This document shows positions 1 to 64,000 of a stretch of DNA of 64,000 nt, piece by piece. The position numbers were made by a program, and so were the translations under genes. This DNA is from Desulfosoma sp. (lineage in GTDB: Bacteria; Desulfobacterota; Syntrophobacteria; Syntrophobacterales; DSM-9756). A model generated the notes under the pieces. That model did no database searches. It was not told where the DNA came from and saw nothing but the letters and a program-made list of their open reading frames with translations. The DNA is taken from assembly GCA_037481835.1 (NCBI GenBank), contig JBBFKW010000001.1, positions 64,001 through 128,000 of the forward strand, read 5' to 3'. Positions within the stretch are counted from its first letter, which is position 1. The number at the start of each line of letters is the position of its first letter.

Positions 1-8
1 GGACTGCT

Positions 9-1064
9 TTGAATAAACGGGCATCGCACGCGGTAGCCTCAGGTTCCAAGACATCCCGCCGGGCCGATGGCACCGGGGCGTTGAACGCCCGGGACTTGGT
101 GCGGATCGCCAAAGAAGTCCTGCACATCGAAGCCGAAGGCCTGCTGACCCTCATGGAACATGTGGATGAGAGCTTCGCCCAGGCGGTGGAATGGGTCTAC
201 GCCTCGACCGGGCGGGTGATCGTCACGGGAGTGGGCAAATCGGGCATCGTGGGGCGAAAGATCGTGGCGACCCTCAGCAGCACGGGAACCCCGGCCCTTT
301 TCCTGCACCCGGTGGAAGCCATGCACGGCGATCTGGGCATGGTCCGCAGCGAAGACATCGTGCTGGCTCTTTCCAACAGCGGAGAGACCGACGAAATCAA
401 TTTCATTCTGCCCAGCCTCCGGGCCATCGGCACGAAGATCGTCGCTTTTACGGGAAACCTGCAATCCACCCTGGCCCGGCACAGCGATCTCGCCATCTTT
501 ACCGGTGTGCCCCGGGAAGCCTGCCCGTTCGGGCTGGCCCCGACGGCCAGTTCCACGGCCATGCTGGCCATGGGGGACGCCCTGGCCGTGGCCCTGATCA
601 AGAAACGCGACTTCACGGTGGGCGATTTCCGGCGCTACCATCCCGGAGGCCAACTGGGCCAGAGGCTGCAGACGCACGTCATGGAAGTCATGCGCCGCGG
701 GGACGATATCCCCATGGTCCCGGCCGATTGCCCTCTGCCCCGGGCCATCCGTGTCATGTCGCAAAAGGGCCTGGGCGCCGTCCTGGTGGTGGACGACCGC
801 CGAAAGCTCATAGGGATTCTCACGGACGGGGATTTGCGCAGAGCCTTGGAACGGCACACGTCCCTGGTCGATGTGCAGGTTCGAGAGGTCATGAGCCCCA
901 ATCCCAAGGCGGTGGAACCGGATCGGAAGGTGGGGGAAGCCATAGAAATCATGGAAAAGCACCTGGTGACGGTCCTTCCCGTTCTGGACGCTTCCCACGG
1001 GATCGTGGGCATCCTGCACCTCCATGACCTCCTGGGAAAGGGACAGATCCGCTTTTCGCACTAG
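9..1064 (+). CDS. kdsD: Arabinose-5-phosphate isomerase (KpsF/GutQ family, SIS + CBS domains)
   Basis: GVGKSG, HPVEAMHGDLG, SNSGET, APTASST and HPGG motifs plus a C-terminal CBS pair; true start may be slightly downstream. Confidence 0.93.
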   Translation: MNKRASHAVASGSKTSRRADGTGALNARDLVRIAKEVLHIEAEGLLTLMEHVDESFAQAVEWVYASTGRVIVTGVGKSGIVGRKIVATLSSTGTPALFLHPVEAMHGDLGMVRSEDIVLALSNSGETDEINFILPSLRAIGTKIVAFTGNLQSTLARHSDLAIFTGVPREACPFGLAPTASSTAMLAMGDALAVALIKKRDFTVGDFRRYHPGGQLGQRLQTHVMEVMRRGDDIPMVPADCPLPRAIRVMSQKGLGAVLVVDDRRKLIGILTDGDLRRALERHTSLVDVQVREVMSPNPKAVEPDRKVGEAIEIMEKHLVTVLPVLDASHGIVGILHLHDLLGKGQIRFSH

Positions 1065-1073
1065 GACTGGACC

Positions 1074-1982
1074 ATGGCCGAATGCCGACTGCGGGGCCTT
1101 TGGTGCCGCCTCTACATCCCGGAAGATCTGGACGCTCTAGACTGGGCGGCGTTTCTTCAGGCCACGGCCCCGTGCGTGGACGGGTGGGTGCTCGACCCTC
1201 CTTTCTGGAACCCCGGCGGGCTCGGGCTGCCTCTCCAGGCCCATGATCGGGATCGGATTCCGGAAATCGTGGCGCGCCTTCCGGACTATCAGCCCACGGC
1301 TGTGCGCATCACCGGTCGAGACCGGGCGGAAACCTTCGAAAACGTCCAGCGCTTGGAACAAAAGCTGGAAAAGGACACCCGCTTCGCCCAAATCCTCTGG
1401 CTGGACACCCCTTTGTTCTACCACGGCAATCGGGGCCTCCCCGCCGTCTACCAGCAGCTCGGCGTGTTATCCCACCGCCCGTTCGTTCTGGAAAACGATC
1501 CCGAACGGGTCCGTCCCATAAAAGCCTGGGGTCGGCACGAAAACCTGCGCACCAGCGTCCTCAAGGCATTGGCTCTCAACCCCCGCATTCTGGGCTTGAT
1601 TCACCACGGATCCCTCAAACGGGTTTTCAACTACGCCAAAGCCGTGGTGAAACGCCCCGACTTCGGGCTGATGGACGGTGAAGAGCACACCTTCTTGGAA
1701 TACCCCAGCACCACGGGGGTGGTGTCCCTTTCGGCCAACCTGGCACCCCGCCTGTGGCGGAAACTCCTGGACCGAAAAAGCCTGAGCGCTCGGGCCGGGG
1801 ACACCTCGGGGTACATGGCCGTCATGAAGGTGCTGCGGGAAGGGCTGAAGGCCGTCGGTCCCGATCCCCTTCAAACAATCCCCTGGGCCTTGCATCGCCT
1901 GGGCTTCCTGGCGCACGCCCGACCCCTCCCGGAAGAATCCGCCCGGAGCCTTACCCGTTTCCTGGATAGCGCGACCGACTGA
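1074..1982 (+). CDS. Dihydrodipicolinate synthase/aldolase-like TIM-barrel protein, divergent
   Basis: 302 aa; PLFYHGNRGL, ENDP and GVVSLSANLAP segments resemble the DHDPS/NAL family; Schiff-base Lys not evident. Confidence 0.5.
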   Translation: MAECRLRGLWCRLYIPEDLDALDWAAFLQATAPCVDGWVLDPPFWNPGGLGLPLQAHDRDRIPEIVARLPDYQPTAVRITGRDRAETFENVQRLEQKLEKDTRFAQILWLDTPLFYHGNRGLPAVYQQLGVLSHRPFVLENDPERVRPIKAWGRHENLRTSVLKALALNPRILGLIHHGSLKRVFNYAKAVVKRPDFGLMDGEEHTFLEYPSTTGVVSLSANLAPRLWRKLLDRKSLSARAGDTSGYMAVMKVLREGLKAVGPDPLQTIPWALHRLGFLAHARPLPEESARSLTRFLDSATD

Positions 1983-3808
1983 TGTACGGACAAATCCTCA
2001 CCTTCATCGTAGCCCTCGTGCTTTTTTCCCTGCAGGAACCGGGAAACGAGGCGTTGCGCCCCCCTGTGAAAACCCTGTCCCTGACGGTGCTGGTTTTCGC
2101 CGCCTTTGTCCTCCTGTGCGGGGTGCTTTTCGGCCGGTTGCGGGCGGCCTTGCTCAAAGGCGTCCCCCAGGATGTGGTGGCGGCCCGGTTTCACAGGCTC
2201 CAGGGGCGCCTTTCCGTCCTGGCCCTAGGGTTTCTCGCCCTGGACGTCTTCGCGCTCAATATCAAGGATTTTTTCCAATGGGTGCCGGGATTTTCCCGAT
2301 CTTCCACCGTCTCCGGCCTCGTGGGCTTGGCGCTCTATTTCCTGCACCTGGCGGCCATCTGGTTCTGGGCCTACCCGCTCCATCGTCGCTTGACCGGCAC
2401 AAGCGCGGGACGGGCGGCCTTTATGAAGGGGCATGTGAGCTTCTACACGGCGCTCCTTTTCCCGTGGTTTTTCATCGCCCTCGTGCTGGACGCGCTCCAA
2501 TGGATCCATCTGCCCGCCTTCTTCGCATCGGAACTGGGCCAAATCCTCCTGTTCGGCATGGTCTTCAGCCTCTTTCTGTGCCTTTCCCCCCCCGTCATCG
2601 TCCGGTTCTGGAGATGCCGGCCCATGCCCGAATCCGCCCTTCGAAGCCGCTTGGAAGACTTTTGCCGATCCCAACGGTTTCGGCTCGGGGGTTTTTTGCT
2701 GTGGCCCCTTTACGGCGGTGACCATTTTTCGGCGGCCGTCCTCGGGATCCTGCCCCGGTTCCGATACATCCTCATCACCCAAAGCCTCCTGAACCTCCTG
2801 AACCTGGAAGAACTCAAAGCCGTCGTCGCCCATGAAATGGGCCACGTCAAGCGCTTCCACGCCCTGTTTTATTTGACGCTCTTCCTTGCCTACGCCGCCG
2901 CATCCTACGCTTTCCACGACATCGTGCTCCTGGCTTTCCTGAAGCAGAAATGGGCGCTGCAATGGGCGCTGTCCAAGGACACCGTGGCCCGCAATCTTTT
3001 CAGCCTCACCTACAGCATTCCGGTCCTGGCCCTGCTGGTCCTGTACTTTCGCTACCTCTTCGGCTACTTCATGCGCACGTGCGAACGCCAGGCCGACCTG
3101 TTTGCCCTGAAAACCCTGGGAGACCCTGTACCCCTGGTCTCGTCCCTGCAAAAGATCGCCTTCCACAGCGGGCGCATCGAGGATCTGCCCAGTTGGCATC
3201 ATTACAGCATCCGCGAACGGATCCACATGCTTCTCGCCGCCGCCGCCGACCCGGCACTCATTGCGGCACACGATCGGAAACTGCTGCGCTCCGCCGCCGT
3301 GTTCTTCCTGGGCCTCGGGGTGCTCATCCACGGCGCCGTCCAGTTTCGCCATTCGGAAAGGGCGCAGGCCTGGCGCCAGGATATTCAGCTCCACATCCTG
3401 GAAGCGGAACTCCAGCTGGACGAAAAACGACCGGAACTCTACATGGCCTACAGCGGGCTGCTCATGCAGCGGCAGCGCTACCACTACGCGCGGCTCATTT
3501 TGGAAAAAGGGCTGCGCCTCGCCCCGAACCATCCGGGGATCCAAAACAATTTGGCCTGGCTTTACGCCACGGCTCCGGCACCTTACCGAAACCCGCAAAG
3601 GGCCTTGGAACTGGCGGAAAAAGCCGCCGCCCAACAGCCGGACCCCTATATTTTGGATACCCTGGCGGAAGCCTACTACGTGAACGGCCGCTACGAAGAG
3701 GCTCTGGCGGCCATCCGGCGGGCCATCGCCCAGAAGCCGGAAAAGGTTTTCTATTATCTCGAGCAGGAAAAGAAGTTTCTGGACGCTTTGGAAAAGGAGA
3801 GGCGGTAG
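1982..3808 (+). CDS. M48 family membrane zinc metallopeptidase with C-terminal TPR repeats
   Basis: Multiple TM segments, HEMGH zinc motif, ERQAD motif, TPR-like NNLAWLY and LDTLAEAYY. Confidence 0.88.
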   Translation: MYGQILTFIVALVLFSLQEPGNEALRPPVKTLSLTVLVFAAFVLLCGVLFGRLRAALLKGVPQDVVAARFHRLQGRLSVLALGFLALDVFALNIKDFFQWVPGFSRSSTVSGLVGLALYFLHLAAIWFWAYPLHRRLTGTSAGRAAFMKGHVSFYTALLFPWFFIALVLDALQWIHLPAFFASELGQILLFGMVFSLFLCLSPPVIVRFWRCRPMPESALRSRLEDFCRSQRFRLGGFLLWPLYGGDHFSAAVLGILPRFRYILITQSLLNLLNLEELKAVVAHEMGHVKRFHALFYLTLFLAYAAASYAFHDIVLLAFLKQKWALQWALSKDTVARNLFSLTYSIPVLALLVLYFRYLFGYFMRTCERQADLFALKTLGDPVPLVSSLQKIAFHSGRIEDLPSWHHYSIRERIHMLLAAAADPALIAAHDRKLLRSAAVFFLGLGVLIHGAVQFRHSERAQAWRQDIQLHILEAELQLDEKRPELYMAYSGLLMQRQRYHYARLILEKGLRLAPNHPGIQNNLAWLYATAPAPYRNPQRALELAEKAAAQQPDPYILDTLAEAYYVNGRYEEALAAIRRAIAQKPEKVFYYLEQEKKFLDALEKERR

Positions 3809-3821
3809 GGCCGGCCCGGGT

Positions 3822-3980
3822 CAGGGGTTGGGACACTGGGCGTTGGGGGTTGAGGGTTGGCGGTCGGATCTTGGGGGTTGGGAGCTGGGGGTTGGGGGGA
3901 TTGGGACTTGAGGGTTGTGGGAATTGGGACTTGGTTGTTGGGGGAATTGGGACTTGAGGGTTGGGGTTCGTTGTTGGGTT
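3822..3980. repeat. G-rich low-complexity tract of TTGGG(G/A) units
   Basis: Many TTGGGG/TTGGGA units; ttgggacttgagggttg occurs twice. Confidence 0.7.
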
Positions 3981-4009
3981 TCGTACGACGCCTCGTCTTT
4001 GCCGGAATG

Positions 4010-4167
4010 TGTTGGGGTTCGCTTCGCTCACCCCAACCTACGTCGCCCCGGCACGCCGTAGAATGTAGGTTGGGGTGAGCGCAGCGAACCCCAACACCAA
4101 TCAACGTCGCCCCGGCACGCCGTAGAATGTAGGTTGGGGTGAGCGCAGCGAACCCCAACACCAATCA
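4010..4167. repeat. GTAG-type REP cluster (three 32-bp palindromic copies, 64-bp tandem unit)
   Basis: GTAGGTTGGGGTGAGCGCAGCGAACCCCAACA at 4065-4096 and 4129-4160, inverted copy at 4010-4041; lies between convergent genes. Confidence 0.85.
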
Positions 4168-4302
4168 CGAAGACAGCCGCCCCAAACCAGATCCTTCCCC
4201 GGGGCTGGGGGGCGCGCCAAACGCCATGACCGGCGCCCGGGCTCCGCACAGCTTCCGCCGCAAGGCCGCCCGAGCGATCTCCGGCCCAATCTCTCCCGCC
4301 GG

Positions 4303-5493
4303 CTAGAACCGGCTCACGATGGTGATGAGGTGAGCCACTTCCGAAAGGGGCGCATTGAGGTTCGCCCGGTGGTTGGCCAGGAAGCCGTCCAGGTCCCCGT
4401 CCAGGACGAGCCAGGGGTCCATTTGTTCCGCGCGGTGGAGCTCATGGAGGATTTCATCCATGATATCCACGGCGTCCAAGGTGACCAGCTGCTCATAGAA
4501 CCCAACCCGCACCACTCTCAGGATTTCGTACATGACGTGGGCGACGCCCTTGGCATAGTAGAAATAATCGTCCACGGCGAACCAGCTCACGGGGCGCCCG
4601 TCGGGATACCGGTCGATGATGAGGCTCTTGTTCACGTTACCGAGGAGGTCGCCATAGGATTTCATGAGCGACATGAGGTTATCGACCCGGTAGTAAAAGC
4701 TGCGCCGTCCTGTCTTCAGTTTTTCCAAAAACTTTTTCAAATGATCCACGGCTTCGCCGTAGGAGGTTTCCGCCGACGGGAACCAAAAGAGGGTGGCTTT
4801 GTTCATGAAAAGGTTCAGAGCGTCTTCCAGATCGCGATCGTAAGTGTCCGCCTCGCCCATGCGCGTCAAGCTGTCCTTGAGTCTCAGGGTCGTGAATCGC
4901 ATGGCTTCCAAGACGCCCAGCTGGTAGTTGTTGATGTTGTCGGTGAATCGACCCACGATGAGATCGTTGGGGCGCCACCCCAGAAAACGGCCTTTCAGCT
5001 CATATTCCATGAGGGCGATCATCGTTTCCACGAAGGTGACGCCGGGCGTGGGAGAAATCTGGGGAAGCACCACACCGTGTTCTTCGTGTTTTTCTTCTTC
5101 CGCATGCCCGGGCAGGGTGGGCGCGTGGGGTTCCACCTTCGGCGCCGGAGTGACTTCGGGCGCCGGCGTCGTCTTGGGCGCCGCCGGCTGGGGTGAAACG
5201 GCCCCGGTAGGCTTGGGTTCGGCGGCCGGGCTCGGCGCCGGCTGAGCCGGCCCGTGGGCCGATTCGGCGGAAGGGGCGGCCGGCTGGGCTTGGCCGGGCG
5301 CCGCCGTTTCAGGGGAAGGGCCGTGGGACGGGGCCGGAGCGGCCGTTTCCAAGGTGTGTTTTTGGAGAGCCATGGAGTCCCTGCCGAGGAAAAGGATGCC
5401 GCTCAGGCAGAAGACGCACAGGACAAGGAGCCTTAAAACCCTTTTCGTCGCAACGGCTCGAGGTGCGGCGGGAAGCTGCGCGCATCGGCTCAT
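4303..5493 (-). CDS. DUF2333-like protein with Pro/Ala-rich N-terminal linker
   Basis: GWRPND...DNINNYQLGVLEA, WFPSAE and DDYFYYAKG...ANHRAN motifs; start set at ATG 5493 (AAGGAG SD) because the longer ORF overlaps queD. Confidence 0.7.
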   Translation of the reverse strand: MSRCAQLPAAPRAVATKRVLRLLVLCVFCLSGILFLGRDSMALQKHTLETAAPAPSHGPSPETAAPGQAQPAAPSAESAHGPAQPAPSPAAEPKPTGAVSPQPAAPKTTPAPEVTPAPKVEPHAPTLPGHAEEEKHEEHGVVLPQISPTPGVTFVETMIALMEYELKGRFLGWRPNDLIVGRFTDNINNYQLGVLEAMRFTTLRLKDSLTRMGEADTYDRDLEDALNLFMNKATLFWFPSAETSYGEAVDHLKKFLEKLKTGRRSFYYRVDNLMSLMKSYGDLLGNVNKSLIIDRYPDGRPVSWFAVDDYFYYAKGVAHVMYEILRVVRVGFYEQLVTLDAVDIMDEILHELHRAEQMDPWLVLDGDLDGFLANHRANLNAPLSEVAHLITIVSRF

Positions 5494-5525
5494 GATCTGC
5501 TCCTTCTTTTCCAAGAGGGCGGCTG

Positions 5526-5900
5526 CTAACGATCCCCGTAGTACGTGGCACACGAATCCTTGGATTCCCACGCGGACACGCTGTAAAGTCGGCGGTGCGG
5601 ACCGTCCACGACGGCTGCCAAGGTCTCGAAAAGGAACCGGGCGATGAGTTCCGAAGAGGGGTTCTTGTCCTGAAAGAAAGGCAAATCGTTGAGGTATTGA
5701 TGATCCAGCTGGTGCAAGGCCTTCCGCAGGGCGTCCTTCACCTCGCCGAAATCCACCAGCACGCCGCTTTCTTCCAATCGGTCCCCACGAACCGTCACTT
5801 CCACTTTCCAATTGTGGCCGTGGAGGTTTTCACAGCGGCCTCGAAAATTGCGCAGGTTGTGGGCCGCTGCAAAATCGGCCATCACCTTGACTTCATACAT
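5526..5900 (-). CDS. queD: 6-carboxytetrahydropterin synthase
   Basis: FAAAH, CENLHGHNW, LDHQYLN, NPSSE and WES motifs. Confidence 0.93.
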   Translation of the reverse strand: MYEVKVMADFAAAHNLRNFRGRCENLHGHNWKVEVTVRGDRLEESGVLVDFGEVKDALRKALHQLDHQYLNDLPFFQDKNPSSELIARFLFETLAAVVDGPHRRLYSVSAWESKDSCATYYGDR

Positions 5901-5995
5901 GAATCCCTCGAAACCTCCCCGATCTTTTCCCACCAAACCCTTTGCCCGCCGGATGCCGCACGACCAAATGTTTTTGTCCTTCAAGCCCTTAGCGC

Positions 5996-6024
5996 ATTAA
6001 ACTCAAGACCCCTTCCTTTGTCAA
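5996..6024 (-). promoter_or_regulatory. Putative sigma70 promoter for queD
   Basis: Minus strand TTGACA (6024-6019), 17 bp spacer, TTTAAT (6001-5996). Confidence 0.55.
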
Positions 6025-6077
6025 TCGCCATGAGAAAAGCCACCTCCCCCCACGGACGGCCCCGCTCTTTTTGACTA

Positions 6078-6106
6078 TTGACAGTCATGGCGGAATTCTT
6101 TAGAAA
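6078..6106 (+). promoter_or_regulatory. Putative sigma70 promoter for tRNA-Met
   Basis: TTGACA (6078-6083), 17 bp spacer, TAGAAA (6101-6106), followed by GC-rich discriminator GGGCCGG. Confidence 0.6.
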
Positions 6107-6118
6107 GGGCCGGAAAAT

Positions 6119-6195
6119 GGCGGTGTAGCTCAGTCGGTCAGAGCATGCGGCTCATATCCGCAGTGTCCGGGGTTCGAAGCCCTGCACCGCCACCA
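6119..6195 (+). tRNA. tRNA-Met (CAT), elongator type
   Basis: GGCGGTGTAGCTCAG...TGCGG-CTCATAT-CCGCA...GGTTCGAAGCC...CACCGCCACCA cloverleaf with encoded CCA; paired 1:72. Confidence 0.93.
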
Positions 6196-6317
6196 TCTCC
6201 CGGACTCGTCAATGGGATCTTCGGAAAACCCGGAGGTCCCATTTTTGTATTGAAATCCCATGGATTATTTTTTATGAAAGGTTCCACAAGGATGGTCGGA
6301 AGAGGAAAGGACGGACA

Positions 6318-6605
6318 ATGACCCTGACCAAAGCGCAGATCGTCGAAAACCTCTTTGCGGAAAACGTCTTTACCAAGGCCGAATCCGCCCAGATTGTGGA
6401 AACCCTTTTCGAGATCATCAAGCAGACGCTCGAAGACGGCGAAGACGTCCTCATCAGCGGGTTCGGCAAATTCAGCGTCAAGCAGAAAAATCAGCGCCGC
6501 GGTCGCAACCCTCAGACCGGGGACCCGATCCTCCTGCCGCCGCGCCGCGTGGTGACCTTTAAATGCTCCGGGGTTTTGCGGGACAGAATCAACCACAGCG
6601 GATGA
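6318..6605 (+). CDS. ihfA: Integration host factor alpha subunit
   Basis: MTLTKA, ISGFGKF, GRNPQTG and RRVVTFK motifs. Confidence 0.92.
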   Translation: MTLTKAQIVENLFAENVFTKAESAQIVETLFEIIKQTLEDGEDVLISGFGKFSVKQKNQRRGRNPQTGDPILLPPRRVVTFKCSGVLRDRINHSG

Positions 6606-6630
6606 GGTCCATGTCCTTAGGCTTCGATCC

Positions 6631-7761
6631 ATGACGGCCACTCGATCGCCTAGGGAAGACGGGGGGACGGAAGGCCTTCTGTGGGCGCCGACCGGCCCCT
6701 TAACCCTCAAGACCGTCGCCGACCACTGGAAAAGCCTCCAGGACCTTCTGGCAGGTCCTTCCCTGAAAGCCGTGCGCGTCGATTTGTCCGGCGTGGACGC
6801 CGTGGACAGCGCCGGCCTGGTCCTGCTCAAGACCCTTCGGGACCGATGCACCGCCGCCTCCATTGCCTATGAACTGACCCGTGTCCCCCAATCCCTTGGC
6901 CCGTTTTTCGCCTTCGGCGGGCTGGATCGCCCTCCGCACACACAACCCGTTCCCCAAAAGGCCGCGGCAAACCCTCTGGAACGGCTCGGCCGCCTGACGC
7001 TGGAAGCCTTCCAGGACGTCAGGGAACTCATCCATTTTGTGGGCAGCGTGACCGTCGCTTTTCTTCCCTGCTGCCTGGAGCCCAAGCGGTTCCGCCTCAA
7101 AGAGGTCCTCTATTACGTGCAGCGGTCGGGATCGGAAGCCATGCCCATCGTCTTTCTCGTGAGCTTTCTCATGGGATTGATCATGGCTTTCCAAGCCGCC
7201 GTTCAGCTCCGGCAGTTCGGCGCCAATATCTTCGTCGCAGACCTGGTGAGCTTGGCCCTCACCCGGGAACTCGGCCCCCTCATGACGGCCATCATCCTGG
7301 CGGGCCGCTCGGCGGCGGCTTTCGCCGCCGAAATCGGCACCATGAAGGTCAATGAGGAAGTGGACGCCCTGACCGTCATGGGTTTCAACGTCACCGAATT
7401 TCTCATCATGCCCAAGGTGAACGCCTTGGCCTTTTCCGGGCCCCTGCTCACCCTTTTCGCCAACGCCTCGGGCATCTTCGGCGGCATGGTGGTGGGCGCC
7501 CTGGGCTTGGACCTCACCCCCGCCAGCTTTCTTTTGGAAGCCGGAGAAATCCTCTCCCTTGCCGACGTCCTTTCGGGGCTGGCCAAGAGTTTCGCGTTTT
7601 CCATTCTGGTCGCCCTGGTGGGCTGCCTTCGCGGCCTGCAGACCGAAAAATCCGCCGACAGTGTGGGCCGCATGACCACGTCGGCCGTGGTGACCTCCAT
7701 TTTCTGCATCATCTTGGCCGATGCGGTCTTTACGGTGCTGTTCCATGTGTTCGATATTTGA
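6631..7761 (+). CDS. mlaE: MlaE-family ABC permease with N-terminal STAS domain
   Basis: DLSGVDAVDSAG STAS motif; RELGPLMTAIILAGR...AAEIGTMKVNEEVDAL. Confidence 0.9.
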   Translation: MTATRSPREDGGTEGLLWAPTGPLTLKTVADHWKSLQDLLAGPSLKAVRVDLSGVDAVDSAGLVLLKTLRDRCTAASIAYELTRVPQSLGPFFAFGGLDRPPHTQPVPQKAAANPLERLGRLTLEAFQDVRELIHFVGSVTVAFLPCCLEPKRFRLKEVLYYVQRSGSEAMPIVFLVSFLMGLIMAFQAAVQLRQFGANIFVADLVSLALTRELGPLMTAIILAGRSAAAFAAEIGTMKVNEEVDALTVMGFNVTEFLIMPKVNALAFSGPLLTLFANASGIFGGMVVGALGLDLTPASFLLEAGEILSLADVLSGLAKSFAFSILVALVGCLRGLQTEKSADSVGRMTTSAVVTSIFCIILADAVFTVLFHVFDI

Positions 7762-7776
7762 ACTCGAGGCGCCCTC

Positions 7777-8589
7777 GTGGATGGCGTGATTCCCCAAACC
7801 GGAGACGTGATGATCCAAGCCGACGGGCTGACCGTGGGCTACGGAGACCACCTCGTCCTGAAGGACGTGACCTTTTCGGTCCACGCCGGGGAAATCGTCA
7901 CCGTTCTCGGCGGCAGCGGCTGCGGCAAGAGCACCCTGCTCAAGGCCTTGATCGGCCTCATCCGCCCGATCAAGGGATCGGTGCGGATCCGGGGCGCCGA
8001 CATCACCGGGCCGGACCGAAACGCGGCGCTGGATCTCATGCGGCGCCACATCGGGGTCTTGTTCCAGTACGGAGCCCTCTTGGGGTCTCTTTCCATCGCG
8101 GACAACGTGGCCATGCCCCTGGAGGAATTCACGAACCTGCCGCGTTCTTTGATCGCCGACATTGTTCGCTTCAAACTGGAAATGGTGGGCTTGGCCGACT
8201 ACGCCCGTTTCATGCCGGCGGAACTGAGCGGCGGCATGCGCAAACGGGCGGCTCTGGCACGAGCCATGGCTCTGGATCCGGAGATCCTGTTTTGCGACGA
8301 GCCGTCCGCCGGCCTGGATCCGATCACGGCCGCCGAACTGGACGAGCTCCTCGTGGAATGGAATCGCGCCCTGGGCATCACCATGGTCGTCATCACGCAC
8401 GAATTGGCCAGCATCGAAGCCATTTCCACCCGGTGCCTCATGCTGGATGGATCGGCCAAAGGCATCATCGCCGTCGGTCCTCCCGACAAACTGAAAAGCG
8501 AAAGCGCGGATCCGCGAGTCCGCGCCTTCTTCCATCGCCAACCACGCCTGCTGCGCGCCGGGGCTTCCTTCGCCGCGGCCGGTGACTAA
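7777..8589 (+). CDS. mlaF: MlaF/Mkl-family ABC ATPase
   Basis: GGSGCGKS, LSGGMRKRAALARA, DEPSAGLDP. Confidence 0.92.
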   Translation: MDGVIPQTGDVMIQADGLTVGYGDHLVLKDVTFSVHAGEIVTVLGGSGCGKSTLLKALIGLIRPIKGSVRIRGADITGPDRNAALDLMRRHIGVLFQYGALLGSLSIADNVAMPLEEFTNLPRSLIADIVRFKLEMVGLADYARFMPAELSGGMRKRAALARAMALDPEILFCDEPSAGLDPITAAELDELLVEWNRALGITMVVITHELASIEAISTRCLMLDGSAKGIIAVGPPDKLKSESADPRVRAFFHRQPRLLRAGASFAAAGD

Positions 8590-8599
8590 GGAGGATTCC

Positions 8600-9568
8600 G
8601 TGGGACGGCCCGTAAGTCCTTTCAAAATCGGCCTTTTTGTCCTCTCGTGCGGCCTTTTGGGAACGGCGGCGCTCATCTGGCTCGGAGCGTCCCACCTGTT
8701 CGAGGCCAAGGAAGTGTACGTGACCTATTTTGCCGAATCGGTCAAAGGCCTGCAGAAAGACGCCATCGTGAACTACCGCGGCGTGGCCGTCGGGAGGGTC
8801 GTCTCCGTCGGCCTCGGGCCCGACGGGCGCCTGATCGAAGTCGTCATGCATCTTCGACCCGATTTTGCCATCGACGATACCTTGTCCATACGGCTTCGGG
8901 AACAGGGCCTCACCGGCCTGCGCTTTCTGGAAATCGACTCGGCGCCGTCCAATATCGACGCCCTCACTCCCAAAATCGATTTTCAGCCCCCCTATCGCCT
9001 GATCCGCTCCTACCCGTCGGAAATTCAGGAACTGAAAATGGCCCTGGAAAGCCTTTATGGGAAAATCCTGGCCATGGACTTGGAAGGGCTCACGGCCCAG
9101 TGGAAAAGGGTGGGACATTCCGTGGAAGGCTTGCTCAGCAGCGAGGATCTGGCTCTGACCGTGAAAAACATCCGGCAGGGAACGGAAAGCCTCGCCCGGA
9201 CAGCCGCCGGCTTGGAAAAGGCCGTGGGATCGGCCGAATTTCAAGGCGGGCTGAAGGAATTGGGGCCCGCCGTGGCGGCCGCCCGCCGGGCGGGGCACAT
9301 CCTCGCCCAGAGACTGGAGGAAATTCCTCCGGGCCGGCTGGATGAAACGACCCGCCATGTGGCCGCCTTGGCCGACGAAACACAAAAGGCCATGACCCAA
9401 TGGAAGACCCAGACCAACGAAACCCTGCTCTTGCTGAACCAAGACCTTTACGCGCTCAAAAACTTGCTGGACCAGTTCACGACGACGGTGCGAACCATCC
9501 GGGAAGAACCCGAAAGGGTGATCTTTCCCGGTCGATCCCGAGACCCCTTTGAAAAGCGTGGGCCATGA
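8600..9568 (+). CDS. mlaD: MlaD/MCE-domain protein
   Basis: N-terminal TM, ESVKGL...VNYRGVAVGRV MCE motif, QGLTGL; GTG start after AAGGAGG. Confidence 0.88.
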   Translation: MGRPVSPFKIGLFVLSCGLLGTAALIWLGASHLFEAKEVYVTYFAESVKGLQKDAIVNYRGVAVGRVVSVGLGPDGRLIEVVMHLRPDFAIDDTLSIRLREQGLTGLRFLEIDSAPSNIDALTPKIDFQPPYRLIRSYPSEIQELKMALESLYGKILAMDLEGLTAQWKRVGHSVEGLLSSEDLALTVKNIRQGTESLARTAAGLEKAVGSAEFQGGLKELGPAVAAARRAGHILAQRLEEIPPGRLDETTRHVAALADETQKAMTQWKTQTNETLLLLNQDLYALKNLLDQFTTTVRTIREEPERVIFPGRSRDPFEKRGP

Positions 9569-10209
9569 AAAAAAATCTCCTGATCCTGTGGGCGTTCTTC
9601 GGAACGGCGGCGGTGGGCGGCTGTGGAGCCCTCTTCAGTCCCGGCACCCCGCCCGTTTATTATCGAATTTGGGCTTCCGGCCCGGATCCGGCGGTGCCGT
9701 GCAGCCGCACGAAATCGGAACCGTTGCGGGTTTGGCCCCTGGACGGCGCCCCGCCCTATGATCGAACGGACATCGTGCTGCTGCGCGACCCCAACATGGT
9801 GGAACTTTCGTCTCGGCACCGCTGGATCGCCCCACCCGGAGAAATGTCGGCTCAGGTCGTCCTGGAAGCCCTTTCCCGGGCCCGAATCTTTTCCGTGGTG
9901 GACCGGCCCGGAGGTGCGGGCTTTTCGCCCCAATTGAACCTGGGGGGCCATATCCGCCAATTCGCCTTTCATCTGCGGGAAGGAAGCGGGGAGGCGGTCC
10001 TGGATGTGCGGGTCTTTTTATGGAGGGAAACGACTCCCAAAGCCCTGGTCTTCGAAAAGGATTACCGCGTAAGCGAACCCGTGCCGGACGGCGCATCCCC
10101 CCAGCGGTTCGCCGAGGCCATGAACCGGGCCGTCGGGAAATGGGTTGAGGAACTCTCCCGCGATCTCTGCCAATCGCCCTTGGACGGCACCCGCTCGCCT
10201 TCCCCGTAG
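9565..10209 (+). CDS. PqiC-like ABC transport auxiliary lipoprotein
   Basis: Lipobox-like VGGC, RWIAPP motif, last gene of the MCE operon. Confidence 0.75.
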   Translation: MKKNLLILWAFFGTAAVGGCGALFSPGTPPVYYRIWASGPDPAVPCSRTKSEPLRVWPLDGAPPYDRTDIVLLRDPNMVELSSRHRWIAPPGEMSAQVVLEALSRARIFSVVDRPGGAGFSPQLNLGGHIRQFAFHLREGSGEAVLDVRVFLWRETTPKALVFEKDYRVSEPVPDGASPQRFAEAMNRAVGKWVEELSRDLCQSPLDGTRSPSP

Positions 10210-10374
10210 CGTCGCCGGCGCCGGGGAAACCGGAGGGCAATGCTGTGGACTTAAGGGCGGGCAACATGGGCGTGAATGTCGCACGATGGCGAAATAGATA
10301 AAATTGTCATTCACTGACTCACAAGATCTGCACACCTTACTGGTGCCGAAGACAGGATTAACCCTTCAACCCAG

Positions 10375-10676
10375 GAGCCTGTCCGACAAGGTGTGCCATG
10401 TTTGCATGAAAGTTGAACTCAGAGCTTCAGAAGGCCGGACTTTCATGGTTCGTTGTCTGGCCGGGGCACGACAAGAATCACGGACACGGTCACACATGGC
10501 GGTGCCACAACGAAGGATAACCCACCACCCCACGGGCCCGTCCGACGATGGACCCCGTGCCGCCTGTTCCACGTCCACTCGTCATCCACACGAAAGCGGG
10601 GATCCAGAATTTACAGTTCGCTGTCGACTCCCGCTTGCGCAGGAGTGACGCTCTGCGGATTATTTCAGACAGCCTC
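10375..10676. mobile_element. Putative MITE with IS5-like terminal inverted repeats and internal palindromes
   Basis: Ends GAGCCTGTCCGA / TCAGACAGCCTC resemble the ends of the element at 35344-35461; flanked by CCAG/CTTG; internal palindrome at 10580-10650. Confidence 0.5.
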
Positions 10677-10707
10677 CTTGATAAAAAAATTGGGAAAGGA
10701 GACAATC

Positions 10708-10865
10708 ATGATGGCAAAGAACCAGCTGTGAAAATCCATGGCACATTGCCCCCATCTTTGCACGCTTTTTGAGCCTTATTCCCAAAGAGATCACCCCGGA
10801 AGGCAAGGATTCCGCCGAAGATTTCACCCGCACCCGTAAGCTCCCTTTCGCCAAGCTTATCTCAC
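10708..10865 (+). pseudogene. IS4-family transposase N-terminal remnant
   Basis: Frame from 10820 reads DFTRTRKLPFAKLI, resembling the IS4-family N-terminal DFTRxRKL motif; stops upstream, truncated. Confidence 0.5.
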
Positions 10866-10885
10866 CGAGCCTCTTCCTTCGGCGC

Positions 10886-11058
10886 CCCCCTCACCCTAAC
10901 CCTCTCCCCCCAAAGGGGGGAGAGGGATGAAAATGCTATCTCTTTGGATTTTACCGGAAAAAGGCTGGAATAGAACACTCCCCCAAAGGGGGCAGAGGAT
11001 ATGAAAAGGCTAAGGGGGCAGAGGGGATGAAAAGGCTAAGGGGGCAGAGGGGATGAAA
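10886..11058. repeat. CCCTCACCCTAACCCTCTCCC...GGGAGAGGG hairpin repeat plus 26-bp tandem repeat
   Basis: Hairpin at ~10898-10928; atgaaaaggctaagggggcagagggg twice (11001-11052); same family as 55861-56110. Confidence 0.75.
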
Positions 11059-11125
11059 ACAAACACAGCCCCGAAGGGGGCGTAACACCCCGACCGACAT
11101 CCCCATGCGGGATCGCCCCATTGCT

Positions 11126-12490
11126 TCAATCATCCAGGCAGCGCGTTTCAATGCGGCGGGAGACGTGTTCCACGTGCTTTTTCATGGGGCTGTTCTTGCG
11201 GCTCAGTTCCTGGTCCACCTTCTTGATGGCGTAAATGACGGTGCTGTGGCTTCGGCCGAAGGCCTGGGCGATGACGTTCAGGGATTCCTTGGTGTACTTG
11301 CGGCAGAGATACATGGCCAACTGCCGCGCTTCCGAGATGCGCCGGCTTCTCGCCTTGGATTCCAGATCTTGTTCGCTCAGCCCGAAACTCTTGCACACCG
11401 CGCTCTTCACGTGCCCGATATCCAGCGTGGGCAGGTATTCCAAAATCGTCTGGGTCACCTCGTGGGCCAACCCCAACGTAATGGGCACCCCCAGAATGCT
11501 GCTCTTGGCCATGAGGCCCACGAGGCAGCTTTCCAGCCGGCGGACATCTCCGGTCACGCGATCGGCCAAAAATTCCACCACGTCCATGGGCAGCTGCACG
11601 TTGTCGTAGGCGGCCTTGCGCCGGATGATTTCCTTGCGGGTGTCGAAGTCCGGCCGGTCGATGGGCGCCATGAGCAGGCCGCCGAGACGGGAGCGCAATT
11701 CGCGGTTGAGCTTGGGGATGTCCTTGGGGGACGTCTTTCCCGTGCAGATGATCCGGCGGCCTCGGTCCAGGATCTCATCAATCGTGTAGATGAGTTCGTC
11801 CTGGATCTTTCGCTTGCCGCTGAAAAATTCCACCTTTTCCAGCAACAGGACATCGCACCCGTCACGGTAGGCTTTTTTGAACTCTTCGATGCGGTCCCGC
11901 TTCAGGGCCGACACCATCTCATTGGTGAATTGTTCCGCCGTGACGTAACGCACCCGCATGGACGGCGCCTGCTGCATGAGGAAATTGCCCACCGCGTGGG
12001 TGAGGTGGCTCTTGCCCAGCCCGGGGTCCGCCATGAGGTACACCGATTGGTGCTGGAACCCCCGCTGCCCCGTCATGGCCCTGCACGTGGCGTAGGCGAA
12101 ATGGTTGGATTGGCCCACGACGAACTGGTCGAAGGTGAACCGAGGATTGAACACGGAACGCACGGGCTGGCCGATATCGAGAAAGGAAAGCTGCGCAGAT
12201 GGGCGCTCATCCCCTTGATCGTCTTCGTCTTCTCGGTCCATTTCCGGTGTTTTTGGCTGGATTTCGAAGCGGCATTCGGCCAGTTGGGGAAATCGTTCCC
12301 GAGCCGCTTCGAGAATACGGCCGGACAAGTTGACGCGAACCCAGTCGGCGTGGAATTTGTTCCGGCACCCCAAGGTGAGGCAATGCCCGTCGAAGCGAAC
12401 GAACGTCAAGGTGGCGACGTAAAAGTCATATTGGCCCTTGGATAGCCCTTGTTTGAGCCTCTCGCAAACGGCATCCCATTCGTTCTGCAT
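11126..12490 (-). CDS. dnaA: DnaA-family replication initiator (atypical paralogue)
   Basis: NPRFTFDQFVVGQSN, GLGKSHL, LRSRL, and domain IV RQLAMYL...FGRSHSTV; Walker B degenerate (LLLEK); no dnaN nearby. Confidence 0.88.
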   Translation of the reverse strand: MQNEWDAVCERLKQGLSKGQYDFYVATLTFVRFDGHCLTLGCRNKFHADWVRVNLSGRILEAARERFPQLAECRFEIQPKTPEMDREDEDDQGDERPSAQLSFLDIGQPVRSVFNPRFTFDQFVVGQSNHFAYATCRAMTGQRGFQHQSVYLMADPGLGKSHLTHAVGNFLMQQAPSMRVRYVTAEQFTNEMVSALKRDRIEEFKKAYRDGCDVLLLEKVEFFSGKRKIQDELIYTIDEILDRGRRIICTGKTSPKDIPKLNRELRSRLGGLLMAPIDRPDFDTRKEIIRRKAAYDNVQLPMDVVEFLADRVTGDVRRLESCLVGLMAKSSILGVPITLGLAHEVTQTILEYLPTLDIGHVKSAVCKSFGLSEQDLESKARSRRISEARQLAMYLCRKYTKESLNVIAQAFGRSHSTVIYAIKKVDQELSRKNSPMKKHVEHVSRRIETRCLDD

Positions 12491-13046
12491 CACCAACGCC
12501 TCCCTGGAAAACCGGTCCCTCTGCCGCCCTGGAAAAGGCCGCACCTCAGGCATCCGGGAAGAAACGCCTCGGGGCGATCCCGCGAGCGGCGGAGGGTGCG
12601 AAGGAGTTCTCGTGAATGGAACCGTACGGAATGTCTACAGAAACAGAGCACATGACAACCTGAGCCCCGTGCCTTGTCGCGCTCTTCTGATACCGACTTT
12701 GCCCGGGGAGGTCAAAGTCCGTCTGGGCCCATCTGCCGCCGGCGCCGAAGCCGCTTTTGGAAGGAAATTCTTTCGCGATGCACAGATCTTAGCCGCCCAT
12801 CCCATGCAAGTGCGCGATTCGCGACTTGTTTATGGACGCCATGTTTTCCGTCGCAATATCGTTTTCTTGGCCGCATCCCCTCGGGGGAAGGACACCCCGT
12901 CCGTTTCCGGAAACTCCCCATTTCTCTTCCTTTTGAAAAATTTCACCAAATTTTAACACAGAGCGCCGTCGAGGCTCCCGCGGCTTGAATCTTCCATCGG
13001 TTGTGGTAGGCTGCGGGGGAAATCCAGTGCGGAAGGGGGCGTTCCA

Positions 13047-13634
13047 TTGAAGATTCCCACCATGATCGAGTGCTTGGAGCTTTTGAAGACGGTCCGAGTC
13101 CCGCCCCACATCGTGGCCCACAGCACGGAAGTCGCCCGGTGTGCGGTGGCGCTGGCCCGGAATCTCAACGGCACCGGCCGCCGGTTGAACGAAGGTTTGC
13201 TCTGGGCCGGCGGGCTGCTGCACGACATCGCCAAGGAAATTTCTCTGAAAACGGGAGAAAACCACGCCCGGCTGGGGGCCGCCCTGTTGGAACAGTGGGG
13301 CTTCGGCGCTGTGGCGCCCATCGTGCGCGATCACATCGAACTCGACCCGTCCATGCTGGAAGAACCCCTTTCGGAATCGGTCGTGGTCAACTACGCGGAC
13401 AAGCGGGTCAAGCACGACGAAATCGTGACCCTGGATGTGCGCTTTGCAGACCTCGTGGCTCGATACGGCAAGACCCCGGAAAAGAAAGCGTTTCTGGAAC
13501 GCCGTTGGGCGCTGTACAAAATCCTGGAGCGAAAACTTTTCGCCCACACTGGCATCCGCCCGGATCGGCTTGCCGATGAAGCCCGCAAGGTTCCGCGGCC
13601 CCAGGAAGGTGTGGACCACGGCACGACGGCATGA
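13047..13634 (+). CDS. HD/HDIG-domain phosphohydrolase
   Basis: HS...V, LLHDIAK, H, YADKRV motifs. Confidence 0.85.
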   Translation: MKIPTMIECLELLKTVRVPPHIVAHSTEVARCAVALARNLNGTGRRLNEGLLWAGGLLHDIAKEISLKTGENHARLGAALLEQWGFGAVAPIVRDHIELDPSMLEEPLSESVVVNYADKRVKHDEIVTLDVRFADLVARYGKTPEKKAFLERRWALYKILERKLFAHTGIRPDRLADEARKVPRPQEGVDHGTTA

Positions 13635-13652
13635 ATCCAAGGAGGAAGGCCC

Positions 13653-14600
13653 ATGGCGACGACCAAACTGAGGGTGGCTTTGCTGGCCGGAGGGGTTTCC
13701 GCGGAGAGGGAGGTGTCCCTCAAAAGCGCCCAACAGGTCTATGAGGCGCTCGACAAGGACAAGTACGACATCACCCGCTACGATCCAAAGGACGATCTGC
13801 CCCGGCTCGTTCTGGACGCCCCCTTGATCGATGTGGCCTTGATCATTCTCCACGGCCGCCTGGGCGAGGACGGCACCATCCAGGGCTTTCTCGACTCCCT
13901 GGGCATCCCCTACCAGGGAAGCGGTGTTTTGGGGAGCGCCCTCGCCATGAACAAGATCCTCAGCAAGCGCCTCTACGAACAGGAAGGCCTTCCCGTCGCC
14001 CCTTACGTCATCGCCGACCGGTCCCATCCCCCAAGCACGACGGCCGTTGTGGACCGGCTGGGCTTGCCCGTGGTCGTCAAACCCGAACACGAAGGGTCCA
14101 GTATCGGCTTGAGCATCGTTCGGGAAGAACGGGATCTGCCCGGCGCTCTGGAAAAGGCCTGGGCCTATGACCGGCGATGCCTCGTGGAAAGGTACATCCC
14201 CGGAGTGGAGGTCACGGGAGGCGTTTTGGGAAACGACGAGGTGCAGGCGTTGCCCCTGGTGGAAATCGTGCCCGGGGAACAATTCGAGTTCTTTGACTAC
14301 GAAGCGAAATACACGCCGGGAGCGAGCCGGGAAATCTGCCCGGCCCGCCTTTCCCCGCAACTCACCCGAAAAGCCCAGGAACTGGCCGTCAGGGCGCACC
14401 AAACCTTATGCTGTCGCGGCTACAGCCGCACGGACATGATGGTCGACCTTGCGGAAGAAAAGATTTACGTCTTGGAAACCAACACGATTCCGGGGATGAC
14501 CGAAACCAGCCTTTTCCCGCAGGCCGCGGCCGCCGCCGGCATCCCGTTTCCTCAGCTGCTGGACCGGCTCATCGCCCTGGCCCTGGAAGACAGGAGGTGA
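13653..14600 (+). CDS. ddl: D-alanine--D-alanine ligase
   Basis: GGVSAEREVSL, LHGRLGEDG, GSSIG, FDYEAKY, ETNTIPGMT. Confidence 0.95.
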   Translation: MATTKLRVALLAGGVSAEREVSLKSAQQVYEALDKDKYDITRYDPKDDLPRLVLDAPLIDVALIILHGRLGEDGTIQGFLDSLGIPYQGSGVLGSALAMNKILSKRLYEQEGLPVAPYVIADRSHPPSTTAVVDRLGLPVVVKPEHEGSSIGLSIVREERDLPGALEKAWAYDRRCLVERYIPGVEVTGGVLGNDEVQALPLVEIVPGEQFEFFDYEAKYTPGASREICPARLSPQLTRKAQELAVRAHQTLCCRGYSRTDMMVDLAEEKIYVLETNTIPGMTETSLFPQAAAAAGIPFPQLLDRLIALALEDRR

Positions 14601-15490
14601 AGCCCCAGGGAGAGGCCCCAGGTGATGCACACAGCCGTGACGAGGCGCGGCACCCACAGCCAAAAGGCCGGGAGGCCCAACGGCAAAAAGAGCATGGGGT
14701 CTTCCACCATGGAATGATTGACCCCGACGGAAAGATGGAGGGATTCCAAATCTTCGGGCGTGAGGTCCGAATTCTTCGCTTCTTCCACAATGACGGCCCC
14801 GCCGTAAGCCAGGCCGAAGACCACCGCCGTCATCCACAGCACCCCGACGCGGTGCGAAAGGCCGAGAATCCGCAAAAGAGGGCTCGTCGCCTTGACGATC
14901 CACGTGATCCAGTGGCGGGCTTTGGCCACTTCCAGCACCGTCATGATCCCCATGATGATGACGAAGATTTTCAAACAGAGCCGTGCCGTGGAAATCCCCC
15001 AAGCCAGGGTCATGTCCACGAATCCCTGCGGATTCGCCGCCGGGCTGATAGCCGCGTCCACGTCGTGGGGGGTCGTGCCCACGAAAAACTTGAGGACATA
15101 GACGGTGGCCACCGCGGCCAGGACCCGCACCGCTACGGCTTTCCACGCCTTGATGCCCGACCGGGACTGGATGATGGTCTCCTGGATCATGTTGTGGCAG
15201 ATGAGAATGAAATTGGCGAGAAGGACCATTTCCCCCGTGCTGAACGGCAGGACGGACATGGCGGCGATCCCGCCGTAGACGCTGGTCAGGGCTCCCACGA
15301 TCAAGGGCACGGCCCCTACGGCCGGAAGGCCCAAGTGGTGCATGAAGGGTTTGAGCAGGACCGTGAGGGCATCCAGCACCCCGGTCCACGCCAGGATGGC
15401 GGTGCCGTAGGACACCGGGACGACGATCTTGGCCATCCACAGAAATCCTGAAAGCCCCTTGAGGGCTCCTTGCTTGAGGATATCTTTCAT
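14552..15490 (-). CDS. Nucleoside-recognition (Gate) domain membrane protein
   Basis: Polytopic; LICHNMIQE, GLAYGGAVI, NHSMVED motifs; 3' end overlaps ddl. Confidence 0.7.
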   Translation of the reverse strand: MKDILKQGALKGLSGFLWMAKIVVPVSYGTAILAWTGVLDALTVLLKPFMHHLGLPAVGAVPLIVGALTSVYGGIAAMSVLPFSTGEMVLLANFILICHNMIQETIIQSRSGIKAWKAVAVRVLAAVATVYVLKFFVGTTPHDVDAAISPAANPQGFVDMTLAWGISTARLCLKIFVIIMGIMTVLEVAKARHWITWIVKATSPLLRILGLSHRVGVLWMTAVVFGLAYGGAVIVEEAKNSDLTPEDLESLHLSVGVNHSMVEDPMLFLPLGLPAFWLWVPRLVTAVCITWGLSLGLHLLSSRARAMSRSSS

Positions 15491-15528
15491 CGCCGTCACG
15501 GTGCGCCCTTCCATCCCCGGCAGCCCGC

Positions 15529-16143
15529 CTAAGAGGCGATAAAGGTGCCTCGAGGGGCCCCCACATTGTCAAAAGCCGAGTTGAAGTTCCGATACAGGGA
15601 ATGGTGGTCCGGGATGCGGTGCCACTTCTTGATATATCCCGGCGGCAAATCCTTCACCATCTGCACGCCCTTCCATTTTTCCGGGATGGGATAGGCGTAG
15701 TAGGGCAGGTCCTCGGGCACGCCCCGCACCAGGATCACCTGGGGGACCACCCATTCCAGATAGGCCAGGTACAGGCGGTGCATGCCGTCGTTGATGAGGT
15801 TCACCACCCGGCCGTTGCGTTCCACGGACTCTTCCACCACGGGCGGCAAGAGGTCGATGGGATCGTCTTGGCCGTCAAGCCAGATTTTCAGGTAACCGTT
15901 GAGCCGAAACAGGTCGAAGCCGAAGCGTTCCAGTTCCCACTGAAGGTGCCGGACCTTTTGGAGCTCCTGGACGAGGACGTAGCGCTGCGCCGGGTAAAGA
16001 TCCTCGCAGGGGATTTCTTCCAAGCTGATGGTCGCGTCCCGGTAAACATACACGTCGGGGCGTTTGAGCAGCGTGACGCGGCGAAGCCGGTCCAGCAGAT
16101 CTCCTTCCGGGCGATACTGCACCTTGGCGATGCGCCATTCCAT
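15529..16143 (-). CDS. Hypothetical protein with ParB/Srx-like DGxHR motif
   Basis: 204 aa, GAGGAGG SD, PPVVE...LINDGMHR. Confidence 0.65.
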   Translation of the reverse strand: MEWRIAKVQYRPEGDLLDRLRRVTLLKRPDVYVYRDATISLEEIPCEDLYPAQRYVLVQELQKVRHLQWELERFGFDLFRLNGYLKIWLDGQDDPIDLLPPVVEESVERNGRVVNLINDGMHRLYLAYLEWVVPQVILVRGVPEDLPYYAYPIPEKWKGVQMVKDLPPGYIKKWHRIPDHHSLYRNFNSAFDNVGAPRGTFIAS

Positions 16144-16164
16144 GATAGGGCCTCCTCAAAAGAG

Positions 16165-16190
16165 GAAAGCCCGCTGGTAGCGGGCTTTTC
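16165..16190. terminator. Intrinsic terminator-like hairpin downstream of tRNA-Phe
   Basis: GAAAGCCCGCT-GGT-AGCGGGCTTTTC stem with T-rich flanks. Confidence 0.65.
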
Positions 16191-16230
16191 TATGAGTGGG
16201 GCGGTAACCCCGAAATTTGATGAATGCGTG

Positions 16231-16306
16231 TGGTGGCGAGGCCCAGAATCGAACTGGGGACACGAGGATTTTCAGTCCACTGCTCTACCGACTGAGCTAC
16301 CTCGCC
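16231..16306 (-). tRNA. tRNA-Phe (GAA)
   Basis: Reverse complement GGCGAGGTAGCTCAGTCGGTAGAGCAGTGGACTGAAAATCCTCGTGTCCCCAGTTCGATTCTGGGCCTCGCCACCA. Confidence 0.95.
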
Positions 16307-16357
16307 GAAACCGTGCGCGAACTTACAGGATCGTTCGAACCCTTGTCAAGCACTTTG

Positions 16358-17398
16358 TCACCGGTCCTCTTCATCGTCCGGTTCAATATAAAAGCCGTCC
16401 TCCAGTTCCAGGACCAGCCCGTCGATGGCGGGCTCTTCCTTTTCCGCCGCCGTCCCTTCGGCCGGCTTCGGCGCATCCTCTTCCGTCAAGGCATCCAGAT
16501 CCAGAACAAGGGCTTCGTCTTGGAACTCCCCGCCCGCCGGCTCCTCCGGAGCCGGTTCCTCCAGGCTGAATTCCTGCACGGCCAGGCCGCCGTCGCGCTC
16601 TTCCATAAGGATGAAGACATCTTCATCCTCTTCTTTTCGCCCAGGAGCCTCGTCAGGGGCCTCCAGTTCCCGGACGTCCACTCCAAGGTCTTCATCGATC
16701 TCCAAAGCCCCTTCGGGGACCTCCGGCTCCAACACCACCGCCGACGGCCCCGCCTGTGCCTCGCCGACTTCCGCCCCGTGACCATCGATTTCTTTCAAAA
16801 TCCCATCGGCGGATTCCAGCTCGCGGCGCAGCCTTTCCAGCGCTTCATCGGTCATGGCCTCTTCATCCAGGGATTCCGAGAGTTCGGGGTCGTCTTCCAC
16901 GTCGGAAAGATCGAAAACCCCCGGCTCCTCCACGGACTCGGCGTCCCCGTCGATTTTCAAGTCCAAAGCCTCGGGCCATGCTTCCGCAGGCGGCGGCTCG
17001 GACTCGGCCCTTTCGCCCTCGGAAACCTCCAGGGCCAACCCGGAACTCACCGCACCCCCCATGGGCTCGAGCTCTTCCGCCGGCTCCTCGCCTTCGTCAA
17101 GAAGTTCCAGGGTGATCTCTTCGGGCTTTTCGTCCAGATCCACCCTGAGGTCGATTTCTCCCAGGAGGTCCAAGGATGCGCCCGATGGGGCGGCTTCGGC
17201 GACGACGGCCGTCGTCGTCGCCGAAGCCGCTGCGGCCTTGTGGCTCATGGCAAGAACGGCCTCCAGGATAAAGGCCGGCACCGCCGGCATGAAATCCAAG
17301 AGATTGAGTTCCGCGCGCACCGCATCCAAGTCCTTACCGCACTTGGCGCAGGCTCTCACGTGATCCGATCCGATGAAACCGCATTTGGGACATTTCAT
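16358..17398 (-). CDS. Zinc-ribbon protein with long acidic disordered tail
   Basis: MKCPKCG...CAKCGKDL followed by an E/D-rich region; start at ATG overlapping the rsmE stop. Confidence 0.75.
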   Translation of the reverse strand: MKCPKCGFIGSDHVRACAKCGKDLDAVRAELNLLDFMPAVPAFILEAVLAMSHKAAAASATTTAVVAEAAPSGASLDLLGEIDLRVDLDEKPEEITLELLDEGEEPAEELEPMGGAVSSGLALEVSEGERAESEPPPAEAWPEALDLKIDGDAESVEEPGVFDLSDVEDDPELSESLDEEAMTDEALERLRRELESADGILKEIDGHGAEVGEAQAGPSAVVLEPEVPEGALEIDEDLGVDVRELEAPDEAPGRKEEDEDVFILMEERDGGLAVQEFSLEEPAPEEPAGGEFQDEALVLDLDALTEEDAPKPAEGTAAEKEEPAIDGLVLELEDGFYIEPDDEEDR

Positions 17399-18192
17399 GG
17401 TGTCTCCATCCTCGCTGCAGGTTGGAACTCGGGATGAAACGCCTGTTTCCAAAGCACTTCCACGGCGGCCAGAAGAGCCGTGCAGGCGGTTTCGAAACGC
17501 AGCACGTGCCGGCCCAGGCTTACCGGGACAAATCCGCACGCGTGGAACATCCGCCGTTCTCCTTCCGTCCATCCCCCTTCGGGCCCCACGGCCGAAACGA
17601 TCCGCCGGGGCTGGGGATACCGCCGCCACACGGCGAGCAGACTTTCTCGAGGCTCCGTTTCGGACGCCAAGATCCGGATTTCCTTCTCCCCGGGAGGCTC
17701 ACGGCCCAACCGGCCGAGCACCCCTTCCGTGGAATCCTCGCCGCGGATTTCGGGGATCCACGCCCGGCCGCTCTGGCACAAGGCATCCCGCGCAATCTTT
17801 TCGTAACGGCCGAGCCTCTTGTCCTTGCGGGATCCTTCCAGGGCGTATCGGCTGCGCTCCGCCTCGAAGAACCACAGTTCCGAAACGCCCAGTTCCACGG
17901 CCTGCCGCACCACGAGATCCATTCGATCGGAGCGCGCCCACGGCACCATGAACACGGTCCACACGTCATCGGGCTCTTCCCGTGTCACGCTCAGGAGCTC
18001 CACTTCCACCCGCCCCTGCCGGTGCCCTCGGATGGTCGCCCGTGCCGTGCGACCTCGACCGTCGCACAGTTCCACCGCCTCCCCTTCCCGATGCCGAAGC
18101 ACCCGCCAGAGGTGATGGGACACATCGGCATCGAGCGTCAGGGTTTTTCCGGGCCGATCCAAAGATTCACAAAAAAAACGTCGGCGCGTCAC
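17395..18192 (-). CDS. rsmE: 16S rRNA m3U1498 methyltransferase
   Basis: HHLWRVLR, QAVELG, GPEGG, LGRHVLRFETA. Confidence 0.92.
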   Translation of the reverse strand: MTRRRFFCESLDRPGKTLTLDADVSHHLWRVLRHREGEAVELCDGRGRTARATIRGHRQGRVEVELLSVTREEPDDVWTVFMVPWARSDRMDLVVRQAVELGVSELWFFEAERSRYALEGSRKDKRLGRYEKIARDALCQSGRAWIPEIRGEDSTEGVLGRLGREPPGEKEIRILASETEPRESLLAVWRRYPQPRRIVSAVGPEGGWTEGERRMFHACGFVPVSLGRHVLRFETACTALLAAVEVLWKQAFHPEFQPAARMETP

Positions 18193-18201
18193 GGCACGGT
18201 C

Positions 18202-18987
18202 CTACAAGGCCCCAAGGTACCACGCCGTCAGCTTTTCCCCCCAGAACACGTAGCTGATCGCCCCCAAAGAAAGGAACGGGCCGAAGGGGAGGCGCGCCGC
18301 CAGTCCCCGGCGGGATCGCACCATGACGATCAGCCCCACCGCGGCGCCGACGACGGACGAAAAAAAGATCGTAAAGAGCACGCCCTTCCAGCCGATAAAG
18401 GCTCCGATCATGGCCAGGAGCTTGATGTCTCCGCCTCCCAGTCCGTCCTGGCGGCGAAGTTTCTGGTAGCCCCACGCCACGCCGTAGAAAAGGACGCCTC
18501 CCAGGAGCGCCCCCCCGAGCGCATCGACCCAGCGCACGTGGGAAAAGAGCGCCGCGGCGGCCAGGCCCAACACCAGCCCGCCCAGGGACAACACGTCGGG
18601 AATGAGGTACGTGTCCAAATCGATAAAAGCGATGAGCAGCAGAAGGGATCCGAAGGTGAAAAAGACGAACAGCGGGGGAGTCGGGCCGAAGGTGCGGTAG
18701 AGTCCCGCGGCCATGAGTCCCGTAAGGAGCTCCACCAGGGGATAGCGCCACGAGATGGCCTGGCGGCAGTGACGGCACCGCCCGCGAAGGAGGAGAAAAC
18801 TGAGCACCGGGATGTTGTCGAACCAGCGGATGGGAGCGCCGCAGCCGGGACATCGCGAAGGCGGCGAAACGAGGGACTGGCCCTTGGGCCACCGGTAAAT
18901 GACCACGTTGTAGAAGCTCCCCAGGCAGCATCCGATCACCAGGGCCGCCGCGGGGGCCAGCCATGAACCCCAGCCTTCATACCCCAT
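18202..18987 (-). CDS. pilD: Type IV prepilin peptidase/N-methyltransferase
   Basis: GSFYNVVIYRWP, CxxC pairs, IDLD, GGGDIKL, PFGPFL. Confidence 0.93.
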   Translation of the reverse strand: MGYEGWGSWLAPAAALVIGCCLGSFYNVVIYRWPKGQSLVSPPSRCPGCGAPIRWFDNIPVLSFLLLRGRCRHCRQAISWRYPLVELLTGLMAAGLYRTFGPTPPLFVFFTFGSLLLLIAFIDLDTYLIPDVLSLGGLVLGLAAAALFSHVRWVDALGGALLGGVLFYGVAWGYQKLRRQDGLGGGDIKLLAMIGAFIGWKGVLFTIFFSSVVGAAVGLIVMVRSRRGLAARLPFGPFLSLGAISYVFWGEKLTAWYLGAL

Positions 18988-19007
18988 AGCCCCGATCCTT
19001 CCGCCCG

Positions 19008-21347
19008 TTACGGTTCCTGCGGGGCCTTGTAGCCACACCCCGGACGGGCACAGGCAACATATTTTTCACCTTTTTTTCCCGTTCTGCCCACCATGGCCGG
19101 CGAGCCGCACTGAGGGCACGTGCGCGCCGTCGGCCGGAACCACAGCACCACGTCGCAGTCGGGATAGCGGGAGCAGCCGTAAAATTTTCGGCCCGTCTTG
19201 GAAAGCCGTTCCACGATTTCCCCGTCGCAGCCTTCCCGGGGACACGGCACCCCCAGGCTCACCGGCCTTGTGTTCTTGCACCGCGGATACGCGCTGCAGG
19301 CGAGGAATTCCCCGTAGCGCCCTTTTTTCAAGACCATGGGACTGCCGCACTTGTCGCATACCTGCCCCGAAGGTTCCTGCTCCACGAGCTGGATCCGGCC
19401 CTTGTCATCCCGGCGGTAGTCGGACGTGAATCCGCATGAGGGCGCATTGCCGCACGCGAGGAAAGGGCCGGTTCGGCTGAACCGAATGTGCAAATCGCCC
19501 CCGCACCGGGGGCAGGAAACGCCCGTCGGGAGTCCCGCCACTTTCAGGTTCAGCATCTTCTTTTGGGCCTCGTTCAACGTTGCGCTGAAACGTTTGTAAA
19601 ATTCTTCCAAAACCGCAAGGTACGGGCATGTGCCGTTTTCCACTTCGTCCAGGCTCTTTTCCATCTTCGCCGTGAATTCCACATCGACGATTTCCGGAAA
19701 ATGGGCCGTGAGGAGATCGTTGATGAGCAGCCCCAGTTCCGTGGGAACGAGCTGCCTTTTACTCTCCTGCACGTATTCCCGATCCACGATGGTGGAAACG
19801 ATGGTCGCGTACGTGCTGGGCCGGCCGATACCGCGCTCTTCCAATTCCTTGATGAGGCTCGCTTCCGAATAGCGCGGCGGAGGCTGGGTGAAGTGCTGCT
19901 TGGGGATGAGCTTGTGAAGATCCAGCACCTGGCCTTCCGTGAGGGCCGGGAGGCGCCCTTCAGCCCCACCGTCTTTTTCGGAGGACTCCTCGTCTTCACT
20001 TTCCGTGTACAGGACCATGAAGCCGGGAAATTCCACGACGGATCCCGTGGCTCGAAAGAGATGGACCGTCCCGCCCTTCTTGTCGGCGTCTTGGGAGGCC
20101 CCCCCGGCGCCGGTCGGGCCGCCTTCGGGAACGGCTTGGATGGTCACCGTCGTCTGGGCGATGGCCGCAGGGCTCATCTGGCAGGCGACGAAACGCTTCC
20201 AGATGAGGCTGTACAGGGCGAGTTCGTCCCGGGGGAGGAATGGCTCCAGGGATTCGGGAGTCCGGCTCACGTCGGTGGGTCGGATGGCCTCGTGGGCGTC
20301 CTGGGCACCGGACTTGGTCTTGTAGACGGCGGCTTTGGGCGGCACGTAAGGCGATCCGAACCTGTGCGCGATGTAGTCCCGAGCGGCCTTGACCGCCTCG
20401 TCGGCAAGGCGCGTGGAGTCGGTGCGCATGTAGGTGATGAGACCCACGGCCCCTTCGTCGCCGATTTCCACGCCTTCGTAGAGGCGCTGGGCCACGCGCA
20501 TGGTTTTCTTGGCCGAAAAGCGCAGCCTGCGGGCGGCATCCTGCTGCAACGTGCTGGTGATGAAAGGAGGCGGCGCGTTTTTCCGGCGCTGCTTGCGCTC
20601 CACGGTAAGCACCCGGAAAAGGTTTCCTTCCAGGGCCTTGAGCACCGCCGCGGTGTGCTCCTCGGAACGCAGATCGCACTTCTTGGAGCCGATGCGCCAC
20701 AGCTTGGCTTCGAAAAGGTCGGCCTTGTCCTTCGTGCGGTCGTCGCGCCGCGGCGAAAGCTGGGCCGTGATGGTCCAGTATTCTTCGGGGACGAAGCGCT
20801 GGATGTCCCGTTCCCGTTCGCAGATGAGCCGCAGGGCCACGGATTGGACACGACCGGCGCTCAGGCCGCGCTTCACCTTTTCCCAGAGGATGGGGGAAAT
20901 GAGGTAGCCGACGAGCCGATCCAGGATGCGCCGCGCCTGCTGGGCGTCGTAGAGGTTCTGGTTCAACCGCCCCGGATTTTGCAAGGCTTCGCGGATGGCT
21001 TTCGGGGTCAGCTCGTAGAACAGCACCCGATACAGGGGCTTGCCGTCGATTTTGAGTTCTTCGGCGATGTGCCAGGCGATGGCCTCCCCTTCCCGATCCG
21101 GGTCCGGGCCCAGGTAGACGGCCTGGGCTTTGGCGGCGGCGTCGCTCAGTTCCTTGAGCACCTTTTTCTTGGTGCGCAGGACCTGGTACTCGGCCTTGAA
21201 CCGGTTTTCCACGTCGATCCCTAGCTTGGCCTTGGGAAGATCCTTGACGTGGCCGACGGAGGCTTTCACGATAAAATCCTTCCCCAGGTATCGGGTGAGC
21301 GTCTTGGCCTTTGTCGGACTTTCCACGATCAGAAGCGATGGCGCCAT
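19008..21347 (-). CDS. topA: DNA topoisomerase I
   Basis: IVESPTKAKT, DPDREGEAI, SAGRVQS, ITYMRTDS, GIGRPSTY, C4 zinc ribbons. Confidence 0.97.
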   Translation of the reverse strand: MAPSLLIVESPTKAKTLTRYLGKDFIVKASVGHVKDLPKAKLGIDVENRFKAEYQVLRTKKKVLKELSDAAAKAQAVYLGPDPDREGEAIAWHIAEELKIDGKPLYRVLFYELTPKAIREALQNPGRLNQNLYDAQQARRILDRLVGYLISPILWEKVKRGLSAGRVQSVALRLICERERDIQRFVPEEYWTITAQLSPRRDDRTKDKADLFEAKLWRIGSKKCDLRSEEHTAAVLKALEGNLFRVLTVERKQRRKNAPPPFITSTLQQDAARRLRFSAKKTMRVAQRLYEGVEIGDEGAVGLITYMRTDSTRLADEAVKAARDYIAHRFGSPYVPPKAAVYKTKSGAQDAHEAIRPTDVSRTPESLEPFLPRDELALYSLIWKRFVACQMSPAAIAQTTVTIQAVPEGGPTGAGGASQDADKKGGTVHLFRATGSVVEFPGFMVLYTESEDEESSEKDGGAEGRLPALTEGQVLDLHKLIPKQHFTQPPPRYSEASLIKELEERGIGRPSTYATIVSTIVDREYVQESKRQLVPTELGLLINDLLTAHFPEIVDVEFTAKMEKSLDEVENGTCPYLAVLEEFYKRFSATLNEAQKKMLNLKVAGLPTGVSCPRCGGDLHIRFSRTGPFLACGNAPSCGFTSDYRRDDKGRIQLVEQEPSGQVCDKCGSPMVLKKGRYGEFLACSAYPRCKNTRPVSLGVPCPREGCDGEIVERLSKTGRKFYGCSRYPDCDVVLWFRPTARTCPQCGSPAMVGRTGKKGEKYVACARPGCGYKAPQEP

Positions 21348-21440
21348 TCTTCCTCCGCTGATGTGCCGTCATTTCTTCATTCGGCAGATCCCATGAAGTT
21401 CTGAAATGAATTCGCCCGCCCTCCGGGCGGCCCCGTCATG

Positions 21441-22589
21441 CTACGAAAGCCGCATAAAATACTTGCCGGGCATCTGCCGCACAAGCCCTTTGATTTCCAG
21501 GGCCGTGAGGGCGGCCGTGACCGCAGGGACCGTCAGCCCGCTTTGCGCGCACAGCCGGTCCACGTGGACGGGGTCTTTGCCCAAGAGCCCCAAAACGGTT
21601 TTTTCCACCGGGGAAAGATCATGTTCCATGGGGCTTTTTTCGGGATCGGATCGGCCTGCGCCGGCCGGAGGTGAAGCGGCCGAGGGCGTCCCGCTGGGGC
21701 GGATCATGGGCCTGAGGTGTTCGAGGATATCGTCGGCACTTTCCATGAGAACCGCTCCTTGGCGGAGCAGAAGGTGCGGCCCGAGACTCCGGATATTTCC
21801 GGCCGCTCCGGGGACGGCGAACACCTCCCGGCCCTGTTCCAAGGCGCACCGGGCCGTGATGAGCGACCCGCTCTTGGCGGTGGCCTCAACGACGACCACG
21901 CCGAGGGCCAGGCCGCTGAGAATGCGGTTTCTCTGGGGAAAATGGCCGGCGAGGGGCGGTGTGCCCAGAGGAAATTCGGTCAAAAAACCGCCGTGGGCCA
22001 TGACGGCGGCCCGCAGGTCGGCGTTGGGCCGAGGATACAGGACATCCAGCCCGCAGCCCAAAACCGCCAGCGTGCGCCCGCCGCCTCGGATCGCCCCGCG
22101 ATGGGCGGCGCTGTCGATCCCGAGGGCGAAGCCGCTCACCACGGTGACCCCTCGCCGCGCAAGATCCGCGCACAGCCGTTCCGTAAAGATGAGGCCCATG
22201 GGGGACGCCGACCGGGATCCCACCACGGCAACGGATACGAGATCCCGGGGCTCGGGAGCGCTCGTCACATAGAGGACCGCGGGAGGATCGGCGATGTTTT
22301 TCAAATTGTCGGGATAGTCGGGATCGCCGAGACACACGAGCCCCCAACCCTGGGCACGCAGGTCCCGCCATTCGTCGTCGACGGCTCGGGTGGTTCTCCC
22401 GGCGGCGAGGGCCTCTTGAGCCTCCCGGCGAAGGCCCGGCACCGCGGCCGCCGCTTGGATCCGATCCGCGCACACCGCCTCGGGAGACCCGAAGCGCGTG
22501 ATGAGCTTCAGGAGGGAGACATTGCCCAGCCCGGGCGTGAGTTTCAAAGTGAGCCACGCTCGGGTGTTTTCGTCCAGCTCGGTTCGCAC
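21441..22589 (-). CDS. dprA: DNA processing protein DprA
   Basis: AVVGSR, VSGFALGIDSAAH, FPQRNRI, SGSLITA; start set at GTG 22589 (GGAAGG SD) because the longer ORF runs through a REP. Confidence 0.93.
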   Translation of the reverse strand: MRTELDENTRAWLTLKLTPGLGNVSLLKLITRFGSPEAVCADRIQAAAAVPGLRREAQEALAAGRTTRAVDDEWRDLRAQGWGLVCLGDPDYPDNLKNIADPPAVLYVTSAPEPRDLVSVAVVGSRSASPMGLIFTERLCADLARRGVTVVSGFALGIDSAAHRGAIRGGGRTLAVLGCGLDVLYPRPNADLRAAVMAHGGFLTEFPLGTPPLAGHFPQRNRILSGLALGVVVVEATAKSGSLITARCALEQGREVFAVPGAAGNIRSLGPHLLLRQGAVLMESADDILEHLRPMIRPSGTPSAASPPAGAGRSDPEKSPMEHDLSPVEKTVLGLLGKDPVHVDRLCAQSGLTVPAVTAALTALEIKGLVRQMPGKYFMRLS

Positions 22590-22726
22590 GGCCTTCCCGT
22601 CCTTGGGCCTTCCCCCGCTCCGGCGCCCATCCCCGAGGCCGCCTTGGGGCGTCTCGCCGTTCGTGCGGGTCGGTGCCATGGCCCCGGGATGTTGGGGTGC
22701 GCTGCGCGCCGTTGGCTCGGCCCCGG

Positions 22727-22758
22727 TGTTGGGGTTCGCTGCGCTCACCCCAACCTAC
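22727..22758 (-). repeat. GTAG-type REP, single copy (degenerate partial copy at ~22690)
   Basis: Exact reverse complement of the 32-bp REP at 4065-4096. Confidence 0.85.
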
Positions 22759-22867
22759 ATCGTGGCAGGGCCTTCCTCAAGTCCCCCATGAGCCGCCCGC
22801 CCCGCAAAATTTTCTCAAGGATCCGCCCCCTCCTGCCGATCCTTAAAGTGAACGCTTCAGAACGTCG

Positions 22868-22957
22868 CGTTTCCGAAAGGGCAAACCCGCCGTGAGGCGG
22901 GGGCGCAAAGCCACGGGTCCCGGAACACGCCGGGATAGCCGGGCTGCCGAAGAAACG
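22868..22957 (+). promoter_or_regulatory. c-di-GMP-I (GEMM-I) riboswitch
   Basis: GGGCAAACCCGCC-GTGA-GGCGGGGGCGCAAAGCCACGGGTCC...GATAGCCGGGCTGCCGA matches the GEMM-I consensus with a GNRA tetraloop; lies in the 5' UTR of the S8 peptidase. Confidence 0.9.
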
Positions 22958-23042
22958 GGACCATTTCCTTCCATCCTCGGAAGTCAGTCCCTCCCGTTTC
23001 TTCCCCCTTTCCTTACCGAGCACGGTTTCGAGGAGGTGTATC

Positions 23043-24941
23043 ATGTCGGGAGGGAGACGTCCGTCCCAAGGCGCTCGTGCGTCCTTTGCGCGCCGCATCC
23101 GCTGCATCCTGGATTTTTCTTGGAGAAGGCCCGCTCTGGCCTTCGCCCTCATCGTCTTTTCCACCCTTTTGGGGCCCCCAGGCTGGGCCGCTCCGGCCGG
23201 CCTGAAGATTTCCCCCGGCTTTTCCGCGCTGCCCAACGTCCGCGCATCCCTCTCGGCCCCGGCGGCGCAGAGCACGGGACGATTGCTGGTGCGGCCTCGG
23301 GCCGACGTGAGCGAAGAAGCACTGGATCGGATCTTTTCCGCCGAAGGGGTGCGGCGCCTCGCTTCCTTGCGCCGAAGCGGCATGCACGTGGTGTCGGTGC
23401 CCCCCCACCTGGAGGCGGCGGTCGCCCGGGCCCTGTCCCTGCATTCGGAAATCGCCTACGCCGAACCCGACGCCCTGGTGGCTCCCCAAGCCGCTGTCCC
23501 CAATGACCCCTTGTATCCCTATCAGTGGCATCTGCCGGTGATGGAAGTCCCCACGGCGTGGGATTACGGCACGGGGGAATCCGTCGTGGTGGCCGTTTTG
23601 GACACGGGCGTGGACGGCACCCACCCGGATCTCGCGGCGTCCCTGGTCCCCGGCTGGAACGTCTACGACGGCACCGCCGACACCTCCGACGTCTACGGGC
23701 ATGGAACCGAGGTGGCCGGCGTCATCGCGGCGGCGGCCGGAAACGGCGTGGGAAGCGCCGGCATCGCCCCGGGAGCGCTCATCATGCCCGTGCGGATCAG
23801 TCGCCCGGACGGGTTGGCCTATCTCAGCACCATCGCCGAAGGCCTCGTGTGGGCGGCCGATCACGGGGCTCGCGTGGCCAACGTGAGCTACATGGTGAGC
23901 GGGAGCGCGGCGGTGTCCGAGGCGGCCTGGTATTTCCGGCGCAAGGGCGGCTTGGTTTTCGCGTCGGCGGGAAACACGGGAACGTACGAATCCTTGAATC
24001 CCAACCCGGCCATCATCGATGTGGCGGCCACGACCCCCGGGGACGCCCGTGCGGACTGGTCCAGCTACGGCACCTACGTGGACCTGGCGGCGCCCGGGGA
24101 AAATATCGTGACGACGACCCGGGGAGGCGGCTACGCCGCGGTTTCCGGGACGTCCTTTTCCGCTCCGGCCGCCGCGGCCGCCGCGGCCTTGCTCTTTTCC
24201 GCCAATCCGTCGCTTTCCGCCGACCAGGCGGAAGGGCTCCTGAAAGGCACCGCGCTGGACATGGGCATTCCCGGGCCGGATCCCTATTACGGTTTCGGGC
24301 GCCTCCAGGCGGCCCACGCCGTTGTCGCCGCGCGGGAAACCCCAAGCCAGGACGCCCAGCCTCCCCGGGTGGCCGTGACATGGCAGTTCCTGGACGGCGA
24401 AGTGGGCCAAGCCCTGCTGGTCGGCGTGCAGGCGGAAGACGACGTCATCGTCTCCCGCGTGGCCCTCTACGCCAACGGGGCCCTGGTGGGCGAAGCGCCC
24501 CTGCCCCTTTATGTGTTCCTCCTGGATGCAACCGTATTCGGCCAAGGGCCCCTGACCTTGACGGCCAAAGCGTGGGACGCGGCAGGCCATGAAGCCGGCT
24601 CCGAACCCGTCACCGTGATGCTGGCACATCACGCCGAGCCCCTGGCCGCGCCGGCTCCCGGGGTGATCATCACCGCTCCGGCCGGCGGCGCCCAGGTCTC
24701 CGGCAAAGCCCTCATCACCATGGAGGCGGCCCCGAACACGCAGATCGTGGGCATCCAGTGCATCGTGGACGGCGAACTCAAAGCCACCGTGATCGGGCCG
24801 AGCCTGCGCTACCCCTGGGATACGTCCAAGGCGGCCGCGGGCCCCCATGACATCACGGCGGTGGCCCTGGATTCGGCGGGCAAGGTGCGTCGCACCACCA
24901 TCACGGTCTTCACGGAAGGAAACCCCGATGGGAAACCATAG
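23043..24941 (+). CDS. Secreted S8 (subtilisin-like) serine peptidase with C-terminal Ig-like domains
   Basis: Catalytic motifs DTG, HGT and GTSFSAP; prodomain; two Ig-like repeats (LTAKAWDAAG, ITAVALDSAG). Confidence 0.92.
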   Translation: MSGGRRPSQGARASFARRIRCILDFSWRRPALAFALIVFSTLLGPPGWAAPAGLKISPGFSALPNVRASLSAPAAQSTGRLLVRPRADVSEEALDRIFSAEGVRRLASLRRSGMHVVSVPPHLEAAVARALSLHSEIAYAEPDALVAPQAAVPNDPLYPYQWHLPVMEVPTAWDYGTGESVVVAVLDTGVDGTHPDLAASLVPGWNVYDGTADTSDVYGHGTEVAGVIAAAAGNGVGSAGIAPGALIMPVRISRPDGLAYLSTIAEGLVWAADHGARVANVSYMVSGSAAVSEAAWYFRRKGGLVFASAGNTGTYESLNPNPAIIDVAATTPGDARADWSSYGTYVDLAAPGENIVTTTRGGGYAAVSGTSFSAPAAAAAAALLFSANPSLSADQAEGLLKGTALDMGIPGPDPYYGFGRLQAAHAVVAARETPSQDAQPPRVAVTWQFLDGEVGQALLVGVQAEDDVIVSRVALYANGALVGEAPLPLYVFLLDATVFGQGPLTLTAKAWDAAGHEAGSEPVTVMLAHHAEPLAAPAPGVIITAPAGGAQVSGKALITMEAAPNTQIVGIQCIVDGELKATVIGPSLRYPWDTSKAAAGPHDITAVALDSAGKVRRTTITVFTEGNPDGKP

Positions 24942-25046
24942 GCGGCGGCGAAGGGGTTCGCCGGGCGGGAAGGAGGGCGGCGCCGAGGGCGCGGGGAGCG
25001 GCAAAGCCCTCGGCGGCCCCTGGGATCTCAAGGAGGCGGGAAAAGC

Positions 25047-25664
25047 TTAGGGCTGCCCGTGCGGGCCGTACATGCCCAATCCCGGTCCCACGGGACTCTT
25101 GTACAGGAGGCCGTGAGCGCCCTGGGCCGGATCGTTATAGACTTCCTGGATGATCGCAAAATCTCCCCAAATTTGCCGGCCGATTTCGGTTCCGTCGGCA
25201 CTAAGCCAGGTGCCGTTTTCGAGAACGGCATCGGAAGGGACGGCGACGATCTTGACAAAATAGGTCCACTTGCGGAGTTTTCCATTCACGTCCACCCAGC
25301 CGGATTGATGATTGGTCAGCCACGCCCCGGACCCCTTGTAGGAATCGTAGCCGTAATGGCGATCCAACAAGCCGTCGCCGTCGCAATCCTTGTTGCTGAG
25401 CCACGCGTCGTTCCATTTCATGATGAGCTCGATATCTTTGTAGGGTTGGCACCACGACGCATCAAAATAAGCGTCGCAATAGGTTCCGTTGAACATGTGG
25501 GCCTGGTAATTGTAGCCCCAGTCGTCGAAGCCCACCGTGACGAGACTTCCATCGTCGGCATACAAGGTCCCGTCTTGGATGGTGGTGCATTTCTGGGCCT
25601 GAGCCAGGCCCGCCAATCCCACGAGGACTCCCAGCGCCAAAGCCGCCATGAACTTTCTTTTCAT
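25047..25664 (-). CDS. Secreted hypothetical protein
   Basis: Signal peptide ending AQA, AAGGAG SD, DCDGDGLLD Ca-binding-like motif. Confidence 0.75.
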   Translation of the reverse strand: MKRKFMAALALGVLVGLAGLAQAQKCTTIQDGTLYADDGSLVTVGFDDWGYNYQAHMFNGTYCDAYFDASWCQPYKDIELIMKWNDAWLSNKDCDGDGLLDRHYGYDSYKGSGAWLTNHQSGWVDVNGKLRKWTYFVKIVAVPSDAVLENGTWLSADGTEIGRQIWGDFAIIQEVYNDPAQGAHGLLYKSPVGPGLGMYGPHGQP

Positions 25665-25848
25665 CGCTTTCTCCTTCTTGGTGGTGTGGCCGATCGGATG
25701 GTTCGGTGCGAAAAATCCGGCGTGAGTTTTCGTCTGCCCCGTGCCTGTGCCTCACCTCCTTTCCCCGAATTCGTTTGGGACGCACTCGAAGGGTTCCATC
25801 GGCAGGGCCCGCACCAAACTTGAAGGATTTTTTCAACGCGGATTCTTC

Positions 25849-25905
25849 CTCCGCGCCTTGGTGTGAGATTTTTTTTCTCACGCCAAGGCGCAAAGGCGCA
25901 AAGAG
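25849..25905. repeat. CGCAAAGG-family inverted-repeat hairpin downstream of the GxxExxY gene
   Basis: cgccttggtgtgaga (25854-25868) pairs with tctcacgccaaggcg; right arm tctcacgccaaggcgcaaaggcgcaaagag at 25876-25905. Confidence 0.85.
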
Positions 25906-25935
25906 GCCAAGAGAAAATCGCTTTCGCGCGAAAAC

Positions 25936-26328
25936 CTAACTCTCCAGGCGGTTCACCACCCGGAAAATTCCGTCTTTCAGGAGCACCGCCCCGAAGTTGA
26001 TGAGAAGTCCCAGGCGCAGGTCCGCCAGCCGAAGGTAGGTGAGCAGCTGCTTGTGGTGGACCGGCTGGACCGTCTCCACCGATTTCAGCTCCACGATCAC
26101 CTTCTGTTCCACCACCAGGTCGGCTCGAAAGGCGTCAGCAAGCACCAGCTCGTCGTAGCGGATGGCGATGGGCACCTCACTTTGGACGGAAAGCCCGCGC
26201 TTTTTGAGCTCATGGGCCAAGACGGCCTGGTAGACCGATTCCAAAAGGCCGGGGCCCAAAGCTCGGTGCACCTGCAGCGCGGCATCCACCACCACTTTGG
26301 CGATGTCGTTTTCGTGAAGACCCCTCAT
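25936..26328 (-). CDS. GxxExxY protein (PD-(D/E)XK-like nuclease fold)
   Basis: 130 aa; LGPGLLESVY, RADLVVE...VELKS, QLLTYL, GLLINF. Confidence 0.92.
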   Translation of the reverse strand: MRGLHENDIAKVVVDAALQVHRALGPGLLESVYQAVLAHELKKRGLSVQSEVPIAIRYDELVLADAFRADLVVEQKVIVELKSVETVQPVHHKQLLTYLRLADLRLGLLINFGAVLLKDGIFRVVNRLES

Positions 26329-26343
26329 CCCCCAATTCCTTTC

Positions 26344-26408
26344 CTTTGCGCCTTTGCGCCTTTGCGTGAGATCTTATTTCTCACGCCAAGGCGCAAAGGC
26401 GCAAAGAG
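26344..26408. repeat. CGCAAAGG-family 28-bp hairpin upstream of the GxxExxY gene
   Basis: Arms 26344-26371 and 26379-26406 are reverse complements with one mismatch; 26377-26408 is identical to 25874-25905. Confidence 0.9.
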
Positions 26409-26473
26409 AAAAACTCTTCAGGCGGTTCACCTCCTTCATGGCGTGACCGTCCCCGCGCCTCCGCGTGACCCCT

Positions 26474-27250
26474 TCAATGATCCGGGGAGGCGGCGCACAG
26501 GAGGATCTCCCTCAAGCTTCGGGAAATCCACAGCATCTTGGGGTTATCGGCGGGAAGCTTCCCCCGAAGGGCGTAGACGGCCCCTTCGGCCAGGCTCCCC
26601 CAGAGCTTGAGCATTTCGTTGTAGAGGATTTTTCGGTTTCGGAAAACGTAGGCGGGAACGGACGGGGACCCGTCGGTCACGGCATGGAGCGCGATGTCCA
26701 CGCCGGATCCCCAGGTGAGGGCTTTCAGCAGGAGGTAGGAGCGCGGGGCGTGGTAGGCGGAGGTCACCAGGATGACGCGCTTCAGGCCGTGATCCCGGAT
26801 GATCTCCCGGCAGAGGAGGGCGTTTTCGAAGGTGGTTCGGGCCCGGGGTTCGGGAAGAACCGCATCGGGCGGAAGGGGGCCGAATCTTTGGGCGTAAGCG
26901 CTAAGCTGCGCCGGGAGGGCGGGAGAAACGGCGATCTTCGGGGCGGCGCCGCTTCGAACGAGATCCCAGCCCGCTTGGATCCTCTTGGCGGCCCCGGCGA
27001 AAACGACCACGGCATCGGCCTTCCCGGGGACGTTCCCGATCCCGAGAAGGCTGACAAAGAGCGCCCCTTCCAGGGCGAAAAGCAGGGCGAGAATCCCGAG
27101 AAGCCGCCCGGCGGACAAAACCCCCGCCCGAAAAGCCCCGCCGCCTCTCTTCCTCTCACCCCAAATGAAGAGCCCCTCCTTTGCGCCTTGGCGTCTTTGC
27201 GCGAGGCCTTTTTTCTCCCGCCAAGCCGCCAAGCACGCCAAGAAAAGCAT
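26474..27250 (-). CDS. YdcF/ElyC/SanA family (DUF218) protein
   Basis: ADAVVVFAG, ARTTFENA, LVTSAYHAPR, E...K motifs; start uncertain because the N-terminus is repeat-derived. Confidence 0.8.
   Translation of the reverse strand: MLFLACLAAWREKKGLAQRRQGAKEGLFIWGERKRGGGAFRAGVLSAGRLLGILALLFALEGALFVSLLGIGNVPGKADAVVVFAGAAKRIQAGWDLVRSGAAPKIAVSPALPAQLSAYAQRFGPLPPDAVLPEPRARTTFENALLCREIIRDHGLKRVILVTSAYHAPRSYLLLKALTWGSGVDIALHAVTDGSPSVPAYVFRNRKILYNEMLKLWGSLAEGAVYALRGKLPADNPKMLWISRSLREILLCAASPDH
27179..27242. repeat. CGCAAAG/CGCCAAG-family repeat pair
   Basis: ctttgcgccttggcgtctttgcgcgaggcc (27179-27208, identical to 27438-27467) facing ctcccgccaagccgccaagcacgccaag (27215-27242). Confidence 0.85.
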
Positions 27251-27286
27251 TTTTTGTACTGCTGATCATCCCTGCGCGAACCCTTT

Positions 27287-28582
27287 CTACGCCGCCGCCT
27301 GAAAGCACCCGCGCACAATCCCGATGACCCGCTCCAAGTCGCCGGAGGTCATGGCCGTGCCGCTGGGCAAACAGAGTCCCCGCTCGAAGAGCCCCTCGGC
27401 CACCTCTCCCCTCACGACCCTGCAGGAATGGCCACCTCTTTGCGCCTTGGCGTCTTTGCGCGAGGCCCCAAAAACGGGTTGACAATGCATGGGCTTCCAC
27501 ACAGGCCGGGATTCGATGTTTTCTTTTTCCAGGGCGATTCGGATCTCTTCCCTGCTCACTCCGGCCCTTTCGGGATCCACGGTCATCACGGTGAGCCACC
27601 GGTTGCTGCGGCTCCAGTCGGGTTCCGGCATGAAGGTGATTCCCGGAAGATCGGACAGGGCTTCGCGGTACAAGTCGAAAATTTCCCGTCTCCGGCGCAC
27701 GCGCTCGTCCAGCACCCGTATCTGCCCGCGCCCGATGGCCGCCACGATGTTGCTCATGCGGTAGTTGTACCCGATGGTGCTGTGTTCGTAGTGAGGCGCC
27801 GGATCCCGCGCCTGTTGGCTCAGAAAGCGTGCGTATTCGATGAGTTCCGGGTCGTCGCTTGCGAGCATCCCGCCTCCCGAGGTGGTGATGATCTTATTCC
27901 CGTTGAAGGAAAAGACCGCCGCCTTCGCCCCCTTCCCGGCATGCATCCAGTCTGTGTGTCGCCTCAAGCCGCCAAGCCCGCCAAGTGAATTCTTCTCGAT
28001 TTGACCTTCACCCTTGGCGCCTTGGCGCCTTTGCGCGAGGTAATAGGCGCCCACGGCCTCGGCGGCATCCACCACCACCGGCACACCGTAGCGGTCGCAG
28101 ATCTCCAGGATCCGCGGCATGTTGCAGCACTGGCCGTAGAGGTCCGTCGGCACCACGGCCTTGGGAAGTTTCCCCGCCCGAGCGCAGCGCTCCAGTTCTT
28201 CTTCCAGAAGGTCCGGATCCATATTCCAGCTTTCCCGATCCGAATCGATAAAGACCGGCACGGCCCCCTGAAAGACGATGGGCGTCACGCTCCCGATGAA
28301 GGTGAGGGTTGAGGCAAAGACCTCGTCGCCCGGGCCCACCCCCAGGCACCGCAGGGCCAAATGCATGGCGGCGGTCCCGCTTGAGACCGCCGCGCACTGG
28401 CCGATTCCCGTATATTCGGCGAATTCGCGCTCAAAGGCGTCCACCATGGGCCCCAGCGGGGCGATGTAGTTGCTCTCGAAGGCCTCCTTTACGAACCGCA
28501 GCTCCTCTCCCCCCATGTGGGGAGGCGACAAAAAGAGCCGCGGCCATACCTTTTGATTTGAATTGGCATCAAATTTCTTCAC
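27287..28582 (-). CDS. DegT/DnrJ family sugar aminotransferase (PglE/EpsN-like) with two repeat-derived in-frame insertions
   Basis: LSPPHM, SSGTAAMHL, DAAE, SFNGNKIITTSGGG, GYNYRMSN, GLCLPSG. Confidence 0.92.
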   Translation of the reverse strand: MKKFDANSNQKVWPRLFLSPPHMGGEELRFVKEAFESNYIAPLGPMVDAFEREFAEYTGIGQCAAVSSGTAAMHLALRCLGVGPGDEVFASTLTFIGSVTPIVFQGAVPVFIDSDRESWNMDPDLLEEELERCARAGKLPKAVVPTDLYGQCCNMPRILEICDRYGVPVVVDAAEAVGAYYLAQRRQGAKGEGQIEKNSLGGLGGLRRHTDWMHAGKGAKAAVFSFNGNKIITTSGGGMLASDDPELIEYARFLSQQARDPAPHYEHSTIGYNYRMSNIVAAIGRGQIRVLDERVRRRREIFDLYREALSDLPGITFMPEPDWSRSNRWLTVMTVDPERAGVSREEIRIALEKENIESRPVWKPMHCQPVFGASRKDAKAQRGGHSCRVVRGEVAEGLFERGLCLPSGTAMTSGDLERVIGIVRGCFQAAA

Positions 28583-28591
28583 AGGCGATCC

Positions 28592-29107
28592 TTACGATCC
28601 TTGCCCAGCCCCCGGTTCCAAAGGCTTTGTTTTCGCAGGGACTCCCACAGCCACCGCCCCTGGCGGAACGTCGCGTGTCACAAAACTGTGAGCGCCCACC
28701 ACGGCGTTTTCCCCGATGGTCACCCCCGGCATGACGGTGGTATGGCTCCCCACACGGCATCCCTTCTTGAGGACCACCGGCCCGGCCTTGCCGTCTATGG
28801 TGGATACGGAATAAATGGAGCAGTGGGAGCCGATCTGGACTTCGTCCTCGATGGTCACGCCGCACTTGGCGTTGATATAGGTGAAGGCGCCGATGTCCGT
28901 TCTGTACCCAAGCCTGAAATTTTCCGTGTGTTGGACCATCCAGTTATAGACGGTAAGTTTCCCGTCTTCCACCACGGGATAAACCCAGGTGGAAAATCGA
29001 TCCCCCTGGTCATGAGAGGCTCCTGCGGAGGGCGCCGGCGCTCTATGAGGGCACTCGGGGGGGATGGAGATTTCTGGCGGGCACCCCCCCCCATGTTCCG
29101 GATTCAA
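28592..29107 (-). CDS. Hexapeptide-repeat acyltransferase
   Basis: Left-handed beta-helix repeats (VTIEDEVQIGSH, MPGVTIGENAVVGAHS, GVPAK); start uncertain. Confidence 0.8.
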   Translation of the reverse strand: MNPEHGGGCPPEISIPPECPHRAPAPSAGASHDQGDRFSTWVYPVVEDGKLTVYNWMVQHTENFRLGYRTDIGAFTYINAKCGVTIEDEVQIGSHCSIYSVSTIDGKAGPVVLKKGCRVGSHTTVMPGVTIGENAVVGAHSFVTRDVPPGAVAVGVPAKTKPLEPGAGQGS

Positions 29108-29711
29108 TGGATTTGGTTACGCACGCGCCGGCCCCGATGATCACATCGTCTCCGATGGTTAGAGGTTTTTCCCGGGTGCCGTTGATGAAGACGGCCCCCG
29201 TCCCTACATAAACCCGCTTTCCGAAGTGCACCCACCCGGACACATGGACCCCAGGGGCCAGGGTGGTGTAATCGCCCATGATCACGTCGTGGCCGACGGT
29301 GCAGTCCAGATTGATCTGCACATGCCGTCCCAGGGAGATGTTCACGGTGAGGATGGATCCGGCACAAATGATGGTGCCTTCGCCGTACTGGATCCACCGT
29401 GAGCGCTCCACCCGAGGGTGCACCAAAGTGGCGAAGCCCAATCCGGCTGCGGCCGCCTTGGCGGCCAGGGCCTCCCGAGTCCGAGGATTCCCCACCGCCA
29501 CAACGACTTCGGCATCGACGTATTTTGCCGCCGCCTCCTCCAAACCCACCACCGGGATCCCGTTCAGCACTGTGCCCCATCGGCTTTCATCGTCATCGAT
29601 GAAGCAGGCGGGCTCATAAAGGACTGCCTCGTCGCGGCACGATTCCACGAGCCATGCGACTTCACGGGCGAATCCCCCGGCCCCGTAGATGGCGATGCGC
29701 CGGCTCTTCAT
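29043..29711 (-). CDS. PglD/NeuD-family sugar acetyltransferase
   Basis: IYGAGGFAREV, TLVHP, TVGHD, hexapeptide repeats. Confidence 0.88.
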   Translation of the reverse strand: MKSRRIAIYGAGGFAREVAWLVESCRDEAVLYEPACFIDDDESRWGTVLNGIPVVGLEEAAAKYVDAEVVVAVGNPRTREALAAKAAAAGLGFATLVHPRVERSRWIQYGEGTIICAGSILTVNISLGRHVQINLDCTVGHDVIMGDYTTLAPGVHVSGWVHFGKRVYVGTGAVFINGTREKPLTIGDDVIIGAGACVTKSIESGTWGGVPARNLHPPRVPS

Positions 29712-30331
29712 CGTTTCATTCCCCCTGAGTTCCCTAGAAATTCTTCCATGGTCGCCTCCCCCGGCTGACTGATCCCTTCCCTTCGGAGCACCTTGACTAC
29801 CGTCATGAAGAGGATCTTGAGATCCAGCGCCAGGGACCAGTTGTCCACGTACCACACATCCAACTTGAACTTTTCTTCCCAGCTTAGGGCGTTTCGCCCG
29901 TTCACCTGGGCCCAGCCCGTGAGCCCCGGCTTGACCTCGTGCCTTCGCGCCTGCTCGGGCGTGTAGCGGTCGAGATATTGCATCAAGAGCGGACGGGGCC
30001 CGACCATGCTCATGTCGCCCTTCAAGACGTTGTAAAGTTCAGGCAGCTCGTCCAGGCTGGTGCTGCGAAGGAACCGACCAACGGATGTCAGACGCTCCGC
30101 GTCCGGAAGCAACCTCCCGTCGGGCCCCCGGGCATTGTTCATGGTCCGGAACTTGACAATGCGGAAGGGCCTTCCCCCCTTGCCCGGCCGAACCTGCGTG
30201 AAAAAGATCGGGGAGCCTTGGGTGACCCGAATCACCAACGCGATCAGCCACATCAGAGGCGAAACCGCCAAGAACCCGAGCCCCGCAACCGCAAGATCCA
30301 ACAGCCTCTTGTTCAACGCAACGCTCCACAC
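29708..30331 (-). CDS. Undecaprenyl-phosphate sugar phosphotransferase (PglC-like)
   Basis: KRLLD, KFRTM, SLDELPEL, GDMSMVGPRPLL, KPGLTGWAQVNGRN. Confidence 0.92.
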   Translation of the reverse strand: MWSVALNKRLLDLAVAGLGFLAVSPLMWLIALVIRVTQGSPIFFTQVRPGKGGRPFRIVKFRTMNNARGPDGRLLPDAERLTSVGRFLRSTSLDELPELYNVLKGDMSMVGPRPLLMQYLDRYTPEQARRHEVKPGLTGWAQVNGRNALSWEEKFKLDVWYVDNWSLALDLKILFMTVVKVLRREGISQPGEATMEEFLGNSGGMKR

Positions 30332-31489
30332 CTACCCCAGTCCCATCACCTGCATGATGACGGCGTTGACTTTGCGCACGTCGTATTTTTCCTCGGCAAT
30401 TTCGCGGGAACGACGCCCCATTCTCGGGATTAGTGCCGGATTGTCGCAGAAACGGAGCATGGCCTCCGCGAGTTTTTCCACGTTCCTGACAGGCACCAGA
30501 AACCCGTTTTCCCCCCAAATGATGTCTTCGGAGTCTTTGTCCAAGCGTTGCCCGGGGGGCAGGAGCACGGTTTCCCGGCATCCGGGGGCATTGGTCGTGA
30601 TAATGGGCCGTCCCATAGACATGGCTTCCAGGACCGTCCGCGGTGTCCCCTCCCGGTAGGAGGGCAGGACGTAAACGCTGCACGCGGCGAGAGCCGGGCG
30701 AACGTCGTGCAGTTCGCCCAGGTACGTGATCACACCTTCGCGCTGCCATTCGTCAAGTTCCGCCGTGCTGATGCCGGCCGGGTTGGAGTCCCTTGGGCCA
30801 GCCAATGCAAAGTGGGCTTCCGGGTAAAGGGCCCGCACAATCTTTGCCGCCTGCACGTATTCATGCAATCCTTTGTCTCTAAGAAGGCGGCAAATCATTA
30901 GGAAATTCATTTTTCGCGGCAAAGGTGCCCATGCGAAATATCGAACATCGACTCCCGAGCCGTTGATTAAGACACATTGTTTACGGCTCACCAACCTCAG
31001 CCGGCAAAATTCGTTCAGATCGTCTGGATTTTGAAAAAAAACCTGACGGCTTCCTTTGAGGCTCAGGCCGTATAGGGTTTTCGCAGCGAGTCTCGCAAAG
31101 CGTGCCTTTAATCCGTTGTTTTCGCCAAAAGCATAACCCAGCCCGGTAACCATCGAATAACAAGCCCGAACCCTTGCCCATCGCGCAGCCAAGCCTCCCC
31201 AGACAATTGGCTTGATCGTGTAGGTTAAGGCAATATCCGGGCGAATTCTTCGCATGGCTTGATAAAGGGATGCAAAGCTCCGCAGATCTTTCCACGGGTT
31301 CATCCCCGCTCGTACTATCGGAGTCGGGATGAATTCGACTCCCCATCGACCGAGTTCCCGGACCGCATCGCCCTCAGGCTCACCAGCACACGCAAAGACC
31401 TCGTGCCCCAACTCCAGCAGCTCACGGATCAGGGGACCGCGAAAGTTCACCAGCGAGCGCGCAGTGCCTCCGATGACGAAAATCCTCAT
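30332..31489 (-). CDS. GT4 glycosyltransferase (PglA/WbpU-like)
   Basis: SLVNFRG, YTIKP, FQNPDD, GSGVD, PSYREGTPR. Confidence 0.9.
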   Translation of the reverse strand: MRIFVIGGTARSLVNFRGPLIRELLELGHEVFACAGEPEGDAVRELGRWGVEFIPTPIVRAGMNPWKDLRSFASLYQAMRRIRPDIALTYTIKPIVWGGLAARWARVRACYSMVTGLGYAFGENNGLKARFARLAAKTLYGLSLKGSRQVFFQNPDDLNEFCRLRLVSRKQCVLINGSGVDVRYFAWAPLPRKMNFLMICRLLRDKGLHEYVQAAKIVRALYPEAHFALAGPRDSNPAGISTAELDEWQREGVITYLGELHDVRPALAACSVYVLPSYREGTPRTVLEAMSMGRPIITTNAPGCRETVLLPPGQRLDKDSEDIIWGENGFLVPVRNVEKLAEAMLRFCDNPALIPRMGRRSREIAEEKYDVRKVNAVIMQVMGLG

Positions 31490-31562
31490 TTGCCGGTTTC
31501 TTCTGCTCTGTGAGCGGGGTTTCTCTGGAGGATTCTCAATCCGTGGGTAAGGACGCCATTAT

Positions 31563-33533
31563 TCAGTGCCACGCCTCCAGCCAAGCCTCAAACATCAAAA
31601 CATCCCAGAGGTGATATTGCCAGTTGCGCTTCCCCGAAAGGTGCTCCTCCCATTTCTGTCGTATGGGGACCGGGTCAAAAAAACCCTCTCGCTTGAGTCG
31701 AGATTCGCTCAGCAACTCCTCCGCCCAGTCACGAAGAGGGCCACGAAGCCAGTATTCAATAGGTAGGCCAAAGCCCGTTTTGGGGCGTTCCACCAAGGGG
31801 CGAGGAACATGCCGATAGAGAACCTGTCTGAGCAACCACTTGCCTTGCCCGTTACGGATCTTCATGGACATCGGGAGGCTCCAAGCAAATTCAACCACGC
31901 GGTGGTCCAGAAAGGGCGCGCGCGTTTCCAGACTCAAGCTCATGGCCGCCCGATCTACTTTGACCAGAATATCGTCTGGAAGATAGGTGATTGAGTCCAG
32001 ATACATGATCCGCTGTTCGAAATTTAAGTCTTCCAACCACTTCTCGGGGGTTGTTACCGGAGTATCCGGTTCTTCGGCTCCAAGAACGATCCGAGCCGGA
32101 TCATTCCAATGAGAAACAAGGGCGAGGTAGAGAGCCTCAGGTCGATCCGCACCGAATAGACCCGCCAACTTGTGCAATTTATCCCCCGGGTTGTTGTAAT
32201 GCCAGCCGGAGGGCATCATCGGAGCTAACAAGCTAAAAATGCGATTCCATTGGACCGGCGAAATGGACACGAAAGCGCGAGCAAGGATTCTCGGAAGAGC
32301 CTTCGGTGTTCGGGCGAGCAATTCCACTAAACGACCGCCCCAGAAATGACGGTTATAGCCGCCGAAAAGTTCGTCACCGCCATCGCCTGATAGGGCCACC
32401 GTCACATGCCTTCTTGCCAGTTGAGCCACAAGATAGGTGGGAATTTGTGAAGAATCCGAAAACGGTTCATCATAAATTTGGGGGATCCGGGGGATAATAT
32501 CCAGCACTTGGCCGGGGGTCACGTATAGCTCGGTGTGGTCGGTTCTTAGATGTTGTGCCACGATCTTGGCGTGTTCTGCTTCGTTGTACTCCCGCTCGTG
32601 AAACCCGATGGTGAAAGTGCGAACCGGTGTTTGTGCTTGAGCCTGCATGATTGCTACCACGGTCGATGAATCGACGCCGCCCGACAGAAAGGCACCGAGA
32701 GGCACGTCAGCCAGACGCTGGCCGGCAATGCTCGCATGAAGCAGGCGTTCCAGTTCGTCTACCGCTTCGTCTTCACTTCCTTGAAATGGTTTGCTTAAAC
32801 TCTTTTCAATCGCTTCCCGCATGGACCAGTATGTGCGCACTTCTTCTCGGCGAGGTCCTGCCGGCTTGCCATTTTCTGCGCGGAACTGGACAAAACAGCC
32901 CGGTTGCAGCTTACAAATGCCCTCATAAATGCTCCAGGGAGCCGGCACACAGTTGTAACGAAGAAAGAGAGCTAAGGCACGCCGCTCAATGTGAGCCTCA
33001 AACCCAGGATAAGCATGGATCGCCTTGAGTTCGGAAGCGAAAACCAGCGTCCCGTTTATCCACCCGTAGTAAAGTGGTTTTTCGCCCATCCGATCACGGG
33101 CAAGGGTTAGCGTTCGGGCTTTGGTGTCCCAGACGGCAAATGCGAACATCCCAACGGTCTTCTTGAGGGCAGGGACCACGCCCCAGGCATCGAATGCCGC
33201 TAGCAGCGTTTCTGTGTCCGAATGCCCTCGCCATATTGGGGCAGAGCCAGCCCTTCCCAGCTCCGCGCGCAGTTGCAGATGATTGTAGATTTCTCCGTTC
33301 AAGGCGATTACATATCTACCCGATGCAGAAACCATAGGTTGCCGCCCGGCATTCGAAAGATCGAGAATAGAAAGCCGACGGTGAGCTAAAGCAAAACCCG
33401 ATACTGCATCAACCCATACTCCACCATCGTTGGGCCCACGATGGTACAGCTTTTCGGACATACTAGAGCAAATGAGAGATGCTCGATTGGGGTTTATAGG
33501 GTGTTGCTGCCAAAAACCGTTTAACCCGCACAT
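31563..33533 (-). CDS. asnB: Asparagine synthase-like glutamine amidotransferase (sugar amidation, WbpS-like)
   Basis: N-terminal MCG, HRRLSILDL, NGEIYN, RDRMGEKPLY, LSGGVDSS, SGDGGDELFGGY. Confidence 0.92.
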   Translation of the reverse strand: MCGLNGFWQQHPINPNRASLICSSMSEKLYHRGPNDGGVWVDAVSGFALAHRRLSILDLSNAGRQPMVSASGRYVIALNGEIYNHLQLRAELGRAGSAPIWRGHSDTETLLAAFDAWGVVPALKKTVGMFAFAVWDTKARTLTLARDRMGEKPLYYGWINGTLVFASELKAIHAYPGFEAHIERRALALFLRYNCVPAPWSIYEGICKLQPGCFVQFRAENGKPAGPRREEVRTYWSMREAIEKSLSKPFQGSEDEAVDELERLLHASIAGQRLADVPLGAFLSGGVDSSTVVAIMQAQAQTPVRTFTIGFHEREYNEAEHAKIVAQHLRTDHTELYVTPGQVLDIIPRIPQIYDEPFSDSSQIPTYLVAQLARRHVTVALSGDGGDELFGGYNRHFWGGRLVELLARTPKALPRILARAFVSISPVQWNRIFSLLAPMMPSGWHYNNPGDKLHKLAGLFGADRPEALYLALVSHWNDPARIVLGAEEPDTPVTTPEKWLEDLNFEQRIMYLDSITYLPDDILVKVDRAAMSLSLETRAPFLDHRVVEFAWSLPMSMKIRNGQGKWLLRQVLYRHVPRPLVERPKTGFGLPIEYWLRGPLRDWAEELLSESRLKREGFFDPVPIRQKWEEHLSGKRNWQYHLWDVLMFEAWLEAWH

Positions 33534-34821
33534 TTTTACGCATCCCCTTTATGCCGTTGGAAGGCATTTCAATAAGCAAACGGACTGTAGCGAGTGTCAG
33601 CCAAAAAAAAGGATGCCGCAGTACATAATGAAAAAGGCTAAATATGAAGAGGCTGTAAAGAGCTAATGCAAGCATTGTTCGTTGTCTTCGTATCGCAGCC
33701 AAGAACATGCTGGCCATCAGCGTCAAGTAAGCCGCAATCCCCAGGAAGCCGGCGCTTGCGCCCCAATCAATCAAAGAATTATGCGCTTCACTTCCTCCGT
33801 AAGGCCCTACTAAGCCGGAGTGCGAACCAGGCCCTAGGCCGACAAGGGGAGAAGAAAGTATCGCTTTCATCCCATTTTCCCATAGTATAATTCTAATATG
33901 CCCCTGCTCATTTTGTTCATAAAGCGACCTAATACTATTGTAAAGCAAGGAGATAAGTTCCAGATTTAATATGCTTTCAACAAGAAACGCTATGATCGGG
34001 ATGAGAAGTACTAGAATACAGCCCAATACGACCCAGCGAGAATTTCTTCTGCCTCGACGAGCCGAGAAAAAGAGAATCAAGATCGCCATGAAGAAAACAG
34101 TTGAACCCCACGCAACGACTAAGGCATCGCTCTGAGTTGCTGTCCCACCCATGACGATAAAAGTGGCAGCGGCCCACCAGCCAGCAGAGTTGGCACCTTT
34201 AGCCCTCAATCCCAAGTCTGCCGCAATAAATGGTATAGGCGCCAGAAGGAGTGCCAGTTGATTCGGATTTTTGGCCCACCCCGTAAAGCGAGTAACGGCG
34301 TAATGGAATCGGATATTTCCAATCGATTCGGTTGAATAAGCCAAAATTAACATACAAACAAACGAGATTACCACTAGACTAACAAGCCAGCGAGCCATAC
34401 AGACAGGGTCTGTAGAGACCTCACGACACAAACTGTACGATAGTAAGATGAACACCAAAAATGCAAAGGCTCCGGAGTCGTGCAGAGCACTAGCGTCGTC
34501 AGCGGCCTTGCCGACTAAATGAGCTGTGAGACTTCCAGCCGCTAGGCAGAGCGCGGAAATGCACCAGAATCTAAGGAAGCCCACCATGTTCCTCGAGATT
34601 TTTGGTGTGGTGCGGTCGATCATAAAGGATGAGAAGGAGGTCCAAACAGCCCACGCAAGCAAAATAAACTCACCAGGCCCAAATGGCATCGTTTCAAGCC
34701 GAAGCTGCGTTGCGGTCGTCAGAACACTCCCAATCGATAACCATGCCGAGTTGATATGATTTCGCAAAGAGATAAAGTTTATGCTGCTAGCCGATTTATT
34801 AGAGTAAGTTTTAGTTGGCAT
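33463..34821 (-). CDS. O-antigen polymerase/ligase (Wzy_C) family membrane protein
   Basis: Many TM segments, KNPNQLA, R...W...GLGPG, EAHNS. Confidence 0.8.
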   Translation of the reverse strand: MPTKTYSNKSASSINFISLRNHINSAWLSIGSVLTTATQLRLETMPFGPGEFILLAWAVWTSFSSFMIDRTTPKISRNMVGFLRFWCISALCLAAGSLTAHLVGKAADDASALHDSGAFAFLVFILLSYSLCREVSTDPVCMARWLVSLVVISFVCMLILAYSTESIGNIRFHYAVTRFTGWAKNPNQLALLLAPIPFIAADLGLRAKGANSAGWWAAATFIVMGGTATQSDALVVAWGSTVFFMAILILFFSARRGRRNSRWVVLGCILVLLIPIIAFLVESILNLELISLLYNSIRSLYEQNEQGHIRIILWENGMKAILSSPLVGLGPGSHSGLVGPYGGSEAHNSLIDWGASAGFLGIAAYLTLMASMFLAAIRRQRTMLALALYSLFIFSLFHYVLRHPFFWLTLATVRLLIEMPSNGIKGMRKNVRVKRFLAATPYKPQSSISHLL

Positions 34822-34903
34822 GTATTAACATATAACCTCATGTTACTAATAACGGGTGCAACATATCTGTTCAACATTAATAGAATGGGTTTTTGGCTGG
34901 AAG

Positions 34904-35100
34904 TTATATGTACTTTGGATGGTTCATTCGATTGAAGCGAGCAGTCAACGCTTCAAGCATCCGCATTGCTAACCGTTTTCTGGAAAAATGCAGGATCTCT
35001 TCAAGGTTCGGGGCAAATGTGGACAAAAGGCCTCTCGCTTGAAGGTTGTCATTTAAGATACCAGCTGAGTCCATGAATAGAAAAGCGGCAGACTGACGGT
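34904..35100 (-). pseudogene. C-terminal remnant of a glycosyltransferase paralogous to 35923-37218
   Basis: LLSTFAPNLEEILHFSRKRLA aligns by eye with LMAIYSPKTDEILKYSRRRLA. Confidence 0.5.
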
Positions 35101-35253
35101 GCCGCATTCGAAATCCATTTCGCGGCTGGGTGACGGCCGCTTTCGCCTCCCCCGGAGGCGTCCAGGCCTTTAGGGGCCGGAGAAACCGTTTGCAGTAGTG
35201 AAATTTTAGAATACTTCCATCGGAACATACGACATTTTAGCGAGTCATAATTC

Positions 35254-35921
35254 TCATGCTCCGGCTGCATAGCGCTGATAGAATGTTTGTCTGATATAAA
35301 GCAAATATGTAAGAGAAACCATAACAACAGTAAAGTAGCCTAGGAGCGTGTCCGAGAACGAACCCGCAGGCCTCTTCTCCTGGGAGCGCGGGCCTCGGGC
35401 CCGCACGAGAAGCGGGCGAGACACCCGCGCTCCCAGGAATATGCCATTCTCGGACAGCCTCCTAGCTGGTTTGGGTTATTGAATGTTGCGGTTTCGCGAG
35501 AAGCGACCTCCACTTGTCTAGCGCTAATTTGCCCAAACAAGACGGCGGCAGCAGTAATTAGGACGGCAGTCATGGCTCCGCAGCTTAGAGCCCTCGATCC
35601 GTGCTTGCGAACATAAGAGAAAACCGCCTGTGTAATGATAAAATTATATGTATAGAAGAACGCATTTTTCACACCTTCAGAACTTCCGCTTGCAAATCCA
35701 GCGAGCGATTCAACAAGCAACACGTGCGCGCAAAGCAAAAGATAGCAAATACTCCAACGAGCAGGGTGGAATCCATTAACTAAGATCCACACAGTTGCAA
35801 ACAAAAAAAGCACAACATGGGCCGGTTGTATATTTCCTGAGGGGAAAATATACATGGGTAGAAGCGAAATTCCCAATGCGAGGAATGGACCAAAAACACT
35901 TGAATTGGATATCGTAGACAT
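35254..35921 (-). pseudogene. Wzy-like membrane protein gene interrupted by a MITE and truncated
   Basis: Removing the element and one CTAG restores FNNPNQLGYFTVVMVSLTYLL; stop follows soon after. Confidence 0.75.
35344..35461. mobile_element. 118-bp MITE with IS5-like terminal inverted repeats and CTAG target duplication
   Basis: CTAG at 35340-35343 and 35462-35465; TIR GAGCGTGTCCGAGAA / TTCTCGGACAGCCTC; internal palindrome 35379-35437. Confidence 0.85.
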
Positions 35922-35922
35922 T

Positions 35923-37218
35923 TTAGTTGCCTTGGCGCCTCCAATGCTCTATCAGTTCTCTAAACAAGCTATAGGCAAGCCGTCTTCTCGAATACTTCAA
36001 AATCTCATCCGTTTTTGGCGAATAGATGGCCATAAGCCCTCCCCCTTTTAAAGTATTCATAAGGAGGTCAGGAATATTCGAGTAATCTTTAGGATCGACT
36101 ACCATTCCAGTTCCTGTCGTTCGTAATATTTGTCCTATTTCGAAATCTTGTCGACTGCCGACACAAATAATCGGCCGTCCAGCTGTGAGATATTCGTACA
36201 GCTTACCTGTTAGGATTCCACGCGCTTCCGCTGAGGAACTTTCCAACAAGAGTAAAAGCCATGCACACCTCTGCGCATCCAAGGCCCGATCACGAGGTAC
36301 ATGGCCCATGAACCGAATGAAGGATGCGTAGCGGGGATCTTTAGCCAATGCCTCGATTGGTTCAACTTGTGAACCATAGATATCCAGGGTGATCATTCCA
36401 TCCGCGATCTTTCCAGACTGGAGGAGAAAAACCAATGCGTCCAAGACAGGTTTTGGATCATGAAAGCCTTCATATATTTTGCCCGTATAAACGATCCTCA
36501 AGGGGGGCTCTGGCACGTCCAAGGGGTTTGCAAGGCGACGCCGGACTTCCTCTTCGTCCACATCAAATCCGTTGGGATTATAGATCACCCTCTTACTCAT
36601 CAAGCATTCGAGTTTTTCTACCATGTCCTTGGAAACCGCGCTTAGTAGGTCAGCATGTGCCCCCACGCTTTTAAGTTCAGACCGCCTGATTTCCTCCAGA
36701 AGTTCAATCGAGTCGCCAACAGATCGATTCTGACTCCAAAGATCGCGATAATCCGCCAGCCAAAATAGGCCAGGATTGGCCACCTTCATGTCGGAACCAA
36801 TGAGGTGTGTTGCAGGAGGCCCAAAACTACTCACAACAATATCAGCCCATTGTGCAAGCCGCGTTACGTGCACTTGCACAGCTTTTCGCCACGGGGCACG
36901 GGGGTCTAAGACAAAATGGCTGTTCCTCTTCCATGCCGACTTTATTACTTTAGCGAGACGCCGCAACCGTTCACTTTTCAATAGGAAAGTAAAGGGACCC
37001 GCGGGGGATTCGTAAGGTGCCTCTATGACTCGGACTCCACTGGGACTCGGAAGATGCAGATCCAGAGGCTGATCAAATGGCTGCTTCTTTGCCGTCAGTA
37101 CAACGACCTCCGCTCCCGCCTCCTTCCAATATCTGGCCCATGAATAAGGTCGATGCGTGGCGATTGCGTTCCTAGGCGGCCAATCGTAGGTGATTATGAC
37201 GATTCGTGGTTTATTCAT
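35923..37218 (-). CDS. GT4-like glycosyltransferase
   Basis: IITYDWPP, DYRDLW, PNGFD, YTGKIY, GKLYEYL. Confidence 0.85.
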   Translation of the reverse strand: MNKPRIVIITYDWPPRNAIATHRPYSWARYWKEAGAEVVVLTAKKQPFDQPLDLHLPSPSGVRVIEAPYESPAGPFTFLLKSERLRRLAKVIKSAWKRNSHFVLDPRAPWRKAVQVHVTRLAQWADIVVSSFGPPATHLIGSDMKVANPGLFWLADYRDLWSQNRSVGDSIELLEEIRRSELKSVGAHADLLSAVSKDMVEKLECLMSKRVIYNPNGFDVDEEEVRRRLANPLDVPEPPLRIVYTGKIYEGFHDPKPVLDALVFLLQSGKIADGMITLDIYGSQVEPIEALAKDPRYASFIRFMGHVPRDRALDAQRCAWLLLLLESSSAEARGILTGKLYEYLTAGRPIICVGSRQDFEIGQILRTTGTGMVVDPKDYSNIPDLLMNTLKGGGLMAIYSPKTDEILKYSRRRLAYSLFRELIEHWRRQGN

Positions 37219-37229
37219 AAAACTCGTGC

Positions 37230-37880
37230 CTCTTCTCTACTTCAAAAGCATAGTGATGTTTAACTTGCTGGCCGTGAGCTTGACCGTGGTTATTGGATTG
37301 TTACTCTTCCGGCACGCCCGAGCTTTTCTTTTTGCTGCCTAAATGCTACTGGATGGTGGTCAGAATGCCCCGCTTTTTGCCAGCGTGGCGAATTGGGGCG
37401 CCGTCTTTTGAATGGCCTTCTTGGCCGATTATTTGAAGGACATTGTAGACCGTCGCCCCAAAATTCAGCACCAAGTCATTGATGGAAAACTTTCCTGTGG
37501 GAAGCCAGTCCAAATCCAGATTCCTCTTCATTCCGCTGTAAAACAGCTCGCTCAGACCCCTGTTTTCCCGAGAACCGATATCGTGACTCCAACCACCCAA
37601 ACCAAAATCCCTCAGCTCGCCCTCCAGGTGTTGGGACCTCAAGACACTCAAAAGCACCGCCCGCTTTCCGGAACGCCCTTGGCGCACTTACCCTGCGTTG
37701 AAGACTTTGCGGGGCCAAACGTGCGCGTCGTCCTTCTGGGAACTCTTGAATACGTCCCCGCGGGAGTTCTTGGGAAGACTCAATCTCATCCAGCTGCTGG
37801 GGCGGCACGGTACACCAGACTCTTATGGATTAACATTCTTTTCAGGATTCGGGCTGATTTGAGGATTCCAGGAAGGTGCG
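37230..37880 (-). pseudogene. IS1380-family transposase remnant
   Basis: SELFYSGMKRNLDLDWLPTGKF..N.LVL...YNVLQIIGQ resembles the IS1380 C-terminus; frameshifted; boundaries approximate. Confidence 0.65.
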
Positions 37881-37890
37881 CTTTCCTGAC

Positions 37891-38991
37891 TCACACCTTA
37901 CTGAGACACTGTTCCAGTAATTTGTGGACGATGCTCGATGCCGCCATTCCGTTGCCGTAGAGGGACCCGGATCGGTGACCTGGGCCGAGTGCAGAGATCG
38001 CCTCCGCAATCAGAGTGCCATTGCACCCGGCGAGGATATTCCACCCTGCCTCGACGGTTTCGACCCACTCCGTCTCTTCGCGAAGAGTGACACAAGGGAT
38101 CTGAAAAAAGAAAGCCTCCTTCTGCATGCCGCCGGAGTCGGTGGCGATAACGGCGGCGTGGGATTCGAGCCAGATCATTTCCAGGTAGCCCACGGGATCG
38201 GTCACGGCAATGTTTTCGGGCAGGGGAAGGCCGAATTCGCCCAGGCGGCGTCGCGTCCTCGGGTGAAGCGGCAGGATCACCGGGCTTCCGCACGCCCCGA
38301 GTCCATCAAAGATGCCGCGTAGGCGCACCGGATCGTCCGTGTTTTCAGCCCGGTGGACGGTGGCAAGGACATAGCGTCCCGGTTCGAACCCCAAGTCGAC
38401 GAACCAGCGGGGCGGCCGGGCTCGGTCGCGGTAGTACAGGGCCGCATCGTACATGACGTCTCCCGTAAGGTGGATGCGTTCCTCCGGGATGCCCTCCTTT
38501 TGAAGGTTACGGACAGCCGTTTCCGTGGGGGCGAAAAGGAGGTCCGCCGCATGGTCCGTAAGCACCCGGTTAATCTCTTCGGGCATGCGCCGGTTGAAGC
38601 TTCGAAGCCCCGCCTCCACGTGGGCCACAGGGATGTGGAGTTTTACCGCCGCAAGGGCCCCGGCCAGGGTGGAATCCGTATCGCCGTAGACCAGGACCAC
38701 ATGGGGCTCTTCCCGGAGCATCACCCCCTCCAGGGCTTCCATCATGCGCCCGGTCATGGCCCCGTGGCTCAGGCCCCCAATGCCCAAATGATACTGGGGC
38801 CTGGGGATGTGGAGCTCCTCAAAAAAGACGTCCGACATGTCGGCATCGTAATGCTGCCCTGTATGGACGATGACCTCGGTGATCTCCGGCCGTGCGGCCA
38901 CGGCCCGGGACACCGCCGCCGCCTTGATGAACTGCGGCCGGGCCCCGACCACTGTGAGGATGCGCAGGCGTGAGTCCGGGGATCTCGTCAT
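37891..38991 (-). CDS. wecB: Non-hydrolysing UDP-GlcNAc 2-epimerase (WecB/WbpI-like)
   Basis: VGARPQFIK, HTGQHYD, GDTDSTLAG, HVEAGLRS, TDSGGMQKEA. Confidence 0.92.
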   Translation of the reverse strand: MTRSPDSRLRILTVVGARPQFIKAAAVSRAVAARPEITEVIVHTGQHYDADMSDVFFEELHIPRPQYHLGIGGLSHGAMTGRMMEALEGVMLREEPHVVLVYGDTDSTLAGALAAVKLHIPVAHVEAGLRSFNRRMPEEINRVLTDHAADLLFAPTETAVRNLQKEGIPEERIHLTGDVMYDAALYYRDRARPPRWFVDLGFEPGRYVLATVHRAENTDDPVRLRGIFDGLGACGSPVILPLHPRTRRRLGEFGLPLPENIAVTDPVGYLEMIWLESHAAVIATDSGGMQKEAFFFQIPCVTLREETEWVETVEAGWNILAGCNGTLIAEAISALGPGHRSGSLYGNGMAASSIVHKLLEQCLSKV

Positions 38992-39112
38992 GACAAAAGG
39001 CGTCCCCGAGAGAACGCGTGCATCAGAGGATTGCAGCAGCGATCCATGGCTTGGTATGTCCCGCGGTGGGCTAGAATTTGATTGTCCGCAATCGTATGGT
39101 GCAGGAAACTTT

Positions 39113-40504
39113 TCACGGTCGGATGAGCTCCTGGTAGAAGCGGCGAGCTTCCGGCTCTTGCAGTTCCGTATTGTGCCAAAGCAGGGTGAATTCCCCCCCT
39201 ACGGACAGGGCCCGCTCCTTGAGCGTTTGCATGAAAGAAAAAGCGCTCTCGGTCAGGCCCAGGCCCATGTAGCGCTCGGAGATCACCGAGCATTCCATCA
39301 CGATCAGGGGGCGCTCCTTGATCTCCAGAGGGCGGCGTTCGCAGAGGTCATAAAGGCTGTATTCGCGGCTTGTCCCGCACCGAAATCCGGCATGGTCGGC
39401 ATAGCTCAGCGTGGAATCGTAAGTCATGCCGGCCACTTCCCAGTTGCGGGCGGTTTCCGGGGTGCGCCATCTCAAATAGTGCTGGCGCCCGCCCAATTCA
39501 CCATAAGGAATGGATTCCTCGTCCAGGGTCCGACGCAAAAGGTCCGCCTCTATTTCGGTTTGTTTGCAATCCAGGTAGGTTGAGTACCCGGGATGCAGGC
39601 CGATTCGGTGGCCGCGCTCATGGATATGCCGAAGCAGCCGCCGAACTACGGGTTCTTGGATGGAGTAGCGGCCGTCCAACTTATGACGAGGGGCAGTCAT
39701 GAAAAAAAAGGAAACACGATTCCCCTCTTTTTCATTGACGTCCATCATCCAGCGGATAGCGTTCAGCCAAGGATCCCCGCGGAAGTCGCCCCTGCGAGCC
39801 CGCCATCTTCCATGAAGATTACATGCCGCGAGCTTCGGGTCCCGGCGCTTCAGCAGGTCCCCGGCCAAACCGCGCACGGAGGCGTTGAGAGAGCTTTCGA
39901 ACTTATAGGCACTGTCCACGTCGCAAGTAATTCGAAGAGTCCGTTGCCGGGGCTTTCGCTCCAGCCCGGGCCACAACCGCTTCATGGCCGCCCAAAGAAT
40001 TTCCACATATTCATCGACGATGGGGCGGTCAAGAAAGCCTTCCTGGTAGGCCAGGGACGCCCGGGCGGGAAATCGGTCGTGCTCATCGCGCTCTTGAACC
40101 ACAACTTCCTCATATCGAGAAAGCATGAAAAAGGCCGACCCGAAAATATCAATGGGGAGATGCCAGCATCCCTCGTCCTGCCGGAACTCGGGCAAAGGGT
40201 CGCCATAGATCACCGGGAGGTCTTTGTCGGTCAACTTTACTTTCCAGTCTGTTTCGTTGAAATTCCATCTCGGCAAAGGGCGCGCGGGAAGTGACGCCTG
40301 CTTGAGCCATAGATGCTCGCACATTGGAAAAAACGTCTCTGGAAGGACGATTTCACCCGGCTGCCCGGGGAGCCGGATCGTGGTGTTTTTCGCCTCGGTA
40401 TCCGTTTCCAAGCGCCACGTCAAACCCAAAAATTCGCCAAGGACGACCCCAAAAATGTAAGTGCGCTCGCTCAAACAGCTTTCAGGTGTTCTAACGATTA
40501 ACAA
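39113..40504 (-). CDS. Polysaccharide deacetylase family protein
   Basis: FFMLSRYEE, TCDVD, IGLHPGY, RQHYLR, GFRCGT, LLWHN. Confidence 0.8.
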   Translation of the reverse strand: MLIVRTPESCLSERTYIFGVVLGEFLGLTWRLETDTEAKNTTIRLPGQPGEIVLPETFFPMCEHLWLKQASLPARPLPRWNFNETDWKVKLTDKDLPVIYGDPLPEFRQDEGCWHLPIDIFGSAFFMLSRYEEVVVQERDEHDRFPARASLAYQEGFLDRPIVDEYVEILWAAMKRLWPGLERKPRQRTLRITCDVDSAYKFESSLNASVRGLAGDLLKRRDPKLAACNLHGRWRARRGDFRGDPWLNAIRWMMDVNEKEGNRVSFFFMTAPRHKLDGRYSIQEPVVRRLLRHIHERGHRIGLHPGYSTYLDCKQTEIEADLLRRTLDEESIPYGELGGRQHYLRWRTPETARNWEVAGMTYDSTLSYADHAGFRCGTSREYSLYDLCERRPLEIKERPLIVMECSVISERYMGLGLTESAFSFMQTLKERALSVGGEFTLLWHNTELQEPEARRFYQELIRP

Positions 40505-40808
40505 GCAGTACTCCCTTCAGGATCTTTCTTGCCAACATGGCCGCACCCACAAGAACGTTTTTCACTCGTGTCACCTGGAAATAGGGCACCTGCTCCGCCC
40601 CGAAGGCACGGAAAAAGCGCTCCACTGGTTCCAGCATCGAACCTTCGAAATCGAAGACCTGTATGTGTTTCGGCTCATTGATGATCGCATGCCAAAGGCA
40701 AAGACTTCCCGCCCCACTGTTGCGAAGCTCCGGATCGCTTCCGCCCATTGAGAAACCACCTCCAAGCAGATCAATGACCCCGGACACGCGAGCATCCCAC
40801 CCTACCAT
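40491..40808 (-). pseudogene. C-terminal fragment of a GNAT/FemAB-like acyltransferase, truncated next to ISL3
   Basis: GSDPELRNSGAGSL...FDFEGSM...ERFFRAFGA; N-terminus missing at the IS end. Confidence 0.7.
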
Positions 40809-40832
40809 CTCGAACCTCGGTAATAAAAAAAG

Positions 40833-41780
40833 GGTTCATCCGGCTAATGAGTACCTCTGATTGTGCAGATGGTAGACGTGGAGACGGAAATAGTCCATGC
40901 CCCTGAAGCCATAGGCTTGACGTTTGAGCGTTTTGATTTTGTTGACCAGCCCTTTTAACGGGCCGTTGGTGCTGCGGTGATGGAAGTCGTTGAGCAAGGC
41001 TGTCTTGTAGGCGGCCAAGGTCTTGCCGGCCTTCATCAGATGCTTGATGCCGGAAGCCATTGTGTCGCGGCACCAAGTTTCCATGAATTTTCCGGCACTG
41101 GCCGCGTTGTCCTTTTCCCAGAAGACTCTGAGTTGCTCCTTCATGCTATGAATGATGTAGAGCGGCTGGTTCACTTCCACCAATTGCTCAAGTCTCGCCC
41201 GCCCGTCGTCGTCGAGGGATTCGTAGGTAGTGTAAATCAGATTGTGTAATTTCGCAGAGGGTAGAAAAAGGGCGCTTTTCCTTTACATCAGGTTGGTCAC
41301 CACAACCACGCCGGAGAAAGGAGAAGCGACCATGGAAATTAAGATCAGTGTGCCAGAAGTGGTCAGCATTTTCAAAGAGATTCAAACGGCTCCCGAAAGG
41401 ATCTTTGAGATCATCCGTGCCGATCTCAGGCAGAGCGTAGGAAATTACCTCAGTGAGCTCATGAACGTGGAATTCAGCCAGTTCCTGGGCCGATAGCCCT
41501 GTGAGAAAAAGGAAGTTTAAGCCAGCACAACGCGCCGCATCGCAGGCACTTCATGCGGAGATATTGGATGGCCAAATAACAACTTTTAGTCTCATAGGCC
41601 CCATCAGAAGACGCCGCGTTTTGCTTCCCTTGAAGACCACTTCCCGGTGGCCACATTCCGGGCACTTGTGCAAACTGCGATTCAGCCGAGCCCTGAAGAC
41701 GACTGTAGAACCCACATACTCCGTCGCTTGATAGGTGATTGCCTTCAGTCCGAAAGCGTGGTAAAGAATAGATGTGGATA
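40833..41780 (-). mobile_element. Degenerate ISL3-family element (internally deleted, interrupted by an IS256 fragment)
   Basis: C-terminus STNGPLKGLVNKIKTLKRQAYGFR (40836-41183); N-terminus (I)STSILYHAFG...CPECG from ~41780; end CCGGATGAACC next to an A-tract. Confidence 0.8.
41226..41496 (+). mobile_element. IS256-family left-end fragment
   Basis: GGTAGTGTAAATC terminus then MEIKISVPEVV...YLSELMNVEFSQFLGR, truncated. Confidence 0.6.
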
Positions 41781-41987
41781 TGGTCAGGACCTCGTTTGGC
41801 TGCGAGAGTGGTGTTGAGCAGCCAAAGTCTTGCCATGTCCATTTTTTGTTGGCAACAGTCAGGTATCGATTTGCAGCATGATCCCCAAAAAGCTGGTCTA
41901 CGAAATCCGGAACAGCTCATCCTCGATGAAGTCACGGATTCGTAGTATAGATATATAGGCTATTTTGAAGTGAATTCTCTCGCCCCA

Positions 41988-43037
41988 TTAAAACTGCTCA
42001 GAACGCTTCAGTTTAGCGAGCAAATGCTCTTTAATCCATTTTCTACTCCCGTGAGGCAGCGACATTAAAAAGGCTGAGATAATTAGACTACCGACGGATT
42101 CGTATCGAACGTACCTCGATGCCTTCAAAAGGTACGGTGCACCCTTAAGTATTCCCGGCCATCCCAAAGAAATCAATCGCCCAACATAGCATGCAGACTT
42201 AACGTCTTCCACTGGGTAACGAATTCCACACAGATGCCAGAGAAAATCGCTGTTGTTCATAAACGTAAATTCTATGGAAGCCCACAGCTTTGCGTTTATT
42301 TCCATAAATACATAATCCTTTCTATTCGGACAATATTTATATTCTGCCAACCCCCATCCACTGTATTCCATGGATTCAAGGATTCTCTCTGTGTAGGCTT
42401 TTATTCGCTCATCATGGAAAACTCTGATATAAACAGCGGACCCTCCCAGGATGGGGAAGCTCAGTAACTCTTCATGCTGGAATGAAGTAATGGTTCGTCC
42501 ACCTTGAGCAATAAAACCCATCCCATAAGTCCGACTTCCCGTAATGTACTCTTGATAGATGAGCCCTTCTTTATGTTCCAGCTTCTCAAGTTCTCTAACA
42601 GACCACACAACCCCCCGAGGTCCTCCGCCCCTTTCGAATTTAGGTTTATAGAAGATCGGATACGGTACATCTATGACCTCGGGCTCTTCATATGTTTGCG
42701 GCACGGGCACCCCCAGGTTCTTCACGTGAGAGAGGAAGGTATATTTCCTAAAGCAGCGAAGGTTTGCTTTGCTGTAATCAACCCCGTTCACTCGAAAAGT
42801 TCCAAAATGGGTTATCATCCAGTGAGTACTTCTCGCCCCCGTAGGCAAGACACAATCATAGCCTTCGACTGAACGTTCATTCTGGACATAAAATAGCTTC
42901 TCGTAATATTTGTGGTTGCGCATTCTTTCGCCAGGCATGAAACCACCATGCACGATATATCCGTCATACTTTCGCAGGTAACCCGCTACTGCTAAGGCCT
43001 GGTCACTTAGAGGGGATAAAATTAACATTTTCTTCAT
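41988..43037 (-). CDS. ATP-grasp (carboxylate-amine ligase) protein
   Basis: VPVPQT, PIFYKP, YQEYI, GGS, AEYK, MEINAKLW. Confidence 0.8.
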   Translation of the reverse strand: MKKMLILSPLSDQALAVAGYLRKYDGYIVHGGFMPGERMRNHKYYEKLFYVQNERSVEGYDCVLPTGARSTHWMITHFGTFRVNGVDYSKANLRCFRKYTFLSHVKNLGVPVPQTYEEPEVIDVPYPIFYKPKFERGGGPRGVVWSVRELEKLEHKEGLIYQEYITGSRTYGMGFIAQGGRTITSFQHEELLSFPILGGSAVYIRVFHDERIKAYTERILESMEYSGWGLAEYKYCPNRKDYVFMEINAKLWASIEFTFMNNSDFLWHLCGIRYPVEDVKSACYVGRLISLGWPGILKGAPYLLKASRYVRYESVGSLIISAFLMSLPHGSRKWIKEHLLAKLKRSEQF

Positions 43038-43753
43038 TTTTCCACCCAGACCATACAGCACACTCTTTCCGTTTCTTCCCAGGCTTGTTTTTGGTATAAG
43101 CGAGGGACGATTTTTTCACAGAAGAGGTACAAGATCTTGTTAGGCACGACGCGCCTCATCATTTTCGAGTAGAAAGCATCGTATTTCCCACCGAATTTGG
43201 CTATTTTGATTCGTGCTGTTTTAATCATCGACGATTTGACAATGGCTTCAACTTCAGACGGCTCAAAAAATCTAATATCGTATAAAGGATCTCTGAGTGC
43301 CAATTGCTTAAACTTTCCAACTAGACTTTTATTCAGTTGATTATGCACGAAGAATACGATGATCTTGGCTACGCGCTCTTGTTCCTTAAGCAATAATAAG
43401 ATATCCATGTCGTCTGGCATATATATAAAAAAACCATTGTGAAAAACACAATCAAAAGAATCATCTAGGTACGGGAGCTGAAAGGCATCTGCGTGGTCGT
43501 ATCGCAAGTTAGGGTGTGAGAATCGCTTTCTTAATTTTTCTATAAGACGGCCTTCATAATCACTTGCTGTTACTTTCACACCTCTTTTCGCGAGATAAAT
43601 GCTGTCTCTGCTACTCCCACAGGCAATCTCGAGAACACTTTTTACTTTCGGGAAGAACGAATGAATGAAAATACCTGTTCTTGGAGGTACCTCAAGATAC
43701 TGTTGAAGGCGTGCTTGCCAGCATTTAAACCACTCATCGGGATCCACTTTCAT
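43034..43753 (-). CDS. Class I SAM-dependent methyltransferase
   Basis: VLEIACGS, ASD, DAFQLPYLDDSFD. Confidence 0.85.
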   Translation of the reverse strand: MKVDPDEWFKCWQARLQQYLEVPPRTGIFIHSFFPKVKSVLEIACGSSRDSIYLAKRGVKVTASDYEGRLIEKLRKRFSHPNLRYDHADAFQLPYLDDSFDCVFHNGFFIYMPDDMDILLLLKEQERVAKIIVFFVHNQLNKSLVGKFKQLALRDPLYDIRFFEPSEVEAIVKSSMIKTARIKIAKFGGKYDAFYSKMMRRVVPNKILYLFCEKIVPRLYQKQAWEETERVCCMVWVEK

Positions 43754-43906
43754 TCTTATTTCTCCCTAGTTAACGCCTCAATAGCTAATAGCACCCGCTT
43801 GGGCATCTTTAGAATCAATAGAAACTAGTCTTTCCATACAACCCCATGCTTCTTCTCAAGTCTTCCAAGAAGCGCTTCCATGATGCTCCAAGTGCTCCGG
43901 GAGGGC

Positions 43907-45235
43907 TCATGCCCGCAGACGTCGCGATTTCAGGTTAAGACTAATGGCGTAGGCATTCATAAGATACAGTATACCATACATACACGTCGAGAGGATACTA
44001 TGCAAAAGAATGTAGACGTCGGGGGACAAATTAAGCATTTTTGCCACAAGGAATATCAACACTACAAGAATCAATCTGCTGCCGTCCCATACTAACTGCC
44101 AGTATGGTAATTCGTGTACCGAGAGGTGAGAAACCGTAGTAGCTACGAATTGTGCCATGACCATGGGTGTCAGGTATAGGGCGTAATAACCAGCTGCGGT
44201 CCACTGCTCACCAAAAACAAATCTAAAAGCAAAGGGACTAATTATTCCCCCGATGGTCAGAAACAGACTAACACCGATTAATTTTCTTGAAGTCCTGAAA
44301 AATAACAATTTTAAACCGATAGGATCACTCCGCACCAATTTGGCGGATTCAGCCCAGAAAATCTGAGTGACGGCCTGGCCAATCAATTGCATAGGGATAC
44401 CAATTACGCTTTGGGCGAGAAGATAACATCCAGCAACGGTCGATTGATAAAGACTTGTCAGCAGAATCGCTGTGAGTTGCAAATTTGCCGTGTTCACGAC
44501 ACCTACACCTGTGTAGAGAAAGGCAAATTTCCAGTAGCGGGAGAAAGAGCTCTTGATGTCTGAGGTGCTCACTCGCAATAGAATGTCCCGGTCTTGTTTC
44601 CATAATAGAGCTCCGAAGGTGCAGATTCCCGCTGCTTGCCCCGTCAAGCCTCCCAGTAGGAGGCCAAGTGGCCCCCATTTGCATATCCCGAGCCCGATGT
44701 TTAGGCTTGTTTGAGACAAGCTGCGGCTGAGGCGAGTCTTTGCGATTGCTTTGAAATTTTTTTTGCGGAGGGCCCAAACATTGAGTGCCTGATAGGATGC
44801 GCCCGCAAGTATGTATAAAGGGAGAAGCCACAGATAGGACTCAGTCATAGAGATTATGTCGACCTTATGGAATATCCTTAAAAAAAACTTTACAAGTGGC
44901 ACAGAAAAAACTGCTACTGCCGTCATAACCATAAAACATAGAACAAGAAGATTTATGGCGTCGTCATCACTTTCGGGATTGGGTATGCCCCATTCAAAGC
45001 GAAACGTTGCAACCACCATAGCCATAGCAGCAATAGATCCAAAGACACCGAAAACGCCATAATCCGAAGGGCTGTAAATGCGTGTGATAATGGGGGCAGC
45101 CAGGACATTAATGATTTGAGCAAATGCAGAGCTTCCCGCTAGGAGTGAAAAATTTCTTTTGAATTCTCCATGTGGAAGCAATACTTTCACTTGATTTAGA
45201 ATAGGCGTCAGTAGCATTTTATCTTGATCTTGCAT
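43907..45235 (-). CDS. wzx: Polysaccharide flippase (Wzx)
   Basis: Polytopic; AQII...PIITRIYSPSDYGVF, FGEQW; start moved downstream of the ORF-track start. Confidence 0.85.
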   Translation of the reverse strand: MQDQDKMLLTPILNQVKVLLPHGEFKRNFSLLAGSSAFAQIINVLAAPIITRIYSPSDYGVFGVFGSIAAMAMVVATFRFEWGIPNPESDDDAINLLVLCFMVMTAVAVFSVPLVKFFLRIFHKVDIISMTESYLWLLPLYILAGASYQALNVWALRKKNFKAIAKTRLSRSLSQTSLNIGLGICKWGPLGLLLGGLTGQAAGICTFGALLWKQDRDILLRVSTSDIKSSFSRYWKFAFLYTGVGVVNTANLQLTAILLTSLYQSTVAGCYLLAQSVIGIPMQLIGQAVTQIFWAESAKLVRSDPIGLKLLFFRTSRKLIGVSLFLTIGGIISPFAFRFVFGEQWTAAGYYALYLTPMVMAQFVATTVSHLSVHELPYWQLVWDGSRLILVVLIFLVAKMLNLSPDVYILLHSILSTCMYGILYLMNAYAISLNLKSRRLRA

Positions 45236-45727
45236 AGGTACGGAAAGCGAGCGACCCCAAAAAGGCTTTGTGCATATTGCCGGACAGCTTCCAGCACCAA
45301 AGCCAGATACCTCAGCTCTTTGCGTAGGATCAGCCCGACTTGCGGCCTTCACAATGCGCTTTCGACTTGTACCTGCCCATGCATTCCTTTCCGCTGCTAG
45401 CTCTCTCCCAATCTTCGTGAATCCGTTGAGGCCCGGGTGATTGGCACGGGACCGCGTATCAAGCTGCAATTGGGGCAGCATTGTCCGCGGTATGCGGCCT
45501 TTCGAGGGCTCTTTGTAAAATTATGCCTGGCCTAAAATCCTCATAAGGGGGGCGGGGCACGCAGATACCCCCTGGTGGCTTAAAGGAGGAAGTGCGTCCC
45601 AGTAAGGCAGTATTTGTTGCTCCGTGATACATTATCCGGATTTTAACGGCTGCGGCGTCCGATCCTGATGTGAACCGGCCGCCCTGCTGGTTAAAAAAGG
45701 CGCTCTAAACGGTCCGCAGAGGTTCGT

Positions 45728-46424
45728 TTACCCAGCCGTCACCGACTCAAGTTTGACCTCCACTGATACCCGGCCTTTCTTCTCCTTGGCAAGAGCTTTC
45801 TCTCCTATAGGGCGACTCGCAGACTGAACCAACCTTGCGTCTACTGCAATCCCTTCATTTGAGACCCTGCTACGAAAACGAGAAAAGGTCGAATGGTCAG
45901 GAGTCGGCTTGTCTAGGGCAAGCCGCAAAAATTTTTTGAACGATCTCCGGTCAGTGATCTGGTTCTCAAGCTCAGGGCCGGAGGGAATCCGAAAGCACTT
46001 TCGCAACAGCCATGCCTTGAGCAATATCAACGGGGGATACGCATCGGCCTCTCCCTTACTCCGCTCCTCACGACCTTGTAGTGCTCTATCAACAGGGCCA
46101 CGGTGTTCCTCCAATTAACCACGTCGTCAGTGCGCTTCATCATCCGAAGGCTTCGGTCCTGTCACAGGGATTTCCTTGCCGCCAGATCGGCGAAACTCAG
46201 AGTGTGTCCTTGCCTCTACTATCCGATGGCTTCCCCGTTGGCGGTAATCTCTTTTAAACTAAAGCATAACATGCTTTGAAGCATTATGAAAGTAATTTCA
46301 GAATATTAGGCCTAGTATCTTGTGTACGTATTTCGGGGCGGTTCGACTGCTTCGGTTAGCGACATTTATTCCGGTGAGCAACGCCCCGGAGGTGACATAC
46401 ACCCTCAGGTTGCGCAAAGGTCTC
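45728..46424 (-). mobile_element. IS5-family transposase remnant with left terminal repeat
   Basis: AYPPLILLKAWLL...ELENQITDR.SF..FL...PDHSTFSRFR, VDARLV; minus-strand terminus GAGACCTTTGCGCA starting at 46424. Confidence 0.75.
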
Positions 46425-46513
46425 TTGTTCACCTGCCGAAACTAACATAACCCTCAAAGAGGTGCCGAACCGGGATCATAAGATTGCTCTTGGAAAGGGA
46501 TGCGAAGTGCACT

Positions 46514-48139
46514 TCACAGGCCCTGCAATGCATCAAGAACCCGGGCTTGGGCTGTTTGCGCCATGTACGGCCCGAAGGGAAGGCTGAAGACCGTTCGCGA
46601 GGCTTCTTCGGCGACGGGGAAGTCGCCCGGGCGGTAGCCAAGGGAGGCGAAGGCGCCCTGTAGATGCAGGGGCTTCGGATAATAGACCGCCGTGGGAACG
46701 CCCGCTTTCTTCAGCCGATCCATGAGGATGGATCGCGTGTGCGGGTCCTTGGCCCGCACCGTGTACTGGGCCCAGGCGGACAGCGAGCCTTCCGGGACAA
46801 CGGGAGGCGTCAGCGCTCCGTCCAGGGCCCGCAGCCCTTCGGTGTAGCGGGCGGCGACGTCCTGGCGGGCTTGAAGCTCGGCGGGGAAGGCTTCGAACTT
46901 GGCCTGGAGGATGGCCGCCTGGAGCGTGTCCAGCCGGGCGTTCAGGCCGATCCGCACGTTGTCGTACTTGTCCGTTCCCTTGCCGTGAACCACAAGGGAA
47001 CGACACACGTCCGCGATGTCGTCCCGGTCCGTAAAGACCATGCCACCGTCCCCGTAGCCTCCCAGGGGCTTCGCCGGAAAGAAGCTCGTCGCCCCCACGT
47101 CCCCGAGGGATCCCGCCTTTCGGCCCTTGTATTCGGCGCCGAAGGACTGGGCCGCATCCTCAATGAGAAAGAGACCGTGTTCTTCACACACGGCCCGCAA
47201 GGCGTCGTAGTCCGCCGGAAGTCCATAAAGGTCCACGGCGATCATCCCTCGAGGCCGAAGTTTCTTGTACGCCTCGCCCCGGGGCAGCGGGTGGAGGTCC
47301 GCACGACCGTCCCGGAGGGCCCGCACGGCCCGGTCCGCCGACCCCGGGTCCATGTTGTAGGTCTCGGGGTCGATGTCCGCAAAGACGGGGACCGCCCCGA
47401 GAAGGGCAATGACTTCCGCCGTCGCGATGAAGGTGAAAGGGGTCGTCACCACCGCATCGCCGGGACCCACGCCGTAGGCCATGAGCGCCAAAAGAAGGGC
47501 GTCGGTGCCGGAACTGCAGCCCACGGCGTGTTTGACTCCGACGTAATCCGCCACGGCCCTTTCCAATCGCGCCACTTCCGGGCCCAGAATATATCGGCCG
47601 TGATGCAACACGGTATGGATCCCCTCTTCGAGGCGCGGCCGGATCGCGTCCTGCTGGGCCTTCAGGTCCATGAACTCCAAGGGGGAAGCCTTTTCCCCGA
47701 GGCGCAAGAAATCGACGGGGGAAACGGCGTCGGGGCACTTTGCAAGCACGGCGGCGTCGCGGGTGAGCAGCCGAATCGTTCCCGGAGCAAAACGCCTTAA
47801 GGCCCGAATCAGTTGCTCGTCTTCCGGATCGTCGGCCCCGTACACATCCCCTTCCCCCGAAAGCGCCGCCAGCCAGTGCATGTCCTTGGCCAGTTCCCGG
47901 AGAAGTTCACGGGTCCGATGAGACACCTGTCGCGGAGTGGGGAAAATCCCCTGCTTCGCCCATTGCCGGCAGAGTTCCGAGCGCGTGACGTATTCCAGGG
48001 TCTGGACACTTCCCGCATAGAGCCACACCCGGCCGCCTTGAGCCCGACACGCGGCCACGGCGTCCCGCACCACCTGGAAATGGGGTTCCCGCCCCGTGCA
48101 GAGATCCACCGCAACATTGACATCCAACAGGAGATCCAT
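46514..48139 (-). CDS. PIN-domain / WbpE-type DegT aminotransferase fusion
   Basis: Residues ~1-150 PIN-like (LLDVNVAVD, DDPED, LLTRD); then EFMDLKAQQ, SSGTDAL, EDAAQSFG, SFFPAKPLGGYGDGG. Confidence 0.85.
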   Translation of the reverse strand: MDLLLDVNVAVDLCTGREPHFQVVRDAVAACRAQGGRVWLYAGSVQTLEYVTRSELCRQWAKQGIFPTPRQVSHRTRELLRELAKDMHWLAALSGEGDVYGADDPEDEQLIRALRRFAPGTIRLLTRDAAVLAKCPDAVSPVDFLRLGEKASPLEFMDLKAQQDAIRPRLEEGIHTVLHHGRYILGPEVARLERAVADYVGVKHAVGCSSGTDALLLALMAYGVGPGDAVVTTPFTFIATAEVIALLGAVPVFADIDPETYNMDPGSADRAVRALRDGRADLHPLPRGEAYKKLRPRGMIAVDLYGLPADYDALRAVCEEHGLFLIEDAAQSFGAEYKGRKAGSLGDVGATSFFPAKPLGGYGDGGMVFTDRDDIADVCRSLVVHGKGTDKYDNVRIGLNARLDTLQAAILQAKFEAFPAELQARQDVAARYTEGLRALDGALTPPVVPEGSLSAWAQYTVRAKDPHTRSILMDRLKKAGVPTAVYYPKPLHLQGAFASLGYRPGDFPVAEEASRTVFSLPFGPYMAQTAQARVLDALQGL

Positions 48140-48142
48140 CTT

Positions 48143-48448
48143 TCACCGGTCCTCTCTCATGGCAAAAGCCCGAATGCGTTCCCACTCTTTTTCGTTCACG
48201 GCCGGAAGTTCTTCGTCCGGAGGAAACGCCGCACGGCGCACGGCTTCCAATCGGCTTTGCATCTCTTCAGCGATGCGCCGGGCTTCCCCGCTCAGGGTAT
48301 AGGGCTCGGCGGGGGCCGCTTTGTCCTGTTCTTCCTCGGGCTCCAGCGCCTCTTCGGGAATGGAAAGCACCACCCGAGACCTTTTCAAGGAAATCTCCCG
48401 CAAGGGCTTGAAAACACCGTCTTCCCACAGGGCTTCGATCTCTATCAT
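48143..48448 (-). CDS. Antitoxin-like protein (AF2212/DUF104 family)
   Basis: [14 protein letters not shown]-terminus; directly upstream of the PIN fusion. Confidence 0.75.
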
Positions 48449-50172
48449 GTTTCCGTCCTATGCGTCGTTTCGTCTTCGATCCGTTCCAGGCCTTCGCCTT
48501 TTTGAACATAGCGTTTTCCGCACGAGGAACACACCCACTCCTCGGGGAGGCGTTCCCCGCACTCGCACGCCCAGCCGATCCGCCGGGCCGGATTGCCCAC
48601 CACCAGGGCATGGTCGGGAACGTTTCGGGTGACCACGGCCCCGGCCCCCACGAAGGCGTATCGGCCGATGGTCACGCCGCAGACGATGGTGCAGTTGGCT
48701 CCCAGGGTCGCTCCGGCCTTCACCAGGGTGGGCCGCACCTGGTCCATCTTGCGGATGGCGGCCCGGGGATTGTAGATGTTCGTAAAGACCATGGACGGCC
48801 CGCAAAACACGTAGTCTTCCAGGGTGACTCCTTTGTAAACCGACACGTTGTTCTGGATGCGGCAGCCTCTGCCGATGGTGACATCGGGGCCGATGACCAC
48901 GTTCTGGCCGATGTTGCAACCTTCCCCGATGACCGTCCCGGAAAGGATATGGGAAAAATGCCAGACGGCCGTCCCGTCGCCGATCTGAACCCCATCGTCC
49001 ACGACGGCCGTGGGGTGGATGCGCACTCGGCCCGATGCGGAAACGGACGGGGAGGCGGGCTGCGGGGCGGCACTGACGGCGGTCCCTGGGGTGGCGGCGG
49101 GCATGCGGGTGCACCCCGATTCCAGGGAGCGTTGGGCCAGGTTCAGGATGCGAAGGACCTTCAAGCCTTCGCGGCCGTCGGTTCGAGGGCGGGCGCCGTC
49201 CCGCACGCAGCGGAGGAAGTGTTCGCATTCCACCTTGAGCGGTTCGGCTTCGACCACATCCACCCGTTCGGGGTCGGCCTTGGCCGGCACGGGGACGTTG
49301 TTTTCCCAGCGGATTTCGTGGGGGTAAAGAAGGAGCTTTTCCGGCCAGGGGCGCGTGTCGTCGAAGACGGCCATCTTTCGGTCCCCCACCACCACGAGCT
49401 GCTGCACCTTGAAGGGGTGAAGCCAGGAGACGAAAATGTGGGCGCGAAGCCCGGAGGGGAATTCCAGATGGGTCGTCGTCACGTCGGCGATCTTGCGGTG
49501 CAGGTAATTGCCGCCCGTGGCCCAGACGGCTTCGGGGTCTTCCGCCGCCAGGGCCAGGATCATGGAAATGTCGTGGGGGGCGAAGGACCACAGCGCGTTT
49601 TCTTCCCGGCGGATCTTTCCCAGGTTGAGGCGATGGGAATAGATGTAGTTGATCCGGCCGAGGTCTCCCGAAGCGGCCAGGTCCTTGAGCTTGACGAAGG
49701 CGGGGTGGTAGTGGAGAAGGTGTCCCACCATGAGGGTCAGGCGCCGATCGTCGGCCAGGGCGATGAGCTCGTGCGCTTCGCCTTCGTCCAAGACCAAGGG
49801 CTTTTCCACATAGACGTGCTTTCCCGCAAGGAGCGCTTCCCGGGCCAGGCGGAAGTGCGTTTCCGCAGGTGTGGCGACAACGAGGGCCGAGATGTCGTCC
49901 CGTTCCAGGACGGCGGGAAGGGAGAGAGCGGTGGCGACGTCCGGGTAAAGATGGCGGTAGTGGGCGAGCAGGGTTTCGTTGGTGTCGCAGATGAGCTTCA
50001 AGGCCCCCAGGGCGTGATAGTTCCGCACGAGATTCTTCCCCCAGTACCCGCAGCCGATGACGGCCACAGCGGGGGGATCCTGGGTTGCCGGGAGGGGTGA
50101 TGGGGCTAGGGATTGCACCTGGGGCGACTTTTCCATGGGGGGACTGACCTCCATTTTCCGGCGAATGTCCAT
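48445..50172 (-). CDS. Gfo/Idh/MocA oxidoreductase - N-acetyltransferase fusion (WbpB-WbpD-like)
   Basis: GCGYWG, EKP, HDIS; then [36 protein letters not shown]; start uncertain. Confidence 0.9.
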
Positions 50173-50259
50173 GGGCTGGGTAGGGTCAAGGGACGACTTC
50201 CGAGAGCACTTTTATGAAATGAGAACATGCCTGCGCCTTTCGGCGAAAAAGCATCTCCC

Positions 50260-50694
50260 TTCACCCGTGGGCGGGCCTACGCCTGAGGGCGGGTGCACGG
50301 AAGGACGCAGGGGGCATCCTGGGGGGTGTATTCGGGAACCAAGGTTTTCAGGGCGCGGCGGACGGCGGCGGCGTCCTGGGCCAGGGCCGCGGCCACCAGG
50401 TCCTGGAGTTCCCGGGAAAACCGGGGTGAAGACGATGTCCACGTCCACGCCGGGGCGCTTTCCGCACAATCGAATGAGGTCCCGGGCCATGTCGGCGATG
50501 CGCACCGGGGTGCCCATTTCCAGGACGAAGATCTCGCCCCCGCGGCCCAGGGTCGCCGCCTGCAAGATGAGCTGGGCCGCTTCGGGAATGGTCATGAAAT
50601 ACCGGGTGACCTGCGGGTGGGTGACCGTCACGGGCCCGCCCCGCTCGATCTGCTTCGTAAAGAGCGGGATGACGGATCCCGACGAGCCGATGAC
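50260..50694 (-). pseudogene. Duplicated, internally deleted 3' end of the PglF/CapD-like gene
   Basis: Near-identical to 52809-53380 but lacking ~135 bp, frameshifted. Confidence 0.9.
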
Positions 50695-50908
50695 CAAGAA
50701 CTCACGAGCGGCTACTGCTGTGTGAAAAAGAACAAATCAGCCGTGTCACCTCTACACTATCTTGTTTCCACGCCCTTATGTGATATCTTCAACTCACAGC
50801 ACTCTCTTCCAGCAAAGAGAGTTCTCTCCTGTGCCGGAAACGGTGTCGCCCAAGATGGCAACGGATCTCATTGTCCACTGCCCTATTACAAACGGACAGG
50901 ACACTTCC

Positions 50909-51152
50909 AACCGCTGCATACCCGCGCCGCCTTCTGGGCGTGCGATCCCGAGCCGACCTCCCAATTCACGTCGGGCCGTGGCAGCTCCAGCTCGTCGAAG
51001 AACACCTGCGACATGTTGGCCTCGTAGTGCCGGCCCGTATGCACGAGAACCTGCTCAAAGGTCTCCGGATGCTGCGCCATTTCGTGCATGGTCGGCGCGA
51101 TCTTCATAAAGTTGGGCCGCGCGCCCACGACGTGAAGGAAGCGTTGTTTCAT
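50909..51152 (-). pseudogene. N-terminal fragment of a second UDP-GlcNAc 2-epimerase
   Basis: VVGARPNFMKIAP, HTGRHY, GSGSHA; truncated at an IS256-like end (GGAAGTGTCC on the minus strand, ~50908). Confidence 0.8.
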
Positions 51153-51218
51153 GGCCGCCATGTCAACCCCGCTACGACCATCCGGCAAACACGGCTACTC
51201 TCGTCGCTTCGCATGCCA

Positions 51219-51719
51219 TCAGAGATCCGTTTCTTTACTCTCTTGCAGAAGCTGGCTAAACAAATCCGCGCGAATATGAAAGCCGGCCCTTTGCCGCAAT
51301 TCCTCCATCGCTGCGCGTAGCGACGACAATCTCCCCTCACGTCGTGCCCGCAAGAGGATGCCCAAGACGCCAACGACCTTCAGCCCCAGGGATTTGGCAA
51401 CCCGTCGCCCCTCCCGCTCATCCAACAACGTCCACTCCGCCTGCATCTGGACCGCCAACGCGATGGCTTCGGCTTCACCTCGATCCAGCTCACGCTGAAG
51501 CACCCGAGCCAGCGCCCGCTCTCTCACCTCTTCGACTCGAAGCCATCCTTTCTCCAACGCCTCTCTTACCGCCGCAGAACCGGGCAGACTCTCTTCAACG
51601 CGCAGCTCCTCCACCACCCCCACCGGAATCCACACCTCGCCGAACTGCTCACGCAGCAAGGGAAGCTGTCCGATAATCGCCAGGTTCAAAAGGGGCGAGG
51701 TGTTACTCACCACGGGCAT
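51219..51719 (-). CDS. DUF3368 family PIN-like toxin
   Basis: VVSNTSPL, LDRGEAEAIALA, LDEREGR, GVLGIL. Confidence 0.88.
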   Translation of the reverse strand: MPVVSNTSPLLNLAIIGQLPLLREQFGEVWIPVGVVEELRVEESLPGSAAVREALEKGWLRVEEVRERALARVLQRELDRGEAEAIALAVQMQAEWTLLDEREGRRVAKSLGLKVVGVLGILLRARREGRLSSLRAAMEELRQRAGFHIRADLFSQLLQESKETDL

Positions 51720-51957
51720 ACATGAGATCGTCCTCCATCTCCTCCTGTCCGTAGTGCCGCAGGATGCCTTGCTCCCCTAATCGTCGGCCAAACTCGTATT
51801 TTCCAAGTCCTGCCAGCTCTGCGGCCTTACCCAACGACAAAAGCCCCCTGGCATATAAAGCCACGGCTAGCTCCACCAGGAGCTCTTGGGCCATGCGCTC
51901 TTCCGGTAGACGAATTGCCTGAACAATGGCATCGGGAATCTGCAATTGTACGCTCAT
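51703..51957 (-). CDS. UPF0175 family putative antitoxin
   Basis: ELAVALY...LSLGKAAELAG; overlaps the DUF3368 start. Confidence 0.85.
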   Translation of the reverse strand: MSVQLQIPDAIVQAIRLPEERMAQELLVELAVALYARGLLSLGKAAELAGLGKYEFGRRLGEQGILRHYGQEEMEDDLMYARGE

Positions 51958-52146
51958 GGCCTCTCCTCAACCATATCCCGATTCCTTCATGTAATTCGCT
52001 CAATGTCCTCAGCTCCCGATACGATGACCCGATCGGGTTTACAATCCAGAGCCAAATGACGCCGACCTTCTCCGCCACGAATGATACAAATTTTCACAAA
52101 AGATCTTCTCCCGCGGCAAAACCATTCCGGCAAGGCTCAGCCGGCT

Positions 52147-52374
52147 TCAGGCAGGAATCATCTCAGCGGGCGAGGGAATGAGCGCCACTTCAAATTGCAG
52201 CTTGTGTTGCAATACCTCAGAAGCATCCAGCACTTCGATGCCGATCAGCCTACCCTGCCTGTCAAAATCGGCATGTACGCCAGGTGACACGGTTTCGGTC
52301 TTCGCCGCTTTCTCACCTACAGGGCCCAACCAGATATACAACAAGTCCCGCAAAGGGTCATATTCAATCTTCAT
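52147..52374 (-). CDS. DUF2283 family protein
   Basis: MKIEYDP..DLLYI...ADFD..GRLIGIEVLDAS. Confidence 0.85.
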   Translation of the reverse strand: MKIEYDPLRDLLYIWLGPVGEKAAKTETVSPGVHADFDRQGRLIGIEVLDASEVLQHKLQFEVALIPSPAEMIPA

Positions 52375-52598
52375 TTCGCTCCCCTCCGCGGAAAACGATG
52401 CCCATAACGAGCCTTCGTCGTCAATAAGATAATCCCTTCATCGGTGACCTTGTAGTACACCGTCACCTCTTTCTCCTGATAGAATTGCCCTTCCCATTCC
52501 GCCGCGGAGTCAAACACCATAACTTTCCCTGCCGTACCCGGTTTGACATCACTGGCTTCCCAACCAAGGGTTTCTTTTCGCGGCAAAACTACTCGCAC
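52371..52598 (-). CDS. DUF4258-like small protein, probably N-terminally truncated
   Basis: Coupled to DUF2283; W.G..Y..KEVTVYY...IILLTTKARYG. Confidence 0.45.
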   Translation of the reverse strand: MRVVLPRKETLGWEASDVKPGTAGKVMVFDSAAEWEGQFYQEKEVTVYYKVTDEGIILLTTKARYGHRFPRRGAK

Positions 52599-52613
52599 AA
52601 GGCTCAGCCAGCC

Positions 52614-52808
52614 TCAGGCCGAGAACGCCCCAGCGGGCAAGGGCATGAGCATCACCTCACATTGCAGCTTGTGTTGCAACATCTCAGAAGCATCCAGCAC
52701 TTCGATGCCGATCAGCTTACCCTGCCTTTCAAAATCAGCATGTACACCCGGTGTCGCGGTTTCGGTCTTGGCCGCTTTCTCACCCTTAGGGCCAAACCAG
52801 ATATACAT
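52614..52808 (-). pseudogene. Second, N-terminally truncated DUF2283 copy
   Basis: MYIWFGPKGEKAAKTET...GKLIGIEVLDASE, highly similar to 52147-52374. Confidence 0.75.
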
Positions 52809-52825
52809 TTCACCCGCGGGCGGGC

Positions 52826-54787
52826 CTAAGGCTGAGGCCTCGTGCACGGAAGGACGCAGGGAGAATCCTGGGGGGTGTATTCGGGAACCAAGGTTTTCAG
52901 GGCGCGGCGGACGGCGGCGGCGTCCTGGGCCAGAGCTGCGTCCACCAGGTCCTGGAGTTCCCGGGAAAACCGGGTGGGGAAATCTTCCCCCGGCGCCCCG
53001 GAGCCGTTTCCGTTGGGACGAAGGACCAGGATCTTTTCGTGGGCCGTGTGCTCGATCCCTTCATCGTGGGTGATGAGTTCCTCGTAGAGCTTCTCCCCTT
53101 CCCGAAGGCCGGTGAAGACGATGTCCACGTCCTCGCCGGGGCGCTTTCCGCACAATCGGATGAGGTCCCGGGCCATGTCGGCGATGCGCACCGGGGTGCC
53201 CATTTCCAGGACGAAGATCTCGCCCCCGCGGCCCAGGGTCGCCGCCTGCAAGATGAGCTGGGCCGCTTCGGGAATGGTCATGAAATACCGGGTGACCTGC
53301 GGGTGGGTGACCGTCACGGGCCCGCCCCGCTCGATCTGCTTCGTAAAGAGCGGGATGACGGATCCCGACGAGCCGATGACGTTTCCGAACCGCACGGCCA
53401 TGAAACGCGTTTCCCCGCCCCGTTCGTGATACGTGCGCAACAAGAGCTCCGCCGTCCTCTTGCTCGCCCCCATGACGTTGGTGGGCCGAACGGCCTTGTC
53501 CGTGGACACCAACACGAAGCGCTCCGCACCGTACCGGGCCGCGAGATCCATCACGACCCGGCTTCCCAAGACGTTGTTGAAGACCGCCTCCCAGGGGTTC
53601 AGTTCCAGCATGGGCACGTGCTTGTAGGCCGCCGCGTGGAAGACCACCGCGGGCTCGTAGGTCAAAAAGATCTTTTCCATGAGCGGCTCGTTTTGCACCC
53701 GGGTCAAGAAACAGCGGTACGACCGGAAACCGACGCCGTGCTGCAGCTCCATCTGGATCTCGTAGAGGTTCGCCTCGCCCGCATCCACCAGGACGAGAAG
53801 GCTCGGGGAGAATTTGACCAGCTGCCGGATGAGTTCCGAGCCGATGGATCCCCCGGCCCCCGTGACCAAAACGCATTTCCCGCCCACGCACCGCCGGATC
53901 CCCTCCAGGTCCAAAGACACGGGAGGCCGGCCCAGAAGATCCTGGTAATTGACGTCCCGCAGGTTCCGGACACTCACCTTGCCGTTCATGAGGGCCCCGA
54001 TGGCCGGAAGGGTCCTGTAGGGAACGCCGCACGCCTTGCACAGATCCACAACGCGGCGCATCTCCCGGCCCGAAGCCGACGGCATGGCGATGAAGATTTC
54101 CCGGACGAAGAACCGCTCCGCCACCTCCGCGACGGCATCCACCGGCCCGAGCACGGGAACGCCGTGGAGGGTGCGGCCGTGCTTTCCGGGATCGTCGTCC
54201 AGAAAACCCGCCACATGGTAGTTCAGGGACGGATTGTCCAGGATTTCCCGAAGCATCTTTTCCCCGGCCTGGCCCGCGCCGATGATGAGGACGCACTTGC
54301 CATTGTTGCCGGGTCTGCGCCGCACGGGGACCGGCAGCCCCACGCACACCTGGCTCCCGGACCGGGACGCGTACCAGTTGCGGACGAAACCTCGAAGGCC
54401 GCTGCACAGGACGAAGGTGAGCACCGCATCCAGGACGAAAACCGCTCGGGAAAGGCCCTGGAAGCGCGACGTGTACACGAGAACCACGGACGTCATGGAA
54501 AAGGACGCCGCCACGGCCAGGCCCAGGCGCCACAGGTCCAGAAGGCTGAAAAACCGCCACATCCCCCGGTAAAGGCCCAGGGCCATGAAAAACGCCAGCT
54601 TGAGCGGGATCATCCAGGCAAGGAGCCGGCCCATTTCGCTCAGGTGCGGCTCGAGCTGGAACTCGAAGCGCAAGGCGTAGGCCCCCGCAAGGGCCGCGGC
54701 ACAACACGCGCTGTCGGCCGCCACCATGACGTAAAAGTTGGGGTTCCTCAGCGAAAACAAGGTAAAAGGGCGAACCGGGCGCGCCAT
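52826..54787 (-). CDS. UDP-GlcNAc 4,6-dehydratase (PglF/WbpM/CapD family)
   Basis: N-terminal TMs, GAGQAG, TGAGGSIGSE, HAAAYKHVP, STDKAVRPTNVMGASK, RFGNVIGSSGS. Confidence 0.93.
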   Translation of the reverse strand: MARPVRPFTLFSLRNPNFYVMVAADSACCAAALAGAYALRFEFQLEPHLSEMGRLLAWMIPLKLAFFMALGLYRGMWRFFSLLDLWRLGLAVAASFSMTSVVLVYTSRFQGLSRAVFVLDAVLTFVLCSGLRGFVRNWYASRSGSQVCVGLPVPVRRRPGNNGKCVLIIGAGQAGEKMLREILDNPSLNYHVAGFLDDDPGKHGRTLHGVPVLGPVDAVAEVAERFFVREIFIAMPSASGREMRRVVDLCKACGVPYRTLPAIGALMNGKVSVRNLRDVNYQDLLGRPPVSLDLEGIRRCVGGKCVLVTGAGGSIGSELIRQLVKFSPSLLVLVDAGEANLYEIQMELQHGVGFRSYRCFLTRVQNEPLMEKIFLTYEPAVVFHAAAYKHVPMLELNPWEAVFNNVLGSRVVMDLAARYGAERFVLVSTDKAVRPTNVMGASKRTAELLLRTYHERGGETRFMAVRFGNVIGSSGSVIPLFTKQIERGGPVTVTHPQVTRYFMTIPEAAQLILQAATLGRGGEIFVLEMGTPVRIADMARDLIRLCGKRPGEDVDIVFTGLREGEKLYEELITHDEGIEHTAHEKILVLRPNGNGSGAPGEDFPTRFSRELQDLVDAALAQDAAAVRRALKTLVPEYTPQDSPCVLPCTRPQP

Positions 54788-55061
54788 GGAAGCCTCCCCC
54801 CCCCGCGGATCTTCGTCGGCGAAGACAGAGCTTCGCCAACTCGGTTCCACCGAGGCCCTAGAGCATCACATCCAGGTGGGGCGAAAAATCCCGATCATTT
54901 TACTTCGCTTTAACTCCCTGAACTTGTTTGCTATATAGGAAAAGAAACACACAGCGTCAAGAACTTTTCTTTTTGACGGGCTTTCGGCCAAAATATTGAC
55001 GATCCGGGGGGGCCTCCCTGCGGCGGGAGGGGGAAGCCCCGGGCCGAGGGGGACGTGGGCG

Positions 55062-55844
55062 ATGATCGATCTTCACATGCACTGTCTTCCAGGGTTGGAC
55101 GACGGGGCCGCCGACATGGCGGAAGCCCTGGCCATGGCACGCACGGCCGTGGAGGACGGCGTTTCGGCGGTGGCGGCGACCCCCCACTGGGTTCCCGGGC
55201 TCTACGAGAACACGCGCCACCGCATCCTTGCGGCCGTGGAGCGATTCCGGGGGGCTCTGGACCGGGAGGGCATCTCCCTGCGGGTGCACGCCGGAGCGGA
55301 ACTCCACCTGGATCCGTCCATTCCCGGAGCTTTGGTCGAAGGAAAGCTCCTGACGCTCAACGACGGCTTGCGCTACGTTCTCATCGAACTGCCCGGGATT
55401 TTCATCCCCGAGCACGTGGAGGGCTTCTGGTTCCGGCTTCGAGCCCTGGGCTTCGTCCCCATCGCGGCCCATCCTGAGCGGTGCATCACCGTGGTTCGAA
55501 AGCCGGACATCCTGGCCTCGTGGGTTCGCTCGGGCCTCTTGGTGCAGGCGACGGCGGCGAGCCTTTCCGGCCGGTTCGGGCCGGAAGTGCGCCGGCTGTG
55601 CGAGCGCCTCCTGGAACGGGGACTGGTCCATGTCATCGCTTCGGACAGCCACGGGACGGTCGATCGGCCGCCGAGGCTTTCAGAGGCGCGGGAGGCGGCG
55701 GCGAGGATCGTGGGCGAGGAGGCCGCGCGGGCCATGGTGGAGGAGGTGCCGCGGCGGATTCTTGCGGGGGAGGAGGTGGATCCGGGGCTGGTGCGGGCGG
55801 GGCGGCCGGGGCGTGGAGGGTGGTGGCGGAGGGTGTGGAGGTAG
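55062..55844 (+). CDS. PHP-family tyrosine phosphatase (CpsB/CapC/YwqE)
   Basis: MIDLHMHCLPGLDDG, ATPH, AHPER, ASDSH. Confidence 0.92.
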   Translation: MIDLHMHCLPGLDDGAADMAEALAMARTAVEDGVSAVAATPHWVPGLYENTRHRILAAVERFRGALDREGISLRVHAGAELHLDPSIPGALVEGKLLTLNDGLRYVLIELPGIFIPEHVEGFWFRLRALGFVPIAAHPERCITVVRKPDILASWVRSGLLVQATAASLSGRFGPEVRRLCERLLERGLVHVIASDSHGTVDRPPRLSEAREAAARIVGEEAARAMVEEVPRRILAGEEVDPGLVRAGRPGRGGWWRRVWR

Positions 55845-55860
55845 GGGGGGGATATCTTGC

Positions 55861-56190
55861 CCCCTCAGCCTAGCCCTCTCCCCCCCTCACCTTAGCCCTC
55901 TCCCCCCTCACCCTAGCCCTCTCCCCCCAAAAGGGGGGAGAGGGGATAGAAATGTTCTCCCCAAAGAGGGGAGAGGGGATAACAATGTTCCCCGCAAAGG
56001 GAGGGGATAGAAATGTTTTTCCCAAAGGGGGGAGAGGGAATGAGAATGTTCTCCCCAAAGGGAGGGGAGGGGATAGAAATGTTTTCCCCAAAGGGGGGGG
56101 AGGGACAGATGATGTTCGCGAGGGGCTGGAAGAGGGGCTGGGCGCGGGGCTGGAAGAGGGGCTGGAAGAGGGGCTGGGCGGGGGGCTGGG
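55861..56190. repeat. Compound repeat array: CCCTCACCCTAGCCCTCTCCC units, ~35-bp CCCCAAAGGGG hairpin units, GAGGGGCTGGAA 12-mers
   Basis: Tandem copies visible directly, between convergent cpsB and wza. Confidence 0.85.
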
Positions 56191-57237
56191 TTACTGGTTT
56201 GCGGGGGTGTAGCCGATGCCCACGAGGCCCATGCCCAGGTTGAGCCTCAGGCCGTAGACCATGGCCTGGAGGGTGCTCGTTTCCACGAAGATGACGTCCC
56301 GGTCCTGGACCGTCACCTGCTGGGCCTTGCCCTGCTGGATGTCCTTGAGGGCCAGTTTCACGACTTCCCGGGAACCGTCGTCCTGGTAGCGCACGAGCTT
56401 TATGTCGCCCTCATCGGCCGTCTTGGCCAGGCCCCCCGCCTGGACGATGGCTTCCTGGACCGTCATTTCCTTCTTGATGGGATAGGCCCCGGGTTTTCGC
56501 ACCGCCCCGTCCACGTAGACCATGCCCGCCTCGGGAACGAAGATGACGTCGCCCGGGAGCACCGCCATGTTGAGTTCCGCCCGGCCTTCCTCGATGAGCT
56601 GTTCCAGGTCGATGAGGTACGTCTCGGGCCGGTCCCGGTCCTCCACCTTTCGGCGCAGTTGCACCATGCGGCCCGCCTTTTCCGAGAGGCCTCCGGCCAG
56701 GGCCAGCACATCCAGGAGGTTCTGTCGGGCCGGGTAGTCGTACGAGCCCGATTTTTGCACCGCTCCCAGGATGGTGATCTTCCCGCCGAACTGTTCCTTG
56801 AGGAAGATGGTCACGTGGGGATTTTGAAGGTACTTTTGCCGGTAGAGTTCTTCGATGTGGCGTTCGGCGTCCGAGGTGGTTCGCCCCGCCAGTTCCACCG
56901 GGCCGAGCAGGGGCAGAGTGGCGAAACCGCGGGCGCCGATGCGCGTTTCCGTGTTGAGTTCCGGGGCTTCGAAGATGGAGACGGTGATGAGGTCCCCCTG
57001 GTGGAGGACGTAGTCCTGGAATTCGGGAGCCCCCTGGACGGAGGCGAAAAGCTTGGCGTTGAGGTCGTCCACGGCGGCCTTTTTCGGGGCGGTCTTGGCC
57101 ACCACTTCATCCAGGGTCGCCGTGGGGGCGGGACCGGAGGAAGCCGCGCAGCCCAGGGCGGCGGCCAGGACGGCAGCCGCCCCCACGCGGAAAAGGCCCC
57201 GCACGAGACCGAAAACCCTTCTCTGGACAAGCCTCAT
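56191..57237 (-). CDS. wza: Polysaccharide export lipoprotein (Wza-like, SLBB repeats)
   Basis: Lipobox LGC, YVLHQGDLI, LPLLGPV, LALAGGL, PGDVIFVP. Confidence 0.88.
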   Translation of the reverse strand: MRLVQRRVFGLVRGLFRVGAAAVLAAALGCAASSGPAPTATLDEVVAKTAPKKAAVDDLNAKLFASVQGAPEFQDYVLHQGDLITVSIFEAPELNTETRIGARGFATLPLLGPVELAGRTTSDAERHIEELYRQKYLQNPHVTIFLKEQFGGKITILGAVQKSGSYDYPARQNLLDVLALAGGLSEKAGRMVQLRRKVEDRDRPETYLIDLEQLIEEGRAELNMAVLPGDVIFVPEAGMVYVDGAVRKPGAYPIKKEMTVQEAIVQAGGLAKTADEGDIKLVRYQDDGSREVVKLALKDIQQGKAQQVTVQDRDVIFVETSTLQAMVYGLRLNLGMGLVGIGYTPANQ

Positions 57238-57252
57238 GGCCGTTCGCCCATG

Positions 57253-58056
57253 CTACTGCAGCCCCGCCGGCGCCGCAGGGCTCACCGGCGCCGGAGGCAC
57301 GATGGGCGTGGGAGGTTTGGGCTTGGCCTCGGGAGGCACGGTTTCCTCGGGCGCCGTGGGGCCCGCCCCGCCTTCACCGTTATTCTGGGCCACCACGGCC
57401 GCGGTGGTGAGAGCCGCCGCCGCTCCCAAGCCCAGCGACAAGAGGCCCTTGGTGTGGGAATCTTCCACTTTTGCGCCGGCCGGAGCGCCTGCCCCGCCGG
57501 GGGCGCCCGCGGCGGGCGGGGTCACCTGGGCCTGGGCCAGCTGCAAGGCGTATCCCGGCCCGACCCGATGGGAGCCCCCGCCGGCCGAAACCCTCAGGGT
57601 CCCTTCATGGACGGCCAGGCGCGTTTCCTTGTCGGTCACGGTGAGGGTGCCCCGCACCACGCCCGGGGACGACGCCTGCGCAATGACCTCCTGCACTTCC
57701 AGCACATCGTGCGGGGTTCGGAAGGCCACGGGCTTGGCGTCCGAGCGCAGGGCGAAATCCAACCGGCCCGTTCGCAGCATCACGTCCCACCCTTCGGAGC
57801 GTTCCGCCACGGCGAAAACCGACTTGTCCCAGGCTCCGAACTGCACTCCCGGCATCTGGACGAAGCAGCGGCCTTCACACAGCACCACCTGGTCGCCGGA
57901 AAGGGGAAACGCCGATTGGATCCGGCGCACCTCCCGGCCGTTTTCCAGGAGGCTCACCGCCCCCTGGGGTTGGACCACCACGCCGGCGAAAGCCGCCGAA
58001 GACAGGAGGCACAGCGCCGGCACCACCCACCCCATGCGCCTTATGGTCTTGATCAT
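57253..58056 (-). CDS. Exported hypothetical protein (FecR-like beta region, Pro-rich tail)
   Basis: Signal peptide ending AFA, beta-rich region, hydrophobic segment, Pro-rich C-terminus; GAGGTG SD. Confidence 0.65.
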   Translation of the reverse strand: MIKTIRRMGWVVPALCLLSSAAFAGVVVQPQGAVSLLENGREVRRIQSAFPLSGDQVVLCEGRCFVQMPGVQFGAWDKSVFAVAERSEGWDVMLRTGRLDFALRSDAKPVAFRTPHDVLEVQEVIAQASSPGVVRGTLTVTDKETRLAVHEGTLRVSAGGGSHRVGPGYALQLAQAQVTPPAAGAPGGAGAPAGAKVEDSHTKGLLSLGLGAAAALTTAAVVAQNNGEGGAGPTAPEETVPPEAKPKPPTPIVPPAPVSPAAPAGLQ

Positions 58057-58189
58057 CTCGGCACCTCCCCGCTTTGCGTAAAAATCCCACTTAACTTCTC
58101 TTCTTTCTTTGGCCTTGACCGGGGGCCTGGCTTTTCGTATGTCCTAGACTCGTCGGGGCAGTCAAGAGAAAAGTGCGAGGTCCACAGCG

Positions 58190-59605
58190 ATGGCGGAACT
58201 GGCGGTTGCAGCCGCCGTGATTGCGACGGCCGTGTTTTCCTACGGCGGTTCCCACCCCGCCTACCAGGCCCCCGCCCTGGCGGGGCTCTTCGCCGGCTGG
58301 GGCCTCCTGCGCCTGGCGAACCGCGCCCGGCCCGTCATTTCTTCTGCGGCCTCCGCCCTCGTGGCGGCGGCGGCCCTGGCGGTGCCCTTGTTGTGGTGCG
58401 TCCCCGTGCCCATGAGCCTCCTGGATGCCTTGAGCCCCCGGCGGGCATGGTGGGTGCGGCAGGTGCACGAGACCGCCGAAGCGGCCGCCGCGTGGGGATC
58501 CCTGTCCCATGTGCCCTCGGAAACGGCGTTCCGGGCCGTCTCCGGTTTCGCCTATGCCTTTTTCGGCTTGTGGCTTTTCCGCCTCTTTTCCGCATCGGCC
58601 CTTTCGAGAAAGCGGTTCGTGGGGTTTCTGTTCCTCCTGGGATCCCTCCAGGCGCTTTACGGCCTCTACCAGGTGCTCGCCCCCCTGCAGGGAACCTCCC
58701 GGCCGGTTTTGGGCATGGCCCACGGGAGCTTCATCAACCGAAACCATTACGCCGCCTTCCTGGGCATGGTCTGGCCCGTGCTCGCCGCGTTCACGGCGGC
58801 CGGGTTCCGGGAGCCCCAAGCGCCGGGCGGGCTCACGGCCCGGGAAGGCCGCTGGGAACGGCGGCACAAGACCCTCCTGGGCCTTTTCGCCACCGGGTTC
58901 GTGCTCCTGGCCTTGGTCTTTTCCCGATCCCGGGGCGGGATCGTCTCCGCCGCGGCCGCCGCCACCGTTTTGGTCCTTTCGGCGGGGTCCCGGAAGAAAA
59001 CCGTGACGGCGGCCGTTGCGGCCTGCTGGCTCGTGCTCCTTTCCTACGGGGCCATGATCGGGTTCGACGAGATCCTGGCCCGTTTCGACCGGCTGGAAAA
59101 CGACGCCCCCGGCCGTTTCCGGCTCTGGGAGGACACGTGGCGGATGCTCCGGGATCATCCCTGGACGGGTGTGGGACCCGGAGCCTTCCAGGAAGCTCAC
59201 AAGGTCTACCAGGACCACCTGCTCGAACCCCAGTTCGCCGGCCATGCCCACAACGACTACCTGGAATGGACGGCCGAATGGGGATGGCCCGCCGGCCTGG
59301 CCGGGATCGGCGCCCTGTGGGGCCTGTGGATTTACGGGCTCCTTCGGGTCGTGCGGGCTCGGCGCCGATCCCCGGCGGCGGAGACGAGCCTGGCCGCCGG
59401 AGCCCTGGCGGGGACGGCGGCCTTGATGCTGCACGCCTGGGTGGATTTTCCCTTCCGCATGGGCGCCAATGCCTTGGTTTTCTGGGCTTTGGCGGCCCTG
59501 GCCGCCGCGGAAATCCGCACCATGGGCGCTCCCGAGCCGGCCCATGTTTCCCATGTTCGGCCCTCACGGGGCCGCGCTATGAACCTTCACCCTGACACGC
59601 GATAG
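58190..59605 (+). CDS. O-antigen ligase family (Wzy_C) membrane protein
   Basis: GSFINRNHYA, SRSRGG, R..LW....M..DHPWTGVGPG, HAHNDYLE. Confidence 0.88.
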   Translation: MAELAVAAAVIATAVFSYGGSHPAYQAPALAGLFAGWGLLRLANRARPVISSAASALVAAAALAVPLLWCVPVPMSLLDALSPRRAWWVRQVHETAEAAAAWGSLSHVPSETAFRAVSGFAYAFFGLWLFRLFSASALSRKRFVGFLFLLGSLQALYGLYQVLAPLQGTSRPVLGMAHGSFINRNHYAAFLGMVWPVLAAFTAAGFREPQAPGGLTAREGRWERRHKTLLGLFATGFVLLALVFSRSRGGIVSAAAAATVLVLSAGSRKKTVTAAVAACWLVLLSYGAMIGFDEILARFDRLENDAPGRFRLWEDTWRMLRDHPWTGVGPGAFQEAHKVYQDHLLEPQFAGHAHNDYLEWTAEWGWPAGLAGIGALWGLWIYGLLRVVRARRRSPAAETSLAAGALAGTAALMLHAWVDFPFRMGANALVFWALAALAAAEIRTMGAPEPAHVSHVRPSRGRAMNLHPDTR

Positions 59606-59615
59606 GACGGAAGTC

Positions 59616-61994
59616 ATGCAGCCCAACGATTCCCAAACCCCTTTCACCCCCGACGCCGCCGCCGTGCCGGCCCCCGCTTCGCCCAGGGCGTCCCTGCCTT
59701 CCACGGAATTCCGCGAGGCCGTCCCCGAATGGGAAGACACCGTGGATCTTCGCGACTACATGGAAATCCTCCTGCGCCGCAAATGGACGGTGATCTCGGT
59801 GCTCATGGTCGTCTTCGCCACCACCCTGGTGGTGAGCTTCACCATGACCCCCGTCTTCAAGGCCCAAGCGCGGCTGGAAGTGAGCCCCAAGGAGACCACG
59901 GTGACCAAGTTCGAAGACGTGGTGGCCAGCCAGCTGCAAACCCGCGAATTCATGCAAACTCAGGTGAAACTCCTCCAAAGCGAATCCCTCGCCCAGCGCG
60001 TCATCGACAAGCTGCAGCTCCAGCAGCACCCGGATTTCAACCCCAAGGCGGCCCCGATCCAGGACGAGGGTGTGGTGAGCACCCTGCGGGCCCGCCTTCG
60101 CGACGCCGTGCGTTCCCTCCTGCCCGGCGGGCCGCAGGAGCGCGACGAGGAACGGGAGAGCCTGGAGATCGAAAAGGCCGTGCTGGCTGTCTTCGCCGAA
60201 AACCTCAGCATCACCCCCCAGCGGGACAGCACCGTCATCGATGTGGCCTTTTCCAGTCCGGATCCGAGAGCGGCCCGGGACGTGGTCAACGGGCTGGTCA
60301 GTGAATTCGTGAGCTGGCAGATGGACAAGAAGCTGGCGGCGTCCAAGACGGCCAAGCAGCAGTTGGAAAAGCAGCTGGAAGTGGCCCGCATCCAGCTGGA
60401 AAAAGCCGAGGAAAACCTCCAGGAGTTCGCCCGGAAGGCGGGCATCGTCTCCTTGGATTCCCGCCTGAACCTGGTGTACCGCCAGCTGGAAGAGACCAAC
60501 GCGGCGCTGGCGGCCGCGGAATCGGAACGCCTGGCCCAGGAGGCCGTCTACCGGCAGGCGGCGTCCGCCCCGGCGGATTCGCTCCCGGCCGTCATCGACA
60601 ACAAGGTCGTCCAGGAACTGCGCAAACAGTACGTGGACTACCAGGCCCAGTACGAGGAACTCAAGGCGACCTTCAAGGACGATTATCCCCGGGTGAAGGT
60701 CCTGTCCGCCAAGATGGAGGAAGTGCGCCAGAAGATCGCCGCCGAACAGGAGCGCATCGTCCGTTCCCTGGAAAACGCCTATTTGGCCGCTTTGAAGAAG
60801 GAGGAATCCCTGAGGCAGGCCGCCGAAGAAAAGAAGGCCCAAGCCATGGCTTTGAACGAAAAGGCGGCCCAGTACAAGATCCTGCAGCGGGAAGTGGAGA
60901 CGAACAAGCAGATCTTCCAGAGTCTCCTGGAACGGAGCAAGGAAATCGACGCCAAGGCGGGTTCGGAAATCAGCAACATCCAGGTGGTGGACTACGCCTC
61001 CCTGCCCTTGAGTCCCTATAAACCCAACGTGCGGTTGAACCTGCTGCTCGCCCTCGTAATGGGCCTCATGGGGGGCGTGGGCCTGGCCTTCTTCCTGGAA
61101 TACCTGGACAACACCGTCAAGCGCATCGATGAAATCGCCGATCGGTTCCGCATCCCCGTGCTCGGGGTCGTGCCCAACGTCCAGCCCGCCGACGGGGCCC
61201 GCCTGGACTTTCTCGTCCGGGACGATCCGCGCTCGGGCTTTTCCGAATCCATCCGCACCGCCAAGGTGTCCCTCCAGCTTTCCGCCGCGGGGGACCTGCC
61301 CTTGAAGAGCCTCGTCATCACGAGCACAGCGGCGGAAGAAGGAAAGACCACGGTGGCCTGCAACCTGGCCCAGGCCTTCGCTTCCGACGAAAAGGTGCTC
61401 CTGCTGGACGCCGACCTGAGGCGGCCCCGGCTGCACAAGGTTTTCGGGATGAACGGCGACGCCAAGGGCCTGAGCCAGTATCTCAGCGGGTTGTGCGACG
61501 TCAAGGACATCGTGAAAAAGACCCCTCTGCCCAACCTCTATTTCATCCCCGCCGGCCCCATCCCACCCAACCCCGCGGAAATTCTCGCCTCCAGCCGCAT
61601 GCGCAAGCTCCTGGAAGCCGTGGGGCGCCATTTCGACCGCATCGTCATCGATTCCCCGCCCTTCGGGGGCTTTGCGGACGTGCTCGTGCTGAGCAACCAG
61701 GCGGACGGGGTGGTCCTTTTGAGCACCCTGGGGAACACGCACCGGGAGGCGCTGCGCATCTTCCGAAAAAGCCTGCTCAACGTGCGCGCCAATCTCCTGG
61801 GCACCATCGTCAACCGCCTGGACCTGGCTTATCACTACGGCTACTACTCCAGGTACTACAGGTACTACCACTACGCTTACCACTACGGGCATGGGCGCAA
61901 CGGGGATGAAGCCGCCCTGGAGGACGCCCGCCAAGGCCGTTCCCCCGACGGCGAGGCGCCTTTCAAGGATGAAAGAGGGCGGACAGAGGGATGA
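59616..61994 (+). CDS. wzc: Polysaccharide co-polymerase / tyrosine autokinase (Wzc/GumC)
   Basis: Wzz-like N-terminus, coiled coil, STAAEEGKTT, DADLRRP, IDSPP, Tyr cluster YHYGYYSRYYRYYHYAYHY. Confidence 0.93.
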   Translation: MQPNDSQTPFTPDAAAVPAPASPRASLPSTEFREAVPEWEDTVDLRDYMEILLRRKWTVISVLMVVFATTLVVSFTMTPVFKAQARLEVSPKETTVTKFEDVVASQLQTREFMQTQVKLLQSESLAQRVIDKLQLQQHPDFNPKAAPIQDEGVVSTLRARLRDAVRSLLPGGPQERDEERESLEIEKAVLAVFAENLSITPQRDSTVIDVAFSSPDPRAARDVVNGLVSEFVSWQMDKKLAASKTAKQQLEKQLEVARIQLEKAEENLQEFARKAGIVSLDSRLNLVYRQLEETNAALAAAESERLAQEAVYRQAASAPADSLPAVIDNKVVQELRKQYVDYQAQYEELKATFKDDYPRVKVLSAKMEEVRQKIAAEQERIVRSLENAYLAALKKEESLRQAAEEKKAQAMALNEKAAQYKILQREVETNKQIFQSLLERSKEIDAKAGSEISNIQVVDYASLPLSPYKPNVRLNLLLALVMGLMGGVGLAFFLEYLDNTVKRIDEIADRFRIPVLGVVPNVQPADGARLDFLVRDDPRSGFSESIRTAKVSLQLSAAGDLPLKSLVITSTAAEEGKTTVACNLAQAFASDEKVLLLDADLRRPRLHKVFGMNGDAKGLSQYLSGLCDVKDIVKKTPLPNLYFIPAGPIPPNPAEILASSRMRKLLEAVGRHFDRIVIDSPPFGGFADVLVLSNQADGVVLLSTLGNTHREALRIFRKSLLNVRANLLGTIVNRLDLAYHYGYYSRYYRYYHYAYHYGHGRNGDEAALEDARQGRSPDGEAPFKDERGRTEG

Positions 61995-63181
61995 TTCGAC
62001 GAGCGGGCGCCGCGCTGCCGGCTCTGGGGCTTGCCGTGCTGCTGGCTTTCTACGCCCCCGCGCGCTACCACGTGGGGCTCCTGGACGAGGATTTCGTCCA
62101 ACGGCACCCGGCGTCACAATGGTTCCCCTTGGGAAGCCTGCTGGAAGGGCACCGCCGCTTCTTCCGCGATCTCGATCCCGGCGGGGCCGCCCGATCCTAC
62201 CGCAGGGCCCTGGCGCAGCAGGCCACGCTCGTGCCCGCATGGTTGGGGCTCGTCCGGGCCGAAGAGTACCTGGGAAGGACGGAAGAAGCCCGCCGGATGC
62301 TCCGTTTCCTCTCGTCGGCCCTGGCTTCCGTGAGCAGCTGGAAATGGGAGGAGCTCCTCCTGGCCTACGAATTGAAAGAGGAAGGCGCTTTTCAGGCGGC
62401 TTTCAATTTCATCCTGGAACGGCTCCCCCCGCGGGTCCCCGATGCGTGCTACACGGCCCAAGCGTTCTGGGGCGGCTGGGAGTTCCTCGCCGACCATACG
62501 GATGCGGCCAATCGGCCGGTCCTGCTGGCGGAACTCATCCGGAGCCGCCGGTTGGATGCCGCTCTGGATGTGTGGGACCGGGCGGTGCGGGACGGCCGGG
62601 AGCCGGACGAGCGGCTCACCTTTCGCCTGGTGGACGCCCTCCTCCGGGACGGGCGGGTGGGTGAGGCCAAAACCCTATGGAAACGCCACGTGGGACACGA
62701 CCACCCCTTGGTGCACAACGGGGGGTTCGAGCGGGCCCCCGCCGAGGCGGCCTTCGGATGGCGCATCGCCCCCAACGGGGCCGTTCGCGTGGAACGCACC
62801 TTCACGGAAGCCTTTGAAGGACGCTACAGCCTCCACGTGCGTTTTACCGGAACCGCCAACGTGAACTTCCACCACGTGCGCCAGACGGTTCCGGTGGATC
62901 CCGGCGGGGAATACCGGCTGCGTTTCGCGAGGAAATCGCGGAACCTTTCCACGGACAAAGGCGTCTACCTGGAAGTTACGGGATTCGGCTGTTCGGGGCT
63001 TCGGGCGGCGTCGGAGCCCGTTTTGGGCACGCACCCCTGGGAATGGGACACCGTTTCGTTTCGCGTTCCCGAAAGCTGCCAAGCCGTGGAAATCCGCCTG
63101 CGCCGGCAGGAAAGCCTCAAGTTCGACAGCAAGATCGTGGGGGATTATTGGCTGGACGCCGTCAGTGTGGAACGGTCATGA
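61991..63181 (+). CDS. TPR-like protein with C-terminal carbohydrate-binding-like domain
   Basis: N-terminal TM, helical repeats, LVHNGGFE...W...WLDAVSV typical of CBM-like folds. Confidence 0.7.
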   Translation: MIRRAGAALPALGLAVLLAFYAPARYHVGLLDEDFVQRHPASQWFPLGSLLEGHRRFFRDLDPGGAARSYRRALAQQATLVPAWLGLVRAEEYLGRTEEARRMLRFLSSALASVSSWKWEELLLAYELKEEGAFQAAFNFILERLPPRVPDACYTAQAFWGGWEFLADHTDAANRPVLLAELIRSRRLDAALDVWDRAVRDGREPDERLTFRLVDALLRDGRVGEAKTLWKRHVGHDHPLVHNGGFERAPAEAAFGWRIAPNGAVRVERTFTEAFEGRYSLHVRFTGTANVNFHHVRQTVPVDPGGEYRLRFARKSRNLSTDKGVYLEVTGFGCSGLRAASEPVLGTHPWEWDTVSFRVPESCQAVEIRLRRQESLKFDSKIVGDYWLDAVSVERS

Positions 63182-64000
63182 AGGACCCCAAGCCCGACCG
63201 CGATTTTCCGGATCTGGACCGCTTGATCGAGCTGACCGCGCGCACGCGCTCCCTGGACGCCCTGGCCCTGAAGATCGCCGCGGACGCGCGGCTTCTGCGG
63301 CAGCTGCGCCTCGCCCAAGGCCTCCTGGAGCGGCGCCGCCCGGATGAGGAAGCCCGCCTGAACGCCGCATGCCAAAAGTACGGCCTGGCCGTCTCCCGCT
63401 TCGACCACCGCGTCTTGTACCTCGCCCATGTGCTGGGGGTGAGCCCGTGCCGGGACGACCCCTACGCGGTGCTCGGCCTCTCCAGGAACGCCTCCGCCCA
63501 GGAGATCAAGCGGGCTTTCCGAACGCTCAGCCTGGAATGGCATCCCGACCGGAACCCCGGCCGGGTCGAAGAGGCGGCGGCCATGTTCCGGAAGATCCGG
63601 GAGGCGTACGCGGTTTTGAGCGACCCGGCGCTTCGCCGCCGCCTTTCGGCACCCCCGCCGTCCATCGCCCCCGTTCCCCCATGCGACGACGTAGGGGAAG
63701 ACGAGCCTTCCGGGTTCGGGCGTGCTGGATCGCGGCGGTTTGCAGGGCAGCTGGCGGCTCTCGTGGCGATCCTGCTCGGCGTCACCTTTTTGGCCGATTT
63801 CCAGAACTGGCTCACCCCCCGCCGGTACCCGGCCAAGACATCCCAAGGCCAGACGGCTTCGGTCGTTGCGGAAGACCCCAAGGCCGTCTCCCCGCCTCCG
63901 CCCTCCGCAGCTCCCCAGGCCACCAGCCCGGAAGCGCCCCGCCCCCACGAAGCGATGCACGAAGCCCCTGCTTTACCATCCGCCGCCCCGGCCCCCTCAG
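63178..64000 (+). CDS. DnaJ-domain membrane protein (partial, runs off the window)
   Basis: My translation from ATG 63178: DPYAVLGLSRNASAQEIKRAFRTLSLEWHPDRNP, then TM LAALVAILLGVTFL and a Pro-rich region. Confidence 0.85.
   Translation, partial: MKDPKPDRDFPDLDRLIELTARTRSLDALALKIAADARLLRQLRLAQGLLERRRPDEEARLNAACQKYGLAVSRFDHRVLYLAHVLGVSPCRDDPYAVLGLSRNASAQEIKRAFRTLSLEWHPDRNPGRVEEAAAMFRKIREAYAVLSDPALRRRLSAPPPSIAPVPPCDDVGEDEPSGFGRAGSRRFAGQLAALVAILLGVTFLADFQNWLTPRRYPAKTSQGQTASVVAEDPKAVSPPPPSAAPQATSPEAPRPHEAMHEAPALPSAAPAPS

Follow-up and report, generated by a model that had tools for sequence, protein, structure and literature searches.

The window, a 64,000-nucleotide stretch of Desulfosoma sp. 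DNA, carries a head-to-tail array of three GxxExxY cassettes, of which the middle unit is intact and the first lacks a gene. A cassette consists of one gene for a PD-(D/E)XK protein of ~125 to 130 residues set between two inverted arms. Each arm is made up of about three tandem units of 8 to 10 nt (here CGCAAAGG), with TCTCAC at its outward end. We give about even odds (a probability near 0.5) to the idea that the cassette is a selfish element composed of a nuclease and its cognate repeat, a functional analogue of RAYT and REP/REPIN built on a different enzyme fold. In the process that we infer, the nuclease would attach to its own arms as a multimer, on their tandem units, and would cut at or near these; the cutting would promote the copying of any DNA bounded by arms, both the cassette and its gene-less palindromic derivatives, and would thus cause their spread, either by transposition or through repair of the homing type. 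A broader proposal, which we make tentatively and rate at somewhat under an even chance, is that these cassettes are prokaryotic mobile elements of a new class, each encoding a single protein, a ~125-residue PD-(D/E)XK nuclease that reads the 8- to 10-nt units of its own arms and mobilises itself together with many gene-less palindromes. Such a class would be the PD-(D/E)XK counterpart of RAYT/REPIN, would occur in most bacterial phyla, and could insert in frame into essential-type genes. We know of no transposon in which a PD-(D/E)XK nuclease is the sole protein.

The gene of the intact cassette (25936..26328, minus strand) encodes 130 residues and was characterized by an ORF call, profiles, an alignment, and an AlphaFold2 model. 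The preliminary description had named it as a GxxExxY gene, and the profiles agree: the protein matches PF13366 (PDDEXK_3) at 6e-42, with 143.1 bits against a cut-off of 22, and TIGR04256 (GxxExxY) at 1.4e-42, with 144.7 bits against a cut-off of 35. PF13366 is the sole Pfam family matched, and this gene is the only ORF of the cassette. A 27-sequence alignment shows no variation at residues G27, E30, Y33, D70, and K82 and conservation of at least 90% at E80; the family motif assigns D70, E80, and K82 as the putative active site. The model has a pLDDT of 94.8, and its best structural matches are restriction-endonuclease-like, namely the nuclease domain of BpuSI (Z 8.3), 3ijm (Z 8.2), and the Cas4 protein SSO0001 (Z 7.6), middling values that identify the fold class only. 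The predicted fold is that of a PD-(D/E)XK, restriction-endonuclease-like protein. A profile search of PDB sequences returned nothing meaningful (E 0.53), and Foldseek with the model gave no match at E <= 0.001. GxxExxY/PDDEXK_3 is a large and widely distributed family with no assigned function; a 2012 survey of PD-(D/E)XK proteins, in the part drawn on here, enters it as 'Unknown' (PMC3424549). In the main texts of the literature searched, we found neither a description of an association between GxxExxY genes and repeats nor a functional account of GxxExxY.

All arms and remnants of the array lie on the minus strand, as does the gene. The left arm of the intact cassette, L1 (26344..26371), was found by hairpin and repeat searches; on the gene strand it is purine-rich, reads TCTCAC followed by GCAAAGG, CGCAAAGG, and CGCAAAG, and ends 15 nt before the ATG. 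Thirty nt separate the stop codon from the right arm, R1 (25876..25905), which emerged from direct and inverted repeat searches and reads CTCTTTGCG, CCTTTGCG, CCTTGGC, and GTGAGA on the gene strand. The upstream, gene-less cassette starts directly after the stop codon of a DUF218 gene with a degenerate left arm, L0 (26452..26468; TCACGCGGAGGCGCGGG on the gene strand), the position at which the preliminary description had correctly placed a related arm, cccgcgcctccgcgtga. A gene remnant recognized as a direct repeat follows (26412..26439), in which an ATG (26439-26437) leads directly into a copy of the last codons of the gene, 26412-26434 being 91% identical to 25938-25960; the unit closes with a right arm, R0 (26379..26406). 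Of the third, truncated unit, a degenerate left arm, L2, is present at 25848..25868.

This arrangement changes how the local hairpins are to be understood. The preliminary description had the gene enclosed by two hairpins, and both are indeed there: the upstream one has 28-nt arms (26344-26371 and 26379-26406) that are 96% complementary around a 7-nt loop, and the downstream one has 21-nt arms (25848-25868 and 25876-25896) that are 86% complementary. Likewise, 25874-25905 is identical to 26377-26408, as had been stated, each being the final 32 nt of its copy. However, what brackets the gene is the pair of left and right inverted arms; the hairpins are junctions between neighboring tandem cassettes, formed where the right arm of one cassette meets the left arm of the next (R0 with L1, and R1 with L2). 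The neighbors of the window cassette are the DUF218 gene and an unnamed 205-residue ORF. The C1 and C10 copies within this genome share 605 nt, including the remnant of the neighboring unit, and a DUF218 fragment differs in its order between the two loci; these two copies do not define clean element ends. A promoter scan gave no site. An integron attC site was considered and rejected, as arms lie on both sides of the ORF and no GTTRRRY core was seen by eye.

The repeats are concentrated near the gene. When up to two mismatches are allowed, CGCAAAGGCGCAAAG matches the window 12 times, compared with 0.23 expected and with no shuffle of 100 that reached 12, and all 12 matches fall within 25881-28035. 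The earlier statement, which confined the repeats to about 2.2 kb around the gene, is accurate within the window; it does not extend to the whole genome, since an nhmmer profile, which replaced a gapless hairpin search that found six periodic hairpins and missed bulged ones, locates 19 CGCAAAG elements in the 3.63-Mb assembly. Eight of these lie no more than 3.3 kb from the two cognate genes, a neighborhood amounting to 0.4% of the genome, and 11 lie elsewhere, on nine contigs.

Several gene-less derivatives are present close to the array. A hairpin of arm, loop, and arm (27178..27243, no strand assigned; repeat search, nhmmer E 1.2e-16) occupies the space between the stop codon of a DegT-family aminotransferase gene and the DUF218 gene. 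Within the DegT gene, a mini-element composed of a left arm, 26 nt, and a right arm (27962..28040, minus strand) lies in frame as part of a 29-codon (87-nt) insertion, and a 13-codon (39-nt) in-frame insertion, GASRKDAKAQRGG (27431..27469, minus strand), corresponds to a single CGCAAAG-type arm. Both insertions are absent from two orthologues (in G010 and G019). In two relatives, G005 and G008, gene-less copies still have internal hairpins nested as in the C22-type cassette, from which these are kept. A further case is a 157-nt family of 38 to 39 copies in G004, with inner arms of TTCACC and three CACGGAG units. Exact flanking direct repeats of 6 to 10 nt border 8 of its 14 complete copies, versus 0 of 56 controls. 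The outer terminal repeats of this family are missing from the gene-bearing cassette L014, and another transposase may move the family.

The layout seen in the window recurs around GxxExxY genes in other genomes. This genome and 40 relatives contain 49 such genes, one of which was left out for too short a flank; using a score of at least 16 as the threshold for an inverted repeat that spans the gene, 34 of the remaining 48 have one, whereas none was seen at 600 random positions of this genome or in 58 displaced windows. In a second set, drawn from many phyla, the figure is 43 of 78 loci (80 fetched, 2 with short flanks omitted) versus 0 of 147 displaced windows; this set was found with 11 closer sequences and is thus biased towards the LGPGLLES subfamily. 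The remaining genes, 14 of 48 and 35 of 78, fall below the threshold. Pooled, 77 of 126 genes reach the repeat score and 0 of 805 control windows do so, and the enrichment of flanking arms around homologues that the preliminary description had anticipated is evident. The order purine-rich arm, gene, pyrimidine-rich arm is found in 40 of the 77 arm-bearing loci and the reverse order in 3, the others having extra arms. The left arm is rich in AGG/GAG on the sense strand in most loci. The arms abut the start and stop codons, with the ORF exactly between them, and GxxExxY is the only gene common to the cassettes examined across phyla.

Arms and proteins also vary together. The divergence of the arms correlates with that of the proteins (Mantel r 0.47, p 0.001, n 74), in line with the predicted co-variation, and arm similarity drops from 0.82 to 0.57 as the proteins diverge; mere linkage could account for part of this co-divergence. 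The closest relatives of the protein, from records titled Nostoc, Nodularia, Verrucomicrobiota, Pirellulales, and Cytophagia, have the same CTCACGCAAAGGCGCAAAGG arm. Four genes, which belong to three lineages, are present in this genome, and a separate unit accompanies each lineage: CGCAAAG (C1 and C10), CGCAGAG (C22), and CACAGAG (C23). When seven unit types were searched in it, clean three-unit arrays were found for the three resident types only, the rows from the four non-resident types being, as judged by eye, cross-matches to resident arrays or irregular sequence. Several more unit types coexist in G004.

The number of arrays likewise follows the presence of the gene. Among 41 genomes of the order, at least five (CRCRRAG)x3 arrays are present in 22 of 27 genomes with the gene versus 2 of 14 without it, the exceptions being G021 and G030, which have 15 and 7 arrays and no detectable gene; the other 12 genomes without the gene have one array or none. 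The difference in counts has a Mann-Whitney p of 7e-6, although kin are not independent. Gene-bearing genomes contain up to 286 arrays and 1 to 6 gene matches, and the 41 genomes together contain 1152 arrays and 66 gene matches, compared with 28 arrays for a reversed-pattern control. Arrays are common where the gene is present and nearly absent from kin without it.

Six genomes were compared at the orthologous C22 site: G000 and G005 have an intact cassette, G002 has one with an internal deletion, and G001, G003, and G007 retain only relics, so that decay has occurred in four of the six. In addition, Y98, otherwise invariant, is missing from the C10 copy. Host selection therefore does not maintain the gene. 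A search of relatives for empty sites yielded no clean one, only the decay of this one cassette. The window locus has no synteny with three genomes of the same genus, in which only the peptidase matches (66-69%), and four metagenome contig sets held no contig that bridges an empty site and no excision joint for the cassette. A single X4 contig connects 27178 with 27438 through two direct copies of the arm, with a 30-nt overlap; it is taken as a possible assembly path and given no weight. Target-site duplications of at least 5 nt beside the arms of gene-bearing copies are at the control level (8 of 77 versus 23 of 308).

Some of these properties also fit a different history, in which the gene-less palindromes are the site of a dimeric nuclease, the gene disrupts this site at its center, break repair copies it into palindromes that are empty, and the palindromes spread by other means. 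Such homing would place the ORF exactly between half-sites, its start and stop codons against the arms, as is seen, and the co-divergence of protein and arms, the large excess of arrays over genes, and the lack of target-site duplications at gene-bearing copies are consistent with it. Invasion followed by decay at an orthologous site is the life cycle of a homing endonuclease, the G004 palindromes have outer terminal repeats and duplications of their own, and PD-(D/E)XK homing endonucleases exist, I-Ssp6803I, a homing endonuclease treated in PMC3384342, being an example. However, in the contigs and diverged species compared, no locus holds the gene in one strain and only the palindrome in another, and the head-to-tail tandem array in the window is left unexplained. 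The near absence of arrays where there is no gene also speaks against homing, a pattern that would not be required if the palindromes spread on their own. We regard homing as unlikely, with perhaps one chance in five.

A slightly smaller share of our belief goes to the gene being a passenger. Here the arms would be the ends or subterminal repeats of an unlinked transposase, and GxxExxY would be cargo with its own role elsewhere, for example in defence, addiction, or repair, much as in the mobile insertion cassettes of Bacillus. The 6- to 10-bp duplications and outer terminal repeats of the G004 family are typical of the MITEs of DDE transposons, we know of no strand-transfer activity for the PD-(D/E)XK fold alone, and linkage can yield co-divergence of protein and arm. 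Against this, the three unit types of this genome each occur beside their own protein lineage, with more types in G004, and each type would need its own trans-acting enzyme. GxxExxY is also the only gene shared by the cassettes examined across phyla. The listed left and right ends of the G004 family form no pair at gene-sized spacing, although insertion sequences may be missing from the assembly of 380 contigs in which this was judged.

It is improbable that the arms act at the level of RNA, by pairing in the transcript as do those of ORF-bearing 23S rRNA intervening sequences and serving RNase III excision or translation control. The layout resembles that of the Coxiella intervening sequence (part of PMC4990558), the arms abut the start and stop codons, and the AGG/GAG-rich left arm is Shine-Dalgarno-like. 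However, mismatches between arms that would be compatible with G-U pairing are not in excess (62 G-T versus 88 A-C), and there is therefore no sign of selection on a sense-RNA stem. Gene-less copies have spread as DNA with target duplications, and none of the cassettes seen is located in rRNA. An Rfam scan of window positions 20000-32000 and nine other loci returned no family for the hairpins beyond chance, sub-threshold matches to miRNA precursors; one real riboswitch lies elsewhere in the scanned DNA. Finally, an ordinary genome-wide REP-like repeat or terminator that happens to lie beside a small gene in a variable polysaccharide locus would account for the 11 of 19 CGCAAAG elements away from any GxxExxY gene and for the other 8-nt-period arrays (GGTCATTA) that occur without a gene, but so improbable a coincidence is already contradicted by the control windows, by the array counts, by the agreement between resident gene type and repeat type, and by a terminator scan at shuffle level (3 sites versus a mean of 2.9).

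A selfish nuclease with its cognate repeat has its closest parallel in REP/REPIN sequences and their RAYT (TnpA-REP), a Y1 HUH protein; these pair a small nuclease gene that has inverted repeat flanks with dispersed gene-less copies, according to the portions used of PMC3337134, PMC5581495, and 10.1101/2022.05.22.493013. The GxxExxY cassettes share with REP/RAYT one or a few small nuclease genes that have a short palindromic repeat in inverted orientation on their two sides, dispersed gene-less copies that co-occur with the gene and outnumber it 10- to 100-fold, a largely vertical inheritance, and, within one genome, the pairing of different repeat types with different gene lineages. The preliminary description had inferred one REP/RAYT-like system formed by the GxxExxY protein and the CGCAAAG repeats; the enrichment of arms, the co-divergence, and the occurrence of arrays with the gene support the proposed partnership, but not membership in REP/RAYT, because the protein is a PD-(D/E)XK nuclease rather than a Y1 HUH enzyme. 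Moreover, a cassette arm contains three tandem 8- to 10-nt units whereas a REP is one stem-loop, the outer end is TCAC/TTCACC rather than the GTAG/CGTC tag of REP (PMC3733652, in part), and gene-less copies of the cassette are also found in frame inside genes.

Other known systems resemble the cassette in particular features. As in a transposon and its MITEs, the palindromes derived from the gene-bearing unit without its gene preserve its ends and internal hairpins, and one gene-less family (G004) has target-site duplications; unlike a transposon, the cassette has no DDE, serine, tyrosine, or HUH transposase, and no target duplication was detected at the 77 gene-bearing cassettes examined. Insertion in frame into a protein-coding gene, as here into DegT, is reported for the Rickettsia palindromic elements. 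Like I-Ssp6803I-type and free-standing homing genes, the cassette encodes a small PD-(D/E)XK nuclease in the middle of a palindromic DNA site and has a pattern of invasion and then decay. In contrast to the genes of homing endonucleases, that of the cassette lies outside any intron or intein, its 'site' is a repeat that is itself dispersed, the cassettes compared showed no polymorphism between occupied and empty states, and the protein has no sequence match to solved structures and only generic fold matches. The 23S rRNA intervening sequences of Coxiella and Leptospira, with their S23p four-helix-bundle ORF, also hold a small ORF of unassigned function within complementary arms, and the ORF-bearing type is regarded as selfish in the part of PMC4990558 used here. 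The cassette differs in lying outside rRNA, in its protein family (TIGR02436 has no match in this genome), and in having no RNA-stem wobble signature.

If the nuclease does act on its own arms, the GxxExxY family would gain a function, and the dispersed palindromes of tandem units, which number as many as 286 arrays in a genome of the relatives searched, would gain an origin. The cassettes would then represent a second, independent partnership of nuclease and repeat beside REP/RAYT, and would account for unusual in-frame insertions and false ORFs found in many annotations (with peptides such as LAQRRQGAK). The family might also supply programmable binders, in the form of small nucleases with a DNA specificity that seems to follow a readable repeat. 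Residue 10 (A or T) is associated with position 5 of the unit (A or G) in 25 of 25 cases, which represent only 1 to 3 independent pairs and give a hint that residue 10 may read unit position 5.

The basic unit of the array in the window is a left arm, a GxxExxY gene and a right arm, because this is the order obtained when the locus, read in gene orientation, is aligned with its 95%-identical paralogue (605 nt) on contig C10 of the same genome. On the coding strand the left arm is TCTCAC followed by three CGCAAAGG units, and the right arm is the complement. The window holds three head-to-tail units, the first with an internal deletion in its gene and the third truncated. After the stop codon of a DUF218 gene, the first item upstream of the array, come a degenerate left arm (L0, 26468-26452), a gene remnant (26439-26412, 91% identical to 25960-25938) in which an ATG leads directly into a duplicate of the final codons of the gene, and a right arm (R0, 26406-26379). 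A 7-nt loop separates R0 from the next left arm (L1, 26371-26344), which lies 15 nt before the gene; 30 nt past the gene is a right arm (R1, 25905-25876), followed after a loop by another degenerate left arm (L2, 25868-25848). The preliminary description saw the gene as enclosed by its own hairpins. These are real, with 28-nt arms of 96% complementarity upstream (26344-26371 / 26379-26406) and 21-nt arms of 86% downstream (25848-25868 / 25876-25896), and the 32-mers flanking the gene on either side are indeed identical; however, each hairpin is a junction between the right arm of one unit and the left arm of the next, not the enclosure of the gene. With an expectation of 0.23, the window contains 12 occurrences of the motif, all within 25881-28035.

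The gene (25936..26328, minus strand) is a 130-aa ORF that matches the profiles PF13366 PDDEXK_3 (6e-42) and TIGR04256 GxxExxY (1.4e-42; 144.7 bits, cut-off 35). When 27 members of the family, taken from this genome and its order, are aligned, G27, E30, Y33, E40, Y58, D70, K82, Q94, Y98, N111, F112, and R123 prove invariant, and E80 is conserved at 90% or more. Because G27/E30/Y33 and D70/E80/K82 are conserved in this alignment, both the GxxExxY motif and the D...ExK nuclease motif are intact in the window protein. The AlphaFold2 model is confident (pLDDT 94.8), and its closest structural neighbours are restriction-endonuclease-like domains: the BpuSI nuclease domain (Z 8.3), 3ijm (Z 8.2), and Cas4 SSO0001 (Z 7.6), with Hjc also present at Z about 6.3. 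A Foldseek search with the model gave no match at E <= 0.001, and a sequence search of solved structures found none matching the protein. Structure comparison assigns a fold class without a specific function. The family's entry in a 2012 survey gives its function as 'Unknown' (PMC3424549). Literature searches under the family's names found neither functional studies of GxxExxY nor mention of associated repeats.

The assembly (3.63 Mb, 38 contigs) contains four GxxExxY genes. The protein encoded on C10 shares 97% identity with that of the window gene and has lost the invariant Y98 (TAC to TCC). The gene on C22 (50% identity) is bracketed by TTCACCGCAGAGACGCAGAGGGCTCAGAGGC and its complement, and that on C23 (59%) has CACAGAG-unit hairpins at both sides. 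There are thus three protein lineages and three unit sequences within one architecture. A search with seven unit types returned clean three-unit arrays of the three resident types only; the rows for the four non-resident types were judged by eye to be cross-matches to resident arrays or irregular sequences. Nineteen CGCAAAG elements are present in this genome, including 13 gene-less hairpins with conserved flanks, 12 of which lie away from any GxxExxY gene; eight of the 19 fall within 3.3 kb of one or other of the two cognate genes, a span of 0.4% of the genome. Additional CGCAGAG arrays lie 2-3 kb from the C22 gene. Near the C10 cassette (locus L006, C10:5500-10500 of this genome, G000) is an 89-nt DUF218 fragment 93% identical to window 26813-26901, with ~1.6 kb of small genes intervening. 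Because this fragment is on the cassette's opposite side, the C10/window duplication was not a clean move of a single unit.

The same layout recurs well beyond this genome. Counting this genome, 27 of 41 from the order have TIGR04256 genes. When each gene was scored by the best ungapped inverted repeat linking its two 200-nt flanks, 34 of 48 genes (49 found, one with a short flank) reached 16, as compared with 0/600 positions picked at random in this genome (highest score 15) and 0/58 windows displaced by 800 nt; the threshold of 16 was chosen after both distributions had been seen, and at 14 the random control is 1/600. Of 80 loci drawn from many phyla, 78 could be analysed, and 43 of these reached 16 versus 0/147 displaced windows, in a sample biased by being the best 80 of at least 602 matches to an LGPGLLES-subfamily profile. 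Flanking repeats are therefore enriched at homologues in both sets (34/48 and 43/78, against none of the controls). The record titles include Deltaproteobacteria, Planctomycetota, Cyanobacteria, Bacteroidota, Verrucomicrobiota, Acidobacteriota, Chloroflexota, and others. A purine-rich arm, the gene, and a pyrimidine-rich arm succeed one another at 40 of 77 arm-bearing loci and the reverse at only 3; the others have extra arms or full hairpins at one or both sides. Parsing, which is noisy, gave three units in 40 of 62 arms, two in 19, and four in 3, with spacings of 8 nt (41), 9 nt (25), and 10 nt (40).

Arms and protein diverge together, as had been anticipated (Mantel r 0.47, p 0.001, n 74): arm similarity declines steadily from 0.82 below 30% protein divergence to 0.57 above 60%. 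Among the best 80 matches, the window protein's nearest relatives (records Nostoc, Nodularia, Verrucomicrobiota, Pirellulales, Cytophagia) also carry the CTCACGCAAAGGCGCAAAGG arm. Protein and arms therefore move jointly between phyla. Whether residue 10 is A or T corresponds to A or G at unit position 5 in 25/25 cases, a hint that on the tree amounts to only 1-3 independent pairs. Co-divergence alone can be produced by linkage. Linkage leaves unexplained why, despite differences between lineages, the units within an arm resemble one another, as do both arms of a cassette, a likeness that points to a reader of the units. GxxExxY is the cassette's sole encoded protein, and we infer that the nuclease binds, cuts and mobilises the arms.

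Array numbers follow the gene. When the pattern CRCRRAG N1-2 CRCRRAG N1-2 CRCRRAG, which covers one unit class, was counted in the 41 genomes, 22 of 27 gene-bearing genomes had at least 5 arrays and 12 of 14 gene-less genomes had at most 1, in line with the idea that repeat copies go with the gene (Mann-Whitney p 7e-6, Fisher p 5e-5, with kin not independent). The highest counts, 286, 150 and 123 (G022, G004 and G025), are all in gene-bearing genomes; the gene-less exceptions are G021 (15) and G030 (7). A reversed-pattern control gave 28 in total versus 1152 arrays, and the contrast recurs in two families (f1, G001 and G003 versus kin; f3, six genomes versus twenty). Arrays exceed genes 10-100-fold, and therefore most are gene-less.

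Some gene-less derivatives lie within genes. The DegT-family aminotransferase gene of the window (27287..28582, minus strand; PF01041, 6.3e-93) carries two in-frame insertions, one of 29 codons (left arm, 26 nt, right arm; about 27962-28040) and one of 13 codons formed by a single arm (27431-27469). Both are absent from the G010 and G019 orthologues; the first is retained in strain variants of metagenome runs X3 and X4. The G004 orthologue (L156, C308:6000-7520), from another genus, has GAGTTTTGA/TCAAAACTC and GGCGAGGG array elements, unit types that differ from those of the window, at both positions where the window gene has its inserts: in the same loop and directly past the same QPVF. One element does not keep the reading frame, so that this gene copy may be defective, or else its insert may somehow be removed. 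Just downstream lie the relic of a CGCAAAG arm and a GxxExxY gene of CACAGAT type. Either the DegT gene is a recurrent landing place or inserts are tolerated only in these loops. One X4 contig omits 259 nt of the window (27178 to 27438) between two direct arm copies, with a 30-nt overlap, and represents either a deletion variant that lacks the 3' end of DegT or an assembly path that runs through a repeat. The first ~40 codons of the DUF218 ORF (26474-27250, minus strand) translate the hairpin at 27178-27243 (LAQRRQGAK...); its true start is probably further downstream than listed, and LAQRRQGAK-like peptides may mark mis-called ORFs elsewhere.

Other gene-less copies, in G005 and G008, consist of a left arm, ~80-220 nt without an ORF, and a right arm; they retain the C22-type cassette's nested hairpins of GCTGAGACGCC type, and several are orthologous between both species. 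G004 contains a family of 157-nt long palindromes, represented by 38 left and 39 right ends, whose inner arms are TTCACC plus three CACGGAG. Exact flanking direct repeats of 6-10 nt are present at 8 of 14 distinct complete copies versus 0/56 displaced controls, direct evidence that DNA with these arrays transposes. The outer 22-nt terminal repeat of this family was not found around the gene-bearing cassette L014, and a different transposase may move the family. Arms paired in mRNA should give mismatches favouring G-U. The 77 arm pairs have 312 mismatched positions, of which 62 are G-T and 88 A-C; because there is no G-T excess and target duplications occur, a DNA-level role is favoured over an RNA-level one.

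In six genomes of the family the C22 cassette has the same pair of neighbouring genes. G000 and G005 keep it intact, an internal deletion has left an N-terminal fragment in G002, relics persist in G001 and G007, and G003 has about 105 nt in which an arm is at best faint; a G008 copy shares the upstream gene end and the arms. This history is one of vertical inheritance with repeated decay, as would be expected of a selfish gene and not of a host function. Locus L058 of the same-genus genome G002 (C1:86149-89889) holds several partial tandem pieces of a C22-type cassette within 4 kb, comprising three fragments of the gene's N-terminal part together with pieces of arm and leader. Relatives and metagenome contigs yielded no clean empty site or excision joint for a gene-bearing cassette, the C22 site giving decay only, and target duplications flanking gene-bearing arms are not in excess (8/77 versus 23/308 controls). 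The cassette may spread by transposition or by homing into palindromes that lack the gene, or the nuclease gene may be a passenger.

The proposed analogy with REP/RAYT holds for the way of working: a low-copy nuclease gene is flanked by the repeat it presumably serves, the gene-less repeat population is large, and repeat and gene types match. It does not extend to RAYT membership, since the cassette enzyme is PD-(D/E)XK whereas RAYT is Y1 HUH. Transposon/MITE pairs, PD-(D/E)XK homing endonucleases, and ORF-bearing rRNA intervening sequences each have some features in common with the cassette and no full fit.

Other repeats were noticed as well. A GGTCATTA/TAATGACC family of 8-nt period (C6:162262-163819, C11:98886-98962, and C18:34202-34270 of G000), which includes a hairpin between prfA and prmC, has no GxxExxY gene near its arrays and no cognate gene in the genome; it is an orphan array type. 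The ~35-nt repeat at window 22725-22760, with roughly 180 near-identical copies spread over most contigs, forms a distinct and much more abundant REP-like family, copies of which adjoin some CGCAAAG hairpins. Finally, a c-di-GMP-I-GGC riboswitch aptamer (22871-22952, plus strand; 73 bits versus a gathering score of 59) lies directly upstream of an S8 subtilase gene (23043-24941).

What the first reader, a model, noticed from the sequence alone, without database searches (positions are those of the whole stretch)
27179..28040. CGCAAAG repeats inserted in frame inside a sugar aminotransferase gene
Seen: the 30-mer at 27438-27467 is identical to 27179-27208 and lies inside the DegT/PglE-like ORF, encoding ASRKDAKAQR. 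A repeat pair at 27960-27985 and 28011-28040 encodes LAQRRQGAK...LGGLGGLR between DAAE and the SFNGNK catalytic motif. The frame is preserved both times, and the YdcF ORF N-terminus is also repeat-derived. Known: family members usually have a much shorter DAAE-to-SFNGNK spacing, and Rickettsia palindromic elements are a precedent for in-frame repeat insertion. Inference: the repeats spread locally from the GxxExxY gene and are tolerated in surface loops, creating new peptide sequence.
Basis: partly seen in the sequence, partly recalled or inferred. Interest (0 to 1): 0.72.

Follow-up and report, generated by a model that had tools for sequence, protein, structure and literature searches.

The report
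Hairpin repeats nested inside a sugar aminotransferase
Two surface loops of a sugar aminotransferase carry translated pieces of small hairpin-forming DNA repeats, the same kind that brackets a tiny nuclease gene nearby, and related genes in many other bacteria hold different repeats at exactly the same two spots.

Summary
A PglE/DegT-type aminotransferase gene (27287-28582, minus strand) holds repeat DNA in frame at two sites. The repeats are built from 8-nt units, CGCAAAGG and CGCCAAGG. Site 1 (27944-28042) is a full hairpin and site 2 (27422-27469) is a single arm.

Most orthologues have only 12 nt at site 1 (149 of 169 loci) and 9-24 nt at site 2, so both are insertions. Both fall in low-confidence loops of the AlphaFold model.

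The insertions are not a local one-off. All 120 closest protein homologues carry variable inserts at the same two sites. These are mosaics of repeat-derived peptide words, and their DNA units match the arms that flank GxxExxY (PDDEXK_3) nuclease genes. Such arms flank 4 of 4 of these genes in this genome and 33 of 39 in relatives.

Site 1 was gained or lost many times (AU test p 3e-6). Inserts keep the frame in 38 of 39 measurable cases, so they are translated, though frameshifted alleles exist.

Best reading: two permissive loops have become long-lived nests for gene-less hairpin arms of GxxExxY cassettes, an RPE-like phenomenon. This scan noted the same element class before on other DNA. The mechanism of movement is unknown.

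The parts
27287..28582 (-). PglE/DegT-type nucleotide-sugar aminotransferase gene, 431 aa, intact. It is the host of the two inserts.
   Evidence: ORF. Pfam PF01041 at 312 bits over residues 23-423. PDB PglE 1o61 E 4.3e-90. Foldseek 4ztc TM 0.84.
27944..28042 (-). Site 1 variable segment (99 nt, 33 aa, YLAQRRQGAKGEGQIEKNSLGGLGGLRRHTDWM). It takes the place of a 12-nt Y-K-G-R loop.
   Evidence: Anchor-based measurement. DNA fold -24.9 kcal/mol, z -4.5. pLDDT below 50 at residues 187-208.
28012..28040 (-). Site 1 hairpin arm nearer the 5' end of the gene: CTCGCG plus CAAAGG/CGCCAAGG units, encoding LAQRRQGAK.
   Evidence: family D2, 93% identical to the reference copy at 27178-27206. Sequence.
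27960..27985 (-). Site 1 hairpin arm nearer the 3' end of the gene: CTTGGCGG units, encoding LGGLGGLR. The 26-nt spacer 27986-28011 forms the loop.
   Evidence: family D8 (95% to 27222-27242)..
27422..27469 (-). Site 2 variable segment (48 nt, GASRKDAKAQRGGHSC). It takes the place of a 9-21 nt loop.
   Evidence: pLDDT below 50 at residues 375-381.
27437..27467 (-). Single repeat arm inside site 2. Positions 27438-27467 are identical to 27179-27208.
   Evidence: families D2, D4. table 5.
27178..27243 (.). Complete hairpin copy of the same family, 43 nt downstream of the aminotransferase stop codon. It overlaps codons 3-24 of the longest YdcF ORF.
   Evidence: families D1, D2, I2..
26474..27250 (-). 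DUF218/YdcF-like ORF. The true start is probably downstream of the hairpin.
   Evidence: Pfam DUF218 at residues 79-192. No close orthologue in 12 relatives.
26344..26408 (.). Near-perfect hairpin (28-nt arms, 7-nt loop) flanking the GxxExxY gene.
   Evidence: inverted repeat I3 (96% complementary).
25936..26328 (-). GxxExxY / PDDEXK_3 nuclease-fold gene, 130 aa.
   Evidence: Pfam PF13366 E 6e-42..
25848..25905 (.). Hairpin flanking the other side of the GxxExxY gene.
   Evidence: families D1, I1 and I12.
25853..26457 (.). 605-bp unit (hairpin, GxxExxY gene, hairpin) that is present twice in the genome.
   Evidence: 95% identity to contig C10:8738-9334.

Best explanation
The gene encodes a working PglE-type sugar aminotransferase in which two short surface loops have become long-lived nests for small hairpin-forming repeat elements.

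The elements are inverted arrays of 7-9-nt units, here CGCAAAGG and CGCCAAGG. They are the gene-less or one-armed form of the arms that bracket GxxExxY (PDDEXK_3) nuclease genes.

Shown:
- They are insertions relative to the family.
- They sit at exactly two positions.
- They are read through by the ribosome as disordered loop peptide.
- Their content turns over between lineages as mosaics of different arm families.
- Site 1 was gained or lost repeatedly.

Inferred:
- Only in-frame, stop-free inserts in these two permissive loops survive selection. That is why the same sites recur.
- Once a hairpin is present it is remodelled by nested insertion into or next to it, by partial deletion, and by gene conversion with extragenic copies. 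The perfect 30-mer shared with the hairpin 259 nt away is an example.
- In this genome the aminotransferase segment, the GxxExxY cassette and the CGCAAAG hairpin family probably arrived together by horizontal transfer, and the hairpins then multiplied to about 19 loci.

The enzyme that moves the arms is not known. The GxxExxY nuclease is the obvious candidate.
For: Insertions relative to the family:
- Site 1 is 12 nt in 149 of 169 loci. Site 2 is 9-24 nt in 144 of 163 measured loci.
- PglE aligns across both sites with gaps.

Translated rather than removed:
- 19 of 20 site-1 inserts and 19 of 19 site-2 inserts are multiples of 3 and stop-free. This was measured on DNA without gene calls.
- Catalytic residues D172 and K230 are invariant.

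Located in loops:
- pLDDT is below 50 at residues 187-208 and 375-381. The rest of the model matches PglE at TM 0.84.

Same sites across the clade:
- All 120 near-length homologues have 10-95 aa at site 1. At site 2, 119 of 120 have 12-106 aa and P0069 has the 3-aa baseline.
- 62 different 5-residue words occur at both sites.

Repeated gain or loss at site 1:
- At least 8 changes on a 155-row tree built with the insert columns removed.
- One clade for the 18 insert-bearing rows is rejected, p-AU 3.2e-6.

Hairpin nature in other lineages:
- L083, L012, L082, L086 and L157 fold as long unit-repeat hairpins.

Link to GxxExxY cassettes:
- Arms flank 4 of 4 GxxExxY genes in this genome, in three unit families.
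- 33 of 39 GxxExxY genes in related genomes have an upstream/downstream inverted repeat scoring at least 14, against at most 13 in 20 shuffles each.
- The flanking units (CGCAAAGG, CGCAGAGG, CACAGATT, CACGGATG and others) are of the same unit-repeat kind as those in the inserts. By my hand translation, which no tool checked, some would encode the peptide words seen in the inserts.

Arrival by transfer:
- The orthologue, YdcF, intact GxxExxY genes and the arm pattern were not found in three same-genus genomes. The pattern occurs 15 times here, and the reversed control gives 0.

Not limited to this gene:
- A CapD/PglF-type dehydratase next to the aminotransferase in L049 holds a repeat-coded insert inside its Polysacc_synt_2 domain.
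Against: - No target-site duplication or clean empty site could be shown. Intergenic regions of same-genus genomes are too diverged.
- No transposase is linked to the arms. The only Y1_Tnp hit is weak (27.9 bits) and lies far from any hairpin.
- A GxxExxY gene lies near the aminotransferase in only 3 of the 161 loci searched (WIN, L012, L085). One more, in G004, appears.
- In this genome no other long ORF carries a clear mid-gene copy of the family. Random insertion followed by selection does not obviously explain why this gene is hit twice.
- Many inserts in relatives show no hairpin and no recognisable units, for example L003, L004, L085 and L090. For those, a repeat origin is only inferred from position.
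- Frameshifted alleles at site 1 exist. L164 is 137 nt. At least 6 of 40 N-terminal half-proteins read out of frame into the next conserved block. Not every copy is a tolerated translated loop.
- There is no RNA or protein evidence that the inserts are retained.
Confidence: 0.7

Rival explanations
1. Contingency (phase-variation) switch. The 7- and 8-nt units are not multiples of three, so gain or loss of one unit by slipped-strand mispairing would turn this surface-glycan gene off and on. Under this reading the arrays are kept at the two sites because the mutability is useful.
For: - Units are 7-8 nt.
- The host gene and a neighbouring CapD-like gene belong to surface-polysaccharide synthesis.
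- Frameshifted alleles sit exactly in the arrays. L164 has a 137-nt insert whose right arm is 3.5 copies of a 7-nt unit, so one unit more or less would restore the frame.
- The same shifted allele is a 21-member protein cluster, P0188.
- At least 6 of 40 N-terminal halves read out of frame past site 1.
Against: - The arrays here are short and imperfect, 2-3 units that differ from each other.
- Only 1 of 39 measured inserts on DNA is out of frame.
- Many lineages keep long inserts with no tandem units left.
- No unit-number variant appeared at the in-gene arrays in contigs of four runs. Contigs hide rare variants, so this is weak.
- The same arms occur in intergenic DNA, where no switch is at stake.
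Confidence: 0.1
2. Ordinary low-complexity loop expansion. Under this reading the two loops simply drift and expand by local replication slippage, with no mobile or shared element. The resemblance to extragenic hairpins is coincidental or secondary.
For: - Several relatives have inserts with no hairpin and no shared 12-mers elsewhere in their locus.
- The G004 insert's unit is found nowhere else in that genome.
- Both sites are disordered loops where length change is cheap.
Against: - A 30-nt perfect match links site 2 to an extragenic hairpin.
- Site 1 has an inverted-repeat architecture, which slippage does not produce.
- The same unit families flank GxxExxY genes.
- The same words occur at both sites and in unrelated lineages.
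- Nested arrangements are seen, for example an extra block between the two arms in P0043 compared with P0003.
Confidence: 0.1
3. Structure-directed landing pad. Under this reading the recurrence at two sites is mechanistic rather than a selection filter. The hairpin cassettes insert preferentially into existing hairpin DNA or into sequence resembling their own units. An occupied site therefore keeps attracting new arms.
For: - Inserts are mosaic and nested. New blocks lie between or beside the CGCAAAG-type arms in P0043, P0104, P0015 and P0060.
- Site 1 changed state at least 8-10 times.
- An out-of-frame hairpin at the very same site in G004 shows arrival without regard to frame.
- In this genome the aminotransferase is the only long ORF hit, and it is hit twice.
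- Conserved codons beside site 1, GGC GCN AAR for G-A-K, resemble the unit.
Against: - Independent site-1 inserts in L049, L115 and L157 lack the G-A-K resemblance.
- No insertion event with defined ends was captured.
- Tolerance alone can explain recurrence in a 4-residue loop of a compact enzyme.
Confidence: 0.25
4. The inserts are removed from the RNA, like intervening sequences of ribosomal RNA, or the gene is a pseudogene or an assembly artefact.
For: - The inserts are hairpins of the kind that RNase III cuts in rRNA intervening sequences (recalled knowledge).
- One Logan contig joins 27178 to 27438.
Against: - Frame and absence of stops are kept in 38 of 39 inserts, which excision would not require.
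- The ORF and catalytic residues are intact.
- The same sequence stands in two source-like runs. A strain about 95% alike in independent runs spans site 1 without gaps (record 26).
- The 259-nt joint has exactly 30 shared letters and may be a graph misjoin.
Confidence: 0.03

Closest known systems
Rickettsia palindromic elements (RPEs; Ogata et al. 2000, as summarised in PMC10969869, passages read)
   Same: Both are small palindromic repeats dispersed in a genome. Both insert in frame into unrelated enzyme genes, are translated, and sit where the fold tolerates them.
   Different: - The organism and sequence differ.
- The arms here are built from 7-9-nt tandem units rather than a roughly 150-bp consensus encoding one conserved peptide.
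- The same two sites are occupied across a whole clade of orthologues from many organisms, by different arm families and in nested mosaics.
- The arms also bracket a nuclease-fold gene.
- Sequence relatedness to RPEs was not tested.
REP/REPIN elements with their RAYT transposase
   Same: Both are short imperfect palindromes in many copies. In both, family-specific hairpins flank a single small gene.
   Different: - The flanked gene is a PD-(D/E)XK-fold GxxExxY protein, not a Y1 transposase.
- The only Y1_Tnp hit is weak and not next to a hairpin.
- REPs are extragenic by definition, whereas these are also translated.
Intervening sequences of 23S rRNA genes, some carrying an S23p/23S_rRNA_IVP ORF (recalled)
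   Same: Both are hairpin-bounded inserts, with or without a small ORF. Both recur at the same few tolerant positions of a conserved gene in distant lineages, with patchy distribution.
   Different: - The host here is a protein-coding gene and the insert is translated rather than cut out.
- The ORF family is PF13366, not PF05635, which has no hit in this genome.
Bacterial MITEs (Correia, Nezha, RUP; review PMC10969869)
   Same: Both are gene-less elements with inverted ends, in multiple copies, occasionally fused in frame to ORFs.
   Different: - No target-site duplication was seen here.
- No parent insertion sequence with a transposase was found.
- Arm families are extremely diverse but share one design.
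PglE of Campylobacter jejuni (PDB 1o61, 4ztc), the host protein's closest solved relative
   Same: They share the fold, the SFNGNK catalytic lysine motif and the DAAE aspartate. Identity is 39%.
   Different: PglE has 4 residues at site 1 and a short loop at site 2. The window protein has 33 and 16.

Membership tests
DegT/DnrJ/EryC1/StrS (PglE-like) aminotransferase (host gene) | Match to Pfam PF01041 above the curated cut-off | tested here: met
   312.3 bits against a cut-off of 19.8, over residues 23-423.
DegT/DnrJ/EryC1/StrS (PglE-like) aminotransferase (host gene) | Schiff-base lysine and PLP-binding aspartate in place | tested here: met
   SFNGNK aligns with PglE's YSYNGNK. 4ztc is the K184A mutant at that lysine. 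D172 and K230 are invariant in 47 aligned sequences.
DegT/DnrJ/EryC1/StrS (PglE-like) aminotransferase (host gene) | Fold type I aminotransferase structure | tested here: met
   AlphaFold model pTM 0.83. Foldseek 4ztc E 2e-36, TM 0.84 normalised by target length.
Rickettsia palindromic elements | Palindromic repeat inserted in frame in protein-coding genes at fold-compatible positions | tested here: met
   38 of 39 inserts are in frame.
Rickettsia palindromic elements | Sequence membership in one of the RPE families of Rickettsia | not tested
   No RPE sequence was at hand. The organism is not a Rickettsia: the nearest named relatives of the gene are Syntrophaceae and a delta proteobacterium.
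REP/REPIN-RAYT system | The palindromes flank a Y1 (RAYT) transposase gene | tested here: not met
   One weak PF01797 hit at C8:140941-141240 (27.9 bits). The nearest hairpin on that contig is at 93900. The hairpins flank PF13366 genes instead.
MITE | Terminal inverted repeats | tested here: met
   Arms shown.
MITE | Target-site duplication, and an autonomous parent element with a transposase sharing the ends | tested here: inconclusive
   Empty-site comparison with same-genus genomes gave no clean ends. No transposase shares the arms.
23S rRNA intervening sequence | Located in 23S rRNA and carrying, if any, a PF05635 ORF | tested here: not met
   The host is a protein-coding gene. PF05635 has no match in the genome.
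Hairpin-bounded GxxExxY cassette (provisional class from earlier notes of this scan) | Unit-repeat inverted arms bracket a PF13366 gene | tested here: met
   4 of 4 genes in this genome. 33 of 39 in related genomes, with one further locus dropped for lack of a downstream flank.
Hairpin-bounded GxxExxY cassette (provisional class from earlier notes of this scan) | Gene-less copies with the same arms elsewhere, including inside ORFs | tested here: met
   About 19 loci of the CGCAAAG family in the genome. Two of them lie inside the aminotransferase.
Simple-sequence contingency locus | Within-population variation in unit number that switches the frame | tested here: inconclusive
   No such variant was seen at the in-gene arrays in contigs of four runs. 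Raw reads were not available. Frameshifted alleles exist in other organisms.

The most novel reading that the evidence does not exclude
The two loops are true landing pads for an undescribed class of mobile hairpin cassettes whose autonomous form carries the GxxExxY nuclease. The cassettes home to hairpin DNA or to their own unit sequence, so an occupied site keeps receiving new arms. Because the units are 7-8 nt, the resulting arrays also act as frame switches in a surface-glycan gene. On this reading, a selfish element builds heritable hypervariable and switchable loops inside enzymes across many phyla.
Probability: 0.15. Interest if true: 0.85.

Novelty: new variant of a known kind. Interest (0 to 1): 0.64.

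Why it matters
In-frame 'selfish DNA' inside enzymes is textbook only for Rickettsia. Here the same phenomenon appears in free-living, largely uncultured bacteria of several phyla. It has three features not reported for RPEs:
- The same two loops of one enzyme are occupied across a whole clade.
- The content of those loops is replaced again and again by different arm families.
- The arms are those of a small nuclease-gene cassette that I could not find described. 'GxxExxY' finds 3 papers; PDDEXK_3, PF13366 and TIGR04256 together find 2. None deals with cassettes.

The case gives a natural series of insertions for asking how much loop a compact PLP enzyme tolerates. It also offers a tractable model for how new peptide sequence enters proteins. 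On the practical side, it explains many odd low-complexity stretches and split gene calls in metagenomic aminotransferases.

Tried and rejected
- The 33-aa site-1 peptide was searched against 1.84 billion representative proteins and gave 0 hits at E <= 0.001. The query is too short to have power.
- No RNA holder was listed among public runs, so expression and retention of the inserts could not be examined.
- Laying contigs of four DNA runs showed no presence/absence variant of the in-gene inserts. One X4 contig joins 27178 to 27438. That is either a deletion between the identical 30-mers or a graph misjoin; from recall, Logan assembles with k = 31.
- Empty-site comparison of two solo hairpin loci with three same-genus genomes failed. 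The flanking genes align at 70-83%, but the intergenic DNA is too diverged to define ends or a duplication.
- Rfam found nothing at gathering score. The only matches were sub-threshold resemblances of the hairpins to plant and animal miRNA precursors, which I read as generic hairpin matches.
- I tested for a constant link between the aminotransferase and a neighbouring GxxExxY gene. It was found in only 3 of the 161 loci searched, plus G004.
- I looked for a resident dispersed family behind the G004 site-1 insert. Its unit occurs only in that gene.
Word sharing was instead measured from k-mers derived from the stored sequences.
Hairpin complementarity and compensatory changes across the clade could therefore not be tested.
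Full report
**What is there**

The ORF 27287-28582 on the minus strand (431 aa) is a DegT/PglE-type nucleotide-sugar aminotransferase.
- Pfam PF01041 scores 312 bits over residues 23-423.
- The best solved relative is Campylobacter PglE, 1o61 at E 4.3e-90.
- An AlphaFold model (mean pLDDT 80.5, pTM 0.83) superposes on PglE 4ztc with TM 0.84.
- The catalytic lysine in SFNGNK (K230) and the DAAE aspartate (D172) are invariant in an alignment of 47 relatives.

The neighbours on the same strand are PglD-like acetyltransferases, a sugar transferase and a glycosyltransferase. The gene therefore sits in a surface-polysaccharide cluster.

**The repeats**

The region 25848-28040 holds five copies of one repeat family built from 8-nt units, CGCAAAGG and CGCCAAGG, arranged as inverted arrays that form hairpins.
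- 25848-25905 and 26344-26408 flank a GxxExxY/PDDEXK_3 gene (25936-26328; PF13366 E 6e-42).
- 27178-27243 lies just after the aminotransferase stop codon.
- 27437-27467 is a single arm inside the gene.
- 27960-28040 is a full hairpin with a 26-nt spacer inside the gene.

The 30-mers 27179-27208 and 27438-27467 are identical (table 5). The core heptamers are twice as frequent in the window as expected. None of 100 shuffles reached the observed counts, and 12 matches of each cluster in these 2.2 kb.

**They are insertions, and they sit in loops**

I measured the DNA distance between conserved anchor peptides on either side of each site, without relying on gene calls. The set was the window plus 80 loci from species-representative genomes, 80 metagenome loci and 8 loci from relatives.
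- Site 1 is 12 nt (Y-K-G-R) in 149 of 169 loci. The window has 99 nt.
- Site 2 is 9-24 nt in 144 of 163 measurable loci. The window has 48 nt. L038 was dropped as mis-anchored, and five loci lacked an anchor.
- In the model, the only long stretches with pLDDT below 50 other than the N-terminus and residues 228-234 and 364-367 are 187-208 and 375-381. These are the two inserts.

**They are translated**

Of the 20 loci with a site-1 insert, 19 have a length that is a multiple of three with no stop codon. All 19 site-2 inserts do too. If the hairpins were cut out of the RNA, no such constraint would be expected.

**Not a local one-off**

All 120 best near-length homologues come from other organisms and are 57-74% identical. 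The named ones are Deltaproteobacteria and Syntrophobacteraceae.
- All 120 carry inserts at site 1 (10-95 aa). At site 2, 119 of 120 have 12-106 aa, and P0069 has only the 3-aa baseline.
- The inserts are mosaics of a limited vocabulary of peptide words. The words are printed, for example the QRRKGAK / FLGGLGGLAR pair, SEIRGQKS / TSDLRPLTSDL, KLATDPHRHTQT, NPQITQIT, QVEGLKAQGLRLKA, KIQNSKFKI and YDLPDLRGK.
- By eye, roughly 45-50 of the 121 site-1 inserts begin with the CGCAAAG-type word.
- By computation, 25 of 120 share an exact 4-residue word with the window's site-1 peptide and 26 of 120 with its site-2 peptide. 62 different 5-residue words occur at both sites.
- Some inserts are nested. 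P0043 has an extra 20-residue block between the same two arms that P0003 has adjacent. P0104, P0015 and P0060 string several families together.
- Where DNA is available, several inserts are long hairpins of 7-nt units: L083 at 192 nt and -36 kcal/mol, and also L012, L082, L086 and L157. Others have decayed beyond recognition.

**History**

I built a tree with the insert columns removed (155 rows).
- The window lies in a 13-row clade in which all rows have a site-2 insert and 11 have a site-1 insert. L084 and L087 show the plain Y-K-D-G and Y-K-G-R loop.
- Site 1 needs at least 8 changes of state on that tree. Inserts appear in Verrucomicrobiota, Kiritimatiellia and Anaerolineales genes whose nearest relatives lack them.
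- On a 68-row IQ-TREE subset, forcing the 18 insert-bearing rows into one clade costs 296 log-likelihood units, p-AU 3.2e-6. The group was defined by the trait, but after I had seen the first tree.

Site 2 looks largely inherited in the window's clade. Site 1 was gained or lost repeatedly.

**What the repeats are**

- In this genome (3.63 Mb, 38 contigs) the CGCAAAG family occupies about 19 loci.
- The genome has four GxxExxY genes, and each is bracketed by unit-repeat arms. Two use CGCAAAGG, one CGCAGAGG and one GCACAGAG.
- The 605-bp unit of hairpin, gene and hairpin at window 25853-26457 recurs at 95% identity on another contig.
- I fetched 40 further GxxExxY loci from related genomes. One lacked a downstream flank. 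Of the other 39, 33 have an upstream/downstream inverted repeat scoring at least 14, while 20 shuffles of each never exceeded 13.
- Their arms are again 7-9-nt units (CGCAAAGG, CGCAGAGG, CACGAAGG, CACAGATT, CACGGATG, GACAGGATT and others). By my hand translation, which no tool checked, some of these would encode the words found in the aminotransferase inserts.

The inserts are therefore gene-less or one-armed arms of GxxExxY cassettes. Earlier notes of this scan describe the same class on other DNA. I tested the arm-gene-arm claim and the in-frame claim myself. I did not test the 5-bp target duplication claimed in one note.

**Origin in this genome**

Four things were not found in three genomes of the same genus:
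- the aminotransferase orthologue (best hits are paralogues at E 1e-25 to 1e-38);
- the YdcF gene;
- intact GxxExxY genes (0, 0, and three fragments);
- the three-unit arm pattern (0 hits each, against 15 here, with a reversed control of 0).

Five genomes of other genera in the family have 1-6 pattern hits. I infer that the segment and the hairpin family came in together and that the hairpins then multiplied. Site occupancy is older than this genome, so the perfect 30-mer shared by site 2 and the hairpin 259 nt away is best read as recent conversion or duplication between copies.

**Results that cut the other way**

- In this genome, only the aminotransferase has clear mid-ORF copies of the family.
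- No insertion ends or target duplication could be defined.
- No transposase is linked to the arms.
- G004, in the same family, has a 137-nt hairpin at site 1 that breaks the frame. Its unit occurs nowhere else in that genome. The same shifted product is a cluster of 21 sequences, P0188.
- Among the 120 best short homologues, 40 are N-terminal halves that stop in or just after site 1 and 44 are C-terminal halves that begin there.
  - Many of these may be contigs broken at the repeat.
  - At least six N-halves run out of frame into the next conserved block.
  - Disrupted alleles at site 1 are therefore not rare.

The units are 7-8 nt, so loss or gain of one unit shifts the frame. This leaves room for a phase-variation reading, which I rate at about 10%. 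The arrays are short and imperfect, and 38 of 39 DNA-measured inserts are in frame.

**Other genes**

Scanning the 171 held loci for 7-10-nt tandem arrays inside long ORFs found two further cases, both checked with Pfam.
- A CapD/PglF-type dehydratase in L049 has a repeat-coded block at residues 351-390, inside its Polysacc_synt_2 domain.
- An oxidoreductase and an acetyltransferase in L085 are joined in one open frame by a repeat-coded linker.

**Literature**

- 'GxxExxY' occurs in 3 held papers. In the one I opened, it appears only as a domain label.
- PDDEXK_3, PF13366 and TIGR04256 occur in 2 papers. One lists the family as of unknown function with multiple transfers (table row read).
- RPEs remain the textbook case of in-frame palindromes, and the 2024 MITE review calls the wider occurrence conceivable but unexplored (passages read).
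- I found no description of these cassettes or of this aminotransferase hotspot. Subscription journals are not covered by the library.

**Verdict**

It is an RPE-like phenomenon with a new element class and a conserved two-site hotspot. The mechanism of movement and the reason for the hotspot remain open.

Noticed in passing
window 25853-26457 and genome contig C10:8738-9334: The whole unit of hairpin, GxxExxY gene and hairpin (605 bp) is present twice in the genome at 95% identity. An 89-nt fragment of the YdcF gene (window 26813-26901) also lies near the second copy, at C10:7068-7156 (93%).
   Followed up: partly
genome contigs C2:262148, C3:145960, C5:47738, C8:93900, C9:72550, C15:68225; reverse orientation at C2:151190, C3:164367, C17:68730: Solo CGCAAAG hairpins are joined to a further conserved block of about 60 nt (…gaaagcatcgtgagcggaaacggg…gtgggacac…). 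Some are followed by another repeat that translates to short …SLTPTY…-like ORFs. This looks like a composite repeat of unknown nature.
   Followed up: partly
window 27178 to 27438 (run X4, record 25): One 625-nt contig of an independent hot-spring metagenome joins the two identical 30-mers, skipping 259 nt that include the last 50 codons of the aminotransferase. It is either a real deletion between direct repeats or a de Bruijn-graph misjoin.
   Followed up: no
L164 (G004:C308) 1369-1510; protein P0188: The aminotransferase of a genome from the same family carries an out-of-frame 137-nt hairpin of TTTTGAAT/CTCAAAA units at site 1. The shifted product is a 21-member protein cluster. A GxxExxY gene lies 235 nt downstream of the gene (C308:7093-7431).
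   Followed up: partly
L049:4923-6917 (+): A CapD/PglF-type dehydratase next to the aminotransferase holds a repeat-coded insert of about 40 aa (residues 351-390) inside its Polysacc_synt_2 domain.
   Followed up: partly
L085:5593-7215 (+): A GFO/IDH/MocA oxidoreductase and a hexapeptide acetyltransferase lie in one stop-free frame, joined by a repeat-coded linker (residues 334-366). This may be a gene fusion made by an intergenic hairpin.
   Followed up: no
protein P0098 (592 aa): One homologue has a 163-residue N-terminal extension, and a PIN domain (PF01850) is precomputed for the protein. The source names it as a transaminase fused to a nucleic-acid-binding protein.
   Followed up: no
window 29050-29100: A G7 … C9 inverted run (cactcgggggggatggagatttctggcgggcaccccccccc) lies in the overlap between the two hexapeptide acetyltransferase ORFs (28592-29107 and 29043-29855).
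   Followed up: no
genome contig C7:40424-40439: A two-unit CTTGGCGG array lies in frame (…RGRLGGLAWAR…) inside a 1237-aa ORF. It is too short to say whether it is a relic of the same family.
   Followed up: no

Follow-up and report, generated by a model that had tools for sequence, protein, structure and literature searches.

A PIN domain joined to a WbpE-type aminotransferase and accompanied by a VapB-like gene in a nucleotide-sugar operon

The 64,000-nucleotide stretch of Desulfosoma sp. DNA analysed here (the window) carries on its minus strand a tightly packed group of genes, whose coordinates are given in Table 1. The gene read first encodes a 575-aa protein combining a GFO_IDH_MocA domain (Pfam, E 2.2e-18) with a Hexapep domain (E 1.5e-21), that is, a fusion of a WbpB-like and a WbpD-like protein; its NCBIfam match to UDP-GlcNAc 3-dehydrogenase (E 1.5e-39) stays under the cut-off of that family. 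The ATG of the following small gene overlaps the TGA of the 575-aa ORF (tcat at 48445-48448 on the plus strand, corresponding to ATGA on the minus strand), and its own TGA at 48143-48145 is succeeded almost immediately by the ATG of the 541-aa fusion gene at 48137-48139, in agreement with the arrangement described in the first-pass annotation. A crude scan limited to sigma-70-like sites found none in the region 46200-50600, where 0.7 were expected; the pair of small gene and fusion gene lacks both an intergenic region and a sigma-70-like site, although an internal promoter or one of another sigma class may exist. In classical VapBC systems the promoter of the pair is autoregulated. The absence of such a region at this locus counts against a purely selfish toxin-antitoxin module.

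Table 1. Position of the genes, domains and signals discussed in the text (window coordinates)
Feature	Position	Strand	Basis or content
wbpB-wbpD fusion gene, 575 aa	48445..50172	-	GFO/IDH/MocA 3-dehydrogenase and hexapeptide N-acetyltransferase domains
Small VapB-like gene, 101 aa	48143..48448	-	AF2212/AbrB-like, Pfam
Spacer between small-gene stop and fusion-gene ATG, 3 nt	48140..48142	-	ORF coordinates
Fusion gene, 541 aa	46514..48139	-	PIN, residues 1-153, and WbpE-type DegT, residues 154-541
PIN (VapC-like) domain, residues 1-153	47681..48139	-	AF2 model, VapC matches, hhalign to PIN_3
WbpE-type DegT/PLP aminotransferase domain, residues 154-541 and stop codon	46514..47680	-	Pfam, 3nyu match
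TTG codon (Leu154), candidate internal start, unsupported	47678..47680	-	proposed in the first-pass annotation

The larger part of the 541-aa protein is, as had been proposed, a complete DegT enzyme: the Pfam profile DegT_DnrJ_EryC1 matches residues 171-539 over profile positions 8-360 of 360 (E 3.4e-107), and residues 154-535 align with chain residues 2-353 of Pseudomonas aeruginosa WbpE (3nyu; E 1e-101). Invariant in 49 aligned fusion proteins is K357, which closes the motif S352-F-F-P-x-K357 (SFFPxK) and which we take to be the PLP-binding lysine. All NCBIfam aminotransferase equivalogs remained under their cut-offs for the fusion protein, so that the exact substrate had to be deduced from the match to WbpE and from the neighbouring genes; the domain would perform the 3-amination step towards UDP-2,3-diacetamido-2,3-dideoxy-glucuronate/mannuronate. 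The fused enzyme had been regarded as a needed step of this biosynthesis, an assumption that is not supported, as the same genome encodes an unfused WbpE-type paralogue as well. The model of the full-length fusion protein is rigid (pLDDT 94.4, pTM 0.89), and such a confident two-domain model would fit a structural integration of the PIN domain.

The N-terminal domain is less easily recognized. A profile search against PDB sequences returned nothing significant (best E 0.22), so that a fold search was needed to identify it, and Pfam PIN_3 matches the 541-aa protein at residues 3-60 below its cut-off (E 0.014; 16.6 bits, cut-off 27). With the AF2 model of residues 1-160 (pLDDT 90.2), all top Foldseek matches are VapC toxins, with which the domain aligns in VIA-align at Z scores of 10-11.5 and an rmsd of 2.5-3.2 A over 114-127 residues, and the modelled domain has the three-layer alpha/beta/alpha architecture of the PIN fold. 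When 1.8 billion proteins are searched, the profile of the N-domain family also reaches free-standing proteins, though only at E values above 1e-6, and five of the six tested are PIN_3 proteins above the Pfam cut-off. When the N-domain was compared with these free-standing PIN_3 proteins by hhalign (99.7%, E 1e-25, 131 columns), D6 fell on the invariant Asp of PIN_3, DPEDE on its D.ED motif and LLTRD on ILTR[DN]. Structure and profile thus both bear out the earlier suggestion that the first approximately 153 residues are PIN-like and retain the acidic residues of this fold, here D6, E106/D107 and D128. These are conserved in at least 97% of 117 fusion proteins; the usual second acidic residue of PIN domains could be E49, which is an uncertain assignment. 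Further conserved positions among the 117 sequences are N8, D12, C14, R17, C31, W39, Y41, GSVQT (43-47), W89, E96, G97, DPEDEQ (104-109), R116, F117 and TRD (126-128). With a mean pairwise identity of 58% for the N-domain and 61% for the enzyme domain (6786 pairs), the PIN domain is conserved as strongly as the aminotransferase domain. We infer from the aligned motifs that D6, E106/D107 and D128 could constitute a metal-dependent site conferring nuclease activity. As to the suggested link with phage defence, no protein model of the known anti-phage systems in PADLOC-DB 2.0 matched the fusion protein, its PIN domain by itself or the small protein at E<=0.01.

The structural matches include one PIN-fold enzyme that acts on a small molecule, the cyclodehydratase RohQ (9oq8, 9c5w; Z 9.5-9.6). 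The target of the domain might accordingly be a small molecule or a nucleotide sugar instead of RNA: it could bind the diphosphate of a UDP-sugar at its metal site or catalyse an additional step, with the small protein as a regulatory subunit, and its invariable fusion to one particular sugar-nucleotide enzyme could be understood in this way. We nevertheless regard such a function as quite improbable, given that the closest structures are without exception VapC toxins, that the closest sequence relatives are without exception PIN_3 proteins and that the partner is antitoxin-like; to our knowledge, the pathway also has no missing step that the domain could supply.

Several lines of evidence demonstrate that the fusion itself is genuine. 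An independent 2288-nt metagenome contig covers positions 46458-48600 with 49 substitutions and no gaps, resulting in 17 amino-acid changes in the 541-aa protein, only two of which are located in the PIN domain, and one other study contributes two further runs whose contigs cross the junction with no indel. The N-domain is common to 262 protein clusters (E<=1e-3), and 116 of 120 N-domain proteins among the matches listed have a length of 500-590 aa. It was located at 77 loci in species genomes, 57 of which contain an uninterrupted fused ORF with a length of 500 aa or more; the carriers span several phyla and at least 77 species, including Thiothrix, Accumulibacter, Competibacter, purple sulfur bacteria, methanotrophs and sulfate reducers. 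Thiothrix lacustris DSM 21227 and Desulfoferrobacter suflitae are carriers available in culture. The independent contig, the protein clusters and the species loci together rule out an assembly artefact, a concern raised in the first-pass annotation along with the question of how often the fusion recurs. In a FastTree phylogeny of DegT domains (61 fused and 25 unfused sequences, the latter all from the window's own order; tree unrooted), the fused state changes 4 times, compared with 21.8 times for shuffled labels; the fusion may have had a single origin. Public records name the fusion proteins simply as DegT aminotransferases.

A fusion could still be apparent only, if translation started at the in-frame TTG at 47680 (Leu154) or at an in-frame ATG three codons further (Met157) and yielded a free WbpE. 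Both codons exist, the ATG is preceded by GGAG 3 nt upstream, and the solved structures of WbpE begin at the position corresponding to residue 154. In contigs of runs X3 and X4, which represent two closely related strains, position 47680 shows A>G on the plus strand, converting TTG to CTG, and among the 117 family sequences residue 154 is mostly Ile (I 66, L 31, M 10), while Met157 occurs in four. The internal TTG start suggested previously is therefore not supported. The GGGGAA...TTCCCC stem noted beside it is likewise present, but this region folds no better than expected by chance (z +1.19; 176 of 200 shuffled sequences fold as well or better), and we have discarded start and hairpin as a conserved feature. 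Taking into account also the indel-free junction in the contigs of the two further runs and the uninterrupted ORFs at most species loci, an apparent fusion, whether by sequencing or assembly error or by internal initiation, is extremely unlikely. A start at Met157 may be used in the window's organism alone.

The small gene was originally described as a DUF104/AF2212-type, antitoxin-like gene, and this description holds: residues 4-32 match the AF2212-like family PF01954 above its cut-off (E 2.4e-5; 25.1 bits, cut-off 21.6), with the match covering half of the profile (positions 5-34 of 59). PF01954 recognises only 5 of 27 homologues at E<=0.01, and NCBIfam has no family for the small protein. 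Its AF2212/AbrB-like part (residues 1 to approximately 35) is connected through a variable acidic linker to a conserved helical part (approximately 48-101, ending in AFAMREDR); an alignment of homologues shows that the N-terminal AbrB-like part is conserved as well. These proteins make up a family of their own with 127 clusters, nearly all labelled 'hypothetical protein'. With the partner labelled in this way and the fusion protein labelled 'DegT aminotransferase', surveys that rely on annotation cannot see the feature. AF2212/COG2880 proteins have been described as antitoxins of the AbrB type whose genes are paired with those of PIN proteins (PMC2701414).

The association between the small gene and the fusion gene is constant at most loci. 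A homologue of the small gene is located directly upstream of the fusion at 68 of 77 loci, mostly at a distance of 2-5 nt; wbpD is the next gene at 34 of the 66 loci with sufficient room and is thus a less constant neighbour. A model of the small protein in complex with the PIN domain scored 0.84, compared with 0.00 for the best control. Among 80 solved complexes 58 attained this mark, whereas only 2 of 110 mismatched pairs did so. The partner was modelled at a pLDDT of at least 72, and at least 80% of the contacts were common to the runs. Residues 48-96 of the small protein are predicted to take part in the interface, and the confident contacts on the PIN side are helices 23-33 and 67-86, off the acidic motif, with no confident placement of the small protein on the active-site residues. 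According to this model the small protein would bind the PIN domain, although its score may stem from likeness to solved VapBC complexes.

The fate of the PIN domain is also linked to that of the small gene. We scored the acidic motif over 12 residues and considered it intact when at least 11 were present. By this measure, 42 of the 47 fusions that are accompanied by the small gene have an intact motif, whereas the 12 fusions lacking the gene score 3-10 and none has an intact motif. The small gene was lost at least five times independently; well-supported branches provide only five independent pairs, too few for a sign test to reach significance (median p 0.125). In 12 of 59 complete fusions the PIN domain is still present after the loss of both the small gene and the acidic residues, which indicates that it also has a role independent of nuclease activity; in two more relatives the N-terminal extension is barely recognizable. 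The idea that small gene and PIN domain form a module is supported by their pairing at the great majority of loci, by the modelled binding and by the decay of the motif where the gene has been lost. The same decay would be equally expected if the acidic residues only served to dock the small protein.

These observations have to be weighed against the possibility that the module has been domesticated and is no longer toxic, the interaction between VapB and VapC being reused for the assembly or regulation of the pathway. The PIN domain would then be a structural or oligomerisation domain with its acidic residues forming a docking surface instead of a catalytic site, and the dimerising AbrB-like head of the small protein might bridge PIN domains or tether the enzyme to DNA or to WbpB/WbpD. 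Such a role would agree with the embedding of the pair in the operon without intergenic region or promoter-like site, with the persistence of the PIN domain after decay of its acidic residues and its enzyme-like degree of conservation, with the confident, rigid two-domain model (pTM 0.89) and with the conservation of the AbrB-like part of the small protein; moreover, WbpB and WbpE are biochemically coupled via the recycling of 2-oxoglutarate and NAD+. However, D6, E106/D107, D128, D12 and N8 are kept in nearly all fusions accompanied by the small gene, which exceeds what docking usually needs, the confident contacts in the model would lie away from the acidic motif, and with wbpD adjoining at only about half of the loci a fixed partnership with WbpB/WbpD is not general. 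We hold domestication of this kind to be rather unlikely.

The explanation we favour, with a confidence somewhat above even, is that a VapBC-type toxin-antitoxin pair has been built into the nucleotide-sugar operon, with its PIN domain joined to WbpE and the small AF2212/AbrB-like protein as its VapB-like partner. Given the 3-nt spacer, the small protein would be translated just ahead of the fusion protein, and both would be made together. Its conserved C-terminal half would clamp the helices of the PIN domain and silence the nuclease site formed by D6, E106/D107 and D128. Nuclease and enzyme being one polypeptide, the dose of the nuclease would track the expression of the operon, and recombination could not separate the two. 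If the small protein were lost or degraded, the RNase would be released and growth slowed; the cassette would thereby be stabilised, or growth made dependent on it. In this explanation the nuclease activity and toxicity of the PIN domain, its neutralisation and the purpose of the pair are inferred. Alternatively, PIN-WbpE might be a moonlighting protein in which the aminotransferase, through its occupancy with substrate or PLP or its oligomeric state, acts together with the small partner to switch the RNase, such that flux through a cell-surface sugar pathway would directly control the cleavage of specific RNAs, for example of the operon's own mRNA or of a tRNA. In lineages that lost this control, the PIN domain would merely serve the structure of the enzyme. 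We consider this doubtful; if true, it would represent a new metabolic feedback made from a toxin-antitoxin pair.

Toxin-antitoxin pairs normally stand alone, evolve fast and are selfish. At this locus one polypeptide combines a VapC-type domain, its active-site motif intact, with a surface-glycan enzyme, and an antidote-like gene lies next to it. Should the VapBC-type nuclease be active, nature would here have locked a toxin to a gene that is useful, with a bearing on the retention of horizontally moving polysaccharide cassettes and on the recruitment of toxin-antitoxin parts for metabolic control; should it be inactive, the locus would clearly exemplify how the interface of a toxin-antitoxin pair can be reused as a contact between enzyme subunits. 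A full-text literature search for fusions among PIN, VapC, WbpE, DegT and aminotransferase found no paper describing this fusion. The term 'DegT' is absent from the main text of a classification of PIN domains (PMC5499597), whose supplementary tables might list the architecture, and 'aminotransferase' refers there to MocR regulators. The PIN-WbpE fusion and its small gene thus seem to be previously undescribed.

Among known systems, the N-terminal part of the fusion protein and its partner most closely resemble VapBC pairs of the PIN_3 type (PF13470), such as VapBC2 of Rickettsia felis (3zvk), the Shigella pair (3tnd) and FitAB (2bsq). The N-domain shares their PIN fold, sequence alignment places its acidic residues on those of PIN_3 proteins, a small gene with an AbrB-like head and a putative toxin-binding C-terminal half is located immediately upstream, and binding is predicted to occur via this C-terminal half. 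In contrast to VapC, which is a free protein of 130 aa, the toxin-like part forms the N-terminus of a 541-aa enzyme; the pair resides inside a biosynthetic operon and lacks a separate promoter region, free-standing PIN domains are only distantly related to the N-domain family, and the domain persists after decay of its catalytic residues. The remainder of the protein corresponds to P. aeruginosa WbpE (3nyu, 3nu7, 3nys), the UDP-2-acetamido-2-deoxy-3-oxo-glucuronate aminotransferase, which aligns to residues 154-535, and the fusion gene adjoins wbpB- and wbpD-like genes; WbpE and all 47 solved DegT homologues that we found start at the position of residue 154 and have no N-terminal PIN domain. 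Finally, the small protein resembles AF2212/COG2880 (DUF104) proteins in its N-terminal approximately 30 residues, which match PF01954, and differs from them in its dedicated, conserved C-terminal half and in forming a family of its own.

The PIN-WbpE fusion encoded in the window is real. Its residues 1-160 match at least 262 proteins (E<=1e-3), which range in length from 297 to 947 aa, and 116 of 120 among the matches listed are 500-590 aa long and carry a DegT domain. Scanning one genome per species yielded 77 loci, found in Beta- and Gammaproteobacteria (Accumulibacter, Competibacter, Thiothrix, Chromatiaceae, Methylomicrobium, Crenothrix, Gallionella, Rhodoferax) and, beyond the Proteobacteria, in Thermodesulfobacteriota, Verrucomicrobiota and Kiritimatiellia; in 57 the fused ORF is unbroken and 500 aa or longer, in 10 it is cut by a contig end and in 10 it ends early. 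The stretch is covered by contigs from four public runs, two of which are possibly the window's own source, and a strain variant is present in two hot-spring metagenome runs, both from one other study. The variant contigs (2288 nt over 46458-48600 and 1472 nt over 47285-48600) differ by 49 and 20 substitutions, respectively, and contain no gaps; the variant fusion protein again has 541 aa, with 17 amino acid differences (2 within the first 153 residues), and the small protein has one. The first-pass annotation had considered an assembly artefact and asked how often the fusion recurs. With gap-free variant contigs and 57 of 77 species loci fused, an artefact or split protein is largely excluded and very improbable, and recurrence is broad. 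Searches of three genomes from the window's genus and five from its family did not find the N-domain. The fusion gene of locus L060 groups tightly with those of L042 and L058 (environmental Pseudomonadota), so the Klebsiella pneumoniae label of the L060 metagenome-assembled genome may be wrong.

All genes of the PIN-WbpE finding lie on the minus strand, and the ATGA overlap, the 3-nt gap and the fusion to a complete DegT enzyme had been described accurately, as judged from ORFs and Pfam. Fusion residues 171-539 match DegT_DnrJ_EryC1 over the whole profile (E 3.4e-107), and the DegT part aligns with the solved Pseudomonas aeruginosa WbpE (E 1e-101) from WbpE residue 2 onward; none of 47 solved homologues of the aminotransferase part has sequence ahead of this point. 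The Pfam match of residues 3-60 to PIN_3 is weak (E 0.014, under the cut-off), and small-protein residues 4-32 are AF2212-like (25.1 bits, cut-off 21.6).

Features of the PIN-WbpE cassette and its surroundings (window coordinates)
Feature	Coordinates	Strand	Remarks
Transposase fragment, ISL3-type DDE	40836-41183		E 3.5e-25; inside polysaccharide locus
Transposase fragment, DUF772	45728-46114		E 1.5e-18; inside polysaccharide locus; adjoins fusion gene on its downstream side
Fusion ORF, 541 aa	46514-48139	-	ATG 3 nt past small-gene TGA
Small-protein ORF, 101 aa	48143-48448	-	ATG overlaps TGA of 575-aa ORF as ATGA
WbpB-like + WbpD-like ORF, 575 aa	48445-50172	-	Pfam: GFO/IDH/MocA dehydrogenase domain and hexapeptide acetyltransferase domain
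Polysacc_synt_2 gene fragment, 161-aa ORF	50212-50697		Flanks cassette
Epimerase_2 gene fragment	50886-51188		Flanks cassette
DUF3368 (PIN-like) gene	51219-51719	-	Pfam E 1.1e-11; start overlaps 84-aa ORF 51703-51957
Small ORFs of second toxin-antitoxin-like cluster	52147-52374 and 52614-52847 (75-77 aa, alike); 52371-52598 (75 aa)	-	
Polysacc_synt_2 gene, 674 aa	52826-54850		

The adjoining transposase fragment and the Polysacc_synt_2 and Epimerase_2 fragments on the flanks fit a horizontal arrival of the cassette. A second toxin-antitoxin-like cluster is located just upstream of it on the minus strand (51219-51957 and 52147-52847). The 161-aa ORF is a second copy of the C-terminal portion of the 674-aa Polysacc_synt_2 gene, with long identical translated stretches, and the toxin-antitoxin-like cluster and the Epimerase_2 fragment sit between both copies, which suggests an insertion with duplication.

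The N-terminus of the fusion is a PIN domain. Residues 1-160, modelled with AlphaFold2 from 20 homologues (pLDDT 90.2, pTM 0.83), alternate strands and helices in PIN-domain order, and each of the model's best PDB matches in Foldseek is a VapC toxin or PIN protein; VIA-align superposed 114-127 residues at Z 10-11.5 on FitB and on VapC from Pyrobaculum, M. tuberculosis, Rickettsia, Caulobacter and Shigella. Against 1.84 billion representative proteins the N-domain profile matched members of its own family best (33 at E<=1e-30, 92 at E<=1e-10) and reached free-standing proteins of 130-170 aa only at E>1e-6. Five of six of the latter that were checked are PIN_3 above the Pfam cut-off, and profile-profile comparison linked them to the N-domain at 99.7% (E 1e-25, 131 columns), aligning D6 with the invariant Asp, DPEDE(104-108) with the D.ED motif and LLTRD(124-128) with ILTR[DN]. 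Among 117 aligned fusion proteins D6, D12, E96, Q109 and R127 show little or no variation, and conservation is 97% or higher at D104, E106, D107, E108, T126 and D128. The earlier view of a PIN-like N-terminus that kept its acidic residues is thus borne out by fold, PIN_3 profile alignment and conservation. C14 (96%) and C31 (99%), both encoded within about 48047-48100 of the window, are also conserved in the 117 proteins and might form a disulfide or ligate metal; in decayed-motif forms C31 is often Ala and C14 mostly retained. The cyclodehydratase RohQ (9oq8, 9c5w; Z 9.5-9.6, VIA-align) occurs among the VapC structural matches, a reminder that a PIN-type fold can do small-molecule chemistry. 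This match is the one indication of a small-molecule role for the domain, which we regard as improbable.

The small gene belongs with the fusion. In 68 of 77 loci its HMM matches the frame directly 5' of the fusion gene, mostly at a gap of 2-5 nt, and it is a far more constant upstream neighbour than wbpD: of the 66 loci with room, 34 have a wbpD homologue no more than 450 nt upstream, and 43 have one no more than 4 kb upstream. At L057:3295-3995 (gammaproteobacterial) two tandem copies seem to precede the fusion gene (tblastn matches 3304-3648 and 3657-3995; HMM match on frame 3295-3657). In the alignment, a conserved AbrB-like head (M-x-V-E-A-I-Y-x-x-G-R-L-E-F ... V-P-D) is followed by an acidic linker that varies and a C-terminal half that is again conserved (... 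R-L-D-x-I-R-x-A-P-L-P-P-D ... E-R-I-x-A-F-x-L-R-E-D-R). Nearly all of the 127 clusters of this family are labelled hypothetical, and two 'predicted DNA-binding antitoxin AbrB/MazE fold protein'; COG2880/AF2212 proteins are described as AbrB-like antitoxins encoded beside PIN genes in PMC2701414. The predicted complex of PIN domain and small protein scored 0.84, compared with 0.00 for the best of three controls; of 80 solved complexes 58 attained the mark passed here, whereas only 2 of 110 mismatched pairs did. The partners have a pLDDT of 72 or more, and 80% or more of the contacts agree between runs. The predicted interface joins small-protein residues 48-96 to PIN residues 13-16, 23-33, 50-56, 67-86 and 142-149. 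The model supports binding as a likeness and not as proof, because solved VapBC complexes exist.

The small gene is missing in 9 of the 77 loci and beside four fused genes from relatives in the window's own order. We scored 12 PIN positions (D6, N8, D12, D/E104, P105, E106, D/E107, E108, Q109, T/S126, R127, D128): at least 11 are kept in 42 of 47 complete fusions with the small gene and in none of 12 without it, where scores are 3-10 and D6 is gone in seven. Comparably divergent fusions that have the small gene (L041, L045, L056, L060; 43-44% identical) retain the motif. A tree of DegT domains implies at least five and up to nine losses of the small gene. The motif changes in step with the gene in about four of five independent pairs and in the opposite direction in none (median p 0.125), five pairs being too few for significance. 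It follows that acidic site and small protein are mutually dependent. At L062:3878-3997 (Halochromatium) the small gene has shrunk to a 39-aa ORF retaining only the C-terminal ...AFNHREER, beside a nearly intact motif (10/12) and downstream of a phosphatidyltransferase-like membrane gene. In two WbpE-type genes from the window's order (L120, L121; genomes G009, G015) an N-terminal extension of about 170 residues is only faintly recognisable as PIN: most motif residues are missing, and a small local search matched it to the PIN domain at E 3e-3 and 8e-5. With L081-L083 they form one starred clade (FastTree of DegT domains).

The decayed domain remains fused and keeps W39, Y41, G43, W89, G97 and R116, the full-length fusion is modelled with high confidence as a rigid structure (pLDDT 94.4, pTM 0.89), and mean pairwise identity is comparable between N-domain (58%) and enzyme domain (61%). 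The N-domain therefore also serves the enzyme independently of nuclease activity, probably in a structural way. Co-decay fits a functioning VapBC-derived pair, the best reading and one we hold somewhat likelier than even. It fits equally a VapB-VapC-type interaction domesticated as subunit contact or regulatory tether, the acidic residues being kept for docking; this main rival we consider rather unlikely. In a working VapBC-derived pair the small protein would be translated just ahead of the fusion protein, its C-terminal half would clamp the PIN domain and silence a metal-dependent RNase site, and the joining to WbpE would tie nuclease dose and inheritance to the enzyme.

Two further proposals of the first-pass annotation did not hold. 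The codon of its internal TTG start at 47680 (Leu154) is CTG in both variant contigs, position 154 of the 117 proteins is Ile in 66, Leu in 31 and Met in 10, with Met157 in four, and the 91-nt region of its junction hairpin is not more stably folded than shuffled sequence (z +1.19). Together these argue that an internal start is no feature of the fusion family; in this organism, GGAG stands 3 nt upstream of the Met157 ATG, leaving a small possibility of a start there. The enzyme, called a needed biosynthetic step, is not unique: a second, apparently unfused WbpE-type aminotransferase (G000:C3:143716-144864, another contig of the window's own genome; open frame 444 aa) is 60% identical to the DegT part. 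This genome holds five strong DegT paralogues, and the unfused WbpE-type genes of relatives are 51-63% identical to the query.

Classical toxin-antitoxin loci have an autoregulated promoter; in contrast, no intergenic region precedes the small gene and a scan of 46200-50600 yielded no sigma-70-like site, so that the pair, as far as a crude scan can tell, would lack one. Full-text literature searches returned no paper that describes a fusion of PIN to DegT or WbpE, nor does the consulted main text of the PIN superfamily classification (PMC5499597) mention one, and PADLOC has models for neither protein. The components are all of known kinds; new are the PIN-WbpE architecture, its breadth and the co-decay pattern.
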